Positions 1-64,000 of a DNA stretch of 64,000 nt are shown here, in pieces (within the stretch, counting starts at the first letter, position 1; every line of letters begins with the position of its first letter). The stretch lies in NCBI GenBank assembly GCA_965206985.1, contig CBDBLF010000022.1:197597-261596 (forward strand). The letters are read 5' to 3'. Origin of the DNA: Spirochaetota bacterium. Its GTDB lineage: Bacteria; Spirochaetota; Leptospiria; Turneriellales; CBDBES01. The position numbers and the translations under genes are program-made. The notes beneath the pieces were generated by a model. The model saw nothing but the letters and a program-made list of their open reading frames with translations. It searched no databases and was not told the origin of the DNA.

Positions 1-439
1 CCACGACCTTGAGTCCGGGGGTGTAAACGTAAAAACTCTCAAAAACTTGGGAGTGTTGGGCGGCTAAAGCCCCCCCTGCACCCTGTGGACCTCGAAAGAC
101 CATGGCCAGTTTAAATTGTCCACCCGACATATATCTTAACTTCGATGCATTATTTAAAATTTGATCAATCGCAACAAGTGCAAAATTCCACGTCATGAAC
201 TCAATAATTGGACGAAGCCCCAACATAGCAGCACCAATCCCTACTCCAGCAAATCCACTTTCTGCAATTGGTGTATCAATAATTCGTCGATCACCAAAGT
301 TATCAATGAGTCCTTGGGTTACTTTATATGCTCCGTGATAATGCCCAACTTCTTCTCCCATGATAAATATATCTTGATCTAATTTTAGCTCCTCAGCCAT
401 AGCCTGATTGAGAGCTTCTCGAATACTAATTTGAGGCAT
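1..439 (-). CDS. pdhB: Pyruvate/2-oxoacid dehydrogenase E1 beta subunit, 5' part (runs off window start)
   Basis: Manual minus-strand translation from ATG at 439: [86 protein letters not shown]. Not in the ORF track. Confidence 0.93.
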
Positions 440-450
440 TGTAATCTTAT

Positions 451-1512
451 CTATTTAGGAAGGTTTTGACCATCAATTTTATTCTTTGACTTTTCTAGGT
501 AATCTTGTATGAATTCAAAAATTGTATCACGGTGCACAATAAAACTGACCGTCCTTTCATAGGCAAGCACTCCTAAAGGATGTCCTGGAGTCGAGATAGT
601 ATCTCCTACAGATAATGTTTTTGTGGTAATTCCTGCAAGGTAATATTGACTCTTCTTATTTTCAAGAAAAACAGGTGAGCCGCTTTCTCCTTGATACACA
701 GGTATGCTAGTGATGATTTCCTTTTTCGAGCTAGAGGGTAAGGTCTTTGTAAGTATGGCAATTTTTTCTTGTTGAAAAGGCAATACATACCCCTTTTTTT
801 CGTAGAGAGAAGAGTTTGGTGGCAAGACAAACTCACCCATGTAGCTAACATATTTTGATTTATCGTAAAGATCAAATCCGCCAAATTTTAGTCGATAACC
901 TTTATGTTTTATTTTTTCGCCATCAAAGCGAAGAAATTGACTAATCTTTAATTTTTCTTTTAATACCCGATCATATAAATGATAATAAACCTTATTTTCA
1001 GGCACGACTTCTTCTTTATTTGATTGTTCTGAAAAAAATTGTTGAGTTTTGCTCTTCAAGACTTTCCAATAGTTTTCGATATTTCCCCAAAAACCTTTTG
1101 GAGAAAATATTTCTTGGCTGGATTTTTCGGCACGTTTTTTTATACGAAGAAGTGCTATATCTTTAGCTTTATCATGAAAAATGACCGTAAACTCACCCTC
1201 TCTGTCTTGAAGAAAACCTCTCTTGGCTTGCTTAATGAGTTGAGCGTATTTATTAGAAACAAGGACAGGAGCAATGACGTGGTAATTGGTGAGAAAAAGA
1301 TATTTAGTAATCCGAAAAGCTCTACCCATTGTATCAGTGGAGCTTTGGATATCATAGAGTGTCTCTTCTATGTAAGTTGGCTTTACATATCTTTCTGCAT
1401 CAAATTTTATGAAACTATAGAGGGTATTACGCTCAATTTCATGGGGGTTTGGTGGTTCACCACACGCAAGGAGAAGAGATAAGGCAATTAAAAAATATGT
1501 TTTGTGAATCAT
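451..1512 (-). CDS. Lipoprotein with trypsin-like (S1) serine protease motifs
   Basis: Signal peptide ending LLLAC; motifs FLTNYHVI (His), KDIALL (Asp), GESGSPV (Ser). Confidence 0.7.
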
Positions 1513-1699
1513 ATTCCTCCTTGAACTAGAAGAGACAAGCCATTTCTTTAACTGTCCTTCTCCTCTGTATACCCTCTTGCCCTACTCCAAAAATTGGCTA
1601 ATCTGTTGTTACAAAAGAAAATGCTAAATCTAATTAAAAGCGTTTTCCTAGGACATTGATGTTAGCTTCTGGAAATGGTAAAGTAATTTCTTCCACAAA

Positions 1700-1831
1700 A
1701 GGAATAAAAAAGTAGATTCTGAATTCACGAAGGCATTGGGTAGTTATGGTGTAATGGGTCAGAGTATTCCTGCTGGTGCCCACACTTGGCAATCTGATTT
1801 TGAAACTGCACATGGGTTGATCAAGGATCAT
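1700..1831 (+). pseudogene. Fossil fragment of an IS481-like transposase related to the active copies in this window
   Basis: Translates RNKKVDSEFTKALGSYGVMGQSIPAGAHTWQSDFETAHGLIKDH; 33/44 identical to WNKKGDSEFTKVLASYGVPHQTIPAGAHTWQSDVETTHRLIEDH in the transposase at 37710-38807. Confidence 0.85.
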
Positions 1832-2376
1832 TCCCGTTCCTTATAGCCTCTTTTGCTATTGTCCATTTCTATAGATATAACTCTCTTCGCTTATTTTTAG
1901 CCTCGATATTGTTTTTAGCGAGCTTGTGGTTAACATACCCATATCAGCCAATATATGATTGCTATCAAGATAAAAAATGTGTCTATACTAAAATTTCTGC
2001 CGATGGTATATTACTGAATCAATGGAATCTATCTCGTATCCATCTTGTGCAGCGTCTTGTTCATAAATATGCTTTGAATAGTGGTAGTTGTCTTGTTCTG
2101 GCCGCTTCTCCAGGGGCGTATGCTATGTTTGACAGGAAGTCTCCAAATCAAGAAATTTTTGCTTTTCTTCCTCATACTAGTGAATATCAACGAGGCGAAA
2201 TAGAAAGGCTAAAGAGAGCAAAACCAAAGTTTATTCTTGATTTATTAACACCTGCTGATGGTAACGATGGTTATCTCTACCACAACTCTCATCCACTCGT
2301 GTATAAATATATCACTGATAATTTTTTGATGGTAGGGAGTTCATCATCTCCCCTACCATATAAATTATATAGATGA
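1804..2376 (+). pseudogene. Probable 3' remnant of a membrane protein gene
   Basis: Frame open from 1804 without an ATG; one hydrophobic segment then a soluble domain (ORF track 1909-2376); abuts the fossil IS fragment. Confidence 0.45.
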
Positions 2377-2578
2377 ATGAGTCGTTTCTGTATCAACAGA
2401 AAATAGTGCTTCTTTCTCTATTTCGTTCTAATTAATAACCATATTTCCCATAGTCTCAAAAAGGCTGGGCAGGCACTATTTGAGTTCTTCCCCAACCTTC
2501 TTTGACCCTATTCTCATGAAAAAAATACCTCGTTGATCTGAGTTTAATTACAAAGATGACTCGTTCTTTGTGTTTTGA

Positions 2579-3544
2579 GTGTTTACGATGCTTTTTCAAA
2601 AACCATTGTTTTATTTTTTGGTCTTCTTAGTGATCTCTACGTTATCGACTGCCCTTTTCGTATTAGAAAACCTTATTGTTGTTTTAGAGCAGGCGTCTTT
2701 TTTAAGCGTTCGGCCAGTTCGGTCAAAAATTCCCAAGGGTTTGATTCATGAGAAGATGATTCAAACCAATCAAAATGCGTTGAAGCTTGATATTTATAAG
2801 CAACCCCAAGACAAAAATAATACGTTGTGGCCTGTGTTTATATTTATTCCGGGAGGTCTGTGGCAAGGTTATAACAAAAAAAATTATGCTCATCTCGCAG
2901 GAGTGGCTCATAAAGAAAACTTGGTTACGGTTGTGCCTCAATTACCCTATTACTCTGGTTTTATTACAAGACACTTCCAAAATGTAGAGACTTTAGAGCG
3001 AAAAGGTTTTCGCGGGCAAATAGAGGCCTTGCAAGAAATATTTTTTTGGCTTAATCGTAATATCCAAAAGTTTCAAGGTGATCCAAAAAAATTGTTTATT
3101 GCGGGTTTTGGCTCAGGTGCACAGTTACTTAGCTCGTTATTTTTCGAGTCTGATCATAGAACAATGTACAAAGGCGAAAAGGCACTCACGGAAGAAATAA
3201 GAGAAATAAAAAAAAACATACAAAAAATGATTTTCTTTTCTCCCGTTTTAGATATAAATGAGACAAACACTGATTTCTTTGAAAATCATATTCGACTGAT
3301 TTTTCAAGATATCAACCGAAGTACGTTATTCTTTTTAAATAAAAAAATTGATATTCGTTTCCCTGTCTTGATTTTAAGTCCTGAAAAAGATTTTCCATTT
3401 TTACAAAAACAAGCTAAAATATTTTCTCAAATAAATAAAAACACCAAATATGTGATGATTTCAGGAGAGAGTCGACGTTCATTAATTTTTAAGATAGGGA
3501 GAAAATCTCTTGCCACTCGTCTATTTATCCAGTTTTTGCATTGA
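2579..3544 (+). CDS. Alpha/beta hydrolase (carboxylesterase-like), N-terminal membrane anchor
   Basis: PVFIFIPGGLW oxyanion-like motif, LFIAGFGSGAQL nucleophile-elbow-like region with atypical residues. Confidence 0.7.
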   Translation: MFTMLFQKPLFYFLVFLVISTLSTALFVLENLIVVLEQASFLSVRPVRSKIPKGLIHEKMIQTNQNALKLDIYKQPQDKNNTLWPVFIFIPGGLWQGYNKKNYAHLAGVAHKENLVTVVPQLPYYSGFITRHFQNVETLERKGFRGQIEALQEIFFWLNRNIQKFQGDPKKLFIAGFGSGAQLLSSLFFESDHRTMYKGEKALTEEIREIKKNIQKMIFFSPVLDINETNTDFFENHIRLIFQDINRSTLFFLNKKIDIRFPVLILSPEKDFPFLQKQAKIFSQINKNTKYVMISGESRRSLIFKIGRKSLATRLFIQFLH

Positions 3545-6514
3545 GTGACTTCTAAAAAAGAGCAATTATTACTGATTGATGGGCATGCGATGATTTTTCG
3601 TGCCTACCATGCCATGGAGAGACAAGGGCTTACTAATTCTTCGGGAGCTCCCGTGGGGGCAGTTTTTGGGTTCTACCGGATGTTGGCTAAATTACTGCTT
3701 CAATTTACACCTGATTATTTCCTATTAATTTTTGATCCACCGGGAGATAATTTTCGACATAAACTGTATCCAGAATATAAGGCGAATAGAACGGAAGCTC
3801 CTGATGAGTTGAAAAGTCAAATGAAAGAAATCTTGAGTATTGCCGAGATACTCCAAGCACCGATGTTAATTCCTAAGGATGTAGAAGCTGATGATGCCAT
3901 CGCTACTTTTGTTGAGAAACACAAAAATTCTGATATTGATATCATAATTATGAGTGGAGATAAAGACCTCTACTCACTTCTTTATGATAACGTCCAAATG
4001 TTGCGTGCTAAAAAAGGCGTTAGTGAGTTTAAAAGAATTAATGCAGACTTTGTTCAAAAAGAATTAAACATTCACTTTTCACAAATGGTTGACTTTTTGG
4101 CAATAACAGGTGATAGTTCCGACAATATCCCCGGTGTAAGGGGTGTAGGCCCCAAAGGAGCGAGTAAGCTTTTAAACCAATACCAAAGACTCGAAAACAT
4201 TTACGAAAATATTGACGAAATCAAACCAGATGGAATGAAAAATAAGTTGATAGAATCAAAAGAGAATGCGTTCCTTTCCCAAACATTGGTCCGCCTAAAA
4301 ACTGATATTCCGTTGGAACTCTCTTTGGGTGAGTTGGGGACGCATGCATTTATAAAAAATAATACTTCTACGTTTGAAATTTTTAGAGAGAAAGAACTCA
4401 ACGTAATTTATCAAGACTGGCTCAATCTTGCCGGGAGAAAACAGATAAAGCAAAAAAAAGTAGGAGAGCATTTTTCCATAATTCAATCGGTCAGCAAGTG
4501 GAATTTAATTAAGAACGAAATAAAGAAAGAAGCATTAATTTCTGTTGATACAGAAACGACTCATTCATCCCCTATGCAGGCTAAGCTGTTAGGAGTTTCC
4601 ATCTCATGGAGAGAGAAACAGTCACAGAAAGAAATATACAAGAGTGTTTATATCCCCTGTATTTTTGAGAACCTATCGCAAACGGAATCGCCAGTTGGTA
4701 ATCTATTTGCACAAACCAATGAGGAGGTTCACTTTGATTACAAAGAAGAACTGCACGGAGAAAAAAATCTCATGTGGCTTCGTGAACTTCTTGAATCTCC
4801 AAATATTAAAAAAGTAGGGCAAAATATAAAATATGACTGGCTTGTGTTAAGACGTCATGGAATAAACCTAGGAGGAGTGGTTTCTGATACGATGCTTATG
4901 TCATTTTTACTCAAACCAAATACACGTCGCCATAACTTAGATGACATGGCTTTTGACCACATTGACCATAGTACCATTAAATATAGTGATTTGGTGGGCG
5001 CAGGTAAAGAAAAAAAAACATTATTATCAGTGCCTCTTCAGCGTGTTGCTGAATATGCGTGCGAAGATGCCGAAGTAACCCTTCGATTACATCATCCACT
5101 CAAGGCTCATCTCAAAAAAGAAAATTTATCTAAAATTTATCGAGAGATTGATCTGCCTCTTGCTTATGTCGTCATGCTTATGGAAGAGAATGGAGTTGTC
5201 CTCGATATCGACTATCTCCAAAAACTATCTGAGAGATACAAGAAAAAAATAGACCAAACAAAAGGAAAAATATTTGAAATAACAGGAGAAGAGTTTAACA
5301 TACAAAGCACACAAGAGTTACGTCGTATTCTGTTTGAGAAGCTAGGTATTGCCTCCGAGCAAAAGACCGGAAAAGGCAGATTATCCACCAACCAAAAAGT
5401 ATTGGAGCGTCTCAAGAATGAACACCCGTTGATTCCCCATTTGTTGGAGTTTAGGCTTTTGTCTAAACTTTTATCGACGTATGTCTTACCACTGCCTCAG
5501 GCTATTTTAGAGTCCACGAATAGAGTTCATACTTCTTTTTCTCAGGTCATCGCAGCAACGGGTCGCCTGTCATCAATGGAACCAAACCTGCAGAATATCC
5601 CCATTAAAGGTGAAGAAGGTAGGGCAATACGTCGAGCATTTATTGCTGAAGAGGGATGTGAACTTCTCTCGCTTGATTATAGTCAGATTGAGCTAAGAAT
5701 TTTAGCTCACTATAGCGGAGATGAAAATTTATTGCGAGCCTATGCTAATGATGAGGACATTCACGATCAAGCCACTTATTTGCTTTTCAATCAATATTTT
5801 GATGAAGACAAAAAAAAATGGAATTTGCCGAATCTCTCTCCAGAATATCAGGAAAGTGTAAAGAACAAGCAACCTCAAGCAAAGCCTGAAATTACCAACG
5901 AAACTCAAGAAGTAAAACTAGAGATCAGTCAATTTGACTCTAAAAGGTTAGATATCATGAAAGAGACGGATGAGTTTCATGATCTTCGGTCACGTGCCAA
6001 GATTCTTAATTTTTCAATTATCTATGGTGTGACCGATTGGGGTCTATCCCAACAATTGAATATTCCTCGTTCTGTAGCAAAAACATTGATGGAAGCTTAT
6101 TTGGTGAACTATCCCGGTATAAAAAAATATATGGATCACGTGATCCAGAGCACCAAAGAGAAAGGTTATTCAGAAAACCTCTTGGGAAGAAAGCGAAGCA
6201 TCCATGATCTGGATAATCAGAATCGCTTCAAACGAGAGACCGCAGAGAGGCTGGCTATGAATACTCCTATACAATCAACAGCGGCTGACATTATAAAAAT
6301 TGCAATGATTGATATTCAAAAAAAAATAGAAGCCAAAGCATTAAAAACAAAAATGATTTTGCAAATTCACGATGAGTTATTATTTGAAGTGCCCGTTAAT
6401 GAGAAACAAGAGATATTTGAAATTGCCCAACATGCAATGGAAAACGCATTTCAATTGAAGGCCCCTTTAAAAGTGAGTGGTGGGTTCGGAAAAAATTGGA
6501 ATGAAGCGAAATGA
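3545..6514 (+). CDS. polA: DNA polymerase I
   Basis: LLLIDGH 5'-3' exonuclease start, DTETT/NIKYD/YACEDA proofreading motifs, DYSQIELR, RAKILNFSIIYG, LQIHDELLFEV. Confidence 0.98.
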   Translation: MTSKKEQLLLIDGHAMIFRAYHAMERQGLTNSSGAPVGAVFGFYRMLAKLLLQFTPDYFLLIFDPPGDNFRHKLYPEYKANRTEAPDELKSQMKEILSIAEILQAPMLIPKDVEADDAIATFVEKHKNSDIDIIIMSGDKDLYSLLYDNVQMLRAKKGVSEFKRINADFVQKELNIHFSQMVDFLAITGDSSDNIPGVRGVGPKGASKLLNQYQRLENIYENIDEIKPDGMKNKLIESKENAFLSQTLVRLKTDIPLELSLGELGTHAFIKNNTSTFEIFREKELNVIYQDWLNLAGRKQIKQKKVGEHFSIIQSVSKWNLIKNEIKKEALISVDTETTHSSPMQAKLLGVSISWREKQSQKEIYKSVYIPCIFENLSQTESPVGNLFAQTNEEVHFDYKEELHGEKNLMWLRELLESPNIKKVGQNIKYDWLVLRRHGINLGGVVSDTMLMSFLLKPNTRRHNLDDMAFDHIDHSTIKYSDLVGAGKEKKTLLSVPLQRVAEYACEDAEVTLRLHHPLKAHLKKENLSKIYREIDLPLAYVVMLMEENGVVLDIDYLQKLSERYKKKIDQTKGKIFEITGEEFNIQSTQELRRILFEKLGIASEQKTGKGRLSTNQKVLERLKNEHPLIPHLLEFRLLSKLLSTYVLPLPQAILESTNRVHTSFSQVIAATGRLSSMEPNLQNIPIKGEEGRAIRRAFIAEEGCELLSLDYSQIELRILAHYSGDENLLRAYANDEDIHDQATYLLFNQYFDEDKKKWNLPNLSPEYQESVKNKQPQAKPEITNETQEVKLEISQFDSKRLDIMKETDEFHDLRSRAKILNFSIIYGVTDWGLSQQLNIPRSVAKTLMEAYLVNYPGIKKYMDHVIQSTKEKGYSENLLGRKRSIHDLDNQNRFKRETAERLAMNTPIQSTAADIIKIAMIDIQKKIEAKALKTKMILQIHDELLFEVPVNEKQEIFEIAQHAMENAFQLKAPLKVSGGFGKNWNEAK

Positions 6515-7772
6515 AATAATGCAAACGGTCGATGAAATTAAACAAGATTTTCCGTTTTTTAATAAAAACCAGAATGTTACATTTTTAGATTCTGCAGCCT
6601 CTTCACTCACTCCTTTCTCTGTGATTGAAGCGATAAAAAAATATTATGAAAAATATAGTGTTAATATTCATCGGGGTGTTTATGACGCTTCAATGAAAGC
6701 AACAGAAATTTATGAAAACACAAGAGAGAAGATAAATGCCTTTCTGAACGCGAATAATGAAGGAGATATTATTTATGTGAGAAATGCTACAGAGGCTTTC
6801 AATATGATCGCTCATTGCCTTTCTGAAGAGTTCTCAGAGGGGGATGTGATTTTATTAAGTGAATCAGAGCACCACGCAAATATAGTGCCGTGGCAAATGG
6901 CTATGAAAAGGTGCTCCCTGCAAATTGAATATTTGCCGATTCATAAAAAAAATGGTATGTTCAATATGGAATCTTTCGATGCAATGAAAAAAAAGCTTCA
7001 AAACCGTCGTTTAAAAGTAATTTCTCTAGCACAAACATCAAATGTCACAGGAGTAAGCCATGACTTGACCCCCTTTTGGGATTATGCACGAGAGAAAGGA
7101 GCTTTTTTTATTGTTGATGGTGCTCAAAGTGTTTGCCATACGAAAATTGATCTCAAAAAGCTCTCCCCTGATTTTTTTATTTTTTCAGGGCATAAAATGT
7201 TAGGACCTACAGGCATTGGTATTCTTTGGGGTAAAAAAGAATTAACAAAACGATTGCCTCCCTTTTTAGGGGGAGGAGACATGATTTTGTCTGTTTCTAA
7301 GGAAAAAATAGTTTATAATTTATCGCCGCATAAGTTTGAAGCAGGAACTCCTAATATATCAGGTGTATTTGGGTTGGGTGCCGCCGTTGATTATCTGAAT
7401 GGATTTGATAGAGATGTGCTTGAGCAGAGAGAAAAATCTTTGACACTCTATGCAATGAAACAAATGAATGATGTGGGTTGTGATGTTCATGGTCCTAGCT
7501 TAGAGGAAGTGCAACAAGGAGACGTCCAGAAGATTGGTGTAATTTCTTTTAATGTGGGTTCTGTTCATCCACATGATGTGGGTACTATACTCAATCAAGA
7601 TGGCATTGCAATTCGCGTGGGACATCATTGCTGTCAAATATTGATGTCTGTTTGGGGAGTTTCAGCAACCTGTCGAGCAAGTCTTTATTTATATAATGAC
7701 AAACAAGACATTAATCGACTCATAGAAGGAATTTCCAAAGTGAAGGAAATTTTTCTTAAGGGTTCTGGATAA
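6501..7772 (+). CDS. sufS: SufS-type cysteine desulfurase
   Basis: FLDSAASS, NIHRG, EHHANIVPW, FSGHKMLGPTGIG, FEAGTPNI, RVGHHCC. Start at 6501 or 6519 is more likely than 6477. Confidence 0.93.
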   Translation: MKRNEIMQTVDEIKQDFPFFNKNQNVTFLDSAASSLTPFSVIEAIKKYYEKYSVNIHRGVYDASMKATEIYENTREKINAFLNANNEGDIIYVRNATEAFNMIAHCLSEEFSEGDVILLSESEHHANIVPWQMAMKRCSLQIEYLPIHKKNGMFNMESFDAMKKKLQNRRLKVISLAQTSNVTGVSHDLTPFWDYAREKGAFFIVDGAQSVCHTKIDLKKLSPDFFIFSGHKMLGPTGIGILWGKKELTKRLPPFLGGGDMILSVSKEKIVYNLSPHKFEAGTPNISGVFGLGAAVDYLNGFDRDVLEQREKSLTLYAMKQMNDVGCDVHGPSLEEVQQGDVQKIGVISFNVGSVHPHDVGTILNQDGIAIRVGHHCCQILMSVWGVSATCRASLYLYNDKQDINRLIEGISKVKEIFLKGSG

Positions 7773-7793
7773 AAAAGGTGTAACTACGGAGAA

Positions 7794-8150
7794 ATGGCAA
7801 AAAATGTTCTAGGTGACAATCTCAAAATCTGTTGTGAAAACCCCATGACTGGTTTTTTTCGTAATGGTCGGTGTGACACTTCTCCTGAAGACTTGGGGAT
7901 GCACACCGTATGTGTTTTGGTGACCCAAGATTTTTTAGAATTCAGTTTCTCCAAGGGCAATGATCTATCCACTCCAATTCCTGAGTATGGCTTTTCAGGT
8001 CTCAAGCCGGGAGATAAGTGGTGTCTTTGTTTAATGAGATGGGTTGAGGCCTATCAGGCAGGTTTAGCACCTAAAATTGACTTAGAAGCTTCTCATATTT
8101 CGATACTCGAACACGTTGAATTTGAAGATCTCAAGAAATATGCAATTTAG
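7794..8150 (+). CDS. DUF2237 family protein
   Basis: NVLG..L..CC..PMTGFFRNGRC, HTVC, GLKPGDKWCLC..RW.EA pattern. Confidence 0.88.
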   Translation: MAKNVLGDNLKICCENPMTGFFRNGRCDTSPEDLGMHTVCVLVTQDFLEFSFSKGNDLSTPIPEYGFSGLKPGDKWCLCLMRWVEAYQAGLAPKIDLEASHISILEHVEFEDLKKYAI

Positions 8151-8281
8151 TTTTTTCTTAATCTTTTTTCTCTCTTCTTGTTTTTGACGAATTAAAACGG
8201 AAAAACAAGAATCTTATTAAATGCAAGCCTTCTTTAGGAAAGTGTGTATAACCTGAGGCTGGGAAGGAACTAAGATCAAAG

Positions 8282-8407
8282 GTGAAAAATAGAAGAAAAC
8301 ATCCAATTTTACGGGTTAGGTCGGTTTTTGGGATACTTTTATTTTTTTTTATACAAAATTTTGCTCAAAATGAGTTCTTTCCCAGCTTCAAAAGTTCTAA
8401 CTCATGA
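8282..8407 (+). CDS. Candidate 41-aa small protein, paralog of the ORF at 35944-36054
   Basis: GTG start; [41 protein letters not shown]; its TGA overlaps the ATG at 8404; aligns to the minus-strand ORF at 36054. Confidence 0.4.
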
Positions 8408-9216
8408 TAAAATTACTGTTGATGAAGGCTCTCCCAATTAAAATATGGTTTGCTTTGAGCATGTACACGATAAAATGGAAACAGTTTAATACTGAGGTAC
8501 CTAAAAATGCTCCTTCGTTTGTGAATAAGGGGCACGTTCGCATTTGGAATAAACAAAGGGATTTTTTATCGAGTCATCCGGAGTTTAAAAACTGGATTTC
8601 TTTTGTTGAGTGGCCAGAATATTTGTCATTAAACACTGAACAGAAAAAAAACCTAGTGGGTGAAGATATCACAAAGTGGAACGAAAACCCTGTTTTGAAA
8701 GACTCCATTCATCCTGTTCGTTCCGATATTCCCACGTTTTGGGCTAAGAAAGAAAGTTTACTTGATATGCTAAAAGCTTTCAAGGAACAAAAAATTTTGT
8801 CTTATAACTTTTTGCTTGATTTGACTGCCGTAGACTTTTTGGATTCTCCTGAACTTTCTGACCAAGAGAAGAACAACAATAAAAGGTTCCAAATGATTTA
8901 TTTACTGAGGTCTCTTCCTAATGAACTTTTTTCTTTAACTCCTGATTATCGCGGTTTGAGAATTCGTGTGGTACTTCCCGTTGCTGAAGGTGAGAAAGTA
9001 CCTTCAATTACAAGTCTCTGGGTTGGCGCTAATTGGCCAGAAAGAGAAGTGTTTGATATGATGGGTCTTGAGTTTACCTCTCACCCTGATCTGCGCCGGA
9101 TACTCATGCCTGACAATTACAAAGGGCATCCATTACGAAAAGATTTTCCTTTGCAGGGCATTGGTGAAGACTATCTTATTGAAGATCTCCTTGAAGAACA
9201 TTTGACTCATGACTGA
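8404..9216 (+). CDS. nuoC: NADH-quinone oxidoreductase subunit C
   Basis: [41 protein letters not shown]. True start may be the ATG at 8461. Confidence 0.95.
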
Positions 9217-10546
9217 TAAGGTGAACGTCTTGTTCGAAAACAAACCCAAACCCAAACCCAAACCCAAAGAACAAAGGGGTACTGCAGAAGCTACTCCCGT
9301 AGAAAACCAACCACACCAACCGGTTTCTCAAGCAAACTGGTTGAAAGCAAGGTATCCGGGTGCCAATATTACCGAACTTCCCGAAGGAAAAATGGCAATC
9401 AATTTAGGCCCTTCTCATCCAGCGACACACGGAATACTCGAAAATCACTTAATTATTGACGGCGAAACAATAGAACATTGTTCCATGGTGATCGGGTATG
9501 TGCATCGATGTTTCGAAAAGCTTGGTGAAACGTATGATTATAATCAATTCCTTGTTTGCACTGATCGTATGAACTACATCTCAACTCCAATGAATAATAT
9601 TGGTTGGGTTCTTGCAGTTGAAAGTCTCATGGGAATTACCGTACCTGAAAAAGTGACTGTCGTTCGCATGATTATATCAGAACTTTCGCGCATAATTGAT
9701 CACATAATATCGATGGGTATCTTGGGAGTTGATCTAGGGTCTTTTGCTTCTTTTCTGTATATGTTTCATAAGCGTGAGGATGTTTATGAAATATTAGATA
9801 AAATGACAGGTGCTCGGCTTACCAATACATTTTGTAGGGTGGGTGGTCTCGAAAGAGATATTTATCCTGATTTTGTCAAAGACGTTAAGCACTTTTTAAA
9901 GACATTTCCTAAAGTACTTAAAGAAACAGACCGTCTGCTTACTAAATCGAGAATTTTCTACGACCGAACAAAAGGGATTGGCAAAATTTCAAAAAAGCGT
10001 GCCCTTGAATATGGTTATACAGGGCCAAACCTTAGGGCGACAGGTTGTGATTTTGATGTGCGGGTTTATAATCCCTATTTGTTTTATGATCAAGTTGAGT
10101 TTGACGTGCCTATTGGTGAAGATGGTTCTGTTTATGATCGATATTTGGTACGCATTGAAGAGATTCGTCAGTCAATGAGAATCCTAAGCCAACTTATTGA
10201 TAATCTCCCCGAAGGATCATATCATGCTGACCTTCCCCATGTTTTTTTACCCGATAAGAAGAAGGTCTACACATCAATGGAAGACTTGATATACCATTTT
10301 AAAATTATCATGCACGGTATTGAAGTACCTACAGGAGAACATTACTTTTCTACCGAAGCCGCCAACGGTGAGCTGGGTTTCAACATTATCTCTCGTGGTC
10401 AAAAATCTCCTTGGAGGGTTCATGTGAGGAGACCCTGTTTTTGGTACTATCAATCTTTTGCAGAACAAGTGGAGGGGGGTCTACTCGCTGATAGTGTTGC
10501 AGTGATGAGTTCTATGAACATTATTGCCGGTGAGTTAGATGGTTAA
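9209..10546 (+). CDS. nuoD: NADH-quinone oxidoreductase subunit D
   Basis: [40 protein letters not shown]. Confidence 0.97.
9242..9265 (+). repeat. (AAACCC)4 in-frame repeat encoding KPKPKPKP at the NuoD N-terminus
   Basis: Directly visible in sequence. Confidence 0.9.
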
Positions 10547-11036
10547 TACGCCATCATCCTATATATTTCCCCCAGAACAAGAAGCTAAGTTCAAAAAACT
10601 CGAGAAGAAATTTCCGCAAAAAAGTTCGCTCGTTATTTGGGGGCTTCATCTCGTTCAGGAAGATCGAGGCTATATACCCACCGAAGCGATTCATTATATC
10701 GCTGAAAAAGCAGAGGTTTCTCCCGCATGGGTTTCGGGAGTTATTAGTTTTTATGAAGCTTTTCATGAAAAACCTATCGGAAAATATCACATTCACGTTT
10801 GCTATAATGTTACTTGCTGGATGATGGGTTCTGACCATATTGAAGAATGCATACAGAAAAAGTTGAACCTGTGCCCAGGAGAAACAACCACCGATAAAAA
10901 ATTTACGTACACACGCACACAAGAGTGTTTAGCTGGTTGTGATAAGGCACCGGTGGTGTTGGTAAATCACGACTATCACGAGAATTTGACTCCCAACAAG
11001 CTAGAGGCTTTGATTGATGAGCTCCAAGAAAAATAA
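10539..11036 (+). CDS. nuoE: NADH-quinone oxidoreductase subunit E
   Basis: 2Fe-2S motif CYNVTC...[10 protein letters not shown]. Confidence 0.96.
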
Positions 11037-11038
11037 AT

Positions 11039-12349
11039 ATGCCAGTTAAAGAAAGGCGACTCATTTTACAAGATGTATGTAAAGCAAATTCAGAGACAAT
11101 GGAGGTCTACAAAAAAGGCGGTGGTTATCAGGCACTGAAAAAAATTCTCATTGATGAGAAATCAAAATGGAATTCAGAAACCATTATTGAAGAGGTCAAA
11201 AAATCTAACCTCCGCGGACGAGGTGGGGCAGGTTTTTCTACTGGTCTCAAATGGAGTTTTGTTCCCCAAAACTCGGAGGCACCGAAATATGTTGTATGTA
11301 ATGCCGATGAGTCAGAGCCAGGGACTTTCAAAGATCGTCTCATTATAGAAAAAATTCCACATGGCATGATTGAGGGCATGATTATCTGTGGCTTAGCCCT
11401 TAAGAGTCATCATGGGTTTATCTATGTTCGAGGGGAGTTCTATCATGGTTGGGAAGTTATCGAAAAAGCCATTAAAGAAGCTTACGAGAAACACTACTTG
11501 GGCGATAACATCATGGGGAGTGGAATATCATTTCACTTGAGTACCTTCCGAGGTGCAGGAGCCTATATTTGCGGTGAAGAGACAGCTCTTCTCGAAAGCT
11601 TGGAGGGAAAACGGGGCCAACCTCGCTTGAAGCCTCCCTTCCCTGCGATCAAGGGTCTATACGCTTCTCCCACAGTTGTCAATAATGTGGAGACTTTTTG
11701 TGCAATCCCTCATATTATACAGATGGGCAGTCAATCTTATGCTGAACTTGGTTTGAGACCTGAGACGTCTGGAGGTACCAAGGTTTACTCGATATCGGGT
11801 AATGTGAAAAGGCCGGGCGTGTATGAAGTTCCCCTCGGAGTTAAGTTGATTGACATTATTCATGACATAGCAGGAGGAGTTCCTGATGGCAGAAAACTCA
11901 AGGCAGTCATTCCTGGTGGTAGCTCGACTCCTATTCTTACTCATGAAGAAGTTGAAGACGAAGCCATTATGGATTACGAAGGAATGCTAGAAAAAGGGAC
12001 TTTCTTGGGTTCAGGCGGGCTTATTGTTTTAGATGATTCTATTGATATGGTTGAATTTGCGTACCGTGTGGCTTATTTCTATGCACATGAATCATGTGGG
12101 CAGTGTACTCCCTGTCGGGAGGGTTCTCGTTGGGTCAAAGACATTATTTTTCGAATTCGTGAATCGAAAGCTCAGAAATCTGATATAGATACACTTTTGA
12201 GCTTTACCAATAATATGGAAAACGGCACAACAATTTGTTCATTTTCAGATGCAGTTGTTATGGGAGTAACTCCCATTGTTAAAAAGTTTAGAAAAGAATT
12301 TGAAGTGAGATTGCAACCTCAAGAGTCAAAACAACTCTTGGCTGTCTGA
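11039..12349 (+). CDS. nuoF: NADH-quinone oxidoreductase subunit F
   Basis: LRGRGGAGF, NADESEPGTFKDR, GAGAYICGEETAL, ESCGQCTPCREG. Confidence 0.98.
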   Translation: MPVKERRLILQDVCKANSETMEVYKKGGGYQALKKILIDEKSKWNSETIIEEVKKSNLRGRGGAGFSTGLKWSFVPQNSEAPKYVVCNADESEPGTFKDRLIIEKIPHGMIEGMIICGLALKSHHGFIYVRGEFYHGWEVIEKAIKEAYEKHYLGDNIMGSGISFHLSTFRGAGAYICGEETALLESLEGKRGQPRLKPPFPAIKGLYASPTVVNNVETFCAIPHIIQMGSQSYAELGLRPETSGGTKVYSISGNVKRPGVYEVPLGVKLIDIIHDIAGGVPDGRKLKAVIPGGSSTPILTHEEVEDEAIMDYEGMLEKGTFLGSGGLIVLDDSIDMVEFAYRVAYFYAHESCGQCTPCREGSRWVKDIIFRIRESKAQKSDIDTLLSFTNNMENGTTICSFSDAVVMGVTPIVKKFRKEFEVRLQPQESKQLLAV

Positions 12350-13417
12350 TTGACTAAAATGGGAGATATCTTGTGGTATCAATCAGACTGGTTTTGGACA
12401 ATCATTAAGATTCTCCTCCTGTTCTTCTTGATGATTACGAGTGCGGCGTACTATACCCTGATGGAAAGAAAATGGGCAGGCTATTTTCAAGATCGTTACG
12501 GGCCCAATCGAGCTGGTTTTGGTGGTATTTTTCAGCCACTTGCTGATGGAGTTAAATTTCTTATGAAGCAAGAAACGATCCCTCGCAATGTAGATGTCTA
12601 TTTATTTCTTCTTGCTCCTGCAATTTCTGTTGTGACTGCGATTTTACTCTGGGGTAGTATACCCTTTACCCCTGTTTTTAATTTACCATTTGAGGTATTG
12701 GGTAAAAAAGAAATCTCACTTCAGGTTGCCAACGTAAACACGGGGATTTTACTTATTTTTGCAATCTCCTCTCTTTCTGTCTATGGAATTCTTCTGGCTG
12801 GTTGGTCGAGCAACAATAAATATTCTCTAATTGGTTCAGTCAGAGCTTCTGCTCAAATGATTAGTTACGAACTTAGCTTAGGGCTTAGTGTTGTTGGTGT
12901 TATTCTCATGACAGGACACCTTGATTTGAATGAAATTATCTTTGCCCAGAAAAATGGTTGGTTTCTCTTTACAATACCCGGCTTCTTGGCTTTTTTTATA
13001 TTTTTGGTTTCTATCTTTGCTGAAACGAACCGTCTCCCTTTTGATTTAGCTGAAGCAGAAAGTGAATTGATAGTAGGATTTCATACCGAATACGGAGCCT
13101 TTAAATTCGCTTTATTTTTTATCGCTGAATACATGAATATGATCACTCTTTCGTTTCTAATCTCGATTCTTTTTCTTGGAGGCTGGAATACTCCCGTCTT
13201 TGTTGATAATATATTAGGAGTTCATTGGTGGACTCCTCTTTTTGGAACAATTCTCCTCGTTTTCAAGGCTCTCTTTTTTATATTTTTCTTTGTTTGGGTT
13301 CGGTGGACTCTTCCACGTTTTCGTTATGATCAATTAATGAACCTTGGATGGAAATATTTGCTTCCCCTTTCTTTGTTTCAGGTGTTTCTCTCAGGTGTGT
13401 ATGTTTGGCTTGAATAA
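12350..13417 (+). CDS. nuoH: NADH-quinone oxidoreductase subunit H
   Basis: ERK..G..Q.R.GPN, QPLADGVK, AETNRLPFDLAEAESEL, RFRYDQLM. Confidence 0.97.
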   Translation: MTKMGDILWYQSDWFWTIIKILLLFFLMITSAAYYTLMERKWAGYFQDRYGPNRAGFGGIFQPLADGVKFLMKQETIPRNVDVYLFLLAPAISVVTAILLWGSIPFTPVFNLPFEVLGKKEISLQVANVNTGILLIFAISSLSVYGILLAGWSSNNKYSLIGSVRASAQMISYELSLGLSVVGVILMTGHLDLNEIIFAQKNGWFLFTIPGFLAFFIFLVSIFAETNRLPFDLAEAESELIVGFHTEYGAFKFALFFIAEYMNMITLSFLISILFLGGWNTPVFVDNILGVHWWTPLFGTILLVFKALFFIFFFVWVRWTLPRFRYDQLMNLGWKYLLPLSLFQVFLSGVYVWLE

Positions 13418-13435
13418 TAAAATTGAGGTTTTCTG

Positions 13436-14002
13436 ATGATAATACCTGAAACAAGTATTGAATTGCTCCTCTTCTATTTTTTTGGGTTTATTATGATTTG
13501 CTCGGCTCTTGGCGTTGTTTGGCATAGGAATCCAGTGAAATCAGCTTTATTTTTGGTGATCTTTTTTGTGAGTCTAGCGGCAACCTACGCTCTCATTGGT
13601 GCAGATTTTTTAGCAACTCTGCAAGTCTTGGTCTATGTCGGTGCCATTATGGTTCTCTTTCTCTTTGTGATTATGTTAATCTCCGTAAGAGATGCCAGTT
13701 TTGAAAACTTTGGTTCTGGTTGGTTACGAAACACAATCATTTTCTTCTTGATGATTGCTTTTTTACTTCAATTTTTTATTTTAATTAACATTGGTGGTCA
13801 ACCGCAATCTCAAATTGACCTAAATCGTTACTACTCGGCGAGCATTTCCCAAGATGAAATAATCAGAGGAAACTCTGAGGTTCTCTCCTTTTCCTTATTT
13901 GCATTTTATCTTTTGCCTTTTGAGGTAATTTCTATTTTACTCCTCGTGGCTGTTATTGGTGCTGTGGTCTTGGCCAAAAAAGACAGGAGAAAGCTTCAAT
14001 GA
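13436..14002 (+). CDS. nuoJ: NADH-quinone oxidoreductase subunit J
   Basis: [45 protein letters not shown]. Confidence 0.96.
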
Positions 14003-14301
14003 TTCCGAGTCATAGTGTTGTCATACTTACGCTCATCCTTTTTTCAATCGGAGTTTTGGGTGTTTTAACAAGGCGGAATGTCATTATTGTATTCATGTCT
14101 GTGGAGATCATGCTTAACTCAGTAAACCTCCTTTTTATTGCCTTTGCTCGTATGCACAATAATATTCATGGAGAAATCTTTGTATTTTTTGTAATGGCGG
14201 TGGCAGCGGCTGAAGCAGCGGTTGGTTTGGCCCTTGTGATTTCCCTTCACAGAAACTTCAAAACGGTTGATTTAGCCAAGATTAGTGAATTGAAAGGGTA
14301 G
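13999..14301 (+). CDS. nuoK: NADH-quinone oxidoreductase subunit K
   Basis: RRNVI...[21 protein letters not shown]. Confidence 0.97.
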
Positions 14302-14304
14302 CAT

Positions 14305-16245
14305 ATGCTTGGTTTTTTACTTATTGTTGCTATATGGCTTCCTTTTGTTGGTTTTCTTTTGAATGGTCTGCTTGCTCTGTTTCGTAAAAATAACCAAACT
14401 CTTGTTTCTTTTATCGGGGTTGGTTCGATACTCACCTCTTTCGGTATTTTTGCTTATTTAACACTTGCTTTTAACCAAAATGTGATTTCTATTGATGGGG
14501 TGCAGGTGACATTTTTTGAATGGATTCACGTAGGTGGTCTCAGGGTAGACTTTGCTTATCGTCTCGATGGTCTGTCTGTTTTTATGGCTTGGATTATCAC
14601 GGGTATCGGAAGCTTAATTCATATCTATTCAACGGGCTATATGGCTTCAGAAAAAGAAGACTTTGCTCGATTTTTTACTTATTTAAACTTATTCATTTTT
14701 TTCATGCTACATTTGGTTTTGGGTTCAAATTTGGTATTGATGTTTGTGGGCTGGGAAGGAGTCGGCCTATGTTCATATCTCCTTATTGGCTTTGACTTTC
14801 ATAAAGACAATGCAGCTTCAGCGGGGAAAAAGGCTTTCATCACAAACCGAGTGGGAGATGCTGGTTTTCTGCTGGGTATATTTTTACTCTACCAAGAAGT
14901 GGGTAGCCTTAACTATGGTGAGATTTACGCTCATCTTTCATCAACGGGGATATCTTCTGATACTTTAAACTTGATCGCTATTTTCCTTTTCATAGGGGCC
15001 ATAGGTAAGTCTGCACAGATACCTCTCTACGTTTGGTTGCCTGATGCGATGGCAGGTCCCACCCCCGTTTCGGCGCTCATTCATGCAGCAACAATGGTGA
15101 CGGCAGGTCTTTTTATGATCGTCCGACTTGCTCCCGTGTTCTTAGGAGCTCCTGAAGCATCTTGTTTCATTGCCTACACGGGTGCATTCACTGCTTTTTT
15201 TGCAGCACTCATTGCACTCACTCAAACCGACATTAAAAAACTTTTGGCCTATTCTACAGTTTCACAATTAGGCTATATGTTTTTAGCAATGGGAGTGGGA
15301 GCTTATGGGGCAGGGATGTTTCATCTGATGACCCATGCTTTTTTTAAAGCACTTTTATTCTTAGGCTCGGGTGCTGTCATCCTTGCTTTGCATCATCAAC
15401 AAGACATGAGAAAAATGGGAGGTTTACATTCTTCTTTGAAGTTTATTGCTATTATTTTTTGGGTAGGGGCGATTGCCATATCTGGAATCCCTGGTTTTGC
15501 AGGCTTTTTCTCGAAAGATATGATCTTAGAACAGGCATTCAGTTTTAAATACGGAGGGGGCTTTCTTTTTTCTCTTGGTTTGGTGACAGCCCTTCTCACG
15601 AGCTTTTATGTGTATCGACTAATTTTTTTGAGTTTCCACGGAGAAAAATATCGAGGGAATCACACACCCCGTAATGTTGGTTGGAGTATGAAATTCCCCC
15701 TTTTGGTTTTGGCCATTCTTTCAATCATTGGCGGATACGTAGGTTTGCCCAAACTGATTACTCACCGACCTCCATCAATTGTAAACTATTTTGACTCAAT
15801 CCTTCCCGTACGACCTTCGGAGTTATCTCAATCATGGCATACACATATCTCTCATCAAACTGAAGTTTATTTGTTGCTGCTCTCAATTAGTGTCGCACTG
15901 ATTGGTCTTATTTTTGCTTGGCTCCGATATCATCACAAAAAATTGGTTCCTGTTGCTGATGGTGCTTATCGAGAAGATTTTGTTCGTATGAGCTTTCATA
16001 AGTTCTATGTTGATGAGTTTTATCAGCGTATTCTTCTGAACCCTATAAGAAAACTAGCTCATTTATCATATCACTTCTTTGATCGTCAAATTATTGATTC
16101 AACGGTTGATGGTCTTGCTGAGCTTTCTCTTGCTGTAAGTTCACTTTTTAAACGCTTACAAACAGGTAAAGTTGGACATTATGCTCTTTATATGGTTTTC
16201 TTTTTGATGTGTATGTTTATCATCGTGGCAAGAGGTCTTTTCTGA
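14305..16245 (+). CDS. nuoL: NADH-quinone oxidoreductase subunit L
   Basis: GWEGVGLCSYLLIGF, KAFITNRVGD, WLPDAMAGPTPVSALIHAATMVTAG. Confidence 0.97.
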   Translation: MLGFLLIVAIWLPFVGFLLNGLLALFRKNNQTLVSFIGVGSILTSFGIFAYLTLAFNQNVISIDGVQVTFFEWIHVGGLRVDFAYRLDGLSVFMAWIITGIGSLIHIYSTGYMASEKEDFARFFTYLNLFIFFMLHLVLGSNLVLMFVGWEGVGLCSYLLIGFDFHKDNAASAGKKAFITNRVGDAGFLLGIFLLYQEVGSLNYGEIYAHLSSTGISSDTLNLIAIFLFIGAIGKSAQIPLYVWLPDAMAGPTPVSALIHAATMVTAGLFMIVRLAPVFLGAPEASCFIAYTGAFTAFFAALIALTQTDIKKLLAYSTVSQLGYMFLAMGVGAYGAGMFHLMTHAFFKALLFLGSGAVILALHHQQDMRKMGGLHSSLKFIAIIFWVGAIAISGIPGFAGFFSKDMILEQAFSFKYGGGFLFSLGLVTALLTSFYVYRLIFLSFHGEKYRGNHTPRNVGWSMKFPLLVLAILSIIGGYVGLPKLITHRPPSIVNYFDSILPVRPSELSQSWHTHISHQTEVYLLLLSISVALIGLIFAWLRYHHKKLVPVADGAYREDFVRMSFHKFYVDEFYQRILLNPIRKLAHLSYHFFDRQIIDSTVDGLAELSLAVSSLFKRLQTGKVGHYALYMVFFLMCMFIIVARGLF

Positions 16246-17924
16246 TGTTAAGTTTGAGTATCTTAGCTCCTTTTTTTGGTAGTCTTTTGATTGGTCTTGT
16301 ACCAAACTCAATTCTGAAGACTAACAAGTTAAAAAAAGTTTTATTTATAATTGCATTGATCGCTAGTTTAGTATCCCTCGTTGCTTCCTTGTGTGTTGCT
16401 TACGAATTTGATGCAAATTCAGCGGTATTTCAAATGAAAGAGGCATGGCTTTACCCAAGAGGAGGTTGGCTTCAATGGTCGTATGCTGTGGACAATCTCA
16501 ATCTAAGTTTGTATTTGTTAACGACGCTCCTTTTCCCTTTGGGAATTTTTTTCTCCTACAGTAGCTTTATGATGTCTTCGAGAGAATATGCGATCCCGAA
16601 AGAAAAACTTTTTTGGATTAGCCTCCTTATCTTGGAATCTAGTGTGATTGGTGTCTTTCTCGCATCCAATCTCATCGCTTTTTATGTGTTTTGGGAGCTT
16701 ATGTTGGTCCCTATGGTTCTTTTAATCGGAATTTGGGGAGGGGGAAATCGGAAATATGCAGCGATTAAATTTTTTATCTATACTTTTGCAGGTTCTGTTT
16801 TTTTAATCTTAGGGATTATCGCATTGGGGCTTTATACCTCAACAGGCAAAACTAGCTTTGAGATTGCACAGATTATGAGTTATGACCTTGATCAAATTGA
16901 TATCCATGTTCGTCGCCTGATCTTTTGGGCTTTCTTGCTTAGTTTTTTGATCAAACTACCAGCCTTTCCATTTCACACGTGGCTTCCTCATGCGCATACA
17001 GAAGCACCTACTGTTGGCTCCATTCTTTTAGCGGGAGTTTTGCTAAAAATGGGTTCTTATGGAATATTTCGTTTTTCTCTCGACTTATTCCCTCGTGTCT
17101 CCCATGAGTTTTCTTTCTTCTTTTTGTCGATTGGGGTTGTCGGTATCGTCTACGGTGCATGGTTGGCTTGGTCTCAAACAGACATCAAAAAGATGATTGC
17201 TTACTCTTCGGTATCCCACATGGGTTATATTTTGGCAGGTGCATTTTCTGAAAATAGTGAAGGAGTTTCAGGAGCTTATCTACAGATGATTAATCATGGC
17301 ATATCTACAGGCTTATTGTTTCTTCTCGTGGGCATGATCTATGACCGAACGCATACTCGAAAACTAGATGATTATCAAGGCTTAGCGAAGCTTTCTCCTT
17401 TACTTGCTTTCTTTTTCATGATTGCGACGTTAAGCTCAGTTGGTCTTCCCGGAACAAACGGATTTGTTGGTGAGTTTTTAGTTCTCATGGGAATTTATTT
17501 AAAAAGCCCAATTCTTGCTGGAATCGCTGTCACAGGAGTCATCTTCGGTGCAGTTTATATGCTACACCTCTACAAAAAAGTATTTTGGGGGGAACCCTCT
17601 GAGAAACTTTTAGGGTTTGTTGAAAAAAATACTCTAACGCTAAGATTTCGTGAAACTTTGATGATACTTCCCTTCATCGTGATGATTTTCTGGTTGGGCT
17701 TAAAACCTAGTTTGGTTCTGAATTCAAGTAAAAAGGGTATTGATCGACTTGTTTTGAAAGCCTCAATGGAGACTAAAAAAATTGTTTCTAGAAAGAATAG
17801 TGATTTAAATCATTCTTCAAAAAAACAGATGGAAACCCCCCATGAGTTAACAAAATATCATGATAGTGGCATCTCGAACGAGGTTAAAAAAATTAAACCA
17901 CTATCTAAAGAGCAAAATTTATGA
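16245..17924 (+). CDS. nuoM: NADH-quinone oxidoreductase subunit M
   Basis: FYVFWELML, PFHTWLPHAHTEAPT, LLKMGSYG, LPGTNGFVGEF. The ATG at 16245 overlaps the nuoL stop. Confidence 0.96.
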   Translation: MLSLSILAPFFGSLLIGLVPNSILKTNKLKKVLFIIALIASLVSLVASLCVAYEFDANSAVFQMKEAWLYPRGGWLQWSYAVDNLNLSLYLLTTLLFPLGIFFSYSSFMMSSREYAIPKEKLFWISLLILESSVIGVFLASNLIAFYVFWELMLVPMVLLIGIWGGGNRKYAAIKFFIYTFAGSVFLILGIIALGLYTSTGKTSFEIAQIMSYDLDQIDIHVRRLIFWAFLLSFLIKLPAFPFHTWLPHAHTEAPTVGSILLAGVLLKMGSYGIFRFSLDLFPRVSHEFSFFFLSIGVVGIVYGAWLAWSQTDIKKMIAYSSVSHMGYILAGAFSENSEGVSGAYLQMINHGISTGLLFLLVGMIYDRTHTRKLDDYQGLAKLSPLLAFFFMIATLSSVGLPGTNGFVGEFLVLMGIYLKSPILAGIAVTGVIFGAVYMLHLYKKVFWGEPSEKLLGFVEKNTLTLRFRETLMILPFIVMIFWLGLKPSLVLNSSKKGIDRLVLKASMETKKIVSRKNSDLNHSSKKQMETPHELTKYHDSGISNEVKKIKPLSKEQNL

Positions 17925-19513
17925 ATTTGATTAAAAATAGTGATTTCTTAATTTTACTCCCAGCGGCCATTCCCTGTGCTGGGGGTTTATTTGTATTATT
18001 GATTCAAGTTAGTTTGCCAAAAGCTCGGTCTTTCCTGTGTTATTGGTCATCATTATTTTTTTTATTTTCTACATTTTTCTTGCTTGTCATTAGTCTTGGT
18101 TGGGATGGAGGTATTTTCTTTGATTTTTCTACTGCTGTTTTTCCACCTCTTCTTAATTCATTGTTCTCTGCCTACGAAAAAGGAAATACTGCTTTTGCTG
18201 GACAAATTAACTGGGGGAAATACGAAGCGATGTATTCATTGGCTATTGTTTCTCTCTCGCTGATTATTATGGTTATGGCAAGAAAAACTTTGAGCCGATT
18301 GGGTCTTAATTTGATAGAAGTCTACCAAATGATGTTGTTCAGTATTTCTGGTTTGATCTTATTTATTAGTTCTCATAATTTAATCCTTCTTTTTATTGCT
18401 TTGGAGCTTGCCTCGCTCCCGGTTTTTGTTTTGGTGGGTTGGGATCGTAAACTAAAATCATGTAACGAAGCTAGCATTAAATATTTTTTGTTAAGTGCAT
18501 TTTCCATTGCCTTTATTCTATTGGGTATTGCGTTTGTCTATGGAGCTTGTGGAGATGTTGACTTCTCGACAATCTCTCAAACTTTTAAACAAGTAAACTT
18601 TAATGTTAGTTATTTAAAGGCCGGTCTGACTCTCTTGATCTTCGGTTTGGGCTTTAAGGTGGCGTTATTTCCTTTGCATGCTTGGGTTGCTGATGTCTAC
18701 GAAGGAAGCATCACGATTGTTACAGCATTTATGGCAGCTCTCATCAAAATTGCTTCCGTCGGAATGATTTTTAAATTACTCAAAACCTTTGCTCCTTTCC
18801 TCTCAATTGATGTGGCTACGATTGAATCGCCTATTTATTTGATATTGATCATTCTATCAGTCACCTCAATGTTTTATGGAAACATAACAGCTTTAACGCA
18901 AAAGAATCTGAAGCGATTGTTTGCTTATTCCTCGATTGCTCACGCGGGATATATGGCTTCTTTGTTTCCTCTGGCTTTTTCTGAGCAGTATGCAGATGAG
19001 GCATCCAGTGCATTGTGGTTCTATGTTGTTGCTTATGCGATTAACTCAACACTGGCCTTTGGTGTGATCAATTTCTTAGAGCTATCAGGACGAAGCGATG
19101 AGGGTCATGAGAAAAGAGGAGCGATGATTCGTTTAGACTCTCTGAAAGGTCTTTCTGAAAAATATCCCTATGCTACATTCTTATTATCTATTTCTGTTTT
19201 TTCTTTTGCGGGGATACCTCCTCTTGTTGGGTTCTATGGCAAATTTTATATTTTAAAAACCTTACTGAATGCCAAAATGTATACATTGACCATCTTTTTA
19301 AGTGTGAATAGTTTGATTGCTGTTTTTTACTATGCGCGTATTTTCTTCTATTCTTACTGTTTGGAAACCGATGGAACGATAAACTCGCAAAATTTGCGGC
19401 CAACTCGTAACCTGTTTGGTTTCAGCGCAGGAGCTTCTGTGAGTCTTTTAGGGCTCGCTATTTTAGTATTGGGATTATTCTCTGGTTGGTTTTTAGAGCA
19501 AATTGTTCGATAA
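17921..19513 (+). CDS. nuoN: NADH-quinone oxidoreductase subunit N
   Basis: EASIKYFLL, FKVALFPLHAWVADVYEG, KRLFAYSSIAHAGY, GIPPLVGFYGK. Confidence 0.96.
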   Translation: MNLIKNSDFLILLPAAIPCAGGLFVLLIQVSLPKARSFLCYWSSLFFLFSTFFLLVISLGWDGGIFFDFSTAVFPPLLNSLFSAYEKGNTAFAGQINWGKYEAMYSLAIVSLSLIIMVMARKTLSRLGLNLIEVYQMMLFSISGLILFISSHNLILLFIALELASLPVFVLVGWDRKLKSCNEASIKYFLLSAFSIAFILLGIAFVYGACGDVDFSTISQTFKQVNFNVSYLKAGLTLLIFGLGFKVALFPLHAWVADVYEGSITIVTAFMAALIKIASVGMIFKLLKTFAPFLSIDVATIESPIYLILIILSVTSMFYGNITALTQKNLKRLFAYSSIAHAGYMASLFPLAFSEQYADEASSALWFYVVAYAINSTLAFGVINFLELSGRSDEGHEKRGAMIRLDSLKGLSEKYPYATFLLSISVFSFAGIPPLVGFYGKFYILKTLLNAKMYTLTIFLSVNSLIAVFYYARIFFYSYCLETDGTINSQNLRPTRNLFGFSAGASVSLLGLAILVLGLFSGWFLEQIVR

Positions 19514-19626
19514 AGAATCATCTTTCTGATATACCAAGATTGACTCTCAAGAAAGTTTTCGTAGTGGTAAATGGAATCATATTCTCTATTTCTGAGTCTT
19601 CATATATCAGAATTTGCACATAAAAA

Positions 19627-20580
19627 TCAATTTTCTAAGCAAAGAGAAGCCGCACCCACAATCGCAAAGTTTTGATTTCCTACTGTATATTTTATTTTTA
19701 GGCGTGAATAAAATAAAGAAAAAACTTTCTCTTTAATTGTACTCTCAATTTCTTCTGCGAAACAATGTGATGAAGCTGTGAGGCCCCCTGTAAAAACAAC
19801 GAGAGGCAAATTAAGATTTTGGATGAAAGATGAGACGCTCAGACCTAAGCTTCGACCTACAATTTTGAAGACCTTTTTTGCGGTAGGGTCATTTTTTTCT
19901 GCCAAGTCGGATACTTCTTTAGGGAATTTTACTATTTTCTTTCTATCTTTTCTTTTTTTCTGAAAAAAATTGTATATGTTCACCACAGCACTGGCAGAAG
20001 CAAAAGTCTCGAGACAACCCATACGTCCGCAACCACACTTTACATAATACTCAGACTCAAGCAAACCCCGATCAGCAAGAGGAGTATGTCCAATTTCGAG
20101 GCTGTTGCCTCGAAAACCTGTGAAAAGCTCATTATTGAGAATCAGCCCACCTCCTACACCAGTGCCCAATGTTACAACCAAAAAGTTAGATTCTTTTTTG
20201 CCGAGACCAAAAATTTTGTGCCCCATTGCCGAACAATTAGCGTCATTTTGCAAGTAAACTCCCACACCAAATTTTTTTTCTAAGTGTAGTTTAATTTTAC
20301 AATTACGAAGGTTATTTAAATTGGCTGTTTGATAAATGATTCCTCGAGTAGCATCAATGGGGCTGGGGCTTCCAATACCAATGCCTGCGAGTAACTCATT
20401 GGGCTTAAATTGAGTTGTCACTTCTAAAATTGCCTTTTCGAGATACAGCAAAAAATCCCGATCATTTGTTTCGTAATCGGTTCTTACAATATAGTTATAT
20501 TTAACTTTTTTAGAAGAATCCAAAGCACCCAACTTGATGCTGGTTCCACCAATATCAATACCAATGATCATTTGATTCAT
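19627..20580 (-). CDS. ROK-family sugar kinase (glucokinase-like)
   Basis: GIDIGGT, NDANC, TLGTGVGGG, EIGH, C.CG..GCLE. Confidence 0.93.
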   Translation of the reverse strand: MNQMIIGIDIGGTSIKLGALDSSKKVKYNYIVRTDYETNDRDFLLYLEKAILEVTTQFKPNELLAGIGIGSPSPIDATRGIIYQTANLNNLRNCKIKLHLEKKFGVGVYLQNDANCSAMGHKIFGLGKKESNFLVVTLGTGVGGGLILNNELFTGFRGNSLEIGHTPLADRGLLESEYYVKCGCGRMGCLETFASASAVVNIYNFFQKKRKDRKKIVKFPKEVSDLAEKNDPTAKKVFKIVGRSLGLSVSSFIQNLNLPLVVFTGGLTASSHCFAEEIESTIKEKVFSLFYSRLKIKYTVGNQNFAIVGAASLCLEN

Positions 20581-20591
20581 AAATGATTGGT

Positions 20592-21089
20592 TTAGACAAC
20601 CATAGGTAGACGATGAGTTTTTCTTGACATGAGAATATCCCCTGATTGCTTGTATCGCTTTAGTAAAAAGTTTGTTTTAGTGTGCTCAACACCTTCAATC
20701 GTTGCTAATTTGTCGGCAACAAAAAAAGCGACTTCTTTCAGGGAGTGTCCTTCCACTTCAACTAAAAGGTCAAAGGAGCCTGAGACCAAAAGGCATGTAT
20801 TTACTTCTGAAAAGTTAGAAATGATCTTAGCAACTTCGTCATATCCAAAGCCTTTTGTTGGGATAACATTGACCTGAATAACGGCAGTTACTTTAGGGCT
20901 TTCTATTTTTTCCCAGTTAATAACAGCTCGGTATCTAAGAACAACACCATCTTCTTCAAGAGTTTTCTTCAGCTGAACTGTCTTTTCTTCTGACAGTTGT
21001 AGCTGTTCAGCGAGCTCTTTCAATGACATAGAAGAATTACTCTCTAAAATAGACAGAATTTTTGTTTCTTCAGTCGAGAGTGTCTTCAT
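20592..21089 (-). CDS. Lrp/AsnC family transcriptional regulator
   Basis: N-terminal HTH, C-terminal VSGSFDLLVEV RAM-like domain. Confidence 0.92.
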   Translation of the reverse strand: MKTLSTEETKILSILESNSSMSLKELAEQLQLSEEKTVQLKKTLEEDGVVLRYRAVINWEKIESPKVTAVIQVNVIPTKGFGYDEVAKIISNFSEVNTCLLVSGSFDLLVEVEGHSLKEVAFFVADKLATIEGVEHTKTNFLLKRYKQSGDILMSRKTHRLPMVV

Positions 21090-21091
21090 TA

Positions 21092-22912
21092 TTAAATTTT
21101 GTGTTGAACTCCTAAAAAAGTTAAAAATTCTTGAATTATTTTTCGCCCTTCTTCTTGGAGAGATTTTTTTGCTGTTTTCATTATTTCATTCGTCACATTT
21201 CCTTGATATTTCAAGCTCAAATAAACCTTAATTTTTGGCTCGGTACCAGAAGGGCGTATTGTAATCCGGCCTTCTGGTTGAAGCCATAACTGTAAAACAT
21301 TGGCCTCTGGCAGTTGCCTATAGAGCGTGCGACCTTTTTTTGTCACTGGTTCATCACCATTTTTAATCAACTTGTGATTGAGGTTGATATAGTCAATCAC
21401 TTCACGTAAAGCAAAATGTTTTCCTACAAAGAGATCAGACTTTAAAAAGTCAGTTTTTAGACGATCAATCAAAGGAATGCTGCTTGCATCTAAGCCAATA
21501 TTGTAGAGTTTTTCATGATATAGCCCAAACTCTACATATATATTATCCAACTCTTCTAATAAATCTTTTTGATTTGCCATTTCAGCGATGGCGACGGCAG
21601 AAGAGATTGAGTCTTTATCACGAATCCAATTCACTGGCAAGTAGCCAAATGATTCTTCACCTCCAAATAGGTAGTTTTTGGTATCTTTTTCTAAGACATT
21701 TGCAATATATTTAAAGCCTGTCAATGTCTCAACCGTACGAATTCCATAAGCATCAGCAATTTTTCTTTGTAGTTCGGTAGTAACAATTGTTTTACAAATA
21801 TATGGCTGGGACATTTTTGGTGTCAAATTTTCAGCCAACGATTTTAAAAGCAAACAGCCAATTTGGTTTCCTGTTAGAAAAACATAATGATCCTTTTTGT
21901 CCTCAGATTTTTGCAAAAAGTTAAGCCCAATGCGGTCTGCGTCGGGGTCAGTTGCAATCAGAATTTGAGCACCTTGGGAGCTTTCCTTAAGCCTATCAAA
22001 AGAACTTGGCTCTTCAGGATTTGGACTTTTAACCGTTGGGAAATTACCATCGGGTTCTGCTTGTTCTTTCAGAATAGAAAAATTTTTATAGCCAAGTGCT
22101 GCAAAAACTCTCTCAAAAACCCAACTTCCTGTTCCGTGCAGAGGCGAATATAATATAGAAACTTTTTTGTCTCCTGAGGCGACAAAACTTTCTTTCTGGA
22201 TGTGTTCGATATAATCAGATATTATCTCTTCTTCAATAATATCTTCTGCACTAGGCGGCATGTCTTTCCATTGGTGAATATCTTGAGATAATGACTTATA
22301 AGATGACTCCAGAAATTTTTTCTGAATTATTTTATCGTGAGGAGATATAATTTGAGCACCATTAGAACCCATCAATTTATACCCGTTGTATTTAGGTGGA
22401 TTATGTGAAGCTGTTAAGATAATGCCCGCTCCCGCTTGTAGTTTCCGTACAGCAAAAGATACCATAGGCGTCGGCGTCGGCCGTTTAAAAATTTTTACGT
22501 CGCACTGTTCTTGCTTCATAAGGTGATAGACCAGAGAAGCAAACATTGTTGAAGTATTTCTTGAGTCACAACCCAATACAACCTTGTTATTTTCTGAAGA
22601 GCCTTTGTTTGATGTTAACCAGGCAAGTACGCACAGACTTAATTTTGCAATATTATAGATATTCAGGCGGTTCGTTCCAAGTTCAACAATTTGACGCATA
22701 CCTCCTGTTCCAAAAGATAAATAATCTGAGAATCTGTCGGTTTCGAGGAGATATTTTTTGTTGCTCTTGAGGTAATTGCGTTCTTCTAACGTCAGAGGGG
22801 CTTCTAAAAACTTATTAAAGCATTTCTCTTTCAAAACAGACGCCACTATAGTGAGGTGCCATGGGTTATTGAGCAGTTTATTTGGAAAGTTTAAAAAAAT
22901 TAAATATAACAA
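21092..22912 (-). CDS. Phosphoglucomutase/phosphomannomutase
   Basis: FGTGGMR, TASHNPPKYNGYK, DPDADR, GGEESFGYL, IRPSGTEPKIK. Confidence 0.95.
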   Translation of the reverse strand: MLYLIFLNFPNKLLNNPWHLTIVASVLKEKCFNKFLEAPLTLEERNYLKSNKKYLLETDRFSDYLSFGTGGMRQIVELGTNRLNIYNIAKLSLCVLAWLTSNKGSSENNKVVLGCDSRNTSTMFASLVYHLMKQEQCDVKIFKRPTPTPMVSFAVRKLQAGAGIILTASHNPPKYNGYKLMGSNGAQIISPHDKIIQKKFLESSYKSLSQDIHQWKDMPPSAEDIIEEEIISDYIEHIQKESFVASGDKKVSILYSPLHGTGSWVFERVFAALGYKNFSILKEQAEPDGNFPTVKSPNPEEPSSFDRLKESSQGAQILIATDPDADRIGLNFLQKSEDKKDHYVFLTGNQIGCLLLKSLAENLTPKMSQPYICKTIVTTELQRKIADAYGIRTVETLTGFKYIANVLEKDTKNYLFGGEESFGYLPVNWIRDKDSISSAVAIAEMANQKDLLEELDNIYVEFGLYHEKLYNIGLDASSIPLIDRLKTDFLKSDLFVGKHFALREVIDYINLNHKLIKNGDEPVTKKGRTLYRQLPEANVLQLWLQPEGRITIRPSGTEPKIKVYLSLKYQGNVTNEIMKTAKKSLQEEGRKIIQEFLTFLGVQHKI

Positions 22913-23138
22913 TATTGAACTTCTTTTATAAATTTAAATCTCATGGATCAATGCATTTAAAAATGTTGCCATACCCTTTTATTTTTCTACACCAAAAATT
23001 AAAAATACTTCCATTTTTGTCCATCTGATTTTAAGATGGTCTTCTGATTTATGTTCTGATCAAAGTGGAGGAGATTTTTTTAAATATTCTGCACGGGGTG
23101 GTGAATTTTGAAAAAAAAACAAAAAAGTGTAGTGATTA

Positions 23139-23522
23139 TTGATGATGAGTGTTCCTAAAGAAAAACAAATTTCTTCGTCAGATGCCTTTGAAAAAATGAA
23201 AAAAGAAGGAGCTATGTATCTTGACGTCAGAACAAAAGAAGAATTTTCTCAGGGTAGCCCAAGTGCTTCTATTAATGTGCCGGTTATGAACAATGTAGAC
23301 GGCAATATGATTCCCAATGAGAACTTTATAGACCAAGTGAGAGAAAAACTATCTCTTGAGCAAATAATTTTTGTGGGTTGTAAAACAGGCGGTCGCTCTC
23401 AAAAAGCTTGCAAACTACTCTTAGAAGCGGGTTTTAAAGATGTATCTAACGTCATTGGAGGGTTCATGGGCACTCCCTATACTCCCGGCTGGTCTTCTTT
23501 AAACTTACCTGTTCAACGCTAG
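23139..23522 (+). CDS. Rhodanese-like sulfurtransferase
   Basis: LDVRT.EEF, active-site loop CKTGGRS, NVIGG. Confidence 0.9.
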   Translation: MMMSVPKEKQISSSDAFEKMKKEGAMYLDVRTKEEFSQGSPSASINVPVMNNVDGNMIPNENFIDQVREKLSLEQIIFVGCKTGGRSQKACKLLLEAGFKDVSNVIGGFMGTPYTPGWSSLNLPVQR

Positions 23523-23545
23523 ATTTTCCCCAGTGCTGGGGGCGT

Positions 23546-25357
23546 ATGCTCAAACCAACCATTCCTTTGTCTGACCCTACTTGTGTGATACACGATGCAG
23601 ACTCCCAAACTTGGTGGTTATTTGAAAATTTAATTAATCTTTACACAACTCACCATTATGAAGAGGTGATTCCGCTTCTCTTAAAAATTGAGGAGGATAC
23701 TTTCTCAAAGAGACATTATGCCGCTGGTTTCCTTTCTTTTGATGCCTCGCCCGCGTTTGACTCATCTTTGGATGTCCAGCACTCTTCTGATTTTCCCCTT
23801 TTGTGGTTTGGTATCTATTCAAATGTCTCAGTTTTTTCTTATCGTAACAATGATCACATAAAATATCTGCAAGCAAGTCACCCCTTTCATTGGAAACCTT
23901 CTATTTCAAAAAATGAATATAAACGAAGCCTAAAAAAAATTCAAACGTATATTAAACAAGGTGATATTTATCAGGTAAATTATACCTTTTTTTTAAAAAA
24001 TAAATATACCACGGCATTCTCAAGTGCCTCTCTTGGGGCTTGTCTAACGAGTGAGCTTGACCAATATCCATACTCGGCGGGAATTTTTACCAAAGACTGG
24101 GATATTTATTCTGCCTCTCCTGAACTTTTTTTTAAAAAGAATGGCCAACATATTGTATCGAAGCCAATGAAAGGAACCCAGTCTCGCGGACTTTGGTTTG
24201 AGCAAGATGAAGCCTTCAGGAACACCCTGCAAACTTCAGAAAAACAAAGGGCAGAAAACCTTATGATTGTTGATATGGTACGTAACGACCTCGGCAAAAT
24301 AGCAGAATGGGGTACTGTCAAGGTCGACCATCTTTTTGAACTCGACAGATATCCAAATCAATGGCAGATGACCAGCGAAGTGAGTTGTGTGAGTAAAGCA
24401 AGGTTGGTGGATATCTTCAAGGCAATGTTTCCAGCGGCTTCCATTACGGGCACTCCTAAAACAAGAGCGGTGGAGATCATCAAGTCTACAGAGAAATGCC
24501 CTAGGGGGCTTTATACTGGTTCCATTGGTTTTGTATTGCCCGACAACAGGGCCCAGTTTAATGTTGTAATCCGCACCCTCCTTGTCAATAAAAAAAATAA
24601 AACAATGGAATATGGCACGGGAAGCGGTGTTGTATGGGATTCCTCTACACAAACGGAATGGGAAGAATGTTTTAATAAAACTCAGGTTTTAACGAAAAAG
24701 AAAAAATATTTTCAACTTCTAGAGAGTATCCTATGGGAGCCTAAAAGTGGCTTTTTTTTACTTGATGCTCATCTTGAACGTGTTTTAAATTCAGCGAAAT
24801 ATTTTTTGATTGATATTCTTTCCCAAAGTATTTTGAAAAAATTGGATGAATACGTGAAAAATATAAATATAGAATCGAAGGTTCGTCTTCTTATTACCCA
24901 TGAAGGAAAAATTTGCATAACTCATTCTCCAACCTCCATTTTAAAAAAAGTAGATTATGTTGGTTTTGCAAAAGAACCAATGAATGCCAAAAATATATTT
25001 TTATATCATAAGACGACCCAACGAGAAGTCTATGAAAAAGAACTTGTCGAGTCTAGAAAAGTTGATGATCTTATTTTTTGGAACAAAAAAGGTGAGATTA
25101 CTGAATCAAGCATAGGAAATATCGCCGTCAAAATAAATGGGGAGCTAGTTACTCCACCTATATCCTGTGGCTTGCTTCCCGGTGTATACCGGGCAAAATT
25201 ACTCAAAGAAGGTATTTTGAAAGAAAAAATAATTAGTAAGCAAGAACTCCTTACCCGTATTCATCATAATAGAGTGGGTGAAAATGGAAACGAAACCCTT
25301 TATTTACTCAACTCCGTTCGGAAATTGTGGGAGGTCAAGGTATGTACAAATAGATGA
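23546..25357 (+). CDS. pabB: Fused aminodeoxychorismate synthase component I / ADC lyase (PabB-PabC)
   Basis: GDIYQVN, SPELFF, KPMKGT, ENLMIVDMVRNDLG, SITGTPK; C-terminal aminotransferase class IV region (EITESSIGN, CGLLPGVYR). Confidence 0.92.
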   Translation: MLKPTIPLSDPTCVIHDADSQTWWLFENLINLYTTHHYEEVIPLLLKIEEDTFSKRHYAAGFLSFDASPAFDSSLDVQHSSDFPLLWFGIYSNVSVFSYRNNDHIKYLQASHPFHWKPSISKNEYKRSLKKIQTYIKQGDIYQVNYTFFLKNKYTTAFSSASLGACLTSELDQYPYSAGIFTKDWDIYSASPELFFKKNGQHIVSKPMKGTQSRGLWFEQDEAFRNTLQTSEKQRAENLMIVDMVRNDLGKIAEWGTVKVDHLFELDRYPNQWQMTSEVSCVSKARLVDIFKAMFPAASITGTPKTRAVEIIKSTEKCPRGLYTGSIGFVLPDNRAQFNVVIRTLLVNKKNKTMEYGTGSGVVWDSSTQTEWEECFNKTQVLTKKKKYFQLLESILWEPKSGFFLLDAHLERVLNSAKYFLIDILSQSILKKLDEYVKNINIESKVRLLITHEGKICITHSPTSILKKVDYVGFAKEPMNAKNIFLYHKTTQREVYEKELVESRKVDDLIFWNKKGEITESSIGNIAVKINGELVTPPISCGLLPGVYRAKLLKEGILKEKIISKQELLTRIHHNRVGENGNETLYLLNSVRKLWEVKVCTNR

Positions 25358-25370
25358 GCTAATATAAAGA

Positions 25371-27416
25371 CTAGTTATTTGTTGCTAAGTTAGCATATTT
25401 TTCTACAATTTCCATATTTTTACTCATGACTTCCATTAGATCATAATCTTTAGGAGTAAAAATGTACGCTAGCCCCATTTTCATCAGATCAGGAAAATCA
25501 GTTTCTGGTATGATTCCACCAACGATGACAGGAATTTTACCATTTGCTCCATAATAATCTAATTCTTTAAAAATGTGTTTGATAATTTCTTTGTGTGTGC
25601 CCGATAAAATAGAGAGACCAAGCAGGTCGGCATTCTCTTCGATTGCTGATTGCACAATCTCCTCGGGAGAAAGACGTATGCCCGTATAAACTACGTCAAA
25701 ACCGGCGTGTTTCGCTGCAACAGCAATCATTTCGGCACCATTGGAATGCCCATCAAGACCTGGCTTTCCTAAGACAAGGCGGGGCCTACGTGAATGTTTC
25801 TTGTGGAATTTTTTCGTTCGTTCCCTAACACTCTCTGTTTTATCTTCTTGTAGGTTCAATGATTGTCCTTCCACTCCAGTAACGGGTCGGTATTCTCCGA
25901 ATACCTTACGTAGGGTGTCTGCCCATTCGCCCGTGGTAACAAAAGCCTTCACACATTCTATAGAAAAAGGGAGGAGGTTTTTTGATGCTTGAGCGGCATG
26001 TTCAAGTGCGAGCAGTGTATCTTTGACTTTTTGAGCGTCTCTTTTCTTTTTAGTCTGTTCAAGTTGCTTGAGAGTTTCTTTTATCTGCTTGGTATCCACT
26101 TTGAATACTCCTCCGTCATCACCATCTAAAAGTGGGGAAGGCAAACCTTCTTTATAGAGGTTTCTACCAACAACGATTGTTTCTCCATTCATAATCTTGC
26201 TAATTCGCTCTGACTGAGAACGCACCAACTCAGATTTCATATATCCAGATTTAATTGCTTCAACGACACCACCCATATCAATAATTTTATCAATCTCATT
26301 TTGAGCTTGTCTTCTAAGTTCACTAACTTTTGACTCAATTACTCTTGAACCTTCAAAAATATCCGGGTATTCTAGTAAATCGGTTTCGTATGAAAGCACT
26401 TGCTGTAGTCGCAAGCTCCATTGTTGATCCCACGGCCTTGGTAGAGAAAGTGCTTCATTCCATGTAGGAAGCTGTAATGAACGACACCGAGCTTTTTTAG
26501 AGAGAGTCACGCCAAGAGATTGAATTAAAATACGCCAAGCATTATTTTCTGGTTGTTCTTCGGTGAGCCCTAGAGAGTTTACCTGCACTCCGTAACGGAA
26601 ACGTCGGTATTTTGGATTTTTTACGTGGTATCTCTCTTGGGTAATGCCATCCCAGAGTTCGACGAAGGCCCTCATCTTGCACATTTCTTCTACAAAACGC
26701 ATACCTGAATTTACAAAAAAAGAGATTCTTCCGACAGAGCGTTCAATCTCTTCATCGTTGAAACATCCTCTTTTTTTTATGAGATCAAGCGTCTGAATCG
26801 CCGTTGCTAATGCAAAAGATAGCTCTTGAGTGGGAGTTGCTCCGGCTTCTTGTAAATGATAAGAACATATATTCGATGGATTCCAATTTGGTAGAGAAGC
26901 AAGAGAATATTCATACATATCTACAATCAATTTAAAAGAAGCTTCCGGTGGAAAAATATAGGTACCTCTCGAAAGGTATTCTTTGACAAGGTCATTTTGG
27001 GTTGTTCCTCTTAGTTTAGCAATATCCAGACCACGCTCTTCAGCCAGAGAAACATAAAGAGCAAGTAGCCACATAGAAGTGCTGTTGATAGTCATTGACG
27101 TATTCATTTTTTCAAGCGGTATCTGATCAAACAAGACACGAAAGTCATCTAAACTATTGATAGGCACTCCTACTTTGCCCACTTCTGGCAGGGCGATGGG
27201 GTGGTCTGAGCTATAACCACATTGAGTTGGTAAATCAAAAGCGATGGAGAGCCCGGTTTGACCTTTTGATAGGTTGTTTCGAAACAATGTATTTGTGGCT
27301 TTTGGGTTGGTGTGCCCGCCATAGGTACGAAATATCCATGGCTTATCTTGGGTTATCTCCCCCTCTCTATTGAGAAGAAGGTGGGATGCTTGTGCAGATG
27401 CTTCTCTCGAGACCAT
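25371..27416 (-). CDS. meaA: B12-dependent acyl-CoA mutase of the MeaA/ethylmalonyl-CoA mutase type
   Basis: PWIFRTYGGH, GQTGLSIAFDLPTQCGY, NICSYHLQEAGATP, C-terminal cobalamin motif KPGLDGHSNGA. Confidence 0.88.
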   Translation of the reverse strand: MVSREASAQASHLLLNREGEITQDKPWIFRTYGGHTNPKATNTLFRNNLSKGQTGLSIAFDLPTQCGYSSDHPIALPEVGKVGVPINSLDDFRVLFDQIPLEKMNTSMTINSTSMWLLALYVSLAEERGLDIAKLRGTTQNDLVKEYLSRGTYIFPPEASFKLIVDMYEYSLASLPNWNPSNICSYHLQEAGATPTQELSFALATAIQTLDLIKKRGCFNDEEIERSVGRISFFVNSGMRFVEEMCKMRAFVELWDGITQERYHVKNPKYRRFRYGVQVNSLGLTEEQPENNAWRILIQSLGVTLSKKARCRSLQLPTWNEALSLPRPWDQQWSLRLQQVLSYETDLLEYPDIFEGSRVIESKVSELRRQAQNEIDKIIDMGGVVEAIKSGYMKSELVRSQSERISKIMNGETIVVGRNLYKEGLPSPLLDGDDGGVFKVDTKQIKETLKQLEQTKKKRDAQKVKDTLLALEHAAQASKNLLPFSIECVKAFVTTGEWADTLRKVFGEYRPVTGVEGQSLNLQEDKTESVRERTKKFHKKHSRRPRLVLGKPGLDGHSNGAEMIAVAAKHAGFDVVYTGIRLSPEEIVQSAIEENADLLGLSILSGTHKEIIKHIFKELDYYGANGKIPVIVGGIIPETDFPDLMKMGLAYIFTPKDYDLMEVMSKNMEIVEKYANLATNN

Positions 27417-27423
27417 TTGCTAA

Positions 27424-27777
27424 CTATGGACTCTTCTTTTGCTTTCTTACTTCTTCCTTGACTACTTTTTTAGCAAAGTCTTTGGCAAATTGAAGGATCA
27501 TGTTTGCAATTTCCTCGTCTTTTGTTGCTGTTTTATAAGTTTCTGACATCCTCACAAAAGCATCGCAGAAGAAGTTGTTCATTTCTCCAATTTGGGTATT
27601 TTCTGTCCATAGATCGATACCAAGAGATTCTTTTTTTTCGCTATCCCACATGGAAATCATAATTGCTTTTACATCCTTTTCTTCTCCATGCGAAGCATCC
27701 GTAGCTGACCATCGAATTTCAATAGGCACATTTTCATCATTTAGTTTTACATTAAAGTTAATATTGGCATCTTTCAT
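27424..27777 (-). CDS. GldC-like protein
   Basis: Recognised pattern F.VKL.DENVP..I.WSA.D...KAIMIS.WD....E.L.IDLWT; from recall, no search run. Confidence 0.7.
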   Translation of the reverse strand: MKDANINFNVKLNDENVPIEIRWSATDASHGEEKDVKAIMISMWDSEKKESLGIDLWTENTQIGEMNNFFCDAFVRMSETYKTATKDEEIANMILQFAKDFAKKVVKEEVRKQKKSP

Positions 27778-27919
27778 TTGGGTAGTCTGATTTATTCTGA
27801 TAAGACCTGTCTAGCAAAAAATTTCTTTTATTAGAAAAGAAGCTGTCAAGCCCTCCTACAGTCTACAGCTAAGATATCATCTTAGCTTTTTAGCACTTAC
27901 CCGATCAACAAAAAAAAAG

Positions 27920-28143
27920 AAACTGGAAAACGCAGTTTTAGCAACTTTGTACCTGAATGAGGGTGAATACCCAAAAATTATTGTCAATCAAAAGACCATC
28001 CAAATAGATAGAGGTTTTCAGTTGCACATGAGATGGGTCACCTCTTTTGGAGAATGGGTTCAGCACCCATACCCATAACAGAAGGAGCAACAGCTGTTCC
28101 ACGTACTTATCTAAAAATAAAAACGTTCAAATTTAGGGCTTAG
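27920..28143 (+). pseudogene. ImmA/IrrE (M78)-like metallopeptidase remnant
   Basis: Reconstruction LENAVLATLYLNEGEYPKIIVNQ[fs]KDHPNR*RFSVAHEMGHLFW needs one 1-bp insertion and passes one TAG; AHEMGH at 28024-28041. Confidence 0.6.
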
Positions 28144-28154
28144 CATATAACCAC

Positions 28155-29252
28155 TTAGGGATGGAGAATAGGATTGTACCCCCCTACGACCATTGGCATC
28201 TTTTGAAATAAATAGTCCAGTCGAAACGGTGGTAAATTTAATATTTGTTTGTCAATAGTTGTGCTTTCCTCTCGGATCAGCTGCCAGGGCGATTTATTCT
28301 CTTTGTAAGAATTTTTTCTTATTGAATTGAACATCAATAGATAGGAGCCAGCTTTGTTGAGAAAGTCTTCTCTTGAATTATACGTTTCATTCAGGTAAAG
28401 GTGATCCTCAATCAATCTATGAGTCGTTTCAACATCAGACTGCCAAGTATGCGCTCCAGCAGGGATCGTCTGGTGTGGCACACCATAACTGGCTAATACT
28501 TTTGTAAACTCCGAATCTCCTTTTTTATTCCAAGCACCAATAAACTCTGAGCCATTATCTGTTTGCCCTCTCGTATTATTTTTCTTTAAATCAACCCCTG
28601 ATTTTACAAGATGATCTAAAATTACCTCCATAAACAGACAAGAGTATGCCATATTATACTCATCTGCAAAAGCTAGAAATTGTAAGCCAGAAAAAACTTC
28701 TCTGAAGGTATATTGATATTTCGGTACAATATTTTCCTGAATATAAGGCCAAAGCTCAGGAATATCGTATAAATGCTTCGTATCTACGTCAAATTGCTTA
28801 AATAAACCCCATAATTTCTTAATTTCACGCAAATTTTGCTTCGTTTTATGTTTTCTACGCTTTTTTTTCAAGAGTGCTTGCTCCCTCCACGCTCTGCGAA
28901 TGGCCTTGACACTCAAGTCTAGTTGGTAAACATTCTTCAGTTCCTGAGCACCAAAGCCTCGACGTTTCTTTTTAAGAAAGCAAACATAAGCCTTTTCAAA
29001 GTCTGTGATTGCATGTGGTGAGTAGTGTGGAGCGTGGCTCTTGTCTTCCAAGCCAACGTATTTCTCTGATTCAAACCTACGAAACCACTTTTTTACTGTT
29101 TTTACAGTCGTTTTAAACATTCTGGCTGTTGGCTTGAAACCATGCTTCTTGGCATAATGAACCATTTGCATTCTGTATAACTTTTTGTCTTTACTATTTC
29201 GCATTACTGCCGAATACCTGTTTAGACAAATAACCTGAGAAGGGTGCTTCAT
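28155..29252 (-). CDS. IS481-like DDE transposase
   Basis: N-terminal HTH, DVDTKHL, QTDNGSEF, VETTH; same protein as the copy at 37710. Confidence 0.92.
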   Translation of the reverse strand: MKHPSQVICLNRYSAVMRNSKDKKLYRMQMVHYAKKHGFKPTARMFKTTVKTVKKWFRRFESEKYVGLEDKSHAPHYSPHAITDFEKAYVCFLKKKRRGFGAQELKNVYQLDLSVKAIRRAWREQALLKKKRRKHKTKQNLREIKKLWGLFKQFDVDTKHLYDIPELWPYIQENIVPKYQYTFREVFSGLQFLAFADEYNMAYSCLFMEVILDHLVKSGVDLKKNNTRGQTDNGSEFIGAWNKKGDSEFTKVLASYGVPHQTIPAGAHTWQSDVETTHRLIEDHLYLNETYNSREDFLNKAGSYLLMFNSIRKNSYKENKSPWQLIREESTTIDKQILNLPPFRLDYLFQKMPMVVGGYNPILHP

Positions 29253-29434
29253 TAGGAACCTCTGTTTTATTTGATGATTTAACGTCGGCCTTTTGATGCA
29301 CCTTTTTTAGGAAAATGTCTTTCACTTGCTCTACCAGTAAACCCAAGCCTTTTGAACCAAATAACTTGATTTGAACCAATTCTGAACCAACTAATGATGG
29401 TCGTAGGGGGGTACTATCATCCTTCTCTCTCCCA
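28157..29434 (-). mobile_element. IS481/IS1202-like insertion sequence, copy 1 (1278 bp)
   Basis: Imperfect terminal IRs sharing GTACCCCCCTACGACCA; 15-bp TSD AGCATATAACCACTT at 28142-28156 and 29435-29449. Confidence 0.93.
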
Positions 29435-29453
29435 AGCATATAACCACTTTTTG

Positions 29454-29481
29454 TTGACTTTCTGTACCGTTACTGTACAGT
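29454..29481 (+). promoter_or_regulatory. Putative sigma70 promoter of GLUG gene 1
   Basis: TTGACT-16 bp-TACAGT; same hexamers and spacing precede genes 2 and 3. Confidence 0.5.
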
Positions 29482-29523
29482 GGTTCTGGGTGGCTTTCTA
29501 AGCTAGCCCAGAAGGGGTTTATT

Positions 29524-31830
29524 ATGTATATAAAGAACAAGACAATCATTCAATCATTCAATCATTCAATCATTCAATCATTCAATCATTCAATCATTCA
29601 ATCATTCAATCATTCAATCATTCAATCATTCAATCATTCAATCATTCAATCATTCAATCATTCAATCATTCAATCATTCAATCATTCAATGAGGTTACTA
29701 TGGGTATTGGCTTTTGTCGCCTTGGGCTTTTTATTTCAATGCGGTAAAAGCGACGATTCTGTCAAAGACGGTGATATTGCTAAAGACGACGACCCTCCGA
29801 CCAATGTAAAGCTTAGTGCTTCAGAGGTCACCTTCAACGATGTGAGTGGGGCAGTGGGTGCCACCTACACGGTTTCGGTGTCACGCCCACCAGCAGCAGA
29901 GAAAACAGTAGAGGTAACCCTAACCTCTACCAATCCATTGCTTGAGGTATCCCCAACAGAGGTTACGTTTACGCCTACGAATGCGAGCCCCCAGACGATT
30001 ACCGTAAAAAGAGCAAATGATGCCAATGATATGATTATGGCCGAGATAACAGATGTCATAACCCATGACATCGCCACGGGCACGTCGCATGACGCGGAGT
30101 TCACTGAATTTGCCATGATGAGAAGCATGGTCAACGTAACGGTGACGCTAACACCAAGTAAGGTAGAGTTGAGCACTCCAGAGGTCACCTTCAACGACGT
30201 GGGTGGGGCAGTGGGTGCCACCTACACGATTTCAGTGTCACGCCCACCAGCAGCAGAGAAAACAGTAGAGATAACCCTAACTTCCACAAATGAATTTCTT
30301 GCGGTATCCCCAAATGTGGTTACGTTTACGTCTACGAATGCGACCCCCCAGACGATTACCGTAAAAAGAGCAAATGATGCAGATGATATTATTACGACCG
30401 AGATGACAGGTGCCATAGAGCATGCCATAACCAGGGGCACCGAGCTCACTGAATTTGCCATGATGAAGAGCACGGTCAACGTGACGGTAACGCCGTACAC
30501 CCCCGATTCTGATGATGACGGGCTCATTGAAATATGGACTGCCACAATGCTAGACAACATGCGATATAATCTGGCGGGCACGAGTTATAAAACCTTGGCA
30601 ACAGATCCAGGTAATTCCTCTGGTTGCCCAGACGCAGGTTGCAACGGCTACGAGCTCATGGCCAACGTCAATTTATTACCCCTGCTTGATGTAAACGGTA
30701 ACGGCGTGATTGACATGATGACAAAGACTGTTGCGGGCAAAGACCATATGGTGATTGATGTAAACAAAGATACCGGCTGGGTTCCGGTGGGTGATAATGC
30801 AAACCGGTTTATGGGAACTTTTGAGGGTAACGGCCGCACCATCGCTAACTTGTGGGTAAATATTTCTTTTTCAGGCCAAGTCTATGCGGGTTTATTTGGT
30901 GCGACAGATGGAATGGCTGCAATTCGTAATGTGGGTGTTGTCTCTGGTGGTGTTTCTTCTTCTGCTTTTAATTCTGATTCTTCTGGTTCTGATTCTTCTT
31001 CTGGTGGTCTGGTGGGGCGATCTGATGATACTTTGACGATCACGAATAGCTACTTTTCTGGGAGTGGTGGTGTTTCTTCTTCTAGTTCTGATTCTTTTTC
31101 TGGTTCTGATTCTTCTTCCGGTGGTCTGGTGGGTTTTTCTGGTGATACTTTGACGATCACGAATAGCTACTTTTCTGGGAGTGGTGGTGTTTCTTCTTTT
31201 TCTTCTAATTCTGATTCTTCTGGTTCTTCTTCTTCTTCCGGTGGTCTGGTGGGGAGTTCTTCTTCTTTAATGATCACGAATAGCTACTTTTCTGGGAGTG
31301 ATGGTGTATCTTCTTCTTCTTCTTCTTCTGATTTGTCTTTTTCTTCTTCTGGTGGTCTGGTGGGTTTTTCTGATGATACTTTGACGATCACGAATGGCTA
31401 CTTTTCTGGGAGTGGTGGTGTTTCTTCTTCTGGTGGTTCTAATCCTGATTCTTTTTCTTATTCCGGTGGTCTGGTGGGTTCTGCTATTATTTTGACGATC
31501 GCGAATAGCTACTTTTCTGGGGGTGGTGGTGTTTCTTCTTCTTCTGGTTTTGATTTTTCTTCCGGTGGTCTGGTGGGTTTTTCTTTTGGTCCTGTGATGA
31601 TGGATAGTTATTGGAACACCGACCAGATTTCCGAAGCAGGGGGTACAGGTGCTGTGGGGCTTACGCTCACTCAACTCAAAGCAACGAGTGGCACCTATCC
31701 TAATTTATTAGGCGACGCGTGGGACCTAGGCACTGACCAGCAACTACCCGCCGTCAAACGATGCATCCTTGATATGGCGGGGATGGGGACTTGTGCATCG
31801 TATGCCGCACTGCTCGGCGGGCAACGGTAA
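29524..31830 (+). CDS. GLUG-repeat surface lipoprotein 1 (two Ig-like repeats, six GGLVG repeats)
   Basis: Lipobox FLFQC; two ~120-aa beta-rich repeats; PDSDDDGLIEI...GCNGYELM...FEGNGRTIANL core; Ser-linked GGLVG repeats. Alternative start at 29689. Confidence 0.8.
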   Translation: MYIKNKTIIQSFNHSIIQSFNHSIIQSFNHSIIQSFNHSIIQSFNHSIIQSFNHSMRLLWVLAFVALGFLFQCGKSDDSVKDGDIAKDDDPPTNVKLSASEVTFNDVSGAVGATYTVSVSRPPAAEKTVEVTLTSTNPLLEVSPTEVTFTPTNASPQTITVKRANDANDMIMAEITDVITHDIATGTSHDAEFTEFAMMRSMVNVTVTLTPSKVELSTPEVTFNDVGGAVGATYTISVSRPPAAEKTVEITLTSTNEFLAVSPNVVTFTSTNATPQTITVKRANDADDIITTEMTGAIEHAITRGTELTEFAMMKSTVNVTVTPYTPDSDDDGLIEIWTATMLDNMRYNLAGTSYKTLATDPGNSSGCPDAGCNGYELMANVNLLPLLDVNGNGVIDMMTKTVAGKDHMVIDVNKDTGWVPVGDNANRFMGTFEGNGRTIANLWVNISFSGQVYAGLFGATDGMAAIRNVGVVSGGVSSSAFNSDSSGSDSSSGGLVGRSDDTLTITNSYFSGSGGVSSSSSDSFSGSDSSSGGLVGFSGDTLTITNSYFSGSGGVSSFSSNSDSSGSSSSSGGLVGSSSSLMITNSYFSGSDGVSSSSSSSDLSFSSSGGLVGFSDDTLTITNGYFSGSGGVSSSGGSNPDSFSYSGGLVGSAIILTIANSYFSGGGGVSSSSGFDFSSGGLVGFSFGPVMMDSYWNTDQISEAGGTGAVGLTLTQLKATSGTYPNLLGDAWDLGTDQQLPAVKRCILDMAGMGTCASYAALLGGQR
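29543..29690 (+). repeat. Octanucleotide simple sequence repeat (CAATCATT)18 plus CAAT
   Basis: 18 perfect units at 29543-29686, inside the ORF starting at 29524. Confidence 0.98.
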
Positions 31831-31867
31831 CCTTAGCGGTCACAAACAGCTTGGGTGATCCTGAGAG

Positions 31868-32305
31868 TGGGTGCGGTGAGGCTTACACTCGCCCAACTCA
31901 AAGCAACGAGTGGCACCTTTCCTGATTTAGGCGACGCGTGGGACCTAGGCACTGATCAGCAACTCCCCGCGGTCAAACGATGCATCCTTGATATGGCGGG
32001 GATGGGGACTTGTGCATCGTATGCCGCACTGCTCGGCGGGCAACGGTAACCTTAGCGGCCGCAAACAGCTTGGGTGATTCTGAGAGTGGGTGCGGTGAGG
32101 CTTACACTCGCCCAACTCAAAGCAACGAGTGGCACCTTTCCTGATTTAGGCGACGCGTGGGACCTAGGCACTGACCAGCAACTCCCCGCGGTCAGACGAT
32201 GCATCCTTGATATGGCGGGGATGGGGACTTGTGCATCGTATGCCGCACTGCTCGGCGGGCAACGGTAACCTTAGCGGTCACAAACAGCTTGGGTGGTCCT
32301 GAGAG
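31868..32305 (+). repeat. Two tandem 219-bp orphan copies of a GLUG-gene 3' end plus downstream spacer
   Basis: TGGGTG junctions at 31868, 32087, 32306; each unit encodes AVRLTLAQLKATSGTFPDLGDAW...LLGGQR*. Confidence 0.93.
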
Positions 32306-32320
32306 TGGGTGTCTACTCAG
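32299..32320 (+). other. Conserved imperfect hairpin CTGAGAGTGGGTGTCTACTCAG downstream of GLUG genes (also 34663-34684, 43512-43533)
   Basis: GAGTGG/CTACTC stem with GTGT loop; identical in three places; no U-tract, so not a clear intrinsic terminator. Confidence 0.55.
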
Positions 32321-32389
32321 ACGCTTTCAACTCCTGCACTCCTAACAGCCACCAAGAGCGAACGAGTATACTAATCAATTCGTGGGACC

Positions 32390-32440
32390 ATGTTCGCAGG
32401 TTTCACTTGCGTAATCAGTATTATGTTTTCAAAGTTCTAA
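32390..32440 (+). pseudogene. C-terminal 16-codon remnant of the Bdr-like gene
   Basis: MFAGFTCVISIMFSKF* matches the end of the protein at 40908-41300. Confidence 0.88.
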
Positions 32441-32574
32441 TTGAGTGAACGATGGTAGTATTTCTAGCGAGAACATAGCGTAGCTCCTGAATACGGTGAG
32501 TGCTCCATTCGATAATAGTGGACAATTAGCCTTCAGAAATTGACATAAATATCTAACATTTTCGTATATAGTGG

Positions 32575-32602
32575 TTGACTTAGTACGTATATCATCTATA
32601 GT
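32575..32602 (+). promoter_or_regulatory. Putative sigma70 promoter of GLUG gene 2
   Basis: TTGACT-16 bp-TATAGT, followed by GGGGAG SD before the GTG at 32653. Confidence 0.55.
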
Positions 32603-32652
32603 GTGCTTCACGAATAATCACAAACTGATTAGAATGGAGGGGAGTTAAGTTT

Positions 32653-34632
32653 GTGAGTATAAATATTCGAATGTATGGAGCACTCAATAAAATGGTAAGA
32701 GGTATATTATTAATATTCGCCTTGGGCTTTTTATTTCAATGCGGTAAAAGCGACGATTCTTCCAAAGATGTCGACCCTCCTCCGACCAATGTAAAGCTCA
32801 GCACTTCAGAGATCACCTTCAAAGATGTGGATGGGGCAGTGGGTGCCACCTACACGATTTCGGTGTCACGCCCACCAGCAGCAGAGAAAACAGTAGAGGT
32901 AACCCTAATCTCCGCCAATTCATTGCTTGTGGTATCCCCAACAGTGGTCAGGTTTACGTCTATGAATGTGAGCCCCCAGACGATTACCGTAAAAAGAGCA
33001 AATGATGCCAATGATATTATTATGGCCGAGATAATAGGTGAGATAAACCATGACATAGCCACGGGCACGTCGTATGACGCGGAGTTCACTGAATTTGCCA
33101 TGATGAAAAGCACGGTCAACGTGATGGTAACGCCAACACTAAGCAATGTAAAGCTCAGCACTCCAGAGGTCACCTTCAACGATGTGGATGGGGCAACGGG
33201 TGCCACCTACACGATTTTGGTGTCACGCCCACCATCAGCAGGAAAAACAGTAGAGGTAACCCTAACCTCCGCCAATTCATTGCTTGTGGTATCCCCAACA
33301 AAGGTTACGTTTACGCCTACGAATGCGAGCCCCCAGACGATTACCGTAAAAAGAGCAAATGATGCCAATGATATTATTATGGCCGAGATAATAGGTGAGA
33401 TAAACCATGACATAGCCACGGGCACGTCGTATGACGCGGAGTTCACTGAATTTGCCATGATGAAAAGCATGGTCAACGTGAGGGTAACGCCGTACATCCC
33501 CGATTCTGACGGCGATGGGCTCATTGAAATATGGAATGCCACAATGCTAAACAACATGCGTTATGATTTGGCGGGCACGAGCTACAAGACCTCGGCAACA
33601 GATCCAGGTGATTCCTCTGGTTGCCCAATCGGTGGTTGTAACGGCTACGAGCTCATGGTCAACATCGATTTATTACCCCTACTTGATGCGAACACGAACG
33701 GCCAAATTGACACGACAACAAAGACTATTGCGAATCAAGTGCATACGGTGATTGATGTAAACAAAGATACCGGCTGGGTTCCGGTGGGTGATAATGTAAA
33801 CCAATTTACGGGCACTTTCGAGGGTAACGGCCGCACCATCGCTAACTTGTGGGTGAATATTTCTTCTTCAGGTGATGCCCATGCGGGTTTATTTGGTCGG
33901 ACTGGTGGAACGATTGCAATTCGTAATGTGGGTGTTGTCTCTGGTAGTGTTTTTTCTTCTTCTTCTGCTTCTGCTTTTTCTTATTCTGGTGGTCTGGTGG
34001 GTCAATCTACTTCTTTGACGATCACGAATAGTTATTTCAGCGGTAAGGGTAGTGTTTTTTCTTCTTCTTCTTCTTCTTCTTCTGCTGCTTCTGCTTTTTC
34101 TGGTGGTCTGGTGGGTCAATCTACTTCTTTGACGATCGCGAATAGCTACTTTTCTGGGAGTGGTGGTGTTTCTTCCTCTTCTTCTTCTTATTCTGCTCTT
34201 TCTTTTTCTGGTGGTCTGGTGGGTCAATCTACTTCTTTGACGATCGCGAATAGCTACTTTTCTGGGAGTGGTGGTGTTTCTTCTTCTTCTTCTTCTTCTT
34301 CGCTTTCTTATTCCGGTGGTCTGGTGGGGCGTGTTTCTTCTTCTTCTTCTTTGACGATCACGAATAGCTATTGGAACACCGACGCAAATCAATCAATAGA
34401 TGGGTCACCCCAGAATCCCAAGCGAGCGCGGGGTAATTCTACGAGTGACCCCATGGGTGCGGTGGGGCTTACGCTAACCGAACTGAAAGAGACGAGTGGC
34501 ACCTATCCTAATTTATTGGGCGACGCGTGGGACCTAGGCACTGACCAGCAACTCCCCGCCGTCAAACGATGCATCCTTGATATGGCGGGGGTCTGTGCAT
34601 CGTATGGCGCGCTGCTCGACGGGCAACGGTAA
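32653..34632 (+). CDS. GLUG-repeat surface lipoprotein 2 (four GGLVG repeats)
   Basis: Paralog of 29524-31830; lipobox FLFQC. Confidence 0.82.
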   Translation: MSINIRMYGALNKMVRGILLIFALGFLFQCGKSDDSSKDVDPPPTNVKLSTSEITFKDVDGAVGATYTISVSRPPAAEKTVEVTLISANSLLVVSPTVVRFTSMNVSPQTITVKRANDANDIIMAEIIGEINHDIATGTSYDAEFTEFAMMKSTVNVMVTPTLSNVKLSTPEVTFNDVDGATGATYTILVSRPPSAGKTVEVTLTSANSLLVVSPTKVTFTPTNASPQTITVKRANDANDIIMAEIIGEINHDIATGTSYDAEFTEFAMMKSMVNVRVTPYIPDSDGDGLIEIWNATMLNNMRYDLAGTSYKTSATDPGDSSGCPIGGCNGYELMVNIDLLPLLDANTNGQIDTTTKTIANQVHTVIDVNKDTGWVPVGDNVNQFTGTFEGNGRTIANLWVNISSSGDAHAGLFGRTGGTIAIRNVGVVSGSVFSSSSASAFSYSGGLVGQSTSLTITNSYFSGKGSVFSSSSSSSSAASAFSGGLVGQSTSLTIANSYFSGSGGVSSSSSSYSALSFSGGLVGQSTSLTIANSYFSGSGGVSSSSSSSSLSYSGGLVGRVSSSSSLTITNSYWNTDANQSIDGSPQNPKRARGNSTSDPMGAVGLTLTELKETSGTYPNLLGDAWDLGTDQQLPAVKRCILDMAGVCASYGALLDGQR

Positions 34633-34759
34633 CCTTAGCGGTTGCAAACAGCTTGGGTGATCCTGAGAGTGGGTGTCTACTCAGACGCTTTCAACTTTTG
34701 CACTCCTAACAGCTACCAAGGGCGAACGAGTGTACAATCGATTAGTGGTCGTGTCATAT

Positions 34760-35524
34760 TTAATCAAAGTTTCTATTTGCGATGAATAATTCTTGTATAG
34801 ACCACTTATGATTCGTCATTTCTGTAGCCATTGCTGTGGTGATTTGAATTGGTTTTCCTCCCTCATACTCAGCTAGACTTGAATGTGGAAGGCAGAAATT
34901 GTAATAATTAGCAACAAAAGAATTATGCCCCTGCATATATTTGAATTTTTTTGAAAAACCCTGACTTTTACGCTCTATTCTATGATTGTGTTGGCGAAGA
35001 GTCAAATTATTCCTTTCTACAGCAAAGGTGTTCATCTGATGACTTACTGAAGAGTTTGCAATATATTCATCTAGTAGCTTTTGATCACCAAAGATTAGAG
35101 ATTTGTCAACTTCCTTACATCTCCCTTTTTCTATTCTCTTAATTATTTGCCCATAACATAGAGATTTGGGTGATTGAAGCTTTCTAGTCATTGAGTCAAA
35201 TTTACCATAAACTGAAAGAATGGCATCACTATATCCCTCATATCCATCAGAGGTAATCAAGAATTTATCTTCCCTCTTTGGCTTACTTCTTGTTTTTACC
35301 TTGGTCAGTAACTTTCTAGCATTCACTGAGGTCCTCTTGCCTGTTATATGCGCTAAAATGAGCTTTTCTACAGGCAATACTGCAGTAAAAGTCCAGATAT
35401 CCCCTATTTCATCACTTAATCGCTCAGTCTCTGATAGATTGTATTGTTTTTTAAAGACAAAACCCCAATGCTCGTCTAATTGAATTTCATTGAAAGACAG
35501 GTTTTTGTATATATTTTTTTTCAA
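34760..35524 (-). CDS. IS1-family transposase, InsB-like DDE part
   Basis: IQLDEHWGFV, SDGYEGY, VERNNLTLRQH. Confidence 0.88.
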   Translation of the reverse strand: MKKNIYKNLSFNEIQLDEHWGFVFKKQYNLSETERLSDEIGDIWTFTAVLPVEKLILAHITGKRTSVNARKLLTKVKTRSKPKREDKFLITSDGYEGYSDAILSVYGKFDSMTRKLQSPKSLCYGQIIKRIEKGRCKEVDKSLIFGDQKLLDEYIANSSVSHQMNTFAVERNNLTLRQHNHRIERKSQGFSKKFKYMQGHNSFVANYYNFCLPHSSLAEYEGGKPIQITTAMATEMTNHKWSIQELFIANRNFD

Positions 35525-35864
35525 CTTTTAGTGAATCTTCACCTGCTGCTTTAACCCAAGCAAGAACTGTATCCTTGCTGATACCAAAGACTCTTCCGGT
35601 AGCTCTAATGCCACAGCCCTCAACTGTGTTTTGTAATACCCGAGTAATGGTTTCTTTGCTTTTCTTGCGACGAAAAAAAATAGTGCCTTTATTCTCTGAA
35701 AAGCATCTACCACAAGCGGTGCACTTTAAATAGGCTATTTGTTTGTACTTACCAGACATATAAGCAAAGCGCACATTTCCTTCATTTACCTTATGATACT
35801 TATGGCAGTCTGTATTTTGACAGCTAAAACCACTTGTATCAAAGGTATATTTTCTTTTGTTCAT
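35487..35864 (-). CDS. IS1-family transposase, InsA-like zinc finger/HTH part
   Basis: CQNTDC, CTACGRCF, GCGIRATGRVFGISKDTV. Confidence 0.88.
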   Translation of the reverse strand: MNKRKYTFDTSGFSCQNTDCHKYHKVNEGNVRFAYMSGKYKQIAYLKCTACGRCFSENKGTIFFRRKKSKETITRVLQNTVEGCGIRATGRVFGISKDTVLAWVKAAGEDSLKVEKKYIQKPVFQ

Positions 35865-35943
35865 AATGAGACATAACCTTAATTTAAGGGAGATAAGTCA
35901 ATTCCTTTTTTAATTGGAAACTTTGATTAAATATGACACGACC

Positions 35944-36054
35944 ATAGAGTCTAGGAAAAAACTTGTTTTGAGCAATATTTAACATAAAAAAAGACCAAAA
36001 GCATGCCAAAACCGACCCAAACCATAAAATCGAGTGTCTTTTTCTATTTCTCAT
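35944..36054 (-). pseudogene. Small/N-terminal ORF cut by IS1 copy 1; paralog of 8282-8407
   Basis: MRNRKRHSILWFGSVLACFWSFFMLNIAQNKFFPRLY runs into the IS end. Confidence 0.5.
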
Positions 36055-36058
36055 CTTT

Positions 36059-36092
36059 GTTCTTAGTTCTTAGTTCTTAGTTCTTAGTTCTT
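36059..36092 (+). repeat. (GTTCTTA)4 heptamer repeat just upstream of the ORF at 36054
   Basis: Directly visible in sequence. Confidence 0.9.
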
Positions 36093-36230
36093 TCTTAATT
36101 TCCATAGAAGCTTTGCAAAATTGAGCCTCAGAGGTTGGAACGCTAGTCAAGCGTCTCCCCAAAAATATTTTTTTTCTGAGGGCGTCTTTGCTTGAATAAA
36201 TCACATCAATCGAAACACTTAACCGTTAAT

Positions 36231-37463
36231 TTAGATAAATCTTTTGATCTTTATTTTCCTTTTTTCTATTTCGGTGATTGTCTCCGTAATTGTTGTTTTA
36301 TACCGTTCAGAAATCTTATCAGAATGCTCCGAAAGGCCTTTTGCGTTTTGGTTCAAAAACTGTTTGAGTGCATCAACCTTCTGTAGGGCATTTTCTCGAT
36401 TTTTTTTGTTCGGAACAAGTTTTCTAGTTACGGTAATTAAATAAAACTTCCCACCCTCAGAGATTACACGAGTTTGATTAATCTTTCCAAATGTTAAAAT
36501 ATCTCGAAAATTGGACGATTTTTCTAAAGGAGCCATAGAAGGAGCACCCGCTGGCTTTTGGTCATCAAGTTTTTCTGAAAGACTAACTTTGTTAATTGAA
36601 TAGACCCTGAGGCCATAATGTGAAGCTACCCCACGAAGTGACTTCTTTTTGAGAGACTCCCTAATCTCTTGTAATAAATCTTGTTCTAATTTCTTTTTTT
36701 TCTCTCTATAGAGGCTGTCTTTAATCGCCTGCCTTTTAATTTGTGTCAACTTTGCATGCTTATCTCTAGACAAATAATCGCTTTTAAATTTCTTTTGTAT
36801 CTCCATTTCCGTTATGAGACTTTTACGTTTCAAAATTTTATTTTTGGATGCCTGATCCATGATACTCACCTGATAACTAATTTGAATTTGCTTTGCATCC
36901 CAAAGTAAAATTTTCTCAGGATTACTAAAAGATTGCACTGCCTCAAGAAGGTTAAGCACATATTGACTAGCGTAGCCATCAACAACATCAGACTCGAACT
37001 CTGAATAACCAATCTGATTTCGACGCAGAACCTCTACTTCAAATTTTTTAAAATCGTGACTCACCTTAGTAAAGTAGGATGGAAAATTTTCTTTCAGATA
37101 GTCTACCATAATGCGCTTTTTTGAACGAGAAATTGGGTACAAACCAATATTTTTTAAAAGAATTAGATTCACTTTATTCTGAATCAACTGGTTAAACAAC
37201 TGTTCTTCAATAGATTTTTTAAAGCCATCAGGAAGATTTTTCCCTTCATATCTTTGCCGAATAAAATTCTCTTTTACTCGGCTCAGCTCAAGCTTTGTAA
37301 GAACCTCGTCACCAATTTCTGCAGCAAGATAGCGACCTGAACCTGCAGAAGAGGAAACAAAATCAGGCATTCCAAAAGTCAGTGTAATGAGAACAACAAT
37401 AAAGCCAATAAAAACGTAACTAAATATCTTATATAGGTGCTGAAGTAAGTTCATGATATACAA
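36231..37463 (-). CDS. SurA N-terminal/PpiD-like membrane-anchored chaperone
   Basis: N-terminal TM helix ending ITLTFGMP, then LAAEIGDEVLTKLEL and a helical body typical of SurA_N domains. Confidence 0.65.
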   Translation of the reverse strand: MYIMNLLQHLYKIFSYVFIGFIVVLITLTFGMPDFVSSSAGSGRYLAAEIGDEVLTKLELSRVKENFIRQRYEGKNLPDGFKKSIEEQLFNQLIQNKVNLILLKNIGLYPISRSKKRIMVDYLKENFPSYFTKVSHDFKKFEVEVLRRNQIGYSEFESDVVDGYASQYVLNLLEAVQSFSNPEKILLWDAKQIQISYQVSIMDQASKNKILKRKSLITEMEIQKKFKSDYLSRDKHAKLTQIKRQAIKDSLYREKKKKLEQDLLQEIRESLKKKSLRGVASHYGLRVYSINKVSLSEKLDDQKPAGAPSMAPLEKSSNFRDILTFGKINQTRVISEGGKFYLITVTRKLVPNKKNRENALQKVDALKQFLNQNAKGLSEHSDKISERYKTTITETITEIEKRKIKIKRFI

Positions 37464-37527
37464 TAATTAGAACACATGGATTCTTTAATTCATTGGTATA
37501 CCTGTCAAGTAAGATTTTACTTTAGTT

Positions 37528-38805
37528 TGGGAGAGAGAAGGATGATAGTACCCCCCTACGACCATCATTAGTTGGTTCAGAATTGGTTCAAATCAAGTTA
37601 TTTGGTTCAAAAGGCTTGGGTTTACTGGTAGAGCAAGTGAAAGACATTTTCCTAAAAAAGGTGCATCAAAAGGCCGACGTTAAATCATCAAATAAAACAG
37701 AGGTTCCTAATGAAGCACCCTTCTCAGGTTATTTGTCTAAACAGGTATTCGGCAGTAATGCGAAATAGTAAAGACAAAAAGTTATACAGAATGCAAATGG
37801 TTCATTATGCCAAGAAGCATGGTTTCAAGCCAACAGCCAGAATGTTTAAAACGACTGTAAAAACAGTAAAAAAGTGGTTTCGTAGGTTTGAATCAGAGAA
37901 ATACGTTGGCTTGGAAGACAAGAGCCACGCTCCACACTACTCACCACATGCAATCACAGACTTTGAAAAGGCTTATGTTTGCTTTCTTAAAAAGAAACGT
38001 CGAGGCTTTGGTGCTCAGGAACTGAAGAATGTTTACCAACTAGACTTGAGTGTCAAGGCCATTCGCAGAGCGTGGAGGGAGCAAGCACTCTTGAAAAAAA
38101 AGCGTAGAAAACATAAAACGAAGCAAAATTTGCGTGAAATTAAGAAATTATGGGGTTTATTTAAGCAATTTGACGTAGATACGAAGCATTTATACGATAT
38201 TCCTGAGCTTTGGCCTTATATTCAGGAAAATATTGTACCGAAATATCAATATACCTTCAGAGAAGTTTTTTCTGGCTTACAATTTCTAGCTTTTGCAGAT
38301 GAGTATAATATGGCATACTCTTGTCTGTTTATGGAGGTAATTTTAGATCATCTTGTAAAATCAGGGGTTGATTTAAAGAAAAATAATACGAGAGGGCAAA
38401 CAGATAATGGCTCAGAGTTTATTGGTGCTTGGAATAAAAAAGGAGATTCGGAGTTTACAAAAGTATTAGCCAGTTATGGTGTGCCACACCAGACGATCCC
38501 TGCTGGAGCGCATACTTGGCAGTCTGATGTTGAAACGACTCATAGATTGATTGAGGATCACCTTTACCTGAATGAAACGTATAATTCAAGAGAAGACTTT
38601 CTCAACAAAGCTGGCTCCTATCTATTGATGTTCAATTCAATAAGAAAAAATTCTTACAAAGAGAATAAATCGCCCTGGCAGCTGATCCGAGAGGAAAGCA
38701 CAACTATTGACAAACAAATATTAAATTTACCACCGTTTCGACTGGACTATTTATTTCAAAAGATGCCAATGGTCGTAGGGGGGTACAATCCTATTCTCCA
38801 TCCCT
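37528..38805 (+). mobile_element. IS481/IS1202-like element, copy 2
   Basis: 1278 bp; 15-bp TSD GATTTTACTTTAGTT at 37513-37527 and 38806-38820. Confidence 0.93.
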
Positions 38806-38807
38806 GA
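37710..38807 (+). CDS. IS481-like DDE transposase
   Basis: Same protein as copy 1. Confidence 0.92.
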   Translation: MKHPSQVICLNRYSAVMRNSKDKKLYRMQMVHYAKKHGFKPTARMFKTTVKTVKKWFRRFESEKYVGLEDKSHAPHYSPHAITDFEKAYVCFLKKKRRGFGAQELKNVYQLDLSVKAIRRAWREQALLKKKRRKHKTKQNLREIKKLWGLFKQFDVDTKHLYDIPELWPYIQENIVPKYQYTFREVFSGLQFLAFADEYNMAYSCLFMEVILDHLVKSGVDLKKNNTRGQTDNGSEFIGAWNKKGDSEFTKVLASYGVPHQTIPAGAHTWQSDVETTHRLIEDHLYLNETYNSREDFLNKAGSYLLMFNSIRKNSYKENKSPWQLIREESTTIDKQILNLPPFRLDYLFQKMPMVVGGYNPILHP

Positions 38808-39133
38808 TTTTACTTTAGTTGCTCTACCATGGGCTCCAGATGATTTTGCTCATTTGCCTTCATTGGTCAAACTTGCTGATACAATAACTTGTTGATTACT
38901 GATAACCTGGGCATTGTATTTTTGTCGGTGTTACCCTCACTTTTCATCTGACTCTGGCATAGAATTTAGGAATGCTTTAGATGCTGATTTTATAAGAAGT
39001 TGCTTTTTTTCAGCAGTTCACTAAGTTTGGATAGCACATCCTGGTAAACCAAAACTTTTCTCATCAGGTTCTCCAAAGGTGATATCTTCATTGTAGTAAG
39101 CATTTCATTAGATTTTTTTCACTTTTAGCCTGA

Positions 39134-39673
39134 GAGCTTGTGCAGGAACTAGGATTTTTCTTGCTTTTCTGTGTTCTTCTTTGATTATGTCTTATTATGA
39201 AACGATTTATGAAAAGTGATAGAGATCAAGTTATGCTGTTTTCGCATACTATAGCAGACAATTTAGAAGAAAATCACGAGGTTTATGCCTTTGCTGCCTT
39301 GTTAGATAAAATTCCTATGAAACCATTTCTTTCTAAGTACTCAAAAGAAGGGGGTCGGGCTTACCATCCGGTTATAATGCTGGGATGCCTTTTTTATGGC
39401 TTTCATCGTGGATGGAGAAGCAGCAGAGAATTACAAAAAGCCTGTGAAGAGAACGACGCCATGCGTTATTTAGTTGGTGGTCATAAAGTAAAGTTTCGGT
39501 CTATTGCTGAATTCCGTGTTAATTTTGGTAAAGAAATTGGCGAAGTTTTTAATTACTCTGTATCTTTGCTATCCCACAAAAAGAAAAATATTGGTACTGA
39601 TGTTAAGGTAGATGGAACTAAAATCAAAGCCAGTGCTGCTGACGATCAAACATACAAAAAGTCAGATTTAGAG
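39134..39673 (+). mobile_element. IS1182-like element, 5' fragment truncated by IS1 copy 2
   Basis: Begins with IR GAGCTTGTGCAGGAACTAGGATTTTTC; ORF 39197 onward matches the transposase N-terminus (GGRAYHP, SSRELQKAC). Confidence 0.9.
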
Positions 39674-40870
39674 GGTCGTGTCATATTTAATCAAAGTTTC
39701 TATTTGCGATGAATAATTCTTGTATAGACCACTTATGATTCGTCATTTCTGTAGCCATTGCTGGGGTGATTTGAATTGGTTTTCCTCCCTCATACTCAGC
39801 TAGACTTGAATGTGGAAGGCAGAAATTGTAATAATTAGCAACAAAAGAATTATGTCCCTGCATATATTTGAATTTTTTTGAAAAACCCTGACTTTTACGC
39901 TCTATTCTATGATTGTGTTGGCGAAGAGTCAAATTATTCCTTTCTACAGCAAAGGTGTTCATCTGATGACTTACTGAAGAGTTTGCAATATATTCATCTA
40001 GTAGCTTTTGATCACCAAAGATTAGAGATTTGTCAACTTCCTTACATCTCCCTTTTTCTATTCTCTTAATTATTTGCCCATAACATAGAGATTTGGGTGA
40101 TTGAAGCTTTCTAGTCATTGAGTCAAATTTACCATAAACTGAAAGAATGGCATCACTATATCCCTCATATCCATCAGAGGTAATCAAGAATTTATCTTCC
40201 CTCTTTGGCTTACTTCTTGTTTTTACCTTGGTCAGTAACTTTCTAGCATTCACTGAGGTCCTCTTGCCTGTTATATGCGCTAAAATGAGCTTTTCTACAG
40301 GCAATACTGCAGTAAAAGTCCAGATATCCCCTATTTCATCACTTAATCGCTCAGTCTCTGATAGATTGTATTGTTTTTTAAAGACAAAACCCCAATGCTC
40401 GTCTAATTGAATTTCATTGAAAGACAGGTTTTTGTATATATTTTTTTTCAACTTTTAGTGAATCTTCACCTGCTGCTTTAACCCAAGCAAGAACTGTATC
40501 CTTGCTGATACCAAAGACTCTTCCGGTAGCTCTAATGCCACAGCCCTCAACTGTGTTTTGTAATACCCGAGTAATGGTTTCTTTGCTTTTCTTGCGACGA
40601 AAAAAAATAGTGCCTTTATTCTCTGAAAAGCATCTACCACAAGCGGTGCACTTTAAATAGGCTATTTGTTTGTACTTACCAGACATATAAGCAAAGCGCA
40701 CATTTCCTTCATTTACCTTATGATACTTATGGCAGTCTGTATTTTGACAGCTAAAACCACTTGTATCAAAGGTATATTTTCTTTTGTTCATAATGAGACA
40801 TAACCTTAATTTAAGAGAGATAAGTCAATTCCTTTTTTAATTGGAAACTTTGATTAAATATGACACGACC
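39674..40870 (-). mobile_element. IS1-family element, copy 2 (ORFs 40414-40791 and 39687-40451)
   Basis: 1197 bp, same terminal IRs as copy 1. Confidence 0.93.
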
Positions 40871-40907
40871 CGATTAGTGGGATCATTTTTTCTTGACAGA
40901 TTGATGC

Positions 40908-41300
40908 TTGGGGTTATCTTCACCCGTGTCTACATCAATTATTGAGTCACAAAAGCCACTTTCTGAGGGTAGTCTTGAATCAGAAAGTTCTCAAAAATTA
41001 CTTTTTTATTTGCTTGAAAAAATGGACAAGCTTGACACAAAGTTTGACGATCGTATTGACAAGCTTGAAGTAAAGCTTGACGATCGTATTGATAAGCTTG
41101 AAGTAAGGCTTGACGATCGTATTGATAAGCTTGACAAAAAACTTGATTTTCAGGTTAGCAAGCTTGATGGTCGTATTGATAAGCTTGATGGTCGTATTGA
41201 TAAGCTTGATGCAAAGCTTGATAGTCGTTTTTTATGGATGATTGGAATCATGTTCGCAGGCTTCACTTGCGTAATCAGCATCATGTTTTCAAAGTTCTAA
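40908..41300 (+). CDS. Bdr-like/DUF1640-like coiled-coil repeat protein with C-terminal TM helix
   Basis: Tandem DRIDKLE/DGRIDKL repeats (33-bp and 21-bp units) followed by FLWMIGIMFAGFTCVISIMF. Confidence 0.65.
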   Translation: MGLSSPVSTSIIESQKPLSEGSLESESSQKLLFYLLEKMDKLDTKFDDRIDKLEVKLDDRIDKLEVRLDDRIDKLDKKLDFQVSKLDGRIDKLDGRIDKLDAKLDSRFLWMIGIMFAGFTCVISIMFSKF

Positions 41301-41433
41301 TTGAGTGAACGATGGTAGTATTTCTAGCGGGAGTATAGCACAGCTCTTGAAAACAGTAAGTGCTCCATTCGATAATAGTGGACAATTAGCCTTCAAAAAT
41401 TGACTAAATATCTAACATTTTCGTATATAGTGT

Positions 41434-41461
41434 TTGACTTAGTATGTATACTATCTACAGT
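41434..41461 (+). promoter_or_regulatory. Putative sigma70 promoter of GLUG gene 3
   Basis: TTGACT-16 bp-TACAGT, then GGGGAG SD before the GTG at 41512. Confidence 0.55.
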
Positions 41462-41511
41462 GCCCTTCGTGAATAATCGCAGACTGATTAGAACGCGGGG
41501 GAGTTAGATTT

Positions 41512-43482
41512 GTGAGTATAAATATTAGAATGTATGGAGTGCTCAATAAAATGTTAAGAGGTATATTATTAATATTCGCCTTGGGCTTTTTATTTCAATG
41601 CGGTAAAAACGACGATTTTGTCAAAGACGGTGACTCTGTCAAAGATGACGACCCTTCTTTGGTCACCTTAAAGCTCAGTACTCCAGAGGTCACCCTCAAC
41701 GATGTGGATGGGGCAACGGGTGTCACCTACACGATTTCGGTTTCACGCCCACCATCAGCAGAGAAAACAATAGAGGTAAACCTAACCTCCGTCAATCCAT
41801 TGCTTGAGGTATCCCCAGAGCGGGTTATGTTTACGCCTACGAATGTGAGCCCCCAGACGATTACCGTGAAAAGAGCAAATGGTGCGGTTGCTATTATTGA
41901 GACCGAGATAACAGGTGAGATAAGTCATGTCATAACTACTGGCACCAGGTTCACTGAATTTGCCATAATGAATGACACGGTCAACGTGACGGTAAGACCA
42001 ACCAATGTAAACCTCAGTACTCCAGAGGTCACCTTCAGCGACGTGAGTGGGGCAGTGGGTGCCACCTACACGATTTCGGTGTCACGCCCACCAGCAGCAG
42101 AGAAAACAGTAGAGGTAACCCTAACCTCCGCCAATTCATCGCTTGTGGTATCCCCAACAGTGGTCAGGTTTACGTCTATGAATGCACGCCCCCAGACGAT
42201 TACCGTAAAAAGAGCAAATGATGCAAATGATATTATTACGACCGAGATAACAGGTGCCATAAATCATGTCATGACCACGGGTGCGTCGTATGACGCGGAG
42301 TTCACTGAATTTGCCATGATGAATGATACGGTCAACGTAAGGGTAACGCCGTATATCCCTGATTCTGACGGTGATGGGCTCATTGAAATATGGGCTGCCG
42401 CAATGCTAGACAACATGCGATATGATCTGGCGGGCACGAGTTATAAAACCTCGGCAATGGATGCAGGTAACGATGCAGGTTGCCCAGCAGATGGTTGTAA
42501 CGGCTACGAGCTCATGGCCAACATTGATTTATTACCCCTGCTTGATGCGAATGGTAACGGCGAAATTGACATGATGCCAAAGATTGTTGCGGATGTTATG
42601 CATACGGTGATTGATGTAGGCTCAGGCAAAGATGAAAGTTGGGTTCCGGTGGGTGATAATTTAAACCGGTTTACGGGCACTTTCGAGGGTAACGGCCGCA
42701 CCATCGCTAACTTGTGGGTGAATATTCCTTCTTCAGGTAATGTCGTCTATGCGGGTTTATTTGGTGTGACTGGTGACTCAGCCGAGATACGCAATGTGGG
42801 AGTTATCTCTGGTGGTGTTTCTTCTTCTCTTTCTTCTTTTTCTTATTCCGGCGGTCTGGTGGGGCGTGTTTTTACTTCTTCTTCTTTGACGATCACGAAT
42901 AGTTATTTCAGCAGCGAAGGTGGTGCTTCTTCTTCTTCTTCTGGTTTTTCTTCTTATTCCGGTGGTCTGGTGGGGTCTTCTGATGCCACTTTGACGATCA
43001 TGAATAGCTACTTTTCTGGGAGTGGTGGTGTTTCTTCTTCTTCTTCTTCTTCTTCTCTTTCTGCTGCTTCTGGCGGTCTGGTGGGTGAATCTATTGGTAC
43101 TTTGACGATCATGAATAGTTATTTCAGCGGTGAAGGTGGTATTTCTTCTTCTGCTGCTTCTGGCGGTCTGGTGGGTGAATCTATTGGTACTTTGACGATC
43201 ATGAATAGTTATTGGAACACCGACGCACCTCAATCAACAGACGGTGGCATGACACCCCAGAGTCCCAAGCGAGCGCGGGGTAATGCTACGGTCGACCCCA
43301 TGGGTGCGGTGAGGCTTACACTCGCCCAACTCAAAGCAACGAGTGGCACCTTTCCTGATTTAGGCGACGCGTGGGCCCTAGGCACTGACCAGCAACTCCC
43401 CGCGGTCAAACGATGCATCCTTGATATGGCGGGGATGGGGACTTGTGCATCGTATGCCGCACTGCTCGGCGGGCAACGGTAA
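41512..43482 (+). CDS. GLUG-repeat surface lipoprotein 3 (four GGLVG repeats)
   Basis: Paralog of genes 1 and 2; lipobox FLFQC. Confidence 0.82.
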   Translation: MSINIRMYGVLNKMLRGILLIFALGFLFQCGKNDDFVKDGDSVKDDDPSLVTLKLSTPEVTLNDVDGATGVTYTISVSRPPSAEKTIEVNLTSVNPLLEVSPERVMFTPTNVSPQTITVKRANGAVAIIETEITGEISHVITTGTRFTEFAIMNDTVNVTVRPTNVNLSTPEVTFSDVSGAVGATYTISVSRPPAAEKTVEVTLTSANSSLVVSPTVVRFTSMNARPQTITVKRANDANDIITTEITGAINHVMTTGASYDAEFTEFAMMNDTVNVRVTPYIPDSDGDGLIEIWAAAMLDNMRYDLAGTSYKTSAMDAGNDAGCPADGCNGYELMANIDLLPLLDANGNGEIDMMPKIVADVMHTVIDVGSGKDESWVPVGDNLNRFTGTFEGNGRTIANLWVNIPSSGNVVYAGLFGVTGDSAEIRNVGVISGGVSSSLSSFSYSGGLVGRVFTSSSLTITNSYFSSEGGASSSSSGFSSYSGGLVGSSDATLTIMNSYFSGSGGVSSSSSSSSLSAASGGLVGESIGTLTIMNSYFSGEGGISSSAASGGLVGESIGTLTIMNSYWNTDAPQSTDGGMTPQSPKRARGNATVDPMGAVRLTLAQLKATSGTFPDLGDAWALGTDQQLPAVKRCILDMAGMGTCASYAALLGGQR

Positions 43483-43666
43483 CCTTAGCGGTCACAAACA
43501 GCTGGGTGATCCTGAGAGTGGGTGTCTACTCAGAAACTTTCAACTTCTGCACTCCTAACAGCCACCAAGGGCGAGGTTCCTACGACACATAAGGGCGAGC
43601 GAGATTTAAGTGTAAAACGATATCTCCCCTTTACACGAAGTCCAGTGATACTTGTGAACAAATGAT

Positions 43667-46600
43667 TCATGGGTGAAATTGGTTTATTAGAAAAGGTAGT
43701 TGGGCTATGCTTGCATTGATCGCTTTAGGCCGAGTAAACGAATGAATATCTTGGTTTGCCCAATCGTGAGTGTTCAACGGAGATGAACTTCTTGATGAAG
43801 AGTTTTGCGAGGAAATGCGGGAGAAAAAACTTGTTGTCACACCAGCGTATCCTTGATGATGGTTAGGGGCGTTTGATCTGTAATGGAAGGTATAATAATA
43901 CCCCGCAAATATTTTGATTGGAAACCGATATAAAAAAGCTGATTGAATATTTAATTGAAGCCCTGCCGTACCTTGTAGGTTGTCTAGTGTTATTCCGACT
44001 GCATTGTTTTCACCTGAAAATCTTTTTATAAAGTTATAAGCAATAGATTTTCCACTACCGGAAGCGAAATACGCATCAAACCATATATCTCTGATTAGAA
44101 ATGGGGATATCTTATAAAAACCACTATCTGGTTGCCAAACAGGGAAACTATACATAATCCCAGTAGCCACTTGATATTCAAAATCTGCAAGTCTGGAGGA
44201 CGAGTTTACTCCCGATGCTACAAACGTGAGCCTCCAGACATTATTTTTGAAGAATCCGGGAAGGTATTCATGGTAAAGTAAAAATGTTTGATAGGAAAAA
44301 CTGCGAACATTGTGGAGACCATGATTCACACTTGCAGAAATACGAATGTTCCGGCCATCCTCAGGGCTGATTGACTTTCTATAATTATCAGTAGTGTCAT
44401 ATTCATATGATAGGGTTGGAACAGCCCACCAAAGTGAACCCCCTTGAGGGTAGTTTTTGAAGAACCCACTAGAAAGTTTTGCTTCCCAAAAATTGTATGT
44501 CAAGCCCAATTGATGACTTGTCTGAAAATAAATAAAAGGGAGACTTACACTCCCTGTAATTCTTTGAGAAGTTGATTCATGTGTAACATCTCCATAAGTG
44601 ATTTGGTTTGTATAATAAGAAATACTCAAATGCGGCCAAAAGCCAGTATACGAATAGCTTGCTTGTAAAACAATTTGCTGTCGTTCTATAGAGTGCACTC
44701 CTGATAATTCGTAAAGGTTCAATTCTAAGGCATCCGAAGAGAATATTGATAATCCATAAGAAACACTGTTTTCTGTATTGAATAGGAGAATAGGAGGGAG
44801 CCAAAATAGTGGTGCAATGGAAGCAAAAGGAGTGTATTCTTGAGAAGGTAGATCATCTTTTTTAGTCTTTTGCTCGCTTTCACTATTTTGATTGCCTTGG
44901 AATGCCTTGAGTGAAAACTTTTTAGAGTTTGCAGACACAGTCTTGAGGCTTTTTTTTGGATAACTTAGTAGGGCTTGGTTGAACCCCGTCGAGTTGTAAG
45001 TGGTGGCTGCGAGAAGTTTGCCATTTGGCGAGATATCGGGGTAGAAAAAACCACCAACAACATTGGTCAGTTGTGATATTTTTTTGCTTTGTATATTATA
45101 CGAAAAAAGGTTATACACGCCCTTTGAGCGATCAGAACTAAAAATGAGACGGTTGCCACCTGGGTGCCAGCTCGGTTGCAGGTGATTGAAATCACCTGAG
45201 GTGATTTGTGAAACCGATATTTTTTCTCGTTCTTTTTTTAGCCCTAGAATAGCAATTTGACTAAAGCTACTTTTATCTTTGAAGCTAAAGGCAATTTTCG
45301 TGCCGTCGGGCGAAAAACGGGTAAAGGCAAACTGTACTTCGGATGCATCCACGAGCTTTTCAATTTTTCTGAGATTAGGTTCGCTCAGAAAAATTGAACA
45401 CCTGCTTGCTTCATTTTGTACGAATACGATTTTTTTTTGAATTTTACTATAATCAACATAATGTGCTCTCAACCCATGACTGAGTTGTTTCAGCTTGGAA
45501 TTATCTACGTCAAACCGAAAAATATCATAATATCTCGAAAAATGGTGATAGACCTCTAGGTCAGAAATGAACACTTTGCCTTTTTCTCCAACAGAAAGAA
45601 AGTTGGTATCGTTGACATCTGAGATTGCATTAGATATTAATTTTTTTTTTTTGAACCATGATGATTGAGTCTCGTTGGGGACCTCGTATCGAAATAGACG
45701 CATTTCTGTGTCATTGGCATCTTGAATATAATAGAGAAACTTCCCTGATGGGTCGAACCTCCCCTGCCCCGAATGAAAACCCGTTGTATTTAACAGCCGA
45801 TAATTGGTGAGAGGTTGTTTTTTGATTTCCTCAATTTTTTCTCTCTGTTTTTTTTCTTCTTGCAACCGCCATTCATCCCATAACGAATTAAGGTCTTTCT
45901 CATAACCATAAATAGCTTCCATATTATCACTCGCTTGATATGGCCAAAAATTCTTTGCTTGCTTTTCATAAACAGAGGTGAAAGAATTCTCTCCATATGT
46001 TTTATTTAAATATTGAATAAATCTACCTCCATAAATATACTGATTGTTTATTGGCCACTCCCTATGAAAAAAATGAGATACGTCATTGATGGAATCAAAA
46101 CTATCATCAGCGACTTCATTTCTCATAATCATGTCGCCGTAGGTACTATTGTTGCGACCATAATTGCTCAGTGATTCTTGGTGAACGGCAAAGCCTTCAA
46201 GCACCCAAGCCGGCTGAAGTATATTGATAAAGTATATACGGCCAAATATGTACTTGAGTACCTTTGCTAACCCATAGGTCATGTCTAAAGTTAAAGTGTG
46301 CGTATATTCGTGCGTTAAAAGAAGGTCAAGCCAGTCATCAAAACGTTCTAACGCTGTGTCCATTTCTGGCCTTACGGGAAATAATACCACCTTGTTATAA
46401 GGGAAGGGTGTAGCGTATCCATTAGCCTGGTCTGTTTGGTCTACCAAAACAATGTCAGTTCGTAATGCAGGCTCCCACTTAATTTTTAAGGCAAGTTTAG
46501 CATGAATCACCTCAGCAAGCTTTGCCGTTTTCTGAGCCATCCCCTCAAGACCTTGGTGGTAATGTACCCAGAAATGTTCTGTTTTGATTGATCTCCACCG

Positions 46601-46699
46601 GAGTCTAGGGTCGACTGTCAAAGTAGATACAGATTGGTTAAAGAAGACATAGCAAAGAATAAACTTGAAAAGCAAGAAGGGGAGAGATCTAGAAATCAT
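43667..46699 (-). CDS. Large exported protein: HExxH peptidase-like domain, PD40/TolB-like propeller, possible C-terminal beta-barrel
   Basis: Signal peptide; WRSIKTEHFWVHY, HEYTH, EGFAV; FSPDG/WHPGG/ISPNG repeats; aromatic alternating strands in the C-terminal third. Confidence 0.65.
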   Translation of the reverse strand: MISRSLPFLLFKFILCYVFFNQSVSTLTVDPRLRWRSIKTEHFWVHYHQGLEGMAQKTAKLAEVIHAKLALKIKWEPALRTDIVLVDQTDQANGYATPFPYNKVVLFPVRPEMDTALERFDDWLDLLLTHEYTHTLTLDMTYGLAKVLKYIFGRIYFINILQPAWVLEGFAVHQESLSNYGRNNSTYGDMIMRNEVADDSFDSINDVSHFFHREWPINNQYIYGGRFIQYLNKTYGENSFTSVYEKQAKNFWPYQASDNMEAIYGYEKDLNSLWDEWRLQEEKKQREKIEEIKKQPLTNYRLLNTTGFHSGQGRFDPSGKFLYYIQDANDTEMRLFRYEVPNETQSSWFKKKKLISNAISDVNDTNFLSVGEKGKVFISDLEVYHHFSRYYDIFRFDVDNSKLKQLSHGLRAHYVDYSKIQKKIVFVQNEASRCSIFLSEPNLRKIEKLVDASEVQFAFTRFSPDGTKIAFSFKDKSSFSQIAILGLKKEREKISVSQITSGDFNHLQPSWHPGGNRLIFSSDRSKGVYNLFSYNIQSKKISQLTNVVGGFFYPDISPNGKLLAATTYNSTGFNQALLSYPKKSLKTVSANSKKFSLKAFQGNQNSESEQKTKKDDLPSQEYTPFASIAPLFWLPPILLFNTENSVSYGLSIFSSDALELNLYELSGVHSIERQQIVLQASYSYTGFWPHLSISYYTNQITYGDVTHESTSQRITGSVSLPFIYFQTSHQLGLTYNFWEAKLSSGFFKNYPQGGSLWWAVPTLSYEYDTTDNYRKSISPEDGRNIRISASVNHGLHNVRSFSYQTFLLYHEYLPGFFKNNVWRLTFVASGVNSSSRLADFEYQVATGIMYSFPVWQPDSGFYKISPFLIRDIWFDAYFASGSGKSIAYNFIKRFSGENNAVGITLDNLQGTAGLQLNIQSAFLYRFPIKIFAGYYYTFHYRSNAPNHHQGYAGVTTSFFSRISSQNSSSRSSSPLNTHDWANQDIHSFTRPKAINASIAQLPFLINQFHP

Positions 46700-46750
46700 A
46701 TCCTTGCATCAGTCAAGTATTTGTGGGTATGGAGTCGTTGTTTTTGTGCT

Positions 46751-48031
46751 CTATATTGTTTGTAAAGTAATTTCAGCAATTTCAGAAGGTGCTCCCAGTC
46801 GCATTGGAATACCCCAATAACCAGTCCCTCTATTTACATAAATCCATGTATTTTTATAGCGATGCAGACCTTCAACAAAGGGTTGAATGAGATGAATAAA
46901 AAAATTATAGGGAAATAACTGCCCACCGTGAGTGTGCCCCGATATCTGTAGGTCATAACCAGCCTCTGCTACCTTATAAATACTCCGCGGTTGATGGGCT
47001 AAGATAATTTTACACCCATCTACTTTACAGTCTCGAATTGCTTTTGCTGGGTCTGTTTTGTGTTCGGGTAAAATTCTATATGCTCTGTAGTCGGTCACAC
47101 CTGCTAAAATCAGGTGTGACTTGTTTTTAGTCAAAACAACATGCTCATTCATAAGAACGTTGATTCCGAGATTGCGCAGAGCTTCCACCCAAGCCTCGGC
47201 ACCCGAATAATATTCATGATTTCCTGTGACAAAATAGCTACCGTACTTTGAACGAAGATTTTTTAGAGGCTCTACATGAGAATATAACGCATCGACGGAA
47301 CCATCGACCAAATCTCCCGTAATTGCCACTAAATCAGGTTTAGTTGAATTAACCGCATCAACGATGGCTTCTACGTAGCTTCTCTTGATCGTGGGCCCCA
47401 CATGAATATCAGTAATCTGAGTAATTTTAAAACCATCAAAATTTTTGGGTAAGTTTTTGAGTGGAACACGAACGGGAGTCAAGTTGGCTACTTTTCGAGC
47501 TTGATACAGGCTATGGGTGGTAAGGCCAACGGAGGCAGACACAATCACCTTATGACTCGCCTTAATAAAAAATTCCTTCCTGCTTAGAGTGCTGTCTCTT
47601 GGGGTTTCCTCAGTGGAGGATACTTTCTTTTTGTCAGTAATTATTGAGCCAGACGCGAATGGAAGCTGAATTTTTCTAAGAATAAACAAGCTTAGCAAAA
47701 TGAGGTCTCGAAATAAAGTTAAAACAAGAAGTAGGTGGGCAGTTCCCAGCGAGATAAAGGCAAACCAATATAAAAAGTCAGAAAATTTATTTTCAATGAG
47801 GCGGAGTGGCATCATCACCATAGAACTATAGATCATCACAAAGAGCAGAATAGAGATGTGTTTTTTTGTCTTTTTTTGAAATGGTAATAGTGCAACAAAA
47901 CGCTTTTTGAGGTAGATGAACCCAGCGGTTAAAAATGAAGTGAACCCAATGATAAACATGGTGAAGGCCAATAAAGTAAACCAATCAAAACGAAACCAAG
48001 AAAAAATAGAAGACATAAATCTTCCAGGCAA
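46751..48031 (-). CDS. Membrane-anchored metallophosphoesterase (YkuE-like)
   Basis: TDIH, TGDLVDG, VTGNHEYYSG, LAHQP, SGHTHGGQ. Confidence 0.93.
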   Translation of the reverse strand: MPGRFMSSIFSWFRFDWFTLLAFTMFIIGFTSFLTAGFIYLKKRFVALLPFQKKTKKHISILLFVMIYSSMVMMPLRLIENKFSDFLYWFAFISLGTAHLLLVLTLFRDLILLSLFILRKIQLPFASGSIITDKKKVSSTEETPRDSTLSRKEFFIKASHKVIVSASVGLTTHSLYQARKVANLTPVRVPLKNLPKNFDGFKITQITDIHVGPTIKRSYVEAIVDAVNSTKPDLVAITGDLVDGSVDALYSHVEPLKNLRSKYGSYFVTGNHEYYSGAEAWVEALRNLGINVLMNEHVVLTKNKSHLILAGVTDYRAYRILPEHKTDPAKAIRDCKVDGCKIILAHQPRSIYKVAEAGYDLQISGHTHGGQLFPYNFFIHLIQPFVEGLHRYKNTWIYVNRGTGYWGIPMRLGAPSEIAEITLQTI

Positions 48032-48094
48032 TGACTTTTAATAGGCTTGTCAAGAATTAATAAATTTTTTCTGCCCGATTGAGCAAGTGAACCA

Positions 48095-49982
48095 GAGCTT
48101 GTGCAGGAACTAGGATTTTTCAGTGCATTTTATGAGATATTTGCTGCGTCAGTCTCATTTTTCAAATATGTCAAGGAATTTATAGTTTATGCAAGTTGTT
48201 CTCGTACCATTTTGCCAAAATTAAATGCTGTAGCTGCGATTTTTACCTCTATTTGAACCTTTTTACTGCCTCTGAGCAAGAATTCTCTGAACTTTTTGGC
48301 TTGTTTCAAAATTCCAAAAATGGGTTCAATTTCAGAACCTCGCTTTTTATAGAAAGACTTTGCTTCTTCTGAATTCATCTTCTTGATCATTTCATGTTTT
48401 AAAGCAAAACCAGAGTCTACTGACAATTTGCGATAACCTCTGCGTAACTCTTCTTCGCTCGTACAACATTGTTCTCTGGCAGGGCAAATGACACAGTCAG
48501 GAGGGGTTTACCATGATAATGAGTATATTTCTTTTTATCTTTCACAGATTCATTATGAAATTCTAAGGTTTTACCCTCGGGGCAAACCCAAGAATCATCA
48601 TCCTCGTCATATTTAAACTGATGAGCTTCATAACCTGAATCCCCTTCTCCTTTTCTTTCTTTGGCTACCTGATCAGGTGAAGGTATAAAACCATTGATCC
48701 CTTTTGAATCCAGGTATTCCAAACCACTTGAATGAAAGTAACCCGAATCTGCAGAAGCTGTCTGTATACTGGTCCCTGTGTTTGACTCAGCTTTAGAAAG
48801 GGTAGGAGCTAATTGCTCTAAATCATTTTCTGAATTAGCTTCAGCAATGTCAGCTGCCAAAATATAGCCTTCTGATGAGGTAACTTGAATGTTGTAGCTT
48901 TGAGAAATTTTACCATTCCGTTTCATGAATTTAGCATCTGGATCAGTAAGATTTATTTTAGAATCAGAAGCAGACTCTTGATTCTCTTCCAGACTTTTAC
49001 TGATCGTAACATACTTTTGAGCTTTCCTAAGCATAACAGAATCATTATCCTCTGCAGCCTGGTCTTCATTTATCAATAATTCTGGCTCGTTAGCATGAGA
49101 ATTAGTTGTATCTTCTAAAAAGACCTCAACTTCTTTTTCTCCTGTTTTTAGAGCTTCTATATCCTGTGTACCTTCTATAGTTTCTGAAGAATCTTTTTCA
49201 ACAGATGTAGAAAACTCGGCTGGTTCACTTTGCTTTCCTTCTGCTGTTTTTAATGACTCTCTCTTTGCCTTTTCACTCGCTTTTTGTAAGCGAATAAACT
49301 CCTCAATGATCGTATCTACCTCTTCAGGATTAAGCTCATAGCCACTGTTGTCTTTACCATATAGTTTATCTTCCTCAATATCTAATTCCATACCTGAGCG
49401 TAGATACTCTAAGATCTCTTGCTGTATAGCTCTTTTACGTTCCTCTAAATCTGACTTTTTGTATGTTTGATCGTCAGCAGCACTGGCTTTGATTTTAGTT
49501 CCATCTACCTTAACATCAATACCAATATTTTTCTTTTTGTGGGATAGCAAAGATACAGAGTAATTAAAAACTTCGCCAATTTCTTTACCAAAATTAACAC
49601 GGAATTCAGCAATAGACCGAAACTTTACTTTATGACCACCAACTAAATAACGCATGGCGTCGTTCTCTTCACAGGCTTTTTGTAATTCTCTGCTGCTTCT
49701 CCATCCACGATGAAAGCCATAAAAAAGGCATCCCAGCATTATAACCGGATGGTAAGCCCGACCCCCTTCTTTTGAGTACTTAGAAAGAAATGGTTTCATA
49801 GGAATTTTATCTAACAAGGCAGCAAAGGCATAAACCTCGTGATTTTCTTCTAAATTGTCTGCTATAGTATGCGAAAACAGCATAACTTGATCTCTATCAC
49901 TTTTCATAAATCGTTTCATAATAAGACATAAACAAAGAAGAACACAGAAAAGCAAGAAAAATCCTAGTTCCTGCACAAGCTC
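48095..49982 (-). mobile_element. IS1182-like element, full length (1888 bp), transposase frameshifted
   Basis: 27-bp perfect IRs; 4-bp TSD ACCA; two extra G near 48503-48506 compared with the copy at 61516 break the frame after HYHGKP. Confidence 0.9.
48187..49919 (-). pseudogene. IS1182-family transposase with 2-bp frameshift
   Basis: VDGTKIKASA, LTDPDAKFM, SYNIQ, SADSGY, IEPIFGILKQ; split across ORFs 48417-49976 and 48187-48426. Confidence 0.85.
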
Positions 49983-50153
49983 ACCAGAGATTGTCTTTAA
50001 TTAACTCTACGGATGACAAATAACCTAGCAACAACCATATTTCCTGCACAGCCTCAATGGTATAATAAAAAGAAACGTCACACTTCCATAAACTTTTGAC
50101 ACCGTATGAAGCCTTTAGAGACTTGAGTCAAATTAGAGCAGAGACTTAATTTG

Positions 50154-50636
50154 TCAGATATGTAATTGGTCTTCATACGCTTTAGAAATTTCTTTGGGTG
50201 CTTGAATCAACTCAATAAGAACACCATTACCTGAGATTGGATATTCTTCATTACTCTTGGGGTGGATGAAACAAACGTCATACCCAGAAGAACCTTTTCG
50301 AATTCCCAATGGAGCTAATCGAACACCCTGCTTAGGTAGCCACTCATATGCTATTTTTAAATTATCAATCCAGAAGCCAATATGATTTAAAGGTGGCTCA
50401 CTCACTTTTGGTTTTTTCTTTGGATCAATTGGTTGCATTAAATTGATCTCGACATGAAAAGGTTTTTCCCCTAGCACAAGAATATCTTCATTTACATTTT
50501 CTAGCTCATTTTTGGAAGTGGCTACTTTTTCAACTCCCAAAAGATCGACCCACAATGCACCTAAAACACTTTTATCAGAAGAGCCAATCGCCACTTGTTG
50601 CAAACCTAATATTCGAAATGGAGGTTGGTTACTCAT
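50154..50636 (-). CDS. VOC family protein (acyl-CoA epimerase/glyoxalase-like)
   Basis: RILGLQQVAIG, NVNEDIL, LNHIGFWID, CFIHPK, GVLIELIQ; ATG at 50636 preferred. Confidence 0.85.
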   Translation of the reverse strand: MSNQPPFRILGLQQVAIGSSDKSVLGALWVDLLGVEKVATSKNELENVNEDILVLGEKPFHVEINLMQPIDPKKKPKVSEPPLNHIGFWIDNLKIAYEWLPKQGVRLAPLGIRKGSSGYDVCFIHPKSNEEYPISGNGVLIELIQAPKEISKAYEDQLHI

Positions 50637-50655
50637 TGTGTAGTAAGTAATAGAA

Positions 50656-52488
50656 CTAAAAAAACATGGGAAGAAAGAATAATACTTTTTCGTGTAGTAA
50701 ATACTCCACTGTCTTAAAATCTTGCAGCAAGGGTGATAGTTGATCAAACTTTTGAAAAAGTGGTGCTTTTATTTTTGGATAAAAATTAACGACCAGCTCA
50801 TCTTCTTCTGTTAAATCGAGATTTTTTTTAAGGTCACGAAAAATATCCCGCAAGCCACCAAGGTGATCTACCAATCCTAAGGCTTTTGCTTTTCTCCCCG
50901 AATAGATTTTGCCTTCGCCTAGTTTCTTAATGGTGGCTATTGGCATTGATCTCCCTTGGTGAATTCTCTCTGCAAACAAGTCATACATTGAATTCATATT
51001 TTTTTTTATTAATTGAACCTGCTGGGGAGAAAAATTAGAGAATCCCGAAAAGATATCAGACTGCTCTCCAACTTTTACTCGATCTATATTGACTCCTATT
51101 TTTTTGAGAGCACCTGCTATATTAAATTTACCCATAATAACTCCTATGGAACCTGTGATGCTCATTGGTGAAGAATAGACATGGTTCGAAACGGCTGATA
51201 AATAGTATCCGCCCGATGCGGCCACATCAGACTGAGAGACAAATATGGGGGGAGATTTTTCTTTAGACAGTTTTTTCTTCTTGGCATCTTTTTTAGCAGA
51301 CTTTTTTGGTTCACGTGATAATAATGATTGATATTTTTTTGATAAACGCACCCAAGGATCGTCATGTGCATTCCTTTTCGTTTTAAGCCTCATAATTTCT
51401 GACCAAAGTAAATCAGAAACAAGAGCAGAACCGCCGGGAGAATTCCAGCGAAGAATGTAAGCATCATACTGGCTCTTTTCTTGGAGATCTTTGAGAGTTT
51501 CTTGATAATCTAAATAAGATATGGCTTTGGGATTTGGTTCTTCACTATCAAGAATAACACCTTCTCCAACTAAGAAAGCCACTTTTTTTCTTTTTATTAG
51601 TGAAAAGATTTTCTTCTGTTTCTTTTGAGCTTTCGAAATCGCTTTTTCTAAGCTAGAGAAGGAAGTCGTTTTTAAGTCGTGCTCTCTTTGAATAATAAGT
51701 CTGAGCTCATTGAGATACAAAACACCATCTAAAAGTCCTGCTTTGAATGCTTCTTGAGAGCTAATTAAAGCTTGCTTTTGGATCGCGGTTAAACTAGACA
51801 CTTTGAGATGTCTATTCCGTGATTTTTTGAGAGCGTCTCCAAACTCTTTTTGGAAATCTTTCAATAATTCTTGCAACTGTTTTTTACTACGTTCAGAAAA
51901 ATTTTTTCGTGTATATTTTTCACCCGCACTTTTATAATTTCCAATTTGGATAAAATTTGCCCGAATATTTAATTTTTTGAAAAGACTGTCAAAAAATAGG
52001 GAGCTTGTTTCTAAACCAGTTAATTGAAGGCTCATTGCAGGTGATGCGTAAATTTCTTTGGCTCCTAAAGCGACATAGTAATCAAGAGCGTCCGCAGAAT
52101 CAAGAAACACTTTTACTTCTACTTTCTGACTCAAACTTCCTAATAGTTGATTCAACTCCCATGCCTTAGACCAGCCCAATTTTGGATTATGAATCACAAC
52201 TAAAATTTCTTTGAGCTCTTTTTTTAGTCTGGATTTTGGAAGAGAGAGCAAGTCATCCAAAATGACTAACTCCAGTATTTTCAAGTAAAAACGATTTTCT
52301 GTCGGTTTCAATATTGACATAATGCCAGAGGTAAGAGGTGCCTCACTCATTTTACCTTCTAGTTTTATTTCGATAAGTTTAACTTTTTTCAGTGACAAAA
52401 GTTTAATGAATAGGTAGTACCACACCCTTAAAGGGAGCGATAAAACTTGAAATGCTATTTGGAGGAATACACGCATGTTTATATCCAT
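50656..52488 (-). CDS. sppA: Signal peptide peptidase SppA (S49)
   Basis: YKSAGE, NSPGGSAL.SD, AASGGYY, TGSIGV, IYSGRKAKALGLVD. Confidence 0.92.
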   Translation of the reverse strand: MDINMRVFLQIAFQVLSLPLRVWYYLFIKLLSLKKVKLIEIKLEGKMSEAPLTSGIMSILKPTENRFYLKILELVILDDLLSLPKSRLKKELKEILVVIHNPKLGWSKAWELNQLLGSLSQKVEVKVFLDSADALDYYVALGAKEIYASPAMSLQLTGLETSSLFFDSLFKKLNIRANFIQIGNYKSAGEKYTRKNFSERSKKQLQELLKDFQKEFGDALKKSRNRHLKVSSLTAIQKQALISSQEAFKAGLLDGVLYLNELRLIIQREHDLKTTSFSSLEKAISKAQKKQKKIFSLIKRKKVAFLVGEGVILDSEEPNPKAISYLDYQETLKDLQEKSQYDAYILRWNSPGGSALVSDLLWSEIMRLKTKRNAHDDPWVRLSKKYQSLLSREPKKSAKKDAKKKKLSKEKSPPIFVSQSDVAASGGYYLSAVSNHVYSSPMSITGSIGVIMGKFNIAGALKKIGVNIDRVKVGEQSDIFSGFSNFSPQQVQLIKKNMNSMYDLFAERIHQGRSMPIATIKKLGEGKIYSGRKAKALGLVDHLGGLRDIFRDLKKNLDLTEEDELVVNFYPKIKAPLFQKFDQLSPLLQDFKTVEYLLHEKVLFFLPMFF

Positions 52489-52500
52489 CGTTGGTATCTT

Positions 52501-53562
52501 TTATATAATGTCTGCTATTTGAACAGCATTTAAAGCCGCACCTTTGAGGAGTTGATCACCCGAAATAAAGAATTGAGCACTGTTATCTGATTGAGAATCT
52601 CTACCCCGAATTCGTCCAACAAGGCATTCGTATTTTTCACTTGCTTCCAGAGGCATAGGGAAATAATTTTTTTCTCGATCATCAACAATAATAACTCCCG
52701 AAAAATCTGTAAAGCACTGTAATAATTCTTGAGTGGAAGGGGCTTCTTCTTTGAAGCGAAGGCAAATAGACTCAGAGTGTGCTCGAAGCACGGGGACTCT
52801 AATACAGGTGGGTGCAATTTTCATATCAGTATCATCTAAAATTTTTTTAGTTTCTTGGATCATTTTGAGCTCTTCTTCACAATAGCCAGAACTATCGACC
52901 TGGGAATTGTGAGAAAAGAGATTAAAAGCATAGGGGAAAGGAAATATTTCAGGCTCTCGCATTTTATCATCTAAAAAATCTTTGGTGCTATTTTTGAGCT
53001 CTTCCATGGCCTTCCAGCCAGCGCCTGATGCAGCTTGGTAGGTAGAAACAACAATTTGCTCAACAGGAAATCTTTTGTGAATAGGGAAAACCCCCATAAG
53101 CATGATAATGGTTGAACAATTTGGGTTTGCAATGAGACCCAAATGCCCTTCAAGATGATGCGGGTTTACTTCAGGAATCACGAGGGGAGTGTCTGCTTCC
53201 ATACGAAAGGCCGAAGAATTGTCAATAAGAATTGTTCCTTCACCCAAACAAGATTCACGATATTTCTCACTTATAGAGCTTCCTGCTGAAAAAAAAATAA
53301 GATCTAAAGATTTAAAAGAGTTCTGATTTAATTCCTGAATGATAAGAATACTTTCATGATAGTGAACATTTTTTCCCACACTTTTTTTTGAAGCAAATAA
53401 CGTTATATTTTCTGGAGGGAGGTTTGACCGTTCAAAAATCTTCAAAAATTCCATACCAACAGCACCAGTTGCACCCACGACTCCTATCCTTTTGTCTTTC
53501 AAGGAAGAGAAGTTATAGGCTTTCTGTTGGAGGTCGTGATTGTTTTGAGAAGCTATCTTCAT
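52501..53562 (-). CDS. asd: Aspartate-semialdehyde dehydrogenase
   Basis: VVGATGAVG, DNSSAFRM, NPNCST, STYQAASGAG, CIRVPVLRAHSES, DQLLKGAALNAVQIA. Confidence 0.97.
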   Translation of the reverse strand: MKIASQNNHDLQQKAYNFSSLKDKRIGVVGATGAVGMEFLKIFERSNLPPENITLFASKKSVGKNVHYHESILIIQELNQNSFKSLDLIFFSAGSSISEKYRESCLGEGTILIDNSSAFRMEADTPLVIPEVNPHHLEGHLGLIANPNCSTIIMLMGVFPIHKRFPVEQIVVSTYQAASGAGWKAMEELKNSTKDFLDDKMREPEIFPFPYAFNLFSHNSQVDSSGYCEEELKMIQETKKILDDTDMKIAPTCIRVPVLRAHSESICLRFKEEAPSTQELLQCFTDFSGVIIVDDREKNYFPMPLEASEKYECLVGRIRGRDSQSDNSAQFFISGDQLLKGAALNAVQIADII

Positions 53563-53588
53563 CTTTTAACATACTAAAACTCTTAGAG

Positions 53589-53661
53589 TGGAGACGGCCG
53601 GGATCGAACCGGCGACCTCGTGAATGCCATTCACGCACTCTCCCAACTGAGCTACGCCCCC
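53589..53661 (-). tRNA. tRNA-Ala (GGC)
   Basis: Cloverleaf GGGGGCGTAGCTCAGTTGGGAGAGTGCGTGAATGGCATTCACGAGGTCGCCGGTTCGATCCCGGCCGTCTCCA; G3-U70 pair; CCA not encoded. Confidence 0.96.
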
Positions 53662-53782
53662 ATGGTCAAAGTACACACCATTTTTGGTGTACGTGTTAGC
53701 GTGAAAAGCACTTACGGGCATGGGAGTGAGTAAATACTCAAAAAGTGGCTAGATTGGAAACAACAAAACGCAGACTAGATTG

Positions 53783-54979
53783 GGTCGTGTCATATTTAAT
53801 CAAAGTTTCTATTTGCGATGAATAATTCTTGTATAGACCACTTATGATTCGTCATTTCTGTAGCCATTGCTGGGGTGATTTGAATTGGTTTTCCTCCCTC
53901 ATACTCAGCTAGACTTGAATGTGGAAGGCAGAAATTGTAATAATTAGCAACAAAAGAATTATGCCCCTGCATATATTTGAATTTTTTTGAAAAACCCTGA
54001 CTTTTACGCTCTATTCTATGATTGTGTTGGCGAAGAGTCAAATTATTCCTTTCTACAGCAAAGGTGTTCATCTGATGACTTACTGAAGAGTTTGCAATAT
54101 ATTCATCTAGTAGCTTTTGATCACCAAAGATTAGAGATTTGTCAACTTCCTTACATCTCCCTTTTTCTATTCTCTTAATTATTTGCCCATAACATAGAGA
54201 TTTGGGTGATTGAAGCTTTCTAGTCATTGAGTCAAATTTACCATAAACTGAAAGAATGGCATCACTATATCCCTCATATCCATCAGAGGTAATCAAGAAT
54301 TTATCTTCCCTCTTTGGCTTACTTCTTGTTTTTACCTTGGTCAGTAACTTTCTAGCATTCACTGAGGTCCTCTTGCCTGTTATATGCGCTAAAATGAGCT
54401 TTTCTACAGGTAATACTGCAGTAAAAGTCCAGATATCCCCTATTTCATCACTTAATCGCTCAGTCTCTGATAGATTGTATTGTTTTTTAAAGACAAAACC
54501 CCAATGCTCGTCTAATTGAATTTCATTGAAAGACAGGTTTTTGTATATATTTTTTTTCAACTTTTAGTGAATCTTCACCTGCTGCTTTAACCCAAGCAAG
54601 AACTGTATCCTTGCTGATACCAAAGACTCTTCCGGTAGCTCTAATGCCACAGCCCTCAACTGTGTTTTGTAATACCCGAGTAATGGTTTCTTTGCTTTTC
54701 TTGCGACGAAAAAAAATAGTGCCTTTATTCTCTGAAAAGCATCTACCACAAGCGGTGCACTTTAAATAGGCTATTTGTTTGTACTTACCAGACATATAAG
54801 CAAAGCGCACATTTCCTTCATTTACCTTATGATACTTATGGCAGTCTGTATTTTGACAGCTAAAACCACTTGTATCAAAGGTATATTTTCTTTTGTTCAT
54901 AATGAGACATAACCTTAATTTAAGAGAGATAAGTCAATTCCTTTTTTAATTGGAAACTTTGATTAAATATGACACGACC
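53783..54979 (-). mobile_element. IS1-family element, copy 3 (ORFs 54523-54900 and 53796-54560)
   Basis: 1197 bp; 8-bp TSD CTAGATTG on both sides. Confidence 0.95.
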
Positions 54980-55566
54980 CTAGATTGAATTAAATCGTTT
55001 TTTACACCCACTTTTTAAGCTTTACAGGTCATGTTGAACAGATTTACCCGAAGCAGATGTTGAAAAAAAAAGCAACTAATTGTTATATTGGCCTCATCAA
55101 GAGACTCAGTGCTCACAATATTTGCTTTTATTCTACTCATCATTTTTTAATTATTTTTTGCGTAGAGACTTCTTAACTCCCTCGAGAGAGATTCAGCAGA
55201 GCTTCAGTGGAGGTTGGGAAGAAACTAGGGTCTAGTTCGGGAGAAAGCCTGCCCAGAAAAAAAAATCCAAAAAATTGAACTGTCCACTAAAGCGAGTCAG
55301 GGCCACTACCTCGTATTATTATAAGATACGAGTTCTGATAAACGAAAGTCTCGTAAAATTTTTTTACTTGAATCAATCATTCTTTTCAAAAAAAAATCAT
55401 AACTTTTACCTCGCCATTCAGAAATTTCATAGACCGGCGAGAGTGTTTGTCTTTTCATATTTTCCGAAAAATTTTCTAGTAAATGCTCAAATGCAACATT
55501 AATCTTGTAAAGATACGAACCTGTAGTTTGCAAGTAACGTGTGTCAATGATATCTTTTTGAAGCAC

Positions 55567-56844
55567 TGGGAGAGAGAAGGATGATAGTACCCCCCTACGA
55601 CCATCATTAGTTGGTTCAGAATTGGTTCAAATCAAGTTATTTGGTTCAAAAGGCTTGGGTTTACTGGTAGAGCAAGTGAAAGACATTTTCCTAAAAAAGG
55701 TGCATCAAAAGGCCGACGTTAAATCATCAAATAAAACAGAGGTTCCTAATGAAGCACCCTTCTCAGGTTATTTGTCTAAACAGGTATTCGGCAGTAATGC
55801 GAAATAGTAAAGACAAAAAGTTATACAGAATGCAAATGGTTCATTATGCCAAGAAGCATGGTTTCAAGCCAACAGCCAGAATGTTTAAAACGACTGTAAA
55901 AACAGTAAAAAAGTGGTTTCGTAGGTTTGAATCAGAGAAATACGTTGGCTTGGAAGACAAGAGCCACGCTCCACACTACTCACCACATGCAATCACAGAC
56001 TTTGAAAAGGCTTATGTTTGCTTTCTTAAAAAGAAACGTCGAGGCTTTGGTGCTCAGGAACTGAAGAATGTTTACCAACTAGACTTGAGTGTCAAGGCCA
56101 TTCGCAGAGCGTGGAGGGAGCAAGCACTCTTGAAAAAAAAGCGTAGAAAACATAAAACGAAGCAAAATTTGCGTGAAATTAAGAAATTATGGGGTTTATT
56201 TAAGCAATTTGACGTAGATACGAAGCATTTATACGATATTCCTGAGCTTTGGCCTTATATTCAGGAAAATATTGTACCGAAATATCAATATACCTTCAGA
56301 GAAGTTTTTTCTGGCTTACAATTTCTAGCTTTTGCAGATGAGTATAATATGGCATACTCTTGTCTGTTTATGGAGGTAATTTTAGATCATCTTGTAAAAT
56401 CAGGGGTTGATTTAAAGAAAAATAATACGAGAGGGCAAACAGATAATGGCTCAGAGTTTATTGGTGCTTGGAATAAAAAAGGAGATTCGGAGTTTACAAA
56501 AGTATTAGCCAGTTATGGTGTGCCACACCAGACGATCCCTGCTGGAGCGCATACTTGGCAGTCTGATGTTGAAACGACTCATAGATTGATTGAGGATCAC
56601 CTTTACCTGAATGAAACGTATAATTCAAGAGAAGACTTTCTCAACAAAGCTGGCTCCTATCTATTGATGTTCAATTCAATAAGAAAAAATTCTTACAAAG
56701 AGAATAAATCGCCCTGGCAGCTGATCCGAGAGGAAAGCACAACTATTGACAAACAAATATTAAATTTACCACCGTTTCGACTGGACTATTTATTTCAAAA
56801 GATGCCAATGGTCGTAGGGGGGTACAATCCTATTCTCCATCCCT
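55567..56844 (+). mobile_element. IS481/IS1202-like element, copy 3
   Basis: 1278 bp; 15-bp TSD ATCTTTTTGAAGCAC at 55552-55566 and 56845-56859. Confidence 0.93.
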
Positions 56845-56870
56845 ATCTTTTTGAAGCACCGTTTTACTGA
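55749..56870 (+). CDS. IS481-like transposase with 8-aa tail read from flanking DNA
   Basis: Matches other copies up to ILHP, then YLFEAPFY*. Confidence 0.9.
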   Translation: MKHPSQVICLNRYSAVMRNSKDKKLYRMQMVHYAKKHGFKPTARMFKTTVKTVKKWFRRFESEKYVGLEDKSHAPHYSPHAITDFEKAYVCFLKKKRRGFGAQELKNVYQLDLSVKAIRRAWREQALLKKKRRKHKTKQNLREIKKLWGLFKQFDVDTKHLYDIPELWPYIQENIVPKYQYTFREVFSGLQFLAFADEYNMAYSCLFMEVILDHLVKSGVDLKKNNTRGQTDNGSEFIGAWNKKGDSEFTKVLASYGVPHQTIPAGAHTWQSDVETTHRLIEDHLYLNETYNSREDFLNKAGSYLLMFNSIRKNSYKENKSPWQLIREESTTIDKQILNLPPFRLDYLFQKMPMVVGGYNPILHPYLFEAPFY

Positions 56871-57407
56871 TTGCCAGTTCGCTTATATATTTCTTCAACA
56901 TCGCTGTTTGTGAAGATGTCTCTTCCACTATGAAATAGAATCTTTCAAGATCACCAAACAAGTTGGATAAGTTCATCCAGTCATGAGTTCCTTTGAATAT
57001 ATATTGTGCCGTCGGAAAAAAATTTTGGTGAAACTGTGAAACAGCACCTACCAAATGTCTCATTTCAGTAAGAAGCGTAGGGGTCAAAAAAACTATCTGG
57101 ATATTGTTTTATTTTTTCCATATTTTTTTCTATGATTTTATTTACGGCTAACTTTTTTTGAGAACCTGCACCCCTCGCTTGGATTTTGGTTTCAGATATT
57201 TCAGTTGCATCTTTGATAAATTTGACTTCTTGTATCAAGAATGTTTGTACGTCCCCTTTATCACGGACCAGCATTTGAATCCTTTGCTCCAATTGTTCCA
57301 TATCAAAAATTGCCGAACTATATTTTTTTGCCGCTGATTGAAACTTTTTCCTCAACATTTGCAATAATTCCCACTCTTCCTGAGAAGTCATTGTCACCCC
57401 TTATTTT

Positions 57408-58214
57408 TTATTGTTTCATCATTTTTTGGAGTTCATGAATTACCCTCTGATCAATGATAAATGGAGTCGTTGGCATACCCTCCAGAGGAGTTTTTTCAAC
57501 TGGGTCTTTTATTTGAGCTTCTTCCTGAGTCTCTTCTTTGTTTGTTAGAGCTATTTTGATTATTCGGTATAGAGTCCATACAGATACAATCGAAATGAGG
57601 GAGGCTATCATATAGGCCATAATTTTTGTAAGGAAAGGATCATCCATATAATGCATGGCAATTTTACCCGCATCTGTTGTATCAATGGAACCTCTGAAAA
57701 AATCAAATAAATCAAACAAACCATAGAGGGAGGTAATGCCCCCCATATAAAACATCGCGTAGCGACTGATATTTCGAAATAATATTCCAGTAACGATGAA
57801 AAGAAGTGACCATAAGATAATTAAAAAATAAAGACCAGAATCTACATCTGATGAAAAGCGAAGCGTGAAAAATAAAATCAGCATTCCTAGGAAGCTGGGG
57901 TAATATTGAGAGTATTTTCTTGATAGAGAAGCGAACAACATCAGAGAACCCCAAAGTATACAACCAATATAACCAGCAGAAGCTATTGTCAAAAAGTCTC
58001 CTCCACTCGTCACGGTGTAACCAGATTCATCCCACGAGATAAAAATTGATTCTACACTCCCTCCTGTAATCAAAGCACCGATAGCGTGAGACATTTCGTG
58101 CAAAAAGACGACAATCAGCTTTAGGGGTTGAATCCATACATGATTCCAAAAAATACCGATTGTTACGAAAACAATGAGAAGAGTTATTAGTCTCCAGCGA
58201 TGCGATAATTGCAT
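57408..58214 (-). CDS. M50B-like membrane metallopeptidase
   Basis: VFLHEMSHAIGA, SGYT, ASAGYIG, TDAG; several TM helices. Confidence 0.85.
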   Translation of the reverse strand: MQLSHRWRLITLLIVFVTIGIFWNHVWIQPLKLIVVFLHEMSHAIGALITGGSVESIFISWDESGYTVTSGGDFLTIASAGYIGCILWGSLMLFASLSRKYSQYYPSFLGMLILFFTLRFSSDVDSGLYFLIILWSLLFIVTGILFRNISRYAMFYMGGITSLYGLFDLFDFFRGSIDTTDAGKIAMHYMDDPFLTKIMAYMIASLISIVSVWTLYRIIKIALTNKEETQEEAQIKDPVEKTPLEGMPTTPFIIDQRVIHELQKMMKQ

Positions 58215-58460
58215 AACCTATCGTCGGCTACTCATACAGAAAAGATTAATTTCAATATAGAGCTAACTTCAAGGCACCCAAGGAACGGTATATCTACTCA
58301 AAGAAAATTGCAACAAAAAAATATAAACTTCAGGCGTATGTTGTCTTATAATCATCGAGATATTCTCTTCGTTGAGCAATTTTTCTGTTATCAATAAAAA
58401 TAAAATAAATATTTACTATTTGTTTTTTTGCTTTTTTTAGAAATTTATACTTTTTACGCT

Positions 58461-59225
58461 TCAAATAATTAACTCCTTTTCGCTAAATTCATAACAGTGT
58501 GGTTTAGAACCTCCAAATGAAAGATTTGAAATTAATTTTGCTAACCTTTGCATACCCTTCCCATCCAGATGGAAATTTGTCTTTTGAAGACCTGACCACT
58601 TTTGTACAAACCATAAGGCAAGCATCCTGTGGTAGGGTGAGATGTGATATAGTTTAATTTCTTTACCAAGATAAATAGCCTCAAAAAGGCTCTGCCCAAA
58701 GTAGGTGTATATTTGTTTTCTTCTCATCATCTGATTGATATAAATCATTTGACTCTTCAAGCTAACCATTTTGAATTTATCTCCAGCCAATATATGTTTT
58801 GGATGAGCTTGATATCGAGGTAAATAACGGAGGCTAGACTGTTGTGCCTTTGACCTTTTTTGCGTCAAATAATCGGGGAGGAGTAACCGAAATAAAGATG
58901 TCTTAAGCTCGTGAGTATTCATGGCCATATTGGGTAAGGTATCCCAAACGATATCAGCTTGTTGCCTACCGAGTCCTAAGTTGTCGACGGCTATCAAAAT
59001 TTTTTTTTTGTTCATAATGATTTTGTTTGGAAAACTCACGTTGCGTTTATCTAAAACGATGATTTGATATGGTACATTGACATCTTTAAATGATTTAAAT
59101 ATATTTAATTTGATGCCGTAACCTTTCAAGTTTTTTTGTAATCCGAGCATACGTAAGATATGCCCGTGACCGTAGCCACATCCATAGCCTACAACACAAA
59201 GAGCATGAAGCTCACTTTCTTTCAC
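58461..59225 (-). CDS. Hypothetical protein, weakly glycosyltransferase-like (SpsG/PseG-like)
   Basis: GYGHGHILR near the N-terminus and FGQSLFEAIYLG near the C-terminus; weak. Confidence 0.4.
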   Translation of the reverse strand: MKESELHALCVVGYGCGYGHGHILRMLGLQKNLKGYGIKLNIFKSFKDVNVPYQIIVLDKRNVSFPNKIIMNKKKILIAVDNLGLGRQQADIVWDTLPNMAMNTHELKTSLFRLLLPDYLTQKRSKAQQSSLRYLPRYQAHPKHILAGDKFKMVSLKSQMIYINQMMRRKQIYTYFGQSLFEAIYLGKEIKLYHISPYHRMLALWFVQKWSGLQKTNFHLDGKGMQRLAKLISNLSFGGSKPHCYEFSEKELII

Positions 59226-59274
59226 TGAAAGATTCCACCTCTTTCGGAGGATAGCAGTTTTCTATATTGATTTT

Positions 59275-59508
59275 TTACTGACGAAAGAGCTCTCGGTTCA
59301 TTTTTTTCATCCTTTTGTCGGATGCTCCGAGAGAAAAAAAAAGGAAGGTAATAACAGCTCCAAATATCGTAGAAACACCAACGACATAAGCAAGAGCCAC
59401 CCGAGCCTCAGCCAATATAAAGTCAACTTGAACTGTCTTTAAATTTGACAGTAGAAAGACGAGATAGAAGAAAAAAGAGAGACCAAGCATGTATAATCTT
59501 AGAGGCAT
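59275..59508 (-). CDS. Small hypothetical membrane protein
   Basis: Two hydrophobic segments, basic C-terminus; start uncertain. Confidence 0.5.
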   Translation of the reverse strand: MPLRLYMLGLSFFFYLVFLLSNLKTVQVDFILAEARVALAYVVGVSTIFGAVITFLFFSLGASDKRMKKMNRELFRQ

Positions 59509-59516
59509 CGCAAATA

Positions 59517-59804
59517 TCAAATTTGGAGAGTGTTGAAGCTCCCACACATTGGACAATATTCGGTGCTACCTTCATCGGAATATTGATTAATGACATTATA
59601 AGTTTCTACGGTAGCATCCCAACGATAATCACAATCTTCACAGGCATAACTGATGGATGAAGTTTTTGTCTCACCCACTTCTTCATCATCTTCATCATCA
59701 TCATCATCATTTTGAACTTCATAATCGTACGCACTAACAATATTTGCATCCTCCTGAATTATCATGAGTTCAATATAACCATATTCTTCGGTTTCTTTAT
59801 CCAC
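59517..59804 (-). CDS. Acidic zinc-ribbon hypothetical protein
   Basis: CEDC and CPMC pairs, poly-D/E tract. Confidence 0.7.
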   Translation of the reverse strand: MDKETEEYGYIELMIIQEDANIVSAYDYEVQNDDDDDEDDEEVGETKTSSISYACEDCDYRWDATVETYNVINQYSDEGSTEYCPMCGSFNTLQI

Positions 59805-60054
59805 ACAAACCCTCCTAAGCCAGCTGTACTACAAGTGTTTTATTTAAGGTGTGAAAAAGCAAGTATTTTTTTAGGTACTTCATAGAAACGAATGACCCGT
59901 AGGAGAGCTTGTGCAGGAACTAGGATTTTTCAGTGCATTTTATGAGATATTTGCTGCGTCAGTCTCATTTTTCAAATATGTCAAGGAATTTATAGTTTAT
60001 GCAAGTTGTTCTCGTACCATTTTGCCAAAATTAAATGCTGTAGCTGCGATTTTT

Positions 60055-61251
60055 GGTCGTGTCATATTTAATCAAAGTTTCCAATTAAAAAAGGAATTGA
60101 CTTATCTCTCTTAAATTAAGGTTATGTCTCATTATGAACAAAAGAAAATATACCTTTGATACAAGTGGTTTTAGCTGTCAAAATACAGACTGCCATAAGT
60201 ATCATAAGGTAAATGAAGGAAATGTGCGCTTTGCTTATATGTCTGGTAAGTACAAACAAATAGCCTATTTAAAGTGCACCGCTTGTGGTAGATGCTTTTC
60301 AGAGAATAAAGGCACTATTTTTTTTCGTCGCAAGAAAAGCAAAGAAACCATTACTCGGGTATTACAAAACACAGTTGAGGGCTGTGGCATTAGAGCTACC
60401 GGAAGAGTCTTTGGTATCAGCAAGGATACAGTTCTTGCTTGGGTTAAAGCAGCAGGTGAAGATTCACTAAAAGTTGAAAAAAAATATATACAAAAACCTG
60501 TCTTTCAATGAAATTCAATTAGACGAGCATTGGGGTTTTGTCTTTAAAAAACAATACAATCTATCAGAGACTGAGCGATTAAGTGATGAAATAGGGGATA
60601 TCTGGACTTTTACTGCAGTATTGCCTGTAGAAAAGCTCATTTTAGCGCATATAACAGGCAAGAGGACCTCAGTGAATGCTAGAAAGTTACTGACCAAGGT
60701 AAAAACAAGAAGTAAGCCAAAGAGGGAAGATAAATTCTTGATTACCTCTGATGGATATGAGGGATATAGTGATGCCATTCTTTCAGTTTATGGTAAATTT
60801 GACTCAATGACTAGAAAGCTTCAATCACCCAAATCTCTATGTTATGGGCAAATAATTAAGAGAATAGAAAAAGGGAGATGTAAGGAAGTTGACAAATCTC
60901 TAATCTTTGGTGATCAAAAGCTACTAGATGAATATATTGCAAACTCTTCAGTAAGTCATCAGATGAACACCTTTGCTGTAGAAAGGAATAATTTGACTCT
61001 TCGCCAACACAATCATAGAATAGAGCGTAAAAGTCAGGGTTTTTCAAAAAAATTCAAATATATGCAGGGGCATAATTCTTTTGTTGCTAATTATTACAAT
61101 TTCTGCCTTCCACATTCAAGTCTAGCTGAGTATGAGGGAGGAAAACCAATTCAAATCACCCCAGCAATGGCTACAGAAATGACGAATCATAAGTGGTCTA
61201 TACAAGAATTATTCATCGCAAATAGAAACTTTGATTAAATATGACACGACC
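60055..61251 (+). mobile_element. IS1-family element, copy 4 (ORFs 60134-60511 and 60474-61238)
   Basis: 1197 bp; 8-bp TSD CGATTTTT. Confidence 0.95.
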
Positions 61252-62158
61252 CGATTTTTACCTCTATTTGAACCTTTTTACTGCCTCTGAGCAAGAATTC
61301 TCTGAACTTTTTGGCTTGTTTCAAAATTCCAAAAATGGGTTCAATTTCAGAACCTCGCTTTTTATAGAAAGACTTTGCTTCTTCTGAATTCATCTTCTTG
61401 ATCATTTCATGTTTTAAAGCAAAACCAGAGTCTACTGACAATTTGCGATAACCTCTGCGTAACTCTTCTTCGCTCGTACAACATTGTTCTCTGGCAGGGC
61501 AAATGACACAGTCAGGAGGTTTACCATGATAATGAGTATATTTCTTTTTATCTTTCACAGATTCATTATGAAATTCTAAGGTTTTACCCTCGGGGCAAAC
61601 CCAAGAATCATCATCCTCGTCATATTTAAACTGATGAGCTTCATAACCTGAATCCTCTTCTCCTTTTCTTTCTTTGGCTACCTGATCAGGTGAAGGTATA
61701 AAACCATTGATCCCTTTTGAATCCAGGTATTCCAAACCACTTGAATGAAAGTAACCCGAATCTGCAGAAGCTGTCTGTATACTGGTCCCTGTGTTTGACT
61801 CAGCTTTAGAAAGGGTAGGAGCTAATTGCTCTAAATCATTTTCTGAATTAGCTTCAGCAATGTCAGCTGCCAAAATATAGCCTTCTGATGAGGTAACTTG
61901 AATGTTGTAGCTTTGAGAAATTTTACCATTCCGTTTCATGAATTTAGCATCTGGATCAGTAAGATTTATTTTAGAATCAGAAGCAGACTCTTGATTCTCT
62001 TCCAGACTTTTACTGATCGTAACATACTTTTGAGCTTTCCTAAGCATAACAGAATCATTATCCTCTGCAGCCTGGTCTTCATTTATCAATAATTCTGGCT
62101 CGTTAGCATGAGAATTAGTTGTATCTTGGTTTAACCCCCTAAAACTGGACACTTTATT

Positions 62159-62533
62159 GTGTTAAATTTAGGAGGTAAAACTATGATTAAAAGACAAAGA
62201 TACAGTAAGGAAGCAAAAGAGAGATTGGCTTTGGAGATGATTTCAGGTCAGACTAGCACGGCAGAAATATCTAAGAGAGAGATGATTTCAGTCGCAACTT
62301 TATCGAGATGGAAGCGACAGCTGGTTTCCGAAGGCTTTGAAGATAAAAATGGGGTTGAGTTAGAATTGAGAAAAAAAATTTCCTATTTAGAATCGGCCTT
62401 ATCTGACTTAATGATAGAAAATCAGATTTTAAAAAAAACGGAAAAACTTCTTCAAGAATACAGGCAAAAAGAGAAATTATCAAGAATAGCCTCAGCACAG
62501 AATTTGGGATCACAAGGAGTTGCAGAGTTATGA
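62159..62533 (+). CDS. IS3-family OrfA
   Basis: RYSKEAK...HTH...LSRWKRQ; coiled-coil C-terminus. Confidence 0.88.
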   Translation: MLNLGGKTMIKRQRYSKEAKERLALEMISGQTSTAEISKREMISVATLSRWKRQLVSEGFEDKNGVELELRKKISYLESALSDLMIENQILKKTEKLLQEYRQKEKLSRIASAQNLGSQGVAEL

Positions 62534-63303
62534 AACTAGAAAAGTCAACTTATTATTATAAGTCGAAGGAGAAGAAAGATGATTCAACGATTCTAAAATC
62601 TATCCATGAAATTAGTGATCAATTGAACCAAGTAGGTTATATCTCGATGACGCAAATTCTAAAAGATAGAGGCTTTACAATAAATAAGAAGCGAGTTTAC
62701 CGAATTATGAAAGAAAATAGACTTTTATGCACTAAAAAGGTGTTTTTGAAGCCAAAAACTACCCAATCTAAGCATAATTTCAGAAAATATCCCAATTTGA
62801 TTAAAAGTGTGCAAGCTGATCCCTTCAAGGTAATTGTTGGCGATATAACCTATTTTGATATTAATTCGAAAGACCACTATTTAGCTTTGCTCATGAGGCT
62901 TATGAGTCGCCGTATCGTAGGAGCGGCCATTTCTGATAAAAATAACACCCAACTGGTCATAGCAGCCTTTCTTTCGCTTAAAAGAGAAATAGGAGATTTA
63001 CAAAATTACTACCATCATACTGATGCTGACGTCAGATATTGCTCAAATGAGTATATCGCTCTATTAGAAGAAAGTAGAATCAATATTTCCATGTGTCGTG
63101 GTAATGTGTATGAAAACGCTCATGCCGAATCATTGAATAAAACAATTAAATATAAAGAAATTAATTTATCAGAATATCAAAACTTTGAAGAAGCTCAAAA
63201 AAGTATCTTCAGGTTTATCCATCTTTATAATACGATGAAGCCACATTCAGCTTTAGGATGGGTGACACCTCAAAAATATGAGGAGAAATATCTAAAAGAA
63301 TAA
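62530..63303 (+). CDS. IS3-family OrfB (DDE)
   Basis: INKKRVYRIM, GDITY, HHTDA...Y, ENAHAESLNKTIK, YNT..PHSALG; frame is open upstream back to the A8 run in the -1 frame. Confidence 0.92.
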   Translation: MKLEKSTYYYKSKEKKDDSTILKSIHEISDQLNQVGYISMTQILKDRGFTINKKRVYRIMKENRLLCTKKVFLKPKTTQSKHNFRKYPNLIKSVQADPFKVIVGDITYFDINSKDHYLALLMRLMSRRIVGAAISDKNNTQLVIAAFLSLKREIGDLQNYYHHTDADVRYCSNEYIALLEESRINISMCRGNVYENAHAESLNKTIKYKEINLSEYQNFEEAQKSIFRFIHLYNTMKPHSALGWVTPQKYEEKYLKE

Positions 63304-63847
63304 GAAAAAGACTGTCCAGTTTTAGGGGGTTAAAGCATCTTTCTAAAAAGACCTCAACTTCTTTTTCTCCTGTTTTTAGAGCTTCTATATCCTGTGTACC
63401 TTCTATAGTTTCTGAAGAATCTTTTTCAACAGATGTAGAAAACTCGGCTGGTTCACTTTGCTTTCCTTCTGCTGTTTTTAATGACTCTCTCTTTGCCTTT
63501 TCACTCGCTTTTTGTAAGCGAATAAACTCCTCAATGATCGTATCTACCTCTTCAGGATTAAGCTCATAGCCACTGTTGTCTTTACCATATAGTTTATCTT
63601 CCTCAATATCTAATTCCATACCTGAGCGTAGATACTCTAAGATCTCTTGCTGTATAGCTCTTTTACGTTCCTCTAAATCTGACTTTTTGTATGTTTGATC
63701 GTCAGCAGCACTGGCTTTGATTTTAGTTCCATCTACCTTAACATCAGTACCAATATTTTTCTTTTTGTGGGATAGCAAAGATACAGAGTAATTAAAAACT
63801 TCGCCAATTTCTTTACCAAAATTAACACGGAATTCAGCAATAGACCG

Positions 63848-64000
63848 AGGGATGGAGAATAGGATTGTACCCCCCTACGACCATTGGCATCTTTTGAAAT
63901 AAATAGTCCAGTCGAAACGGTGGTAAATTTAATATTTGTTTGTCAATAGTTGTGCTTTCCTCTCGGATCAGCTGCCAGGGCGATTTATTCTCTTTGTAAG
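63848..64000 (-). mobile_element. IS481/IS1202-like element, copy 4 (partial, runs off window)
   Basis: Matches 28157 onward; interrupts the IS1182-like sequence after GCAATAGACCG. Confidence 0.92.

Follow-up and report, generated by a model that had tools for sequence, protein, structure and literature searches.

Candidate repeat-switched contingency genes in a mosaic array of GLUG-repeat lipoproteins from a spirochaete

The question raised by this locus is whether a cluster of paralogous GLUG-repeat lipoprotein genes, found in 64 kb of DNA (the window, i.e. the whole stretch analysed), is a system for varying surface proteins and, if it is, of what kind. The original prediction likened it to the recombinational systems of Borrelia (vls/vmp) and Treponema (tprK). 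Our analysis leads us, with somewhat better than even confidence, to read the cluster as part of a set of contingency genes, in which a subset including g1 is switched by repeats and the family diversifies by homologous exchange. The host had been taken for a spirochaete, which is supported by NuoD (79-80% identical to 'Spirochaetia bacterium' MAG proteins and approximately 70% to Leptospira), and is an uncultured Leptospirales-related spirochaete.

Three paralogous lipoprotein genes (g1, g2 and g3; Table 1) begin at the predicted starts and encode proteins that are 72-73% identical. Each protein carries the lipobox FLFQC (within ALGFLFQCGK), two 357-bp (119-aa) modules that correspond to the predicted Ig-like repeats, GLUG coils in the expected 6/4/4 series with Ser linkers between them, and a conserved two-Cys tail (...AVKRCILDMAG..CASY..LLxGQR). 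The Pfam Glug motif was found in g2 and was marginal in g1. AlphaFold2 returned a full-length model of g2 with a pLDDT of 75.6 and a core-plus-coil model with a pLDDT of 82.5 and a pTM of 0.83. The N-terminal part of the model matches tandem Calx-beta domains (TM 0.54-0.59), while the core matches the beta-helix of 3n6z, a 'putative IgA1 protease' (E 1e-7, TM 0.50/0.56), and also the IgA1 proteases 7uvk and 6xja. Structure prediction had been suggested as the check on an Ig-like stalk plus beta-solenoid, and the models support that fold. As modelled, the protein runs from a lipobox signal peptide through a variable N-terminal module (here two Ig-like/Calx-beta-like sandwiches) and a right-handed beta-helix of GLUG coils (SGGLVG...NSYFSG), linked via poly-Ser loops, to the two-Cys tail. 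The GLUG beta-helix of the three IgA1 proteases is the best structural match to the core-plus-coil region, and the beta-helix adhesins L. reuteri SRRP and S. pneumoniae PfbA are among the best. In contrast to these, the proteins described here have neither an M26 peptidase domain nor an LPXTG anchor, share only 15-19% identity with them, and would be anchored by an N-terminal lipid.

A search with g2 recovered 433 relatives, none of them named, and no name for the family appears in any source searched, in keeping with the earlier remark that it was not recognised as described. The contig that contains the window has at least 10 paralogs, and a related one of 2.13 Mb has more than 25. The family amounts to dozens of full-length genes scattered over the genome; within the window, no GLUG fragments were found outside the array. 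There are also fused genes: P0002 consists of two units joined, and P0026 of a Bdr-like N-terminus joined to a GLUG gene. We regard the GLUG lipoproteins as a large, lineage-specific and undescribed family, presumably exposed at the cell surface.

Table 1. Features of the GLUG lipoprotein array and its surroundings (window coordinates)
Feature	Position	Strand	Details
IS481-like element	28157..29435	-	directly upstream of g1 promoter; 365-aa transposase matches NF033577 IS481
g1 promoter-like site TTGACT-16-TACAGT	29454..29481	+	homologous sequence conserved in L007
Translated leader with (CAATCATT)x18.5	ATG 29524, tract 29543..29690, leader 29524..29690	+	TRF, 100% match
g1 GLUG lipoprotein (P0005)	29689..31830	+	713 aa from ATG 29689, 768 aa from ATG 29524; 6 SGGLVG coils
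Two orphan 3' ends	31855..32049 and 32074..32268	+	tandem 219-bp duplicates: tail, stop codon, spacer
Bdr-like 3' remnant, gene deleted	32383..32439	+	57 bp; tblastn: residues 113-130 at 94%
Type-B 5' region of g2	32440..32652	+	D12 + D16; 88-91% identical to region upstream of g3
g2 GLUG lipoprotein	32653..34632	+	659 aa, 4 coils; Glug 23.0 bits, cut-off 20.5
IS1-like composite insertion	34747..40870	.	6124 bp; splits array
'Bdr-like' gene	40908..41300	+	130 aa; 11-residue coiled-coil repeats DDRIDKLxxKL, C-terminal membrane anchor
Type-B 5' region of g3	41301..41511	+	promoter-like TTGACT-16-TACAGT at 41434-41461
g3 GLUG lipoprotein (P0008)	41512..43482	+	656 aa, 4 coils
Conserved 3' spacer	43483..43575	+	common to all three units (repeats D5, D9); no significant hairpin

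The array had been described as a repeated unit of Bdr-like gene, promoter region, GLUG gene and hairpin spacer. This holds in full for g3 only, since g2 is preceded by a Bdr-like remnant (its region is 91% identical to 41243-41404, DNA repeat D16) and g1 by the IS481-like element and a different leader. Between the Bdr-like stop and the GTG the promoter region measures 211 bp rather than approximately 260 bp, and shuffled sequence folds as well as the spacer (z -0.9, -0.5 and +1.2). Each of the three genes has a promoter-like site, a ribosome-binding site and a signal peptide of its own; the promoter-like site of g2 (TTGACT-16-TATAGT, 32575-32602) falls in the conserved type-B 5' region, and a GGAGGGGAG ribosome-binding site precedes its GTG, as GGAGGGGAG does in g3. 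The predicted 6.1-kb insertion is a composite bounded by two direct 1197-bp IS1-like copies and flanked by an 8-bp target duplication (CGATTAGT at 34739-34746 and 40871-40878). Its cargo comprises a SurA_N-like gene (36231-37463, minus strand), a truncated DUF772 transposase and an inverted copy of the IS481-like element upstream of g1 (37527-38805; the two are 1279 nt long and 100% complementary). In L007, a relative from another sample, the same IS481-like element precedes a type-A GLUG gene at the equivalent place, and an IS1182-like insertion is also among the IS elements reported. The genome is IS-rich and shows visible decay (gene remnant, orphan tails); some features of the locus may be debris. 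As for the 'Bdr-like' gene, its architecture does resemble Bdr but no Bdr homology or family match was detected. Like Borrelia Bdr and phage XhlA-type proteins, it is short, contains coiled-coil repeats that vary in number, has a membrane anchor at the C terminus and forms a multicopy family adjoining lipoprotein paralogs. It differs from Bdr in that remote similarity extends only to XhlA (PF10779)/DUF7310-type coiled-coil proteins, and its close homologues are confined to contigs that also carry GLUG genes.

That segments have been swapped between the paralogs, as predicted, is indicated by strongly mosaic site patterns among g1, g2 and g3. Of the adjacent pairs among the 422 informative sites in the alignment, 233 have matching patterns, compared with 146 +/- 9.6 in 5000 permutations, and the signal persists outside the coil repeats (z 5.6); such clustering could in part reflect local acceleration in one gene. 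Identities of the Ig modules track neither gene nor position, and the fused genes P0002 and P0026 also speak for recombination. Both orphan 3' ends were found, within a 219-bp tail-plus-stop-plus-spacer unit repeated 3.0 times at 31648-32311 (TRF, 95% match), and the microhomology GGGTG marks their junction. Their tails are 97-98% identical to the tail of g3 and 94-95% to that of adjacent g1. The mosaicism, the greater closeness of the orphans to g3 and the spirochaete host would each suit cassette-type antigenic variation, with g1 as the single expression site and g2, g3 and the orphans as donors for segmental gene conversion. We consider this highly improbable, and the vls/vmp/tprK-like system originally envisaged is not borne out, given that g2 and g3 are complete, with promoter-like sites, strong ribosome-binding sites, start codons and signal peptides of their own. 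An array of promoterless cassettes is absent; the only truncated copies are the two 64-aa orphan tails, which span the protein's most conserved part and lie 2-3% from live tails. The dispersal of dozens of full-length paralogs also argues against cassettes, as does the lack of any indication of host-associated life for the organism. Nor is g1 a unique switchable site, for a second gene on its contig (P0006) carries the octamer CAATCATT too.

The case for repeat-switched contingency genes begins with the leader of g1, whose (CAATCATT)x18.5 tract is the sole one of its kind in the window and whose ATG follows an AAGGGG ribosome-binding site. Frame arithmetic upholds the prediction that copy number sets the frame of the leader relative to the lipoprotein ORF. 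At present, the frame opened by ATG 29524 continues through the tract into that ORF and places a 55-aa extension ahead of the signal peptide. With one copy more or two fewer, a stop (TGA 29690-29692) overlaps ATG 29689 as ATGA; with one fewer or two more, the stop falls at 29747. The ON frame is ambiguous.

Repeats of 8 or 11 nt, i.e. not a multiple of three, occupy the equivalent 5' leader position in at least seven relatives at 2 to 23 copies. P0006 has fewer octamers than g1, and Ile replaces its signal-peptide Met. In L007, 9.5 octamer copies precede one gene, the leader ending ATGA on the start codon, and a second gene has a 2-copy proto-repeat in a leader that contains a ribosome-binding site and likewise ends ATGA. 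The leaders of four genes in L001 and L128 contain ACAGAACT (x23.1, x21.1 and x13.8) or ACCTACAA (x7.6). In these the leader frame is open in 4/4 copies, with internal indels of -3 and +6 nt that keep it; L128_A has a further 49-nt gap, not a multiple of three, at the repeat boundary, and read-through to ATGTGTGA on the start codon occurs in the 21-copy leader only. L006 has an 11-mer x18.0, after which no start codon occurs before the lipobox cysteine, and would yield a full-length product at n or n +/- 3 copies only. Differences between paralogs and strains suggest that the tracts are hypervariable.

Might all this be a fast-evolving multigene family of the ordinary kind, without a programmed switch, in which repeats, orphans and mosaics are neutral by-products of an IS-rich, decaying genome? 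The locus does show decay, namely the Bdr-like remnant, the orphan tails and the IS1-like, IS481-like and IS1182-like insertions. Moreover, at least 120 unrelated metagenome contigs contain (CAATCATT)n of at least four copies without a GLUG gene in the vicinity; the unit is a generally slippage-prone sequence and not a dedicated signal. The 5' leader repeat is also absent from many family members, including g2, g3 and several arrays of relatives (L003 and L005), and any switch is therefore limited to part of the family. We nevertheless judge the neutral account unlikely. It does not readily accommodate four different units (CAATCATT, ACAGAACT, ACCTACAA and GGTTTACTCAA) at one leader position in different lineages, with up to 23 perfect copies, nor the conservation of leader frame and start-codon overlap, with two internal indels that keep frame, nor the lipoprotein ORFs of L006 and P0006 that have no start of their own downstream of the repeat.

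A further possibility is that the repeat acts on transcription or at the mRNA level, tract length between promoter and gene tuning expression gradually. With the promoter-like site of g1 ahead of it, the tract of that gene is transcribed. L001 and L128 have theirs approximately 230-270 bp before the lipoprotein start, with an A-run, a short stem and a T-run after it, and there is precedent in hmw1A/hmw2A of H. influenzae (PMC2651432). We rate this as distinctly unlikely on its own account, since every unit is of 8 or 11 nt and none is divisible by three, the tract always has an ATG with a ribosome-binding site ahead of it, and the leader frame beyond the tract stays open and terminates on the start codon. 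These three points are predictions of a translational switch and are not required for an effect on spacing or stability, and the two mechanisms could coexist.

The contingency-gene reading draws together the anatomy, fold, mosaicism, frame arithmetic and recurrence of repeats at the leader position, all of which the analysis shows; a high rate of copy-number change, the switching itself, the choice of ON frame and surface exposure are inferred. The family would diversify by ordinary homologous processes: tandem duplication, unequal crossing-over inside the 108-117-bp coil repeats and (TCT)n linkers, and segment exchange between paralogs. In a subset of genes, g1 among them, a slippage-prone 8- or 11-nt repeat sits in a short translated leader, begun by an ATG with a ribosome-binding site, and copy number sets the reading frame, with three possible states. 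The leader may be fused to the lipoprotein precursor; it may stop exactly on the lipoprotein start codon (ATGA or ATGTGTGA), where termination-reinitiation coupling is possible; or it may stop early or run out of frame across the start. Because copy number sets the frame, each such gene would flip on and off randomly and independently and, if this is true, a population would hold a mixed repertoire of GLUG lipoproteins.

The likeness is to on/off systems known for surface proteins of pathogens. In H. influenzae, octanucleotide repeats that precede the hmw adhesin genes are known phase-variation candidates, the repeats of hmw1A/hmw2A having units of 7, 8 or 9 nt, e.g. GCATCATC x12-15 (PMC2651432). 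Long-unit repeats upstream of genes for large beta-helical adhesins are common to both cases, but the hmw repeats, located in the promoter or untranslated region, modulate transcription in a graded manner, and hmw comprises two genes per genome with two-partner secretion. In Borrelia vlsE/vls and Treponema pallidum tprK, a single expression site is accompanied by cassettes that lack promoters and encode the variable regions. The present locus shares with them a spirochaete host, paralogs of surface-protein type and signs of segmental exchange, whereas here every gene is complete and truncated copies span a conserved region only. The vlp genes of M. hyorhinis and vsp genes of M. bovis are clustered lipoprotein paralogs with a conserved signal peptide and lipobox and with IS elements in the cluster; in-frame tandem repeats alter protein size, and a simple repeat (for vlp, a poly-A tract in the promoter that acts on transcription) switches individual genes on or off. 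Clustering, the conserved signal peptide and lipobox, in-frame repeats and interspersed IS elements all have counterparts here, as the simple-repeat switch would, but no sequence similarity of the GLUG lipoproteins to vlp/vsp was found, and vlp proteins are short extended repeat chains, not folded beta-helices. Neisseria opa is a family of complete surface-protein genes with their own promoters, in which CTCTT repeats in the leader-peptide coding region set the frame and paralogs exchange segments. Complete genes with own promoters, a non-multiple-of-three 5' repeat and segment exchange recur here. The differences are that opa encodes beta-barrel outer-membrane proteins rather than lipoproteins with an Ig-like stalk and beta-helix, that the units here are of 8 or 11 nt as against 5 and only part of the family has a repeat, and that many copies carry the repeat in a leader ORF of its own, ending on the start codon, not inside the signal peptide. 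By analogy, the locus is nearer to families in which each gene switches itself, such as Neisseria opa and Mycoplasma vlp, than to vls/tprK.

The three paralogous GLUG lipoprotein genes of the window, g1, g2 and g3, encode products with 72-73% protein identity and a common plan. Each signal peptide ends ALGFLFQC-GK, and inspection of the sequences points to a candidate lipobox (charged n-region, hydrophobic core, FLFQ-C) whose Cys is nearly invariant family-wide and whose -1 residue, Gln, is non-canonical by E. coli standards. All three proteins also contain an acidic linker, two 119-aa modules (visible as a 357-bp DNA repeat), a conserved core (DSDGDGLIEIW...GCP..GCNGYEL...FEGNGRTIANLWVN), coils of ~37 aa with the pattern S-rich linker - SGGLVG - xxLTITNSYFSG (6, 4 and 4 in g1, g2 and g3, respectively) and a conserved C-terminal tail with two cysteines and the ending LLxGQR. 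The G+C content of the genes is 47-48% (window 30001-34000 and 42001-44000) against 36-39% in their surroundings, which could reflect Gly/Ser/Ala/Thr/Val composition, biased gene conversion or foreign origin. Behind g1, a 219-bp unit made up of the tail, the stop codon and a 36-bp spacer stands in tandem triplicate, giving rise to two 64-aa orphan ORFs. These orphans correspond to the most strongly conserved part of the protein, share 94-98% identity with the live tails and are the sole truncated copies; no further GLUG fragments were seen in the window. An assembly artefact is unlikely given that the three genes are only ~80-90% identical at the DNA level and that similar arrays occur on four metagenome contigs with GLUG relatives (L001, L003, L005 and L007).

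Features of the window and of related sequences, including the repeat tracts of GLUG leaders
Feature	Sequence	Position	Description
g1	window	29524 (or ATG 29689) to 31830	+ strand; full-length ORF
g2	window	32653-34632	+ strand; full-length ORF
g3	window	41512-43482	+ strand; full-length ORF
g1 promoter-like site	window	29454-29481	TTGACT-16-TACAGT
g1 octamer tract	window	29543-29690	perfect (CAATCATT)x18.5
Small coiled-coil gene	window	40908-41300	130 aa
Small-gene remnant	window	32383-32439	last 57 bp, upstream of g2
IS1-like composite	window	34747-40870	6124 bp; between g2 and small gene
SurA_N-like gene	window	36231-37463	minus strand; in composite
Heptamer TCTTAGT x5.6	window	36054-36092	in composite, between first IS1-like copy and SurA_N-like gene
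IS481-like element	window	28157-29435	~20 bp 5' of -35 box, type-A promoter
IS481-like element	L007	2142-3420	~20 bp 5' of -35 box, type-A promoter
Divergent IS1-like transposase ORF	window	58461-59225	254 aa
GldC-like gene	window	27424-27777	Pfam PF19937, E 1e-28; adjoins methylmalonyl-CoA mutase
121-aa ORFs	L003	11949-12314, 20950-21315	divergent tail motif (...AWNFGTLMQIPALKYADYDGTG...)
44-46-bp repeat arrays	L001	12103-13317, 17651-18269	
44-46-bp repeat arrays	L128	12157-12411, 12877-13136	
Rpn/Transposase_31-type genes	L001	13979-15064	
Rpn/Transposase_31-type genes	L128	4348-5253, 7820-8809, 8880-9458	
Coiled-coil gene copies	L001	13378-13632, 18291-18731, 18881-19255, 19405-19791	
Leader repeat	P0006 (window's contig)		same octamer as g1, fewer copies; fused in frame; Ile in place of signal-peptide Met
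Leader repeat	L007 gene 1 (another sample)		CAATCATT x9.5; near-g1 promoter and leader; leader end ATGA on start codon
Leader repeat	L007 gene 2		two imperfect copies (CAATCGTT TAATCGTT); ribosome-binding-site leader again ends ATGA
Leader repeat	L001 copy 1		ACAGAACT x23.1; leader stop just past repeat
Leader repeat	L001 copy 2		ACAGAACT x21.1; 147-aa leader, end ATGTGTGA on start codon
Leader repeat	L128 copy B		ACAGAACT x13.8; leader stop just past repeat
Leader repeat	L128 copy A		ACCTACAA x7.6, degenerate (88% match); leader stop just past repeat
Leader repeat	L006		GGTTTACTCAA x18.0; fused in frame; no start codon 5' of lipobox Cys; full length only at n or n +/- 3

The original observation of a GLUG lipoprotein array is confirmed, with two minor corrections. 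The repeated unit had been described as complete, but its small gene, which encodes 11-residue coiled-coil repeats and a C-terminal membrane anchor, survives upstream of g2 just as a 57-bp remnant and is missing upstream of g1, where an IS481-like element adjoins a different promoter and leader (the translated stretch 5' of the lipoprotein ORF). From a reading of the sequences, the small gene appears to have been deleted before g2 at short homology. The spacers had been described as hairpins; the conserved 3' spacers fold no better than shuffled sequence, so this description lacks support. The proposed head-to-tail joining holds, since removal of the composite element brings the g2 spacer up against the upstream region of the small gene.

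Bounding that composite are two IS1-like copies of 1197 bp in direct orientation, each with inverted ends of 27 bp, and an 8-bp target duplication (CGATTAGT) flanks the whole. Because the duplication is intact, the element has the look of a composite transposon that moved recently and carries a passenger gene. Besides the SurA_N-like gene and a heptamer repeat, it contains an IS481-like copy, and its second IS1-like copy truncates a DUF772 transposase gene. Heptamer repeats are also found in L001 (AATTGAT x3.9 and x5.7). The window is heavily populated by IS elements: four IS1-like copies with intact ends, three IS481-like copies, IS1182-like and IS3-like elements, and an extra divergent IS1-like transposase ORF. 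One IS481-like element of the window and one of L007 lie in the same orientation at the same distance from a type-A GLUG promoter, the L007 site belonging to a different paralog from another sample; this shared position could reflect target preference, a promoter effect or co-duplication. The window itself is chromosomal (polA, the nuo operon, methylmalonyl-CoA mutase, pabB and asd). Its NuoD shares 79-80% identity with proteins of 'Spirochaetia bacterium' MAGs and ~70% with those of Leptospiraceae MAGs and Leptospira species, which places the host as an uncultured spirochaete related to, yet outside, the genus Leptospira. The gene order flbD-motA-motB-fliL-fliM is present in relatives, and the window encodes a GldC-like protein, a family named from gliding motility in Bacteroidota.

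An Ig stalk plus beta-solenoid had been expected of these proteins, and structure prediction agrees. In the AlphaFold2 model of g2 (mean pLDDT 75.6), a pair of beta-sandwiches matches tandem Calx-beta domains (CBD12 of NCX1 and CALX, TM 0.54-0.59). Modelled separately, the core, coils and tail (pLDDT 82.5, pTM 0.83) form a right-handed beta-helix, with the Cys tail (last ~45 residues) as its low-confidence part. The best PDB match of the helix is 3n6z, a fragment of a Bacteroides 'putative IgA1 protease' (E 1e-7, TM 0.50/0.56), followed by the IgA1 proteases 7uvk, 7uvl and 6xja and then, weakly, by pectate-lyase-like enzymes and beta-helix adhesins. The IgA1-protease match is limited to the beta-helix and no peptidase family in Pfam or NCBIfam matched the GLUG proteins; an IgA1 protease (peptidase M26) function is ruled out because there is no peptidase domain. 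The modelled architecture resembles that of adhesins. We regard the anatomy and fold class of the locus as close to certain.

A search with g2 returned 433 proteins, none of them named, and the close ones all come from ENA/NCBI metagenome assemblies; a scan of genome contigs for relatives yielded just one distant match, in Gammaproteobacteria. There are at least 10 paralogs on the window's own 544-kb contig and more than 25 on one 2.13-Mb contig of a related genome; additional relatives lie on separate contigs, possibly from the window's genome or from close kin of it. Rather than a self-contained system, the locus is one cluster in a family spread over the genome. Its members usually stand in head-to-tail arrays (four genes in L003, four in L005, three in L001). 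Core, coils and tail are constant; the N-terminal modules vary (0, 1 or 2 Ig-like, FN3 domains, Cys-rich repeats, long unrelated regions), as do coil number (3 to 14) and Ser-linker length. Two kinds of 5' end occur in the window's genome, type A (MRLLWVLxFVALGFLFQC, as in g1) and type B (MSxNxRMxGxxNKMVRGILLIF...FLFQC, as in g2 and g3). The Pfam Glug motif PF07581, with a gathering cut-off of 20.5 bits, scores 23.0 bits in g2 and 19.4 bits in g1, gives no match in g3 at E <= 0.01, and has precomputed matches in many relatives. Searches of NCBIfam, Pfam and PHROGs left the Ig modules, the core's N-terminal cap and the Cys tail without a family assignment, and we found no description of these lipoproteins in the literature searched.

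The related arrays contain further elements. Two of the four L003 GLUG genes are followed by a 121-aa ORF that may be another orphan or accessory tail. A G+C-rich 44-46-bp tandem repeat (consensus GACAGTCGCGAGTGATGCTTCGCTCGCTGAGCGAAGAGTGACGACC, up to 13 copies) lies behind GLUG genes of a related genome and is absent from the window. Rpn/Transposase_31-type (PD-(D/E)XK) genes sit between GLUG genes of a related genome and might promote recombination in these clusters; their internal 12-bp repeats (GMTKGMTKG...) also occur in L003 and L004. The coiled-coil gene is likewise tied to the family, its close homologues being confined to GLUG-carrying contigs and usually placed between GLUG genes. Four copies in L001, three of them in tandem directly 5' of a GLUG gene, have near-identical ends and range from 84 to 146 residues with differing numbers of 11-residue repeats. 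This gene had been called Bdr-like. No Bdr model matched it, only weak coiled-coil families (DUF7201, DUF7310), and the remote relatives are XhlA/DUF7310-type proteins. The co-varying membrane protein may be a functional partner of the lipoproteins.

Several lines of evidence argue for exchange between the paralogs. In a three-sequence test, in which each informative site tells which two of g1, g2 and g3 agree, adjacent sites shared the same pattern in 233 pairs against 146 +/- 9.6 in 5000 permutations. The clustering persists without the coil repeats (z 5.6), in the Ig modules alone (z 4.1) and in the core alone (z 3.9). Local acceleration in one gene could contribute to this statistic. Kinship among the Ig modules crosses genes and positions (g2R1-g2R2 92%, g1R1-g2R1 90%, g1R1-g1R2 83% identity), and the orphan tails match the g3 tail at 97-98% identity but the adjoining g1 tail at 94-95%. 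Two relatives from the same or closely related genomes are fused genes, P0002 (1028 aa) with two complete core-coil-tail units in one ORF and P0026 with a coiled-coil protein N-terminus joined to a GLUG gene, and both are products of rearrangement within arrays. Taken together, the clustered patterns, module identities, orphan kinship and fused genes support recombination between paralogs well, and we consider such exchange highly probable. The segmental exchange of the original prediction is seen in the mosaic site patterns of g1, g2 and g3 (z 5.6 to 9), a property that is not specific to cassette systems.

A second source of variation may lie in the leaders. The octamer tract of g1 is the only long short-unit repeat in 64 kb. 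Downstream of the promoter-like site come an AAGGGG ribosome-binding site and ATG 29524; the tract begins 19 nt past the A of this codon and reaches ATG 29689, the signal-peptide start. Frame arithmetic gives three outcomes. At 18.5 copies, ATG 29524 is in frame and yields a 768-aa product with a 55-aa extension; at +1 or -2 copies, the leader stop TGA 29690-29692 overlaps ATG 29689 (ATGA); at -1 or +2 copies, reading from ATG 29524 crosses the signal-peptide sequence in the wrong frame and ends at 29747. The octamer is no marker of the family, being widespread in unrelated contigs: (CAATCATT)n with n >= 4 occurs in at least 120 of them (L008-L127; 22-64% G+C), none with a GLUG gene. Arrays there reach 15 copies, several lying directly 5' of ORF starts (L090, lipoprotein-like MRKTLFVLLLLLAGFSYHTMAC; L022, L086, L096, L115), and the unit seems to expand repeatedly in very different organisms.

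Among GLUG genes, tracts of this kind, each 3' of an ATG that has its own ribosome-binding site, are found in g1, P0006, two genes apiece of L001 and L128, L006 and L007. They consist of 8-mers and an 11-mer in 9.5 to 23 near-perfect copies, except for the degenerate ACCTACAA tract. Four different units, none a multiple of three, have arisen at one leader position in several lineages with 2 to 23 copies, and the leaders either fuse with the lipoprotein ORF or end on its start codon. In single assemblies, copy numbers across paralogs and strains are 2, 9.5 and 18.5 for CAATCATT, with an intermediate value in P0006 (estimated from its four 8-aa repeats), and 13.8, 21.1 and 23.1 for ACAGAACT, an indirect sign that the tracts may vary within a population. 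The leader frame 3' of the repeat is open in all four L001 and L128 copies, and two internal indels (-3 and +6 nt) preserve it; L128 copy A has a further 49-nt gap, not a multiple of three, at the repeat boundary. As a formal consequence of the sequence, copy number sets the reading frame in g1, L001, L128, L006 and L007.

Judged from sequence, this arrangement is the anatomy of a translational contingency switch, and on balance we lean towards functional phase variation of the GLUG genes. In such a switch, an 8- or 11-nt repeat inside a translated leader ORF would set the frame, and the leader would be fused to the lipoprotein, would stop exactly on the start codon (termination-reinitiation) or would block expression. 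More tentatively, and with doubt prevailing, this could be a three-state translational switch undescribed in spirochaetes, acting independently on many members of a set of 25 or more beta-helix lipoproteins, in Leptospira relatives that are free-living or environmental. If so, combinatorial variation of the surface would arise where no host immune system is involved, perhaps as a defence against phages or grazers or as an aid to attachment. Should the organisms be free-living, their contingency genes would have a driver other than host immunity. The searched literature contained no repeat-driven phase variation of surface lipoproteins in Leptospira or its relatives, and to our knowledge surface variation in spirochaetes outside Borrelia and Treponema has been little described. 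The GLUG family, large, without a name in any source searched and with an adhesin-type predicted fold, would be a tractable case, and since the predicted switch is legible in the sequence itself, it could be counted directly in long-read metagenomes.

The original prediction drew an analogy with vls, vmp and tprK, in which one expression site is supplied by promoterless cassettes for variable regions. The window departs from that model on both counts. Each of g1, g2 and g3 has its own promoter-like site, ribosome-binding site, start codon and signal peptide, and in place of an array of promoterless variable-region cassettes there are just the two conserved orphan tails. These can be ruled out as silent cassettes, as tandem duplication at a GGGTG microhomology gave rise to them and they hold almost no diversity. 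Better functional analogues, none of them homologous to the GLUG family, are the opa genes of Neisseria, in which frame-shifting leader repeats occur across a multigene family, and the vlp/vsp lipoprotein clusters of Mycoplasma, which combine phase and size variation and harbour IS elements. The hmw adhesins of H. influenzae, with 7-9-nt repeats upstream (PMC2651432), are a third such analogue. The original interpretation of a surface-protein diversification locus in a spirochaete is partly supported, with diversification probably of the contingency-gene rather than the cassette kind. A leader whose stop codon falls on the start codon would extend the range of contingency loci by a form based on translational coupling.

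What the first reader, a model, noticed from the sequence alone, without database searches (positions are those of the whole stretch)
29524..29745. (CAATCATT)18 between start codon and signal peptide: probable ON/OFF phase-variation switch
Seen: the ATG at 29524 has an SD-like GAAGGGG just upstream. Eighteen perfect 8-bp units (144 bp) follow and keep the frame through to MRLLWVLAFVALGFLFQC. Only unit counts divisible by 3 preserve the frame. The second ATG (29689) has no SD because only repeat DNA precedes it. Genes 2 and 3 lack the repeat. Established: slipped-strand repeats in signal-peptide coding regions switch surface proteins, e.g. Neisseria opa CTCTT. Inference: gene 1 is phase variable and currently ON. 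An octamer unit is unusually long for such a switch.
Basis: partly seen in the sequence, partly recalled or inferred. Interest (0 to 1): 0.75.

Follow-up and report, generated by a model that had tools for sequence, protein, structure and literature searches.

The report
Octamer repeat switch in lipoprotein leader
A perfect 18-copy run of an 8-base unit lies between a ribosome-binding-site-backed start codon and the export signal of a surface lipoprotein gene in an uncultured-type Leptospira relative, and sister genes carry the same run with 9 and about 11 copies in different reading frames, so it looks like a slippage-driven expression switch, though switching itself was not observed.

Summary
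(CAATCATT)18 plus CAAT, with no mismatch, occupies 29543-29690. It joins ATG 29524 (SD-like GAAGGGG 6 nt upstream) in frame to MRLLWVLAFVALGFLFQC, a lipoprotein-type signal peptide.

The gene belongs to a family of more than 20 paralogous lipoproteins (two Ig-like domains plus a GLUG beta-solenoid) in a deep Leptospirales lineage.

New evidence:
- The same array recurs in the family. P0009, on the same contig, has about 11 units fused in frame and no second ATG.
- A metagenome contig (L118) carries a relative with 9 perfect units. There the upstream ORF stops at a TGA overlapping the second ATG (ATGA).
- Non-expanded relatives have one or two degenerate units (CAATCGTT).
- The strong SD sits at the upstream start in all subfamilies. 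ATG 29689 has none.
- A conserved promoter-like site lies upstream of ATG1, so the array is transcribed and acts at translation.

Most likely this is a slipped-strand translational contingency switch, a new member of the opa/licA kind with an unusual 8-bp unit.

Not shown: repeat variation at one locus, which start is used, and whether the current state is ON. The ATGA overlap may make two of the three frames productive. The source genome and its reads could not be retrieved.

The parts
28157..29435 (-). Context: IS481-like insertion sequence (transposase ORF 28155-29252) with 14-bp target duplications GCATATAACCACTT at 28143-28156 and 29436-29449. It ends 88 bp upstream of ATG1 and about 19 bp upstream of the -35-like hexamer.
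   Evidence: 100% identical copies at 37527-38805 and 55567-56845; duplications read; Pfam HTH_28/LZ_Tnp_IS481.
29454..29481 (+). Promoter-like site TTGACT-16 nt-TACAGT, 43 nt upstream of ATG1. The array is therefore downstream of the likely transcription start.
   Evidence: Consensus scan. The same arrangement is conserved in L118-B (TTGATT..TATAGT) and in genes 2 and 3 (TTGACT-16-TATAGT) in alignment A1. Function is inferred.
29511..29517 (+). Shine-Dalgarno-like GAAGGGG, 6 nt before ATG1.
   Evidence: Duplex energy is -8.4 kcal/mol, among the strongest in the window. Equivalent motifs precede the upstream starts of genes 2 and 3 (-9.8, -8.6), L118-B (-8.9) and L124 (-11.5).
29524..29542 (+). 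ATG1 and pre-repeat leader ATGTATATAAAGAACAAGA (MYIKNK.., Lys-rich like a signal-peptide n-region), 19 nt.
   Evidence: Homologous leaders: L118-A ATGTATAAAAGAACAAGA (18 nt) and P0009 MYKRK.
29543..29690 (+). (CAATCATT)18 + CAAT, perfect. It encodes (IIQSFNHS)n in every + frame and has a TGA in every - frame.
   Evidence: Unstructured as RNA and as single-stranded DNA.
29689..29692 (+). ATGA: second ATG (29689-29691, start of the public gene call) overlapping TGA (29690-29692). That TGA is the stop of the leader ORF when n = 1 mod 3 (16, 19, 22).
   Evidence: The same CAATGAGG junction is in L118-A and L118-B. No SD (+2.8 kcal/mol).
29689..29742 (+). Signal peptide MRLLWVLAFVALGFLFQC with lipobox-like FLFQ|C (Cys codon 29740-29742).
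   Evidence: In the 42-sequence family alignment L15 is invariant and F14, F16, C18 are conserved in at least 90%. h-region mean hydropathy is 2.7, against 0.0 for the repeat peptide.
29745..29747 (+). TAA that ends the leader ORF when n = 2 mod 3 (17, 20). That ORF reads 17 codons past ATG2 (..NEVTMGIGFCRLGLFISMR*).
29740..31830 (+). Mature lipoprotein: two tandem Ig-like/Calx-beta-like domains, a linker domain, a Ser-rich GLUG-repeat beta-solenoid and a C-terminal domain.
   Evidence: AlphaFold model, mean pLDDT 77, solenoid blocks mostly 84-97. Foldseek hits to tandem beta-sandwich domains such as NCX1 CBD12 and intimin D0-D1. Pfam GLUG 19.4 bits for gene 1, just under the 20.5 cut-off, and 23.0 for gene 2. 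No PDB or NCBIfam sequence match.
32653..34632 (+). Paralog gene 2, no repeat. SD GGAGGGG precedes GTG 32653. Leader MSINIRMYGALNK precedes MVRGILLIFALGFLFQC.
41512..43482 (+). Paralog gene 3, no repeat, same leader layout as gene 2.

Best explanation
The octamer array is a hypermutable simple-sequence repeat inside the translated leader of a surface-lipoprotein gene. Transcription starts at the conserved promoter-like site upstream. Ribosomes load at the SD-backed ATG 29524 and read through the array.

Slipped-strand mispairing adds or removes 8-bp units, and each step shifts the ATG1 frame relative to the signal peptide. With n = 0 mod 3 (now 18) the leader is fused to MRLLWVL...FLFQC, and the repeat peptide would be removed with the signal peptide when signal peptidase II cuts before the lipobox Cys. 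The mature protein would then be the same at every productive length. With n = 2 mod 3 the leader ORF runs over ATG2 and stops 17 codons later, which should silence the gene. With n = 1 mod 3 it stops at the TGA overlapping ATG2.

Shown: the anatomy, the frames, the SD distribution, and recurrence of the array with different lengths and frames in the family. Inferred: slippage at this locus, use of ATG1, export of the long-leader precursor, and the ON/OFF value of each frame.
For: A perfect 18.5-unit array is the signature of recent or ongoing slippage.

The array recurs in the family with different unit numbers:
- P0009, from a contig of the same length (544,409 nt) as the window's own proteins, reads MYKRKIQSFNHS...SIRLLWVLVF. 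That is about 11 units, fused, with Ile in place of the second Met, so only the upstream ATG can start it.
- L118-A has exactly 9 perfect units after an 18-nt leader. Its ATG1 ORF MYKRTR(QSFNHSII)3Q* ends at the ATGA.
- The proto-repeat is visible in non-expanded relatives. L118-B has CAATCGTT TAATCGTT. P0044's sequence is consistent with one unit fewer, with the L118-B ATG1-frame peptide (LCMKEQGNR ~ LCIKEQGNR) fused to the signal peptide.

The SD is at the upstream start, not at the internal Met, in subfamilies A, B and C. The upstream extension is conserved as peptide (MCENxxYW in more than 10 proteins, MSxNxRM.G..NK in 8).

The promoter-like site lies upstream of ATG1 and is conserved among paralogs, so the repeat does not set promoter spacing.

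The repeat sits in the part of the precursor expected to be discarded on maturation, as in Neisseria opa (PMC3960869).

Other short repeats lie at start regions of lipoprotein genes in this clade: (AACTAAG)5.6 ending 5 nt before ATG 36054 on the - strand, and G9 lying 9 nt before the ATG of P0062 in L123.
Against: No same-locus variation was seen. The source assembly, its reads and the other 12 or more MRLLWVL paralogs' 5' regions could not be retrieved. The three arrays are in different, diverged genes (at most 76% identity).

Being in frame has a 1-in-3 chance, and P0009 was only noticed because it is in frame.

The gene caller behind the protein database starts gene 1 at ATG2. Weak-SD starts look common in this genome, and the array is an unstructured A/U-rich stretch just before ATG2, so independent initiation at ATG2 cannot be excluded.

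A 55-residue polar extension ahead of the h-region might impair export.

No leader ORF from the source genome was present as a separate protein in the database.
Confidence: 0.55

Rival explanations
1. Neutral leader microsatellite. Translation of the lipoprotein starts at ATG 29689 regardless of what happens upstream. The array is a fast-evolving but functionally silent VNTR in the 5' leader, and its present in-frame state is chance.
For: The database gene call and 12 paralogs start at MRLLWVL. ATG2 begins a signal peptide of standard length. Weak-SD starts appear common. The A/U-rich array before ATG2 is unstructured. The in-frame state has prior probability 1/3. (CAATCATT)n of 3 or more units occurs at many places in unrelated genomes without obvious gene-start association.
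Against: P0009 lacks ATG2 yet keeps a 679-aa ORF fused to the upstream ATG through the array. The strongest SD in the region is at ATG1 and is conserved there across paralogs and subfamilies. Ribosomes starting at ATG1 must traverse the array and, in one frame, run over ATG2, so complete neutrality is hard to achieve.
Confidence: 0.22
2. Length-dependent, not frame-dependent, modulation. The array acts as a spacer whose length tunes mRNA stability, standby ribosome binding or the distance from the SD and ATG1 to ATG2, giving graded rather than ON/OFF output.
For: The array is transcribed and structure-free. Octa-, hepta- and nonanucleotide repeats upstream of hmw genes are proposed to modulate expression, potentially mediating phase variation (PMC2651432).
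Against: Those precedents are proposed to act in promoter regions. Here the promoter-like site is upstream of the array and an SD-backed ORF reads through it. No promoter-like hexamers were found inside the array.
Confidence: 0.1
3. Assembly artefact. The unit count, and hence the frame, is mis-assembled, or the array is chimeric.
For: Tandem arrays are error-prone in assemblies, and no reads are available.
Against: The same unit in the same position occurs in an independent assembly (L118, 9 units) and in a second gene of the source genome (P0009). The window resolves three 100%-identical 1.3-kb IS copies, which suggests long reads (inference). An error in count would change the state, not the existence of the array.
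Confidence: 0.04

Closest known systems
Neisseria opa genes: (CTCTT)n in the leader-peptide coding region
   Same: The unit length is not a multiple of 3. The repeat lies inside the region encoding the cleaved leader of a surface protein. It is a multigene family in which members carry different repeat numbers and frames. The switch is translational through slipped-strand mispairing (PMC3960869).
   Different: The unit is 8 bp rather than 5 bp. The repeat here encodes a polar extension ahead of the hydrophobic core, not part of the core. The products are lipoproteins with Ig-like and GLUG solenoid domains, unrelated to Opa beta-barrels. An internal ATG begins a complete signal peptide after the repeat. 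Switching is not demonstrated here.
Haemophilus influenzae licA (lic1): (CAAT)n near the 5' end with several initiation codons
   Same: A 5' intragenic repeat aligns or misaligns start codons with the ORF. More than one frame can be productive (alpha/beta and gamma starts give 2 of 3 frames ON; PMC2212159).
   Different: In licA all alternative starts lie upstream of the repeat. Here the alternative start lies downstream and overlaps a stop codon (ATGA), so any rescue would be by reinitiation or independent initiation. The unit is an octamer. The product is a cytoplasmic enzyme there and an exported lipoprotein here.
H. influenzae biogroup aegyptius hmw1A/hmw2A: (GCATCATC)12-15
   Same: An octanucleotide unit with a comparable copy number, associated with surface adhesin genes (PMC3309571, PMC2651432).
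   Different: That repeat is 200-213 nt upstream of the gene, in the putative promoter region, not in a reading frame. Its proposed effect is on expression level, not frame.
Spirochaete and mollicute variable surface (lipo)proteins: Treponema pallidum tpr poly-G tracts, Mycoplasma Vlp/Vaa/P78 homopolymer switches (from my own knowledge, not tested here)
   Same: Repeat-driven variation of surface (lipo)protein families in wall-less or spirochaetal bacteria.
   Different: Those use homopolymers or promoter-spacer tracts. None, to my knowledge, uses an octamer in the signal-peptide n-region. Two literature searches combining Leptospira with 'phase variation' plus 'simple sequence repeats', and with 'slipped-strand mispairing', listed no paper whose title or abstract concerns SSR phase variation in Leptospira.

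Membership tests
SSR-mediated translational phase-variable (contingency) locus | Long, perfect tandem repeat whose unit length is not a multiple of 3 | tested here: met
   18.5 perfect copies of an 8-bp unit.
SSR-mediated translational phase-variable (contingency) locus | Repeat lies between a usable start codon and the body of the ORF, so unit changes shift the frame | tested here: met
   SD-backed ATG1, an ORF continuous through the array, and frames computed for n = 14-22. Actual start-codon use is not testable here.
SSR-mediated translational phase-variable (contingency) locus | Repeat number varies at the same locus among cells or isolates | not testable with these tools
   No reads were available and the source genome was not retrievable. 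The only evidence is variation among diverged family genes: 18, about 11 and 9 units.
SSR-mediated translational phase-variable (contingency) locus | Expression switches reversibly with repeat number | not testable with these tools
   Needs reporter fusions or colony immunoblots.
Opa-type leader-peptide repeat switch | Repeat encodes part of the cleaved signal peptide of an exported surface protein in a multigene family | tested here: met
   The array precedes the h-region and lipobox. At least 2 array-bearing members are in the source genome and 1 in L118. Signal-peptide cleavage is inferred.
Opa-type leader-peptide repeat switch | Homology to Opa outer-membrane beta-barrel proteins | tested here: not met
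   Pfam gives only GLUG. The model shows Ig-like domains plus a solenoid. It resembles Opa in how it may work, not in descent.
Bacterial lipoprotein (signal peptidase II substrate) | Positively charged n-region, hydrophobic h-region, lipobox ending in an invariant Cys | tested here: inconclusive
   MR + LLWVLAFVALGF + LFQ|C. L15 is invariant and F14, F16, C18 are conserved in at least 90% of 42 relatives. Gln at -1 is not the E. coli consensus. Spirochaetal lipoboxes are looser (my own knowledge). No SPII predictor was available.
GLUG-motif proteins (Pfam PF07581) | Score at or above the Pfam gathering threshold (20.5 bits) | tested here: inconclusive
   Gene 1 scores 19.4 bits (below), gene 2 scores 23.0 (above), and gene 3 has no hit. 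Many paralogs carry precomputed PF07581 hits. GGLVG..LTITNSYFSG repeats fold as a solenoid.

The most novel reading that the evidence does not exclude
A three-state, family-wide contingency system in Leptospirales. Octamer slippage moves the leader ORF between three states: (i) fusion, giving a long-leader precursor from ATG1; (ii) termination at the UGA overlapping ATG2 (AUGA), with reinitiation giving the native short signal peptide; and (iii) read-through over ATG2, which silences the gene. The same device, together with poly-G and heptamer tracts at other start regions, would diversify a repertoire of more than 20 surface lipoproteins. This would be the first SSR phase variation described in Leptospirales and the first intragenic octamer switch.
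Probability: 0.2. Interest if true: 0.75.

Novelty: new member of a known kind. Interest (0 to 1): 0.55.

Why it matters
Two literature searches combining Leptospira with phase-variation terms listed no paper on SSR phase variation in Leptospira. A large, IS-rich, rapidly diverging lipoprotein family whose members carry slippage-prone tracts in their leaders would show that stochastic surface switching also operates in this lineage. Plausible selective agents are phages, grazers or hosts.

The system is also a clean natural test of two questions: how long an n-region a spirochaetal lipoprotein signal peptide tolerates, and whether an AUGA overlap can rescue one out-of-frame state.

In practice, it warns that the public gene call (start at 29689) probably misses the real start, and that unit counts in assemblies of this clade are states, not constants.

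Tried and rejected
- **Exact-protein look-ups.** P0001, P0003, P0009, P0012, P0044 and the IS transposase were all 'not on record', so the 5' regions of the other paralogs of the source genome stayed out of reach. The listing of cluster members gave no names or accessions.
- **Metagenome scan with the repeat/signal-peptide junction.** It gave 4 chance matches in unrelated DNA.
- **Protein search with the predicted out-of-frame leader peptide.** It returned almost only H. pylori repeat peptides and nothing from contigs of the source genome. OFF-state leader ORFs could be neither shown nor excluded.
- **Look-ups of ENA-only relatives.** These gave contigs L123-L127 without octamer arrays in their leaders.
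- **Promoter-spacer mechanism.** Rejected because the promoter-like site is upstream of ATG1 and none is inside the array.
- **Structured RNA or DNA element.** Rejected: the array does not fold, and Rfam found nothing but a tRNA.
- **Repeat as part of the neighbouring IS.** Rejected: the IS ends at 29435 with a 14-bp target duplication.
- **Literature search for the unit itself.** It returned only primer-type matches.
Full report
**1. Observation**

The sequence is as described. TRF reports a single array at 29543-29690 with period 8, 18.5 copies, 100% matches and no indels. All 18 full units are CAATCATT. Nothing comparable occurs elsewhere in the window or in shuffles.

ORF 29524-31830 (768 aa) begins MYIKNKT. 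It continues through (IIQSFNHS)6 and enters MRLLWVLAFVALGFLFQC|GKSDD. GAAGGGG lies 6 nt before ATG 29524.

Because 8 and 3 are coprime, the array encodes the same cyclic octapeptide and has no stop in any + frame. Every - frame contains TGA. The ATG1-to-ATG2 distance is 21+8n, which gives three states:
- n = 0 mod 3: the leader is fused to the signal peptide.
- n = 1 mod 3 (16, 19, 22): the leader ORF ends at the TGA overlapping ATG2 (ATGA, 29689-29692).
- n = 2 mod 3 (17, 20): the leader ORF runs 17 codons beyond ATG2, to TAA 29745-29747.

**2. The gene and the organism**

It is about 70% identical to Leptospira, Turneriella and Leptospiraceae MAG proteins. The window (GC about 37%) therefore comes from a deep Leptospirales lineage.

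The gene product has no PDB or NCBIfam sequence relative and only a borderline GLUG-motif Pfam hit. An AlphaFold model built on 42 relatives (mean pLDDT 77) shows three parts:
- two tandem beta-sandwich domains;
- a linker domain;
- a long beta-solenoid made of the Ser-rich GGLVG..LTITNSYFSG repeats.

Foldseek matches the N-terminal pair to tandem Ig-like/Calx-beta modules.

The protein search found about 120 relatives, more than 20 of them close paralogs. They sit on a few contigs (544,409, 734,679, 141,055, 261,316, 80,213 nt and others) that appear to be one assembly. The FLFxC motif is conserved across the family. This is a large family of predicted surface lipoproteins. Three members lie in the window.

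**3. Where translation starts**

The public gene call (P0001) starts at ATG 29689. Four lines of evidence favour ATG 29524 as a real start.

(a) SD strength. ATG1 has a duplex energy of -8.4 kcal/mol with a generic anti-SD, against +2.8 for ATG2. The homologous upstream starts of genes 2 and 3 have -9.8 and -8.6, while their internal Met codons have at most -5.9.

(b) The same layout in relatives. In L118-B the SD is at the upstream ATG (-8.9 against -2.8). In the sister subfamily (L124) it is -11.5 against -2.1.

(c) Conservation as peptide. The upstream extensions are conserved at the amino-acid level: MCENxxYW in more than 10 proteins and MSxNxRMxGxxNK in 8.

(d) P0009. It comes from a contig of the same length as the window's own proteins. 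It reads MYKRKIQSFNHSIIQSFNHSIIQSFNHSIIQSFNHSIRLLWVLVF. That is the same array (about 11 units), in frame, with Ile where ATG2 would be, so only the upstream ATG can serve.

Three points count against ATG1 as the only start. Weak-SD starts look common in this window. The array is an unstructured A/U-rich stretch directly before ATG2. ATG2 begins a signal peptide of ordinary length.

**4. Promoter and insertion sequence**

A TTGACT-16-TACAGT site at 29454-29481 is conserved in L118-B and in genes 2 and 3. The array is therefore transcribed and cannot act as a promoter spacer.

An IS481-like element (28157-29435) lies about 19 bp upstream of the -35 hexamer, flanked by 14-bp target duplications. 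It has 100%-identical copies elsewhere in the window and in L118. The repeat is not part of the IS.

**5. The array elsewhere**

The only outside DNA from close relatives is ENA contig L118.

- **L118-A.** The first gene on the contig has ATGTATAAAAGAACAAGA (18 nt, one base shorter than in the window), then exactly 9 perfect CAATCATT units, then CAATGAGG. Its ATG1 ORF, MYKRTR(QSFNHSII)3Q*, ends at the ATGA. The main ORF (570 aa) is at most 76% identical to any source-genome paralog.
- **L118-B (P0026).** The second gene has only two degenerate units (CAATCGTT TAATCGTT). Its SD-proximal ATG again ends at the ATGA.
- **P0044.** Its sequence is consistent with one unit fewer, with the L118-B ATG1-frame peptide (LCMKEQGNR ~ LCIKEQGNR) fused to the signal peptide.

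The family therefore shows a proto-repeat and its expansion to perfect arrays of 9, about 11 and 18 units. It also shows both fused and non-fused frames. That is the pattern expected of slippage-prone contingency repeats. It comes from different genes, not from one locus.

**6. Mechanism**

My best reading (confidence 0.55) is a slipped-strand translational switch. It resembles opa, where CTCTT repeats lie in the leader-peptide coding region (PMC3960869). It also resembles licA, where CAAT repeats align alternative start codons with the ORF (PMC2212159). The repeat sits in the part of the precursor expected to be discarded, so length changes within productive frames should not alter the mature protein.

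The AUGA overlap is conserved. L118-B is an intact gene in that configuration without a long array. Together these suggest the n = 1 mod 3 state may also yield protein, by reinitiation or by independent initiation at ATG2. Only the read-through state (n = 2 mod 3) would then be clearly OFF.

The rivals are:
- a neutral leader microsatellite (0.22);
- length-dependent tuning rather than frame-dependent switching (0.10);
- a mis-assembled unit count (0.04).

**7. Novelty**

The kind is known. Octanucleotide SSRs have been described upstream of hmw genes in H. influenzae biogroup aegyptius.

New here are the lineage, the protein family, an octamer inside a reading frame, and its position ahead of a complete signal peptide with an overlapping stop/start. 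Two searches combining Leptospira with phase-variation terms listed no paper on SSR phase variation in Leptospira. I file it as a new member of a known kind. The three-state, family-wide version is the most novel reading not excluded (probability about 0.2).

**8. Limits**

The genome-collection scan was exhausted by unrelated (CAATCATT)n loci. The source assembly was not retrievable by protein look-up. The metagenome scan gave only chance hits. The search for out-of-frame leader peptides returned only H. pylori repeat peptides. Same-locus variation, start-codon use and expression states remain untested.

Noticed in passing
window 36054-36092 (- strand): A heptamer array (AACTAAG)5.6 ends 5 nt upstream of ATG 36054 of a small ORF, MRNRKRHSILWFGSVLAC.., which has a lipobox-like VLAC. 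The ORF is cut off by an IS1-like insertion (about 34747-35944). This is a second short-unit repeat at the start region of a putative lipoprotein gene.
   Followed up: partly
L123 8913-8921 (ENA ERZ25069296, same sample as L118): A G9 homopolymer lies 9 nt upstream of the ATG of family lipoprotein P0062, at the position of the SD (gene 2 has GGAGGGG and gene 3 GCGGGGGAG there). It is a candidate poly-G contingency tract.
   Followed up: partly
window 31648-32311: A 219-bp unit is repeated 3.0 times at 95% identity. The last 60 or so codons plus the stop of gene 1 are duplicated twice downstream as 64-aa ORFs (31855-32049, 32074-32268). These are silent copies of the C-terminal domain.
   Followed up: no
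window 28157-29435, 37527-38805, 55567-56845, 63848-64000; L118 2143-3421: An IS481-like element with 14-bp target duplications has all copies 100% identical, including the one in an independent metagenome contig. In both gene 1 and L118-B it sits about 19-20 bp upstream of the -35-like hexamer of a family lipoprotein gene. This suggests either a target preference or co-duplication.
   Followed up: partly
window 34747-35944, 39674-40870, 53778-54984, 60054-61251 (a fifth 254-aa ORF of the same kind at 58461-59225 did not match in the DNA comparison): Four near-identical (at least 99.5%) IS1-like elements lie in 64 kb, which is a very IS-rich region.
   Followed up: partly
L001-L117 (genome collection), e.g. 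L002, L044, L055, L077 (Dyadobacter); L073, L116, L021 (H. pylori): (CAATCATT)n of 3 or more units is widespread, with several loci per genome in Dyadobacter and other Bacteroidota (3-15 units). In H. pylori it forms a hypervariable tract (4-11 perfect units counted by regex in L021, L116 and L073, plus degenerate variants) upstream of a DUF262 gene, and it is fused in frame in one strain (P0116). None of the 126 arrays seen was as long as the 18 units here.
   Followed up: partly
window 30000-34000 and 42000-44000: The three family genes have 47-48% GC against 35-42% for the rest of the window.
   Followed up: no
window 41025-41228; L123 10568-10753: Coding 33/21-bp tandem repeats (DKLExKLDDRI heptad-like) occur in a small membrane-anchored protein gene just upstream of gene 3. 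A remnant of its 3' end also precedes gene 2 (32380-32450).
   Followed up: no
L125 617-648; L127 7389-7422 and 9119-9151: (CAATTGA)4.6-4.9 heptamer arrays lie about 220 nt upstream of, and just downstream of, family lipoprotein genes in a related metagenome (ERZ26693861).
   Followed up: no
window 9241-9268: (CAAACC)4.7 lies 32 nt inside the 5' end of ORF 9209-10546. A hexamer has no frame effect.
   Followed up: no
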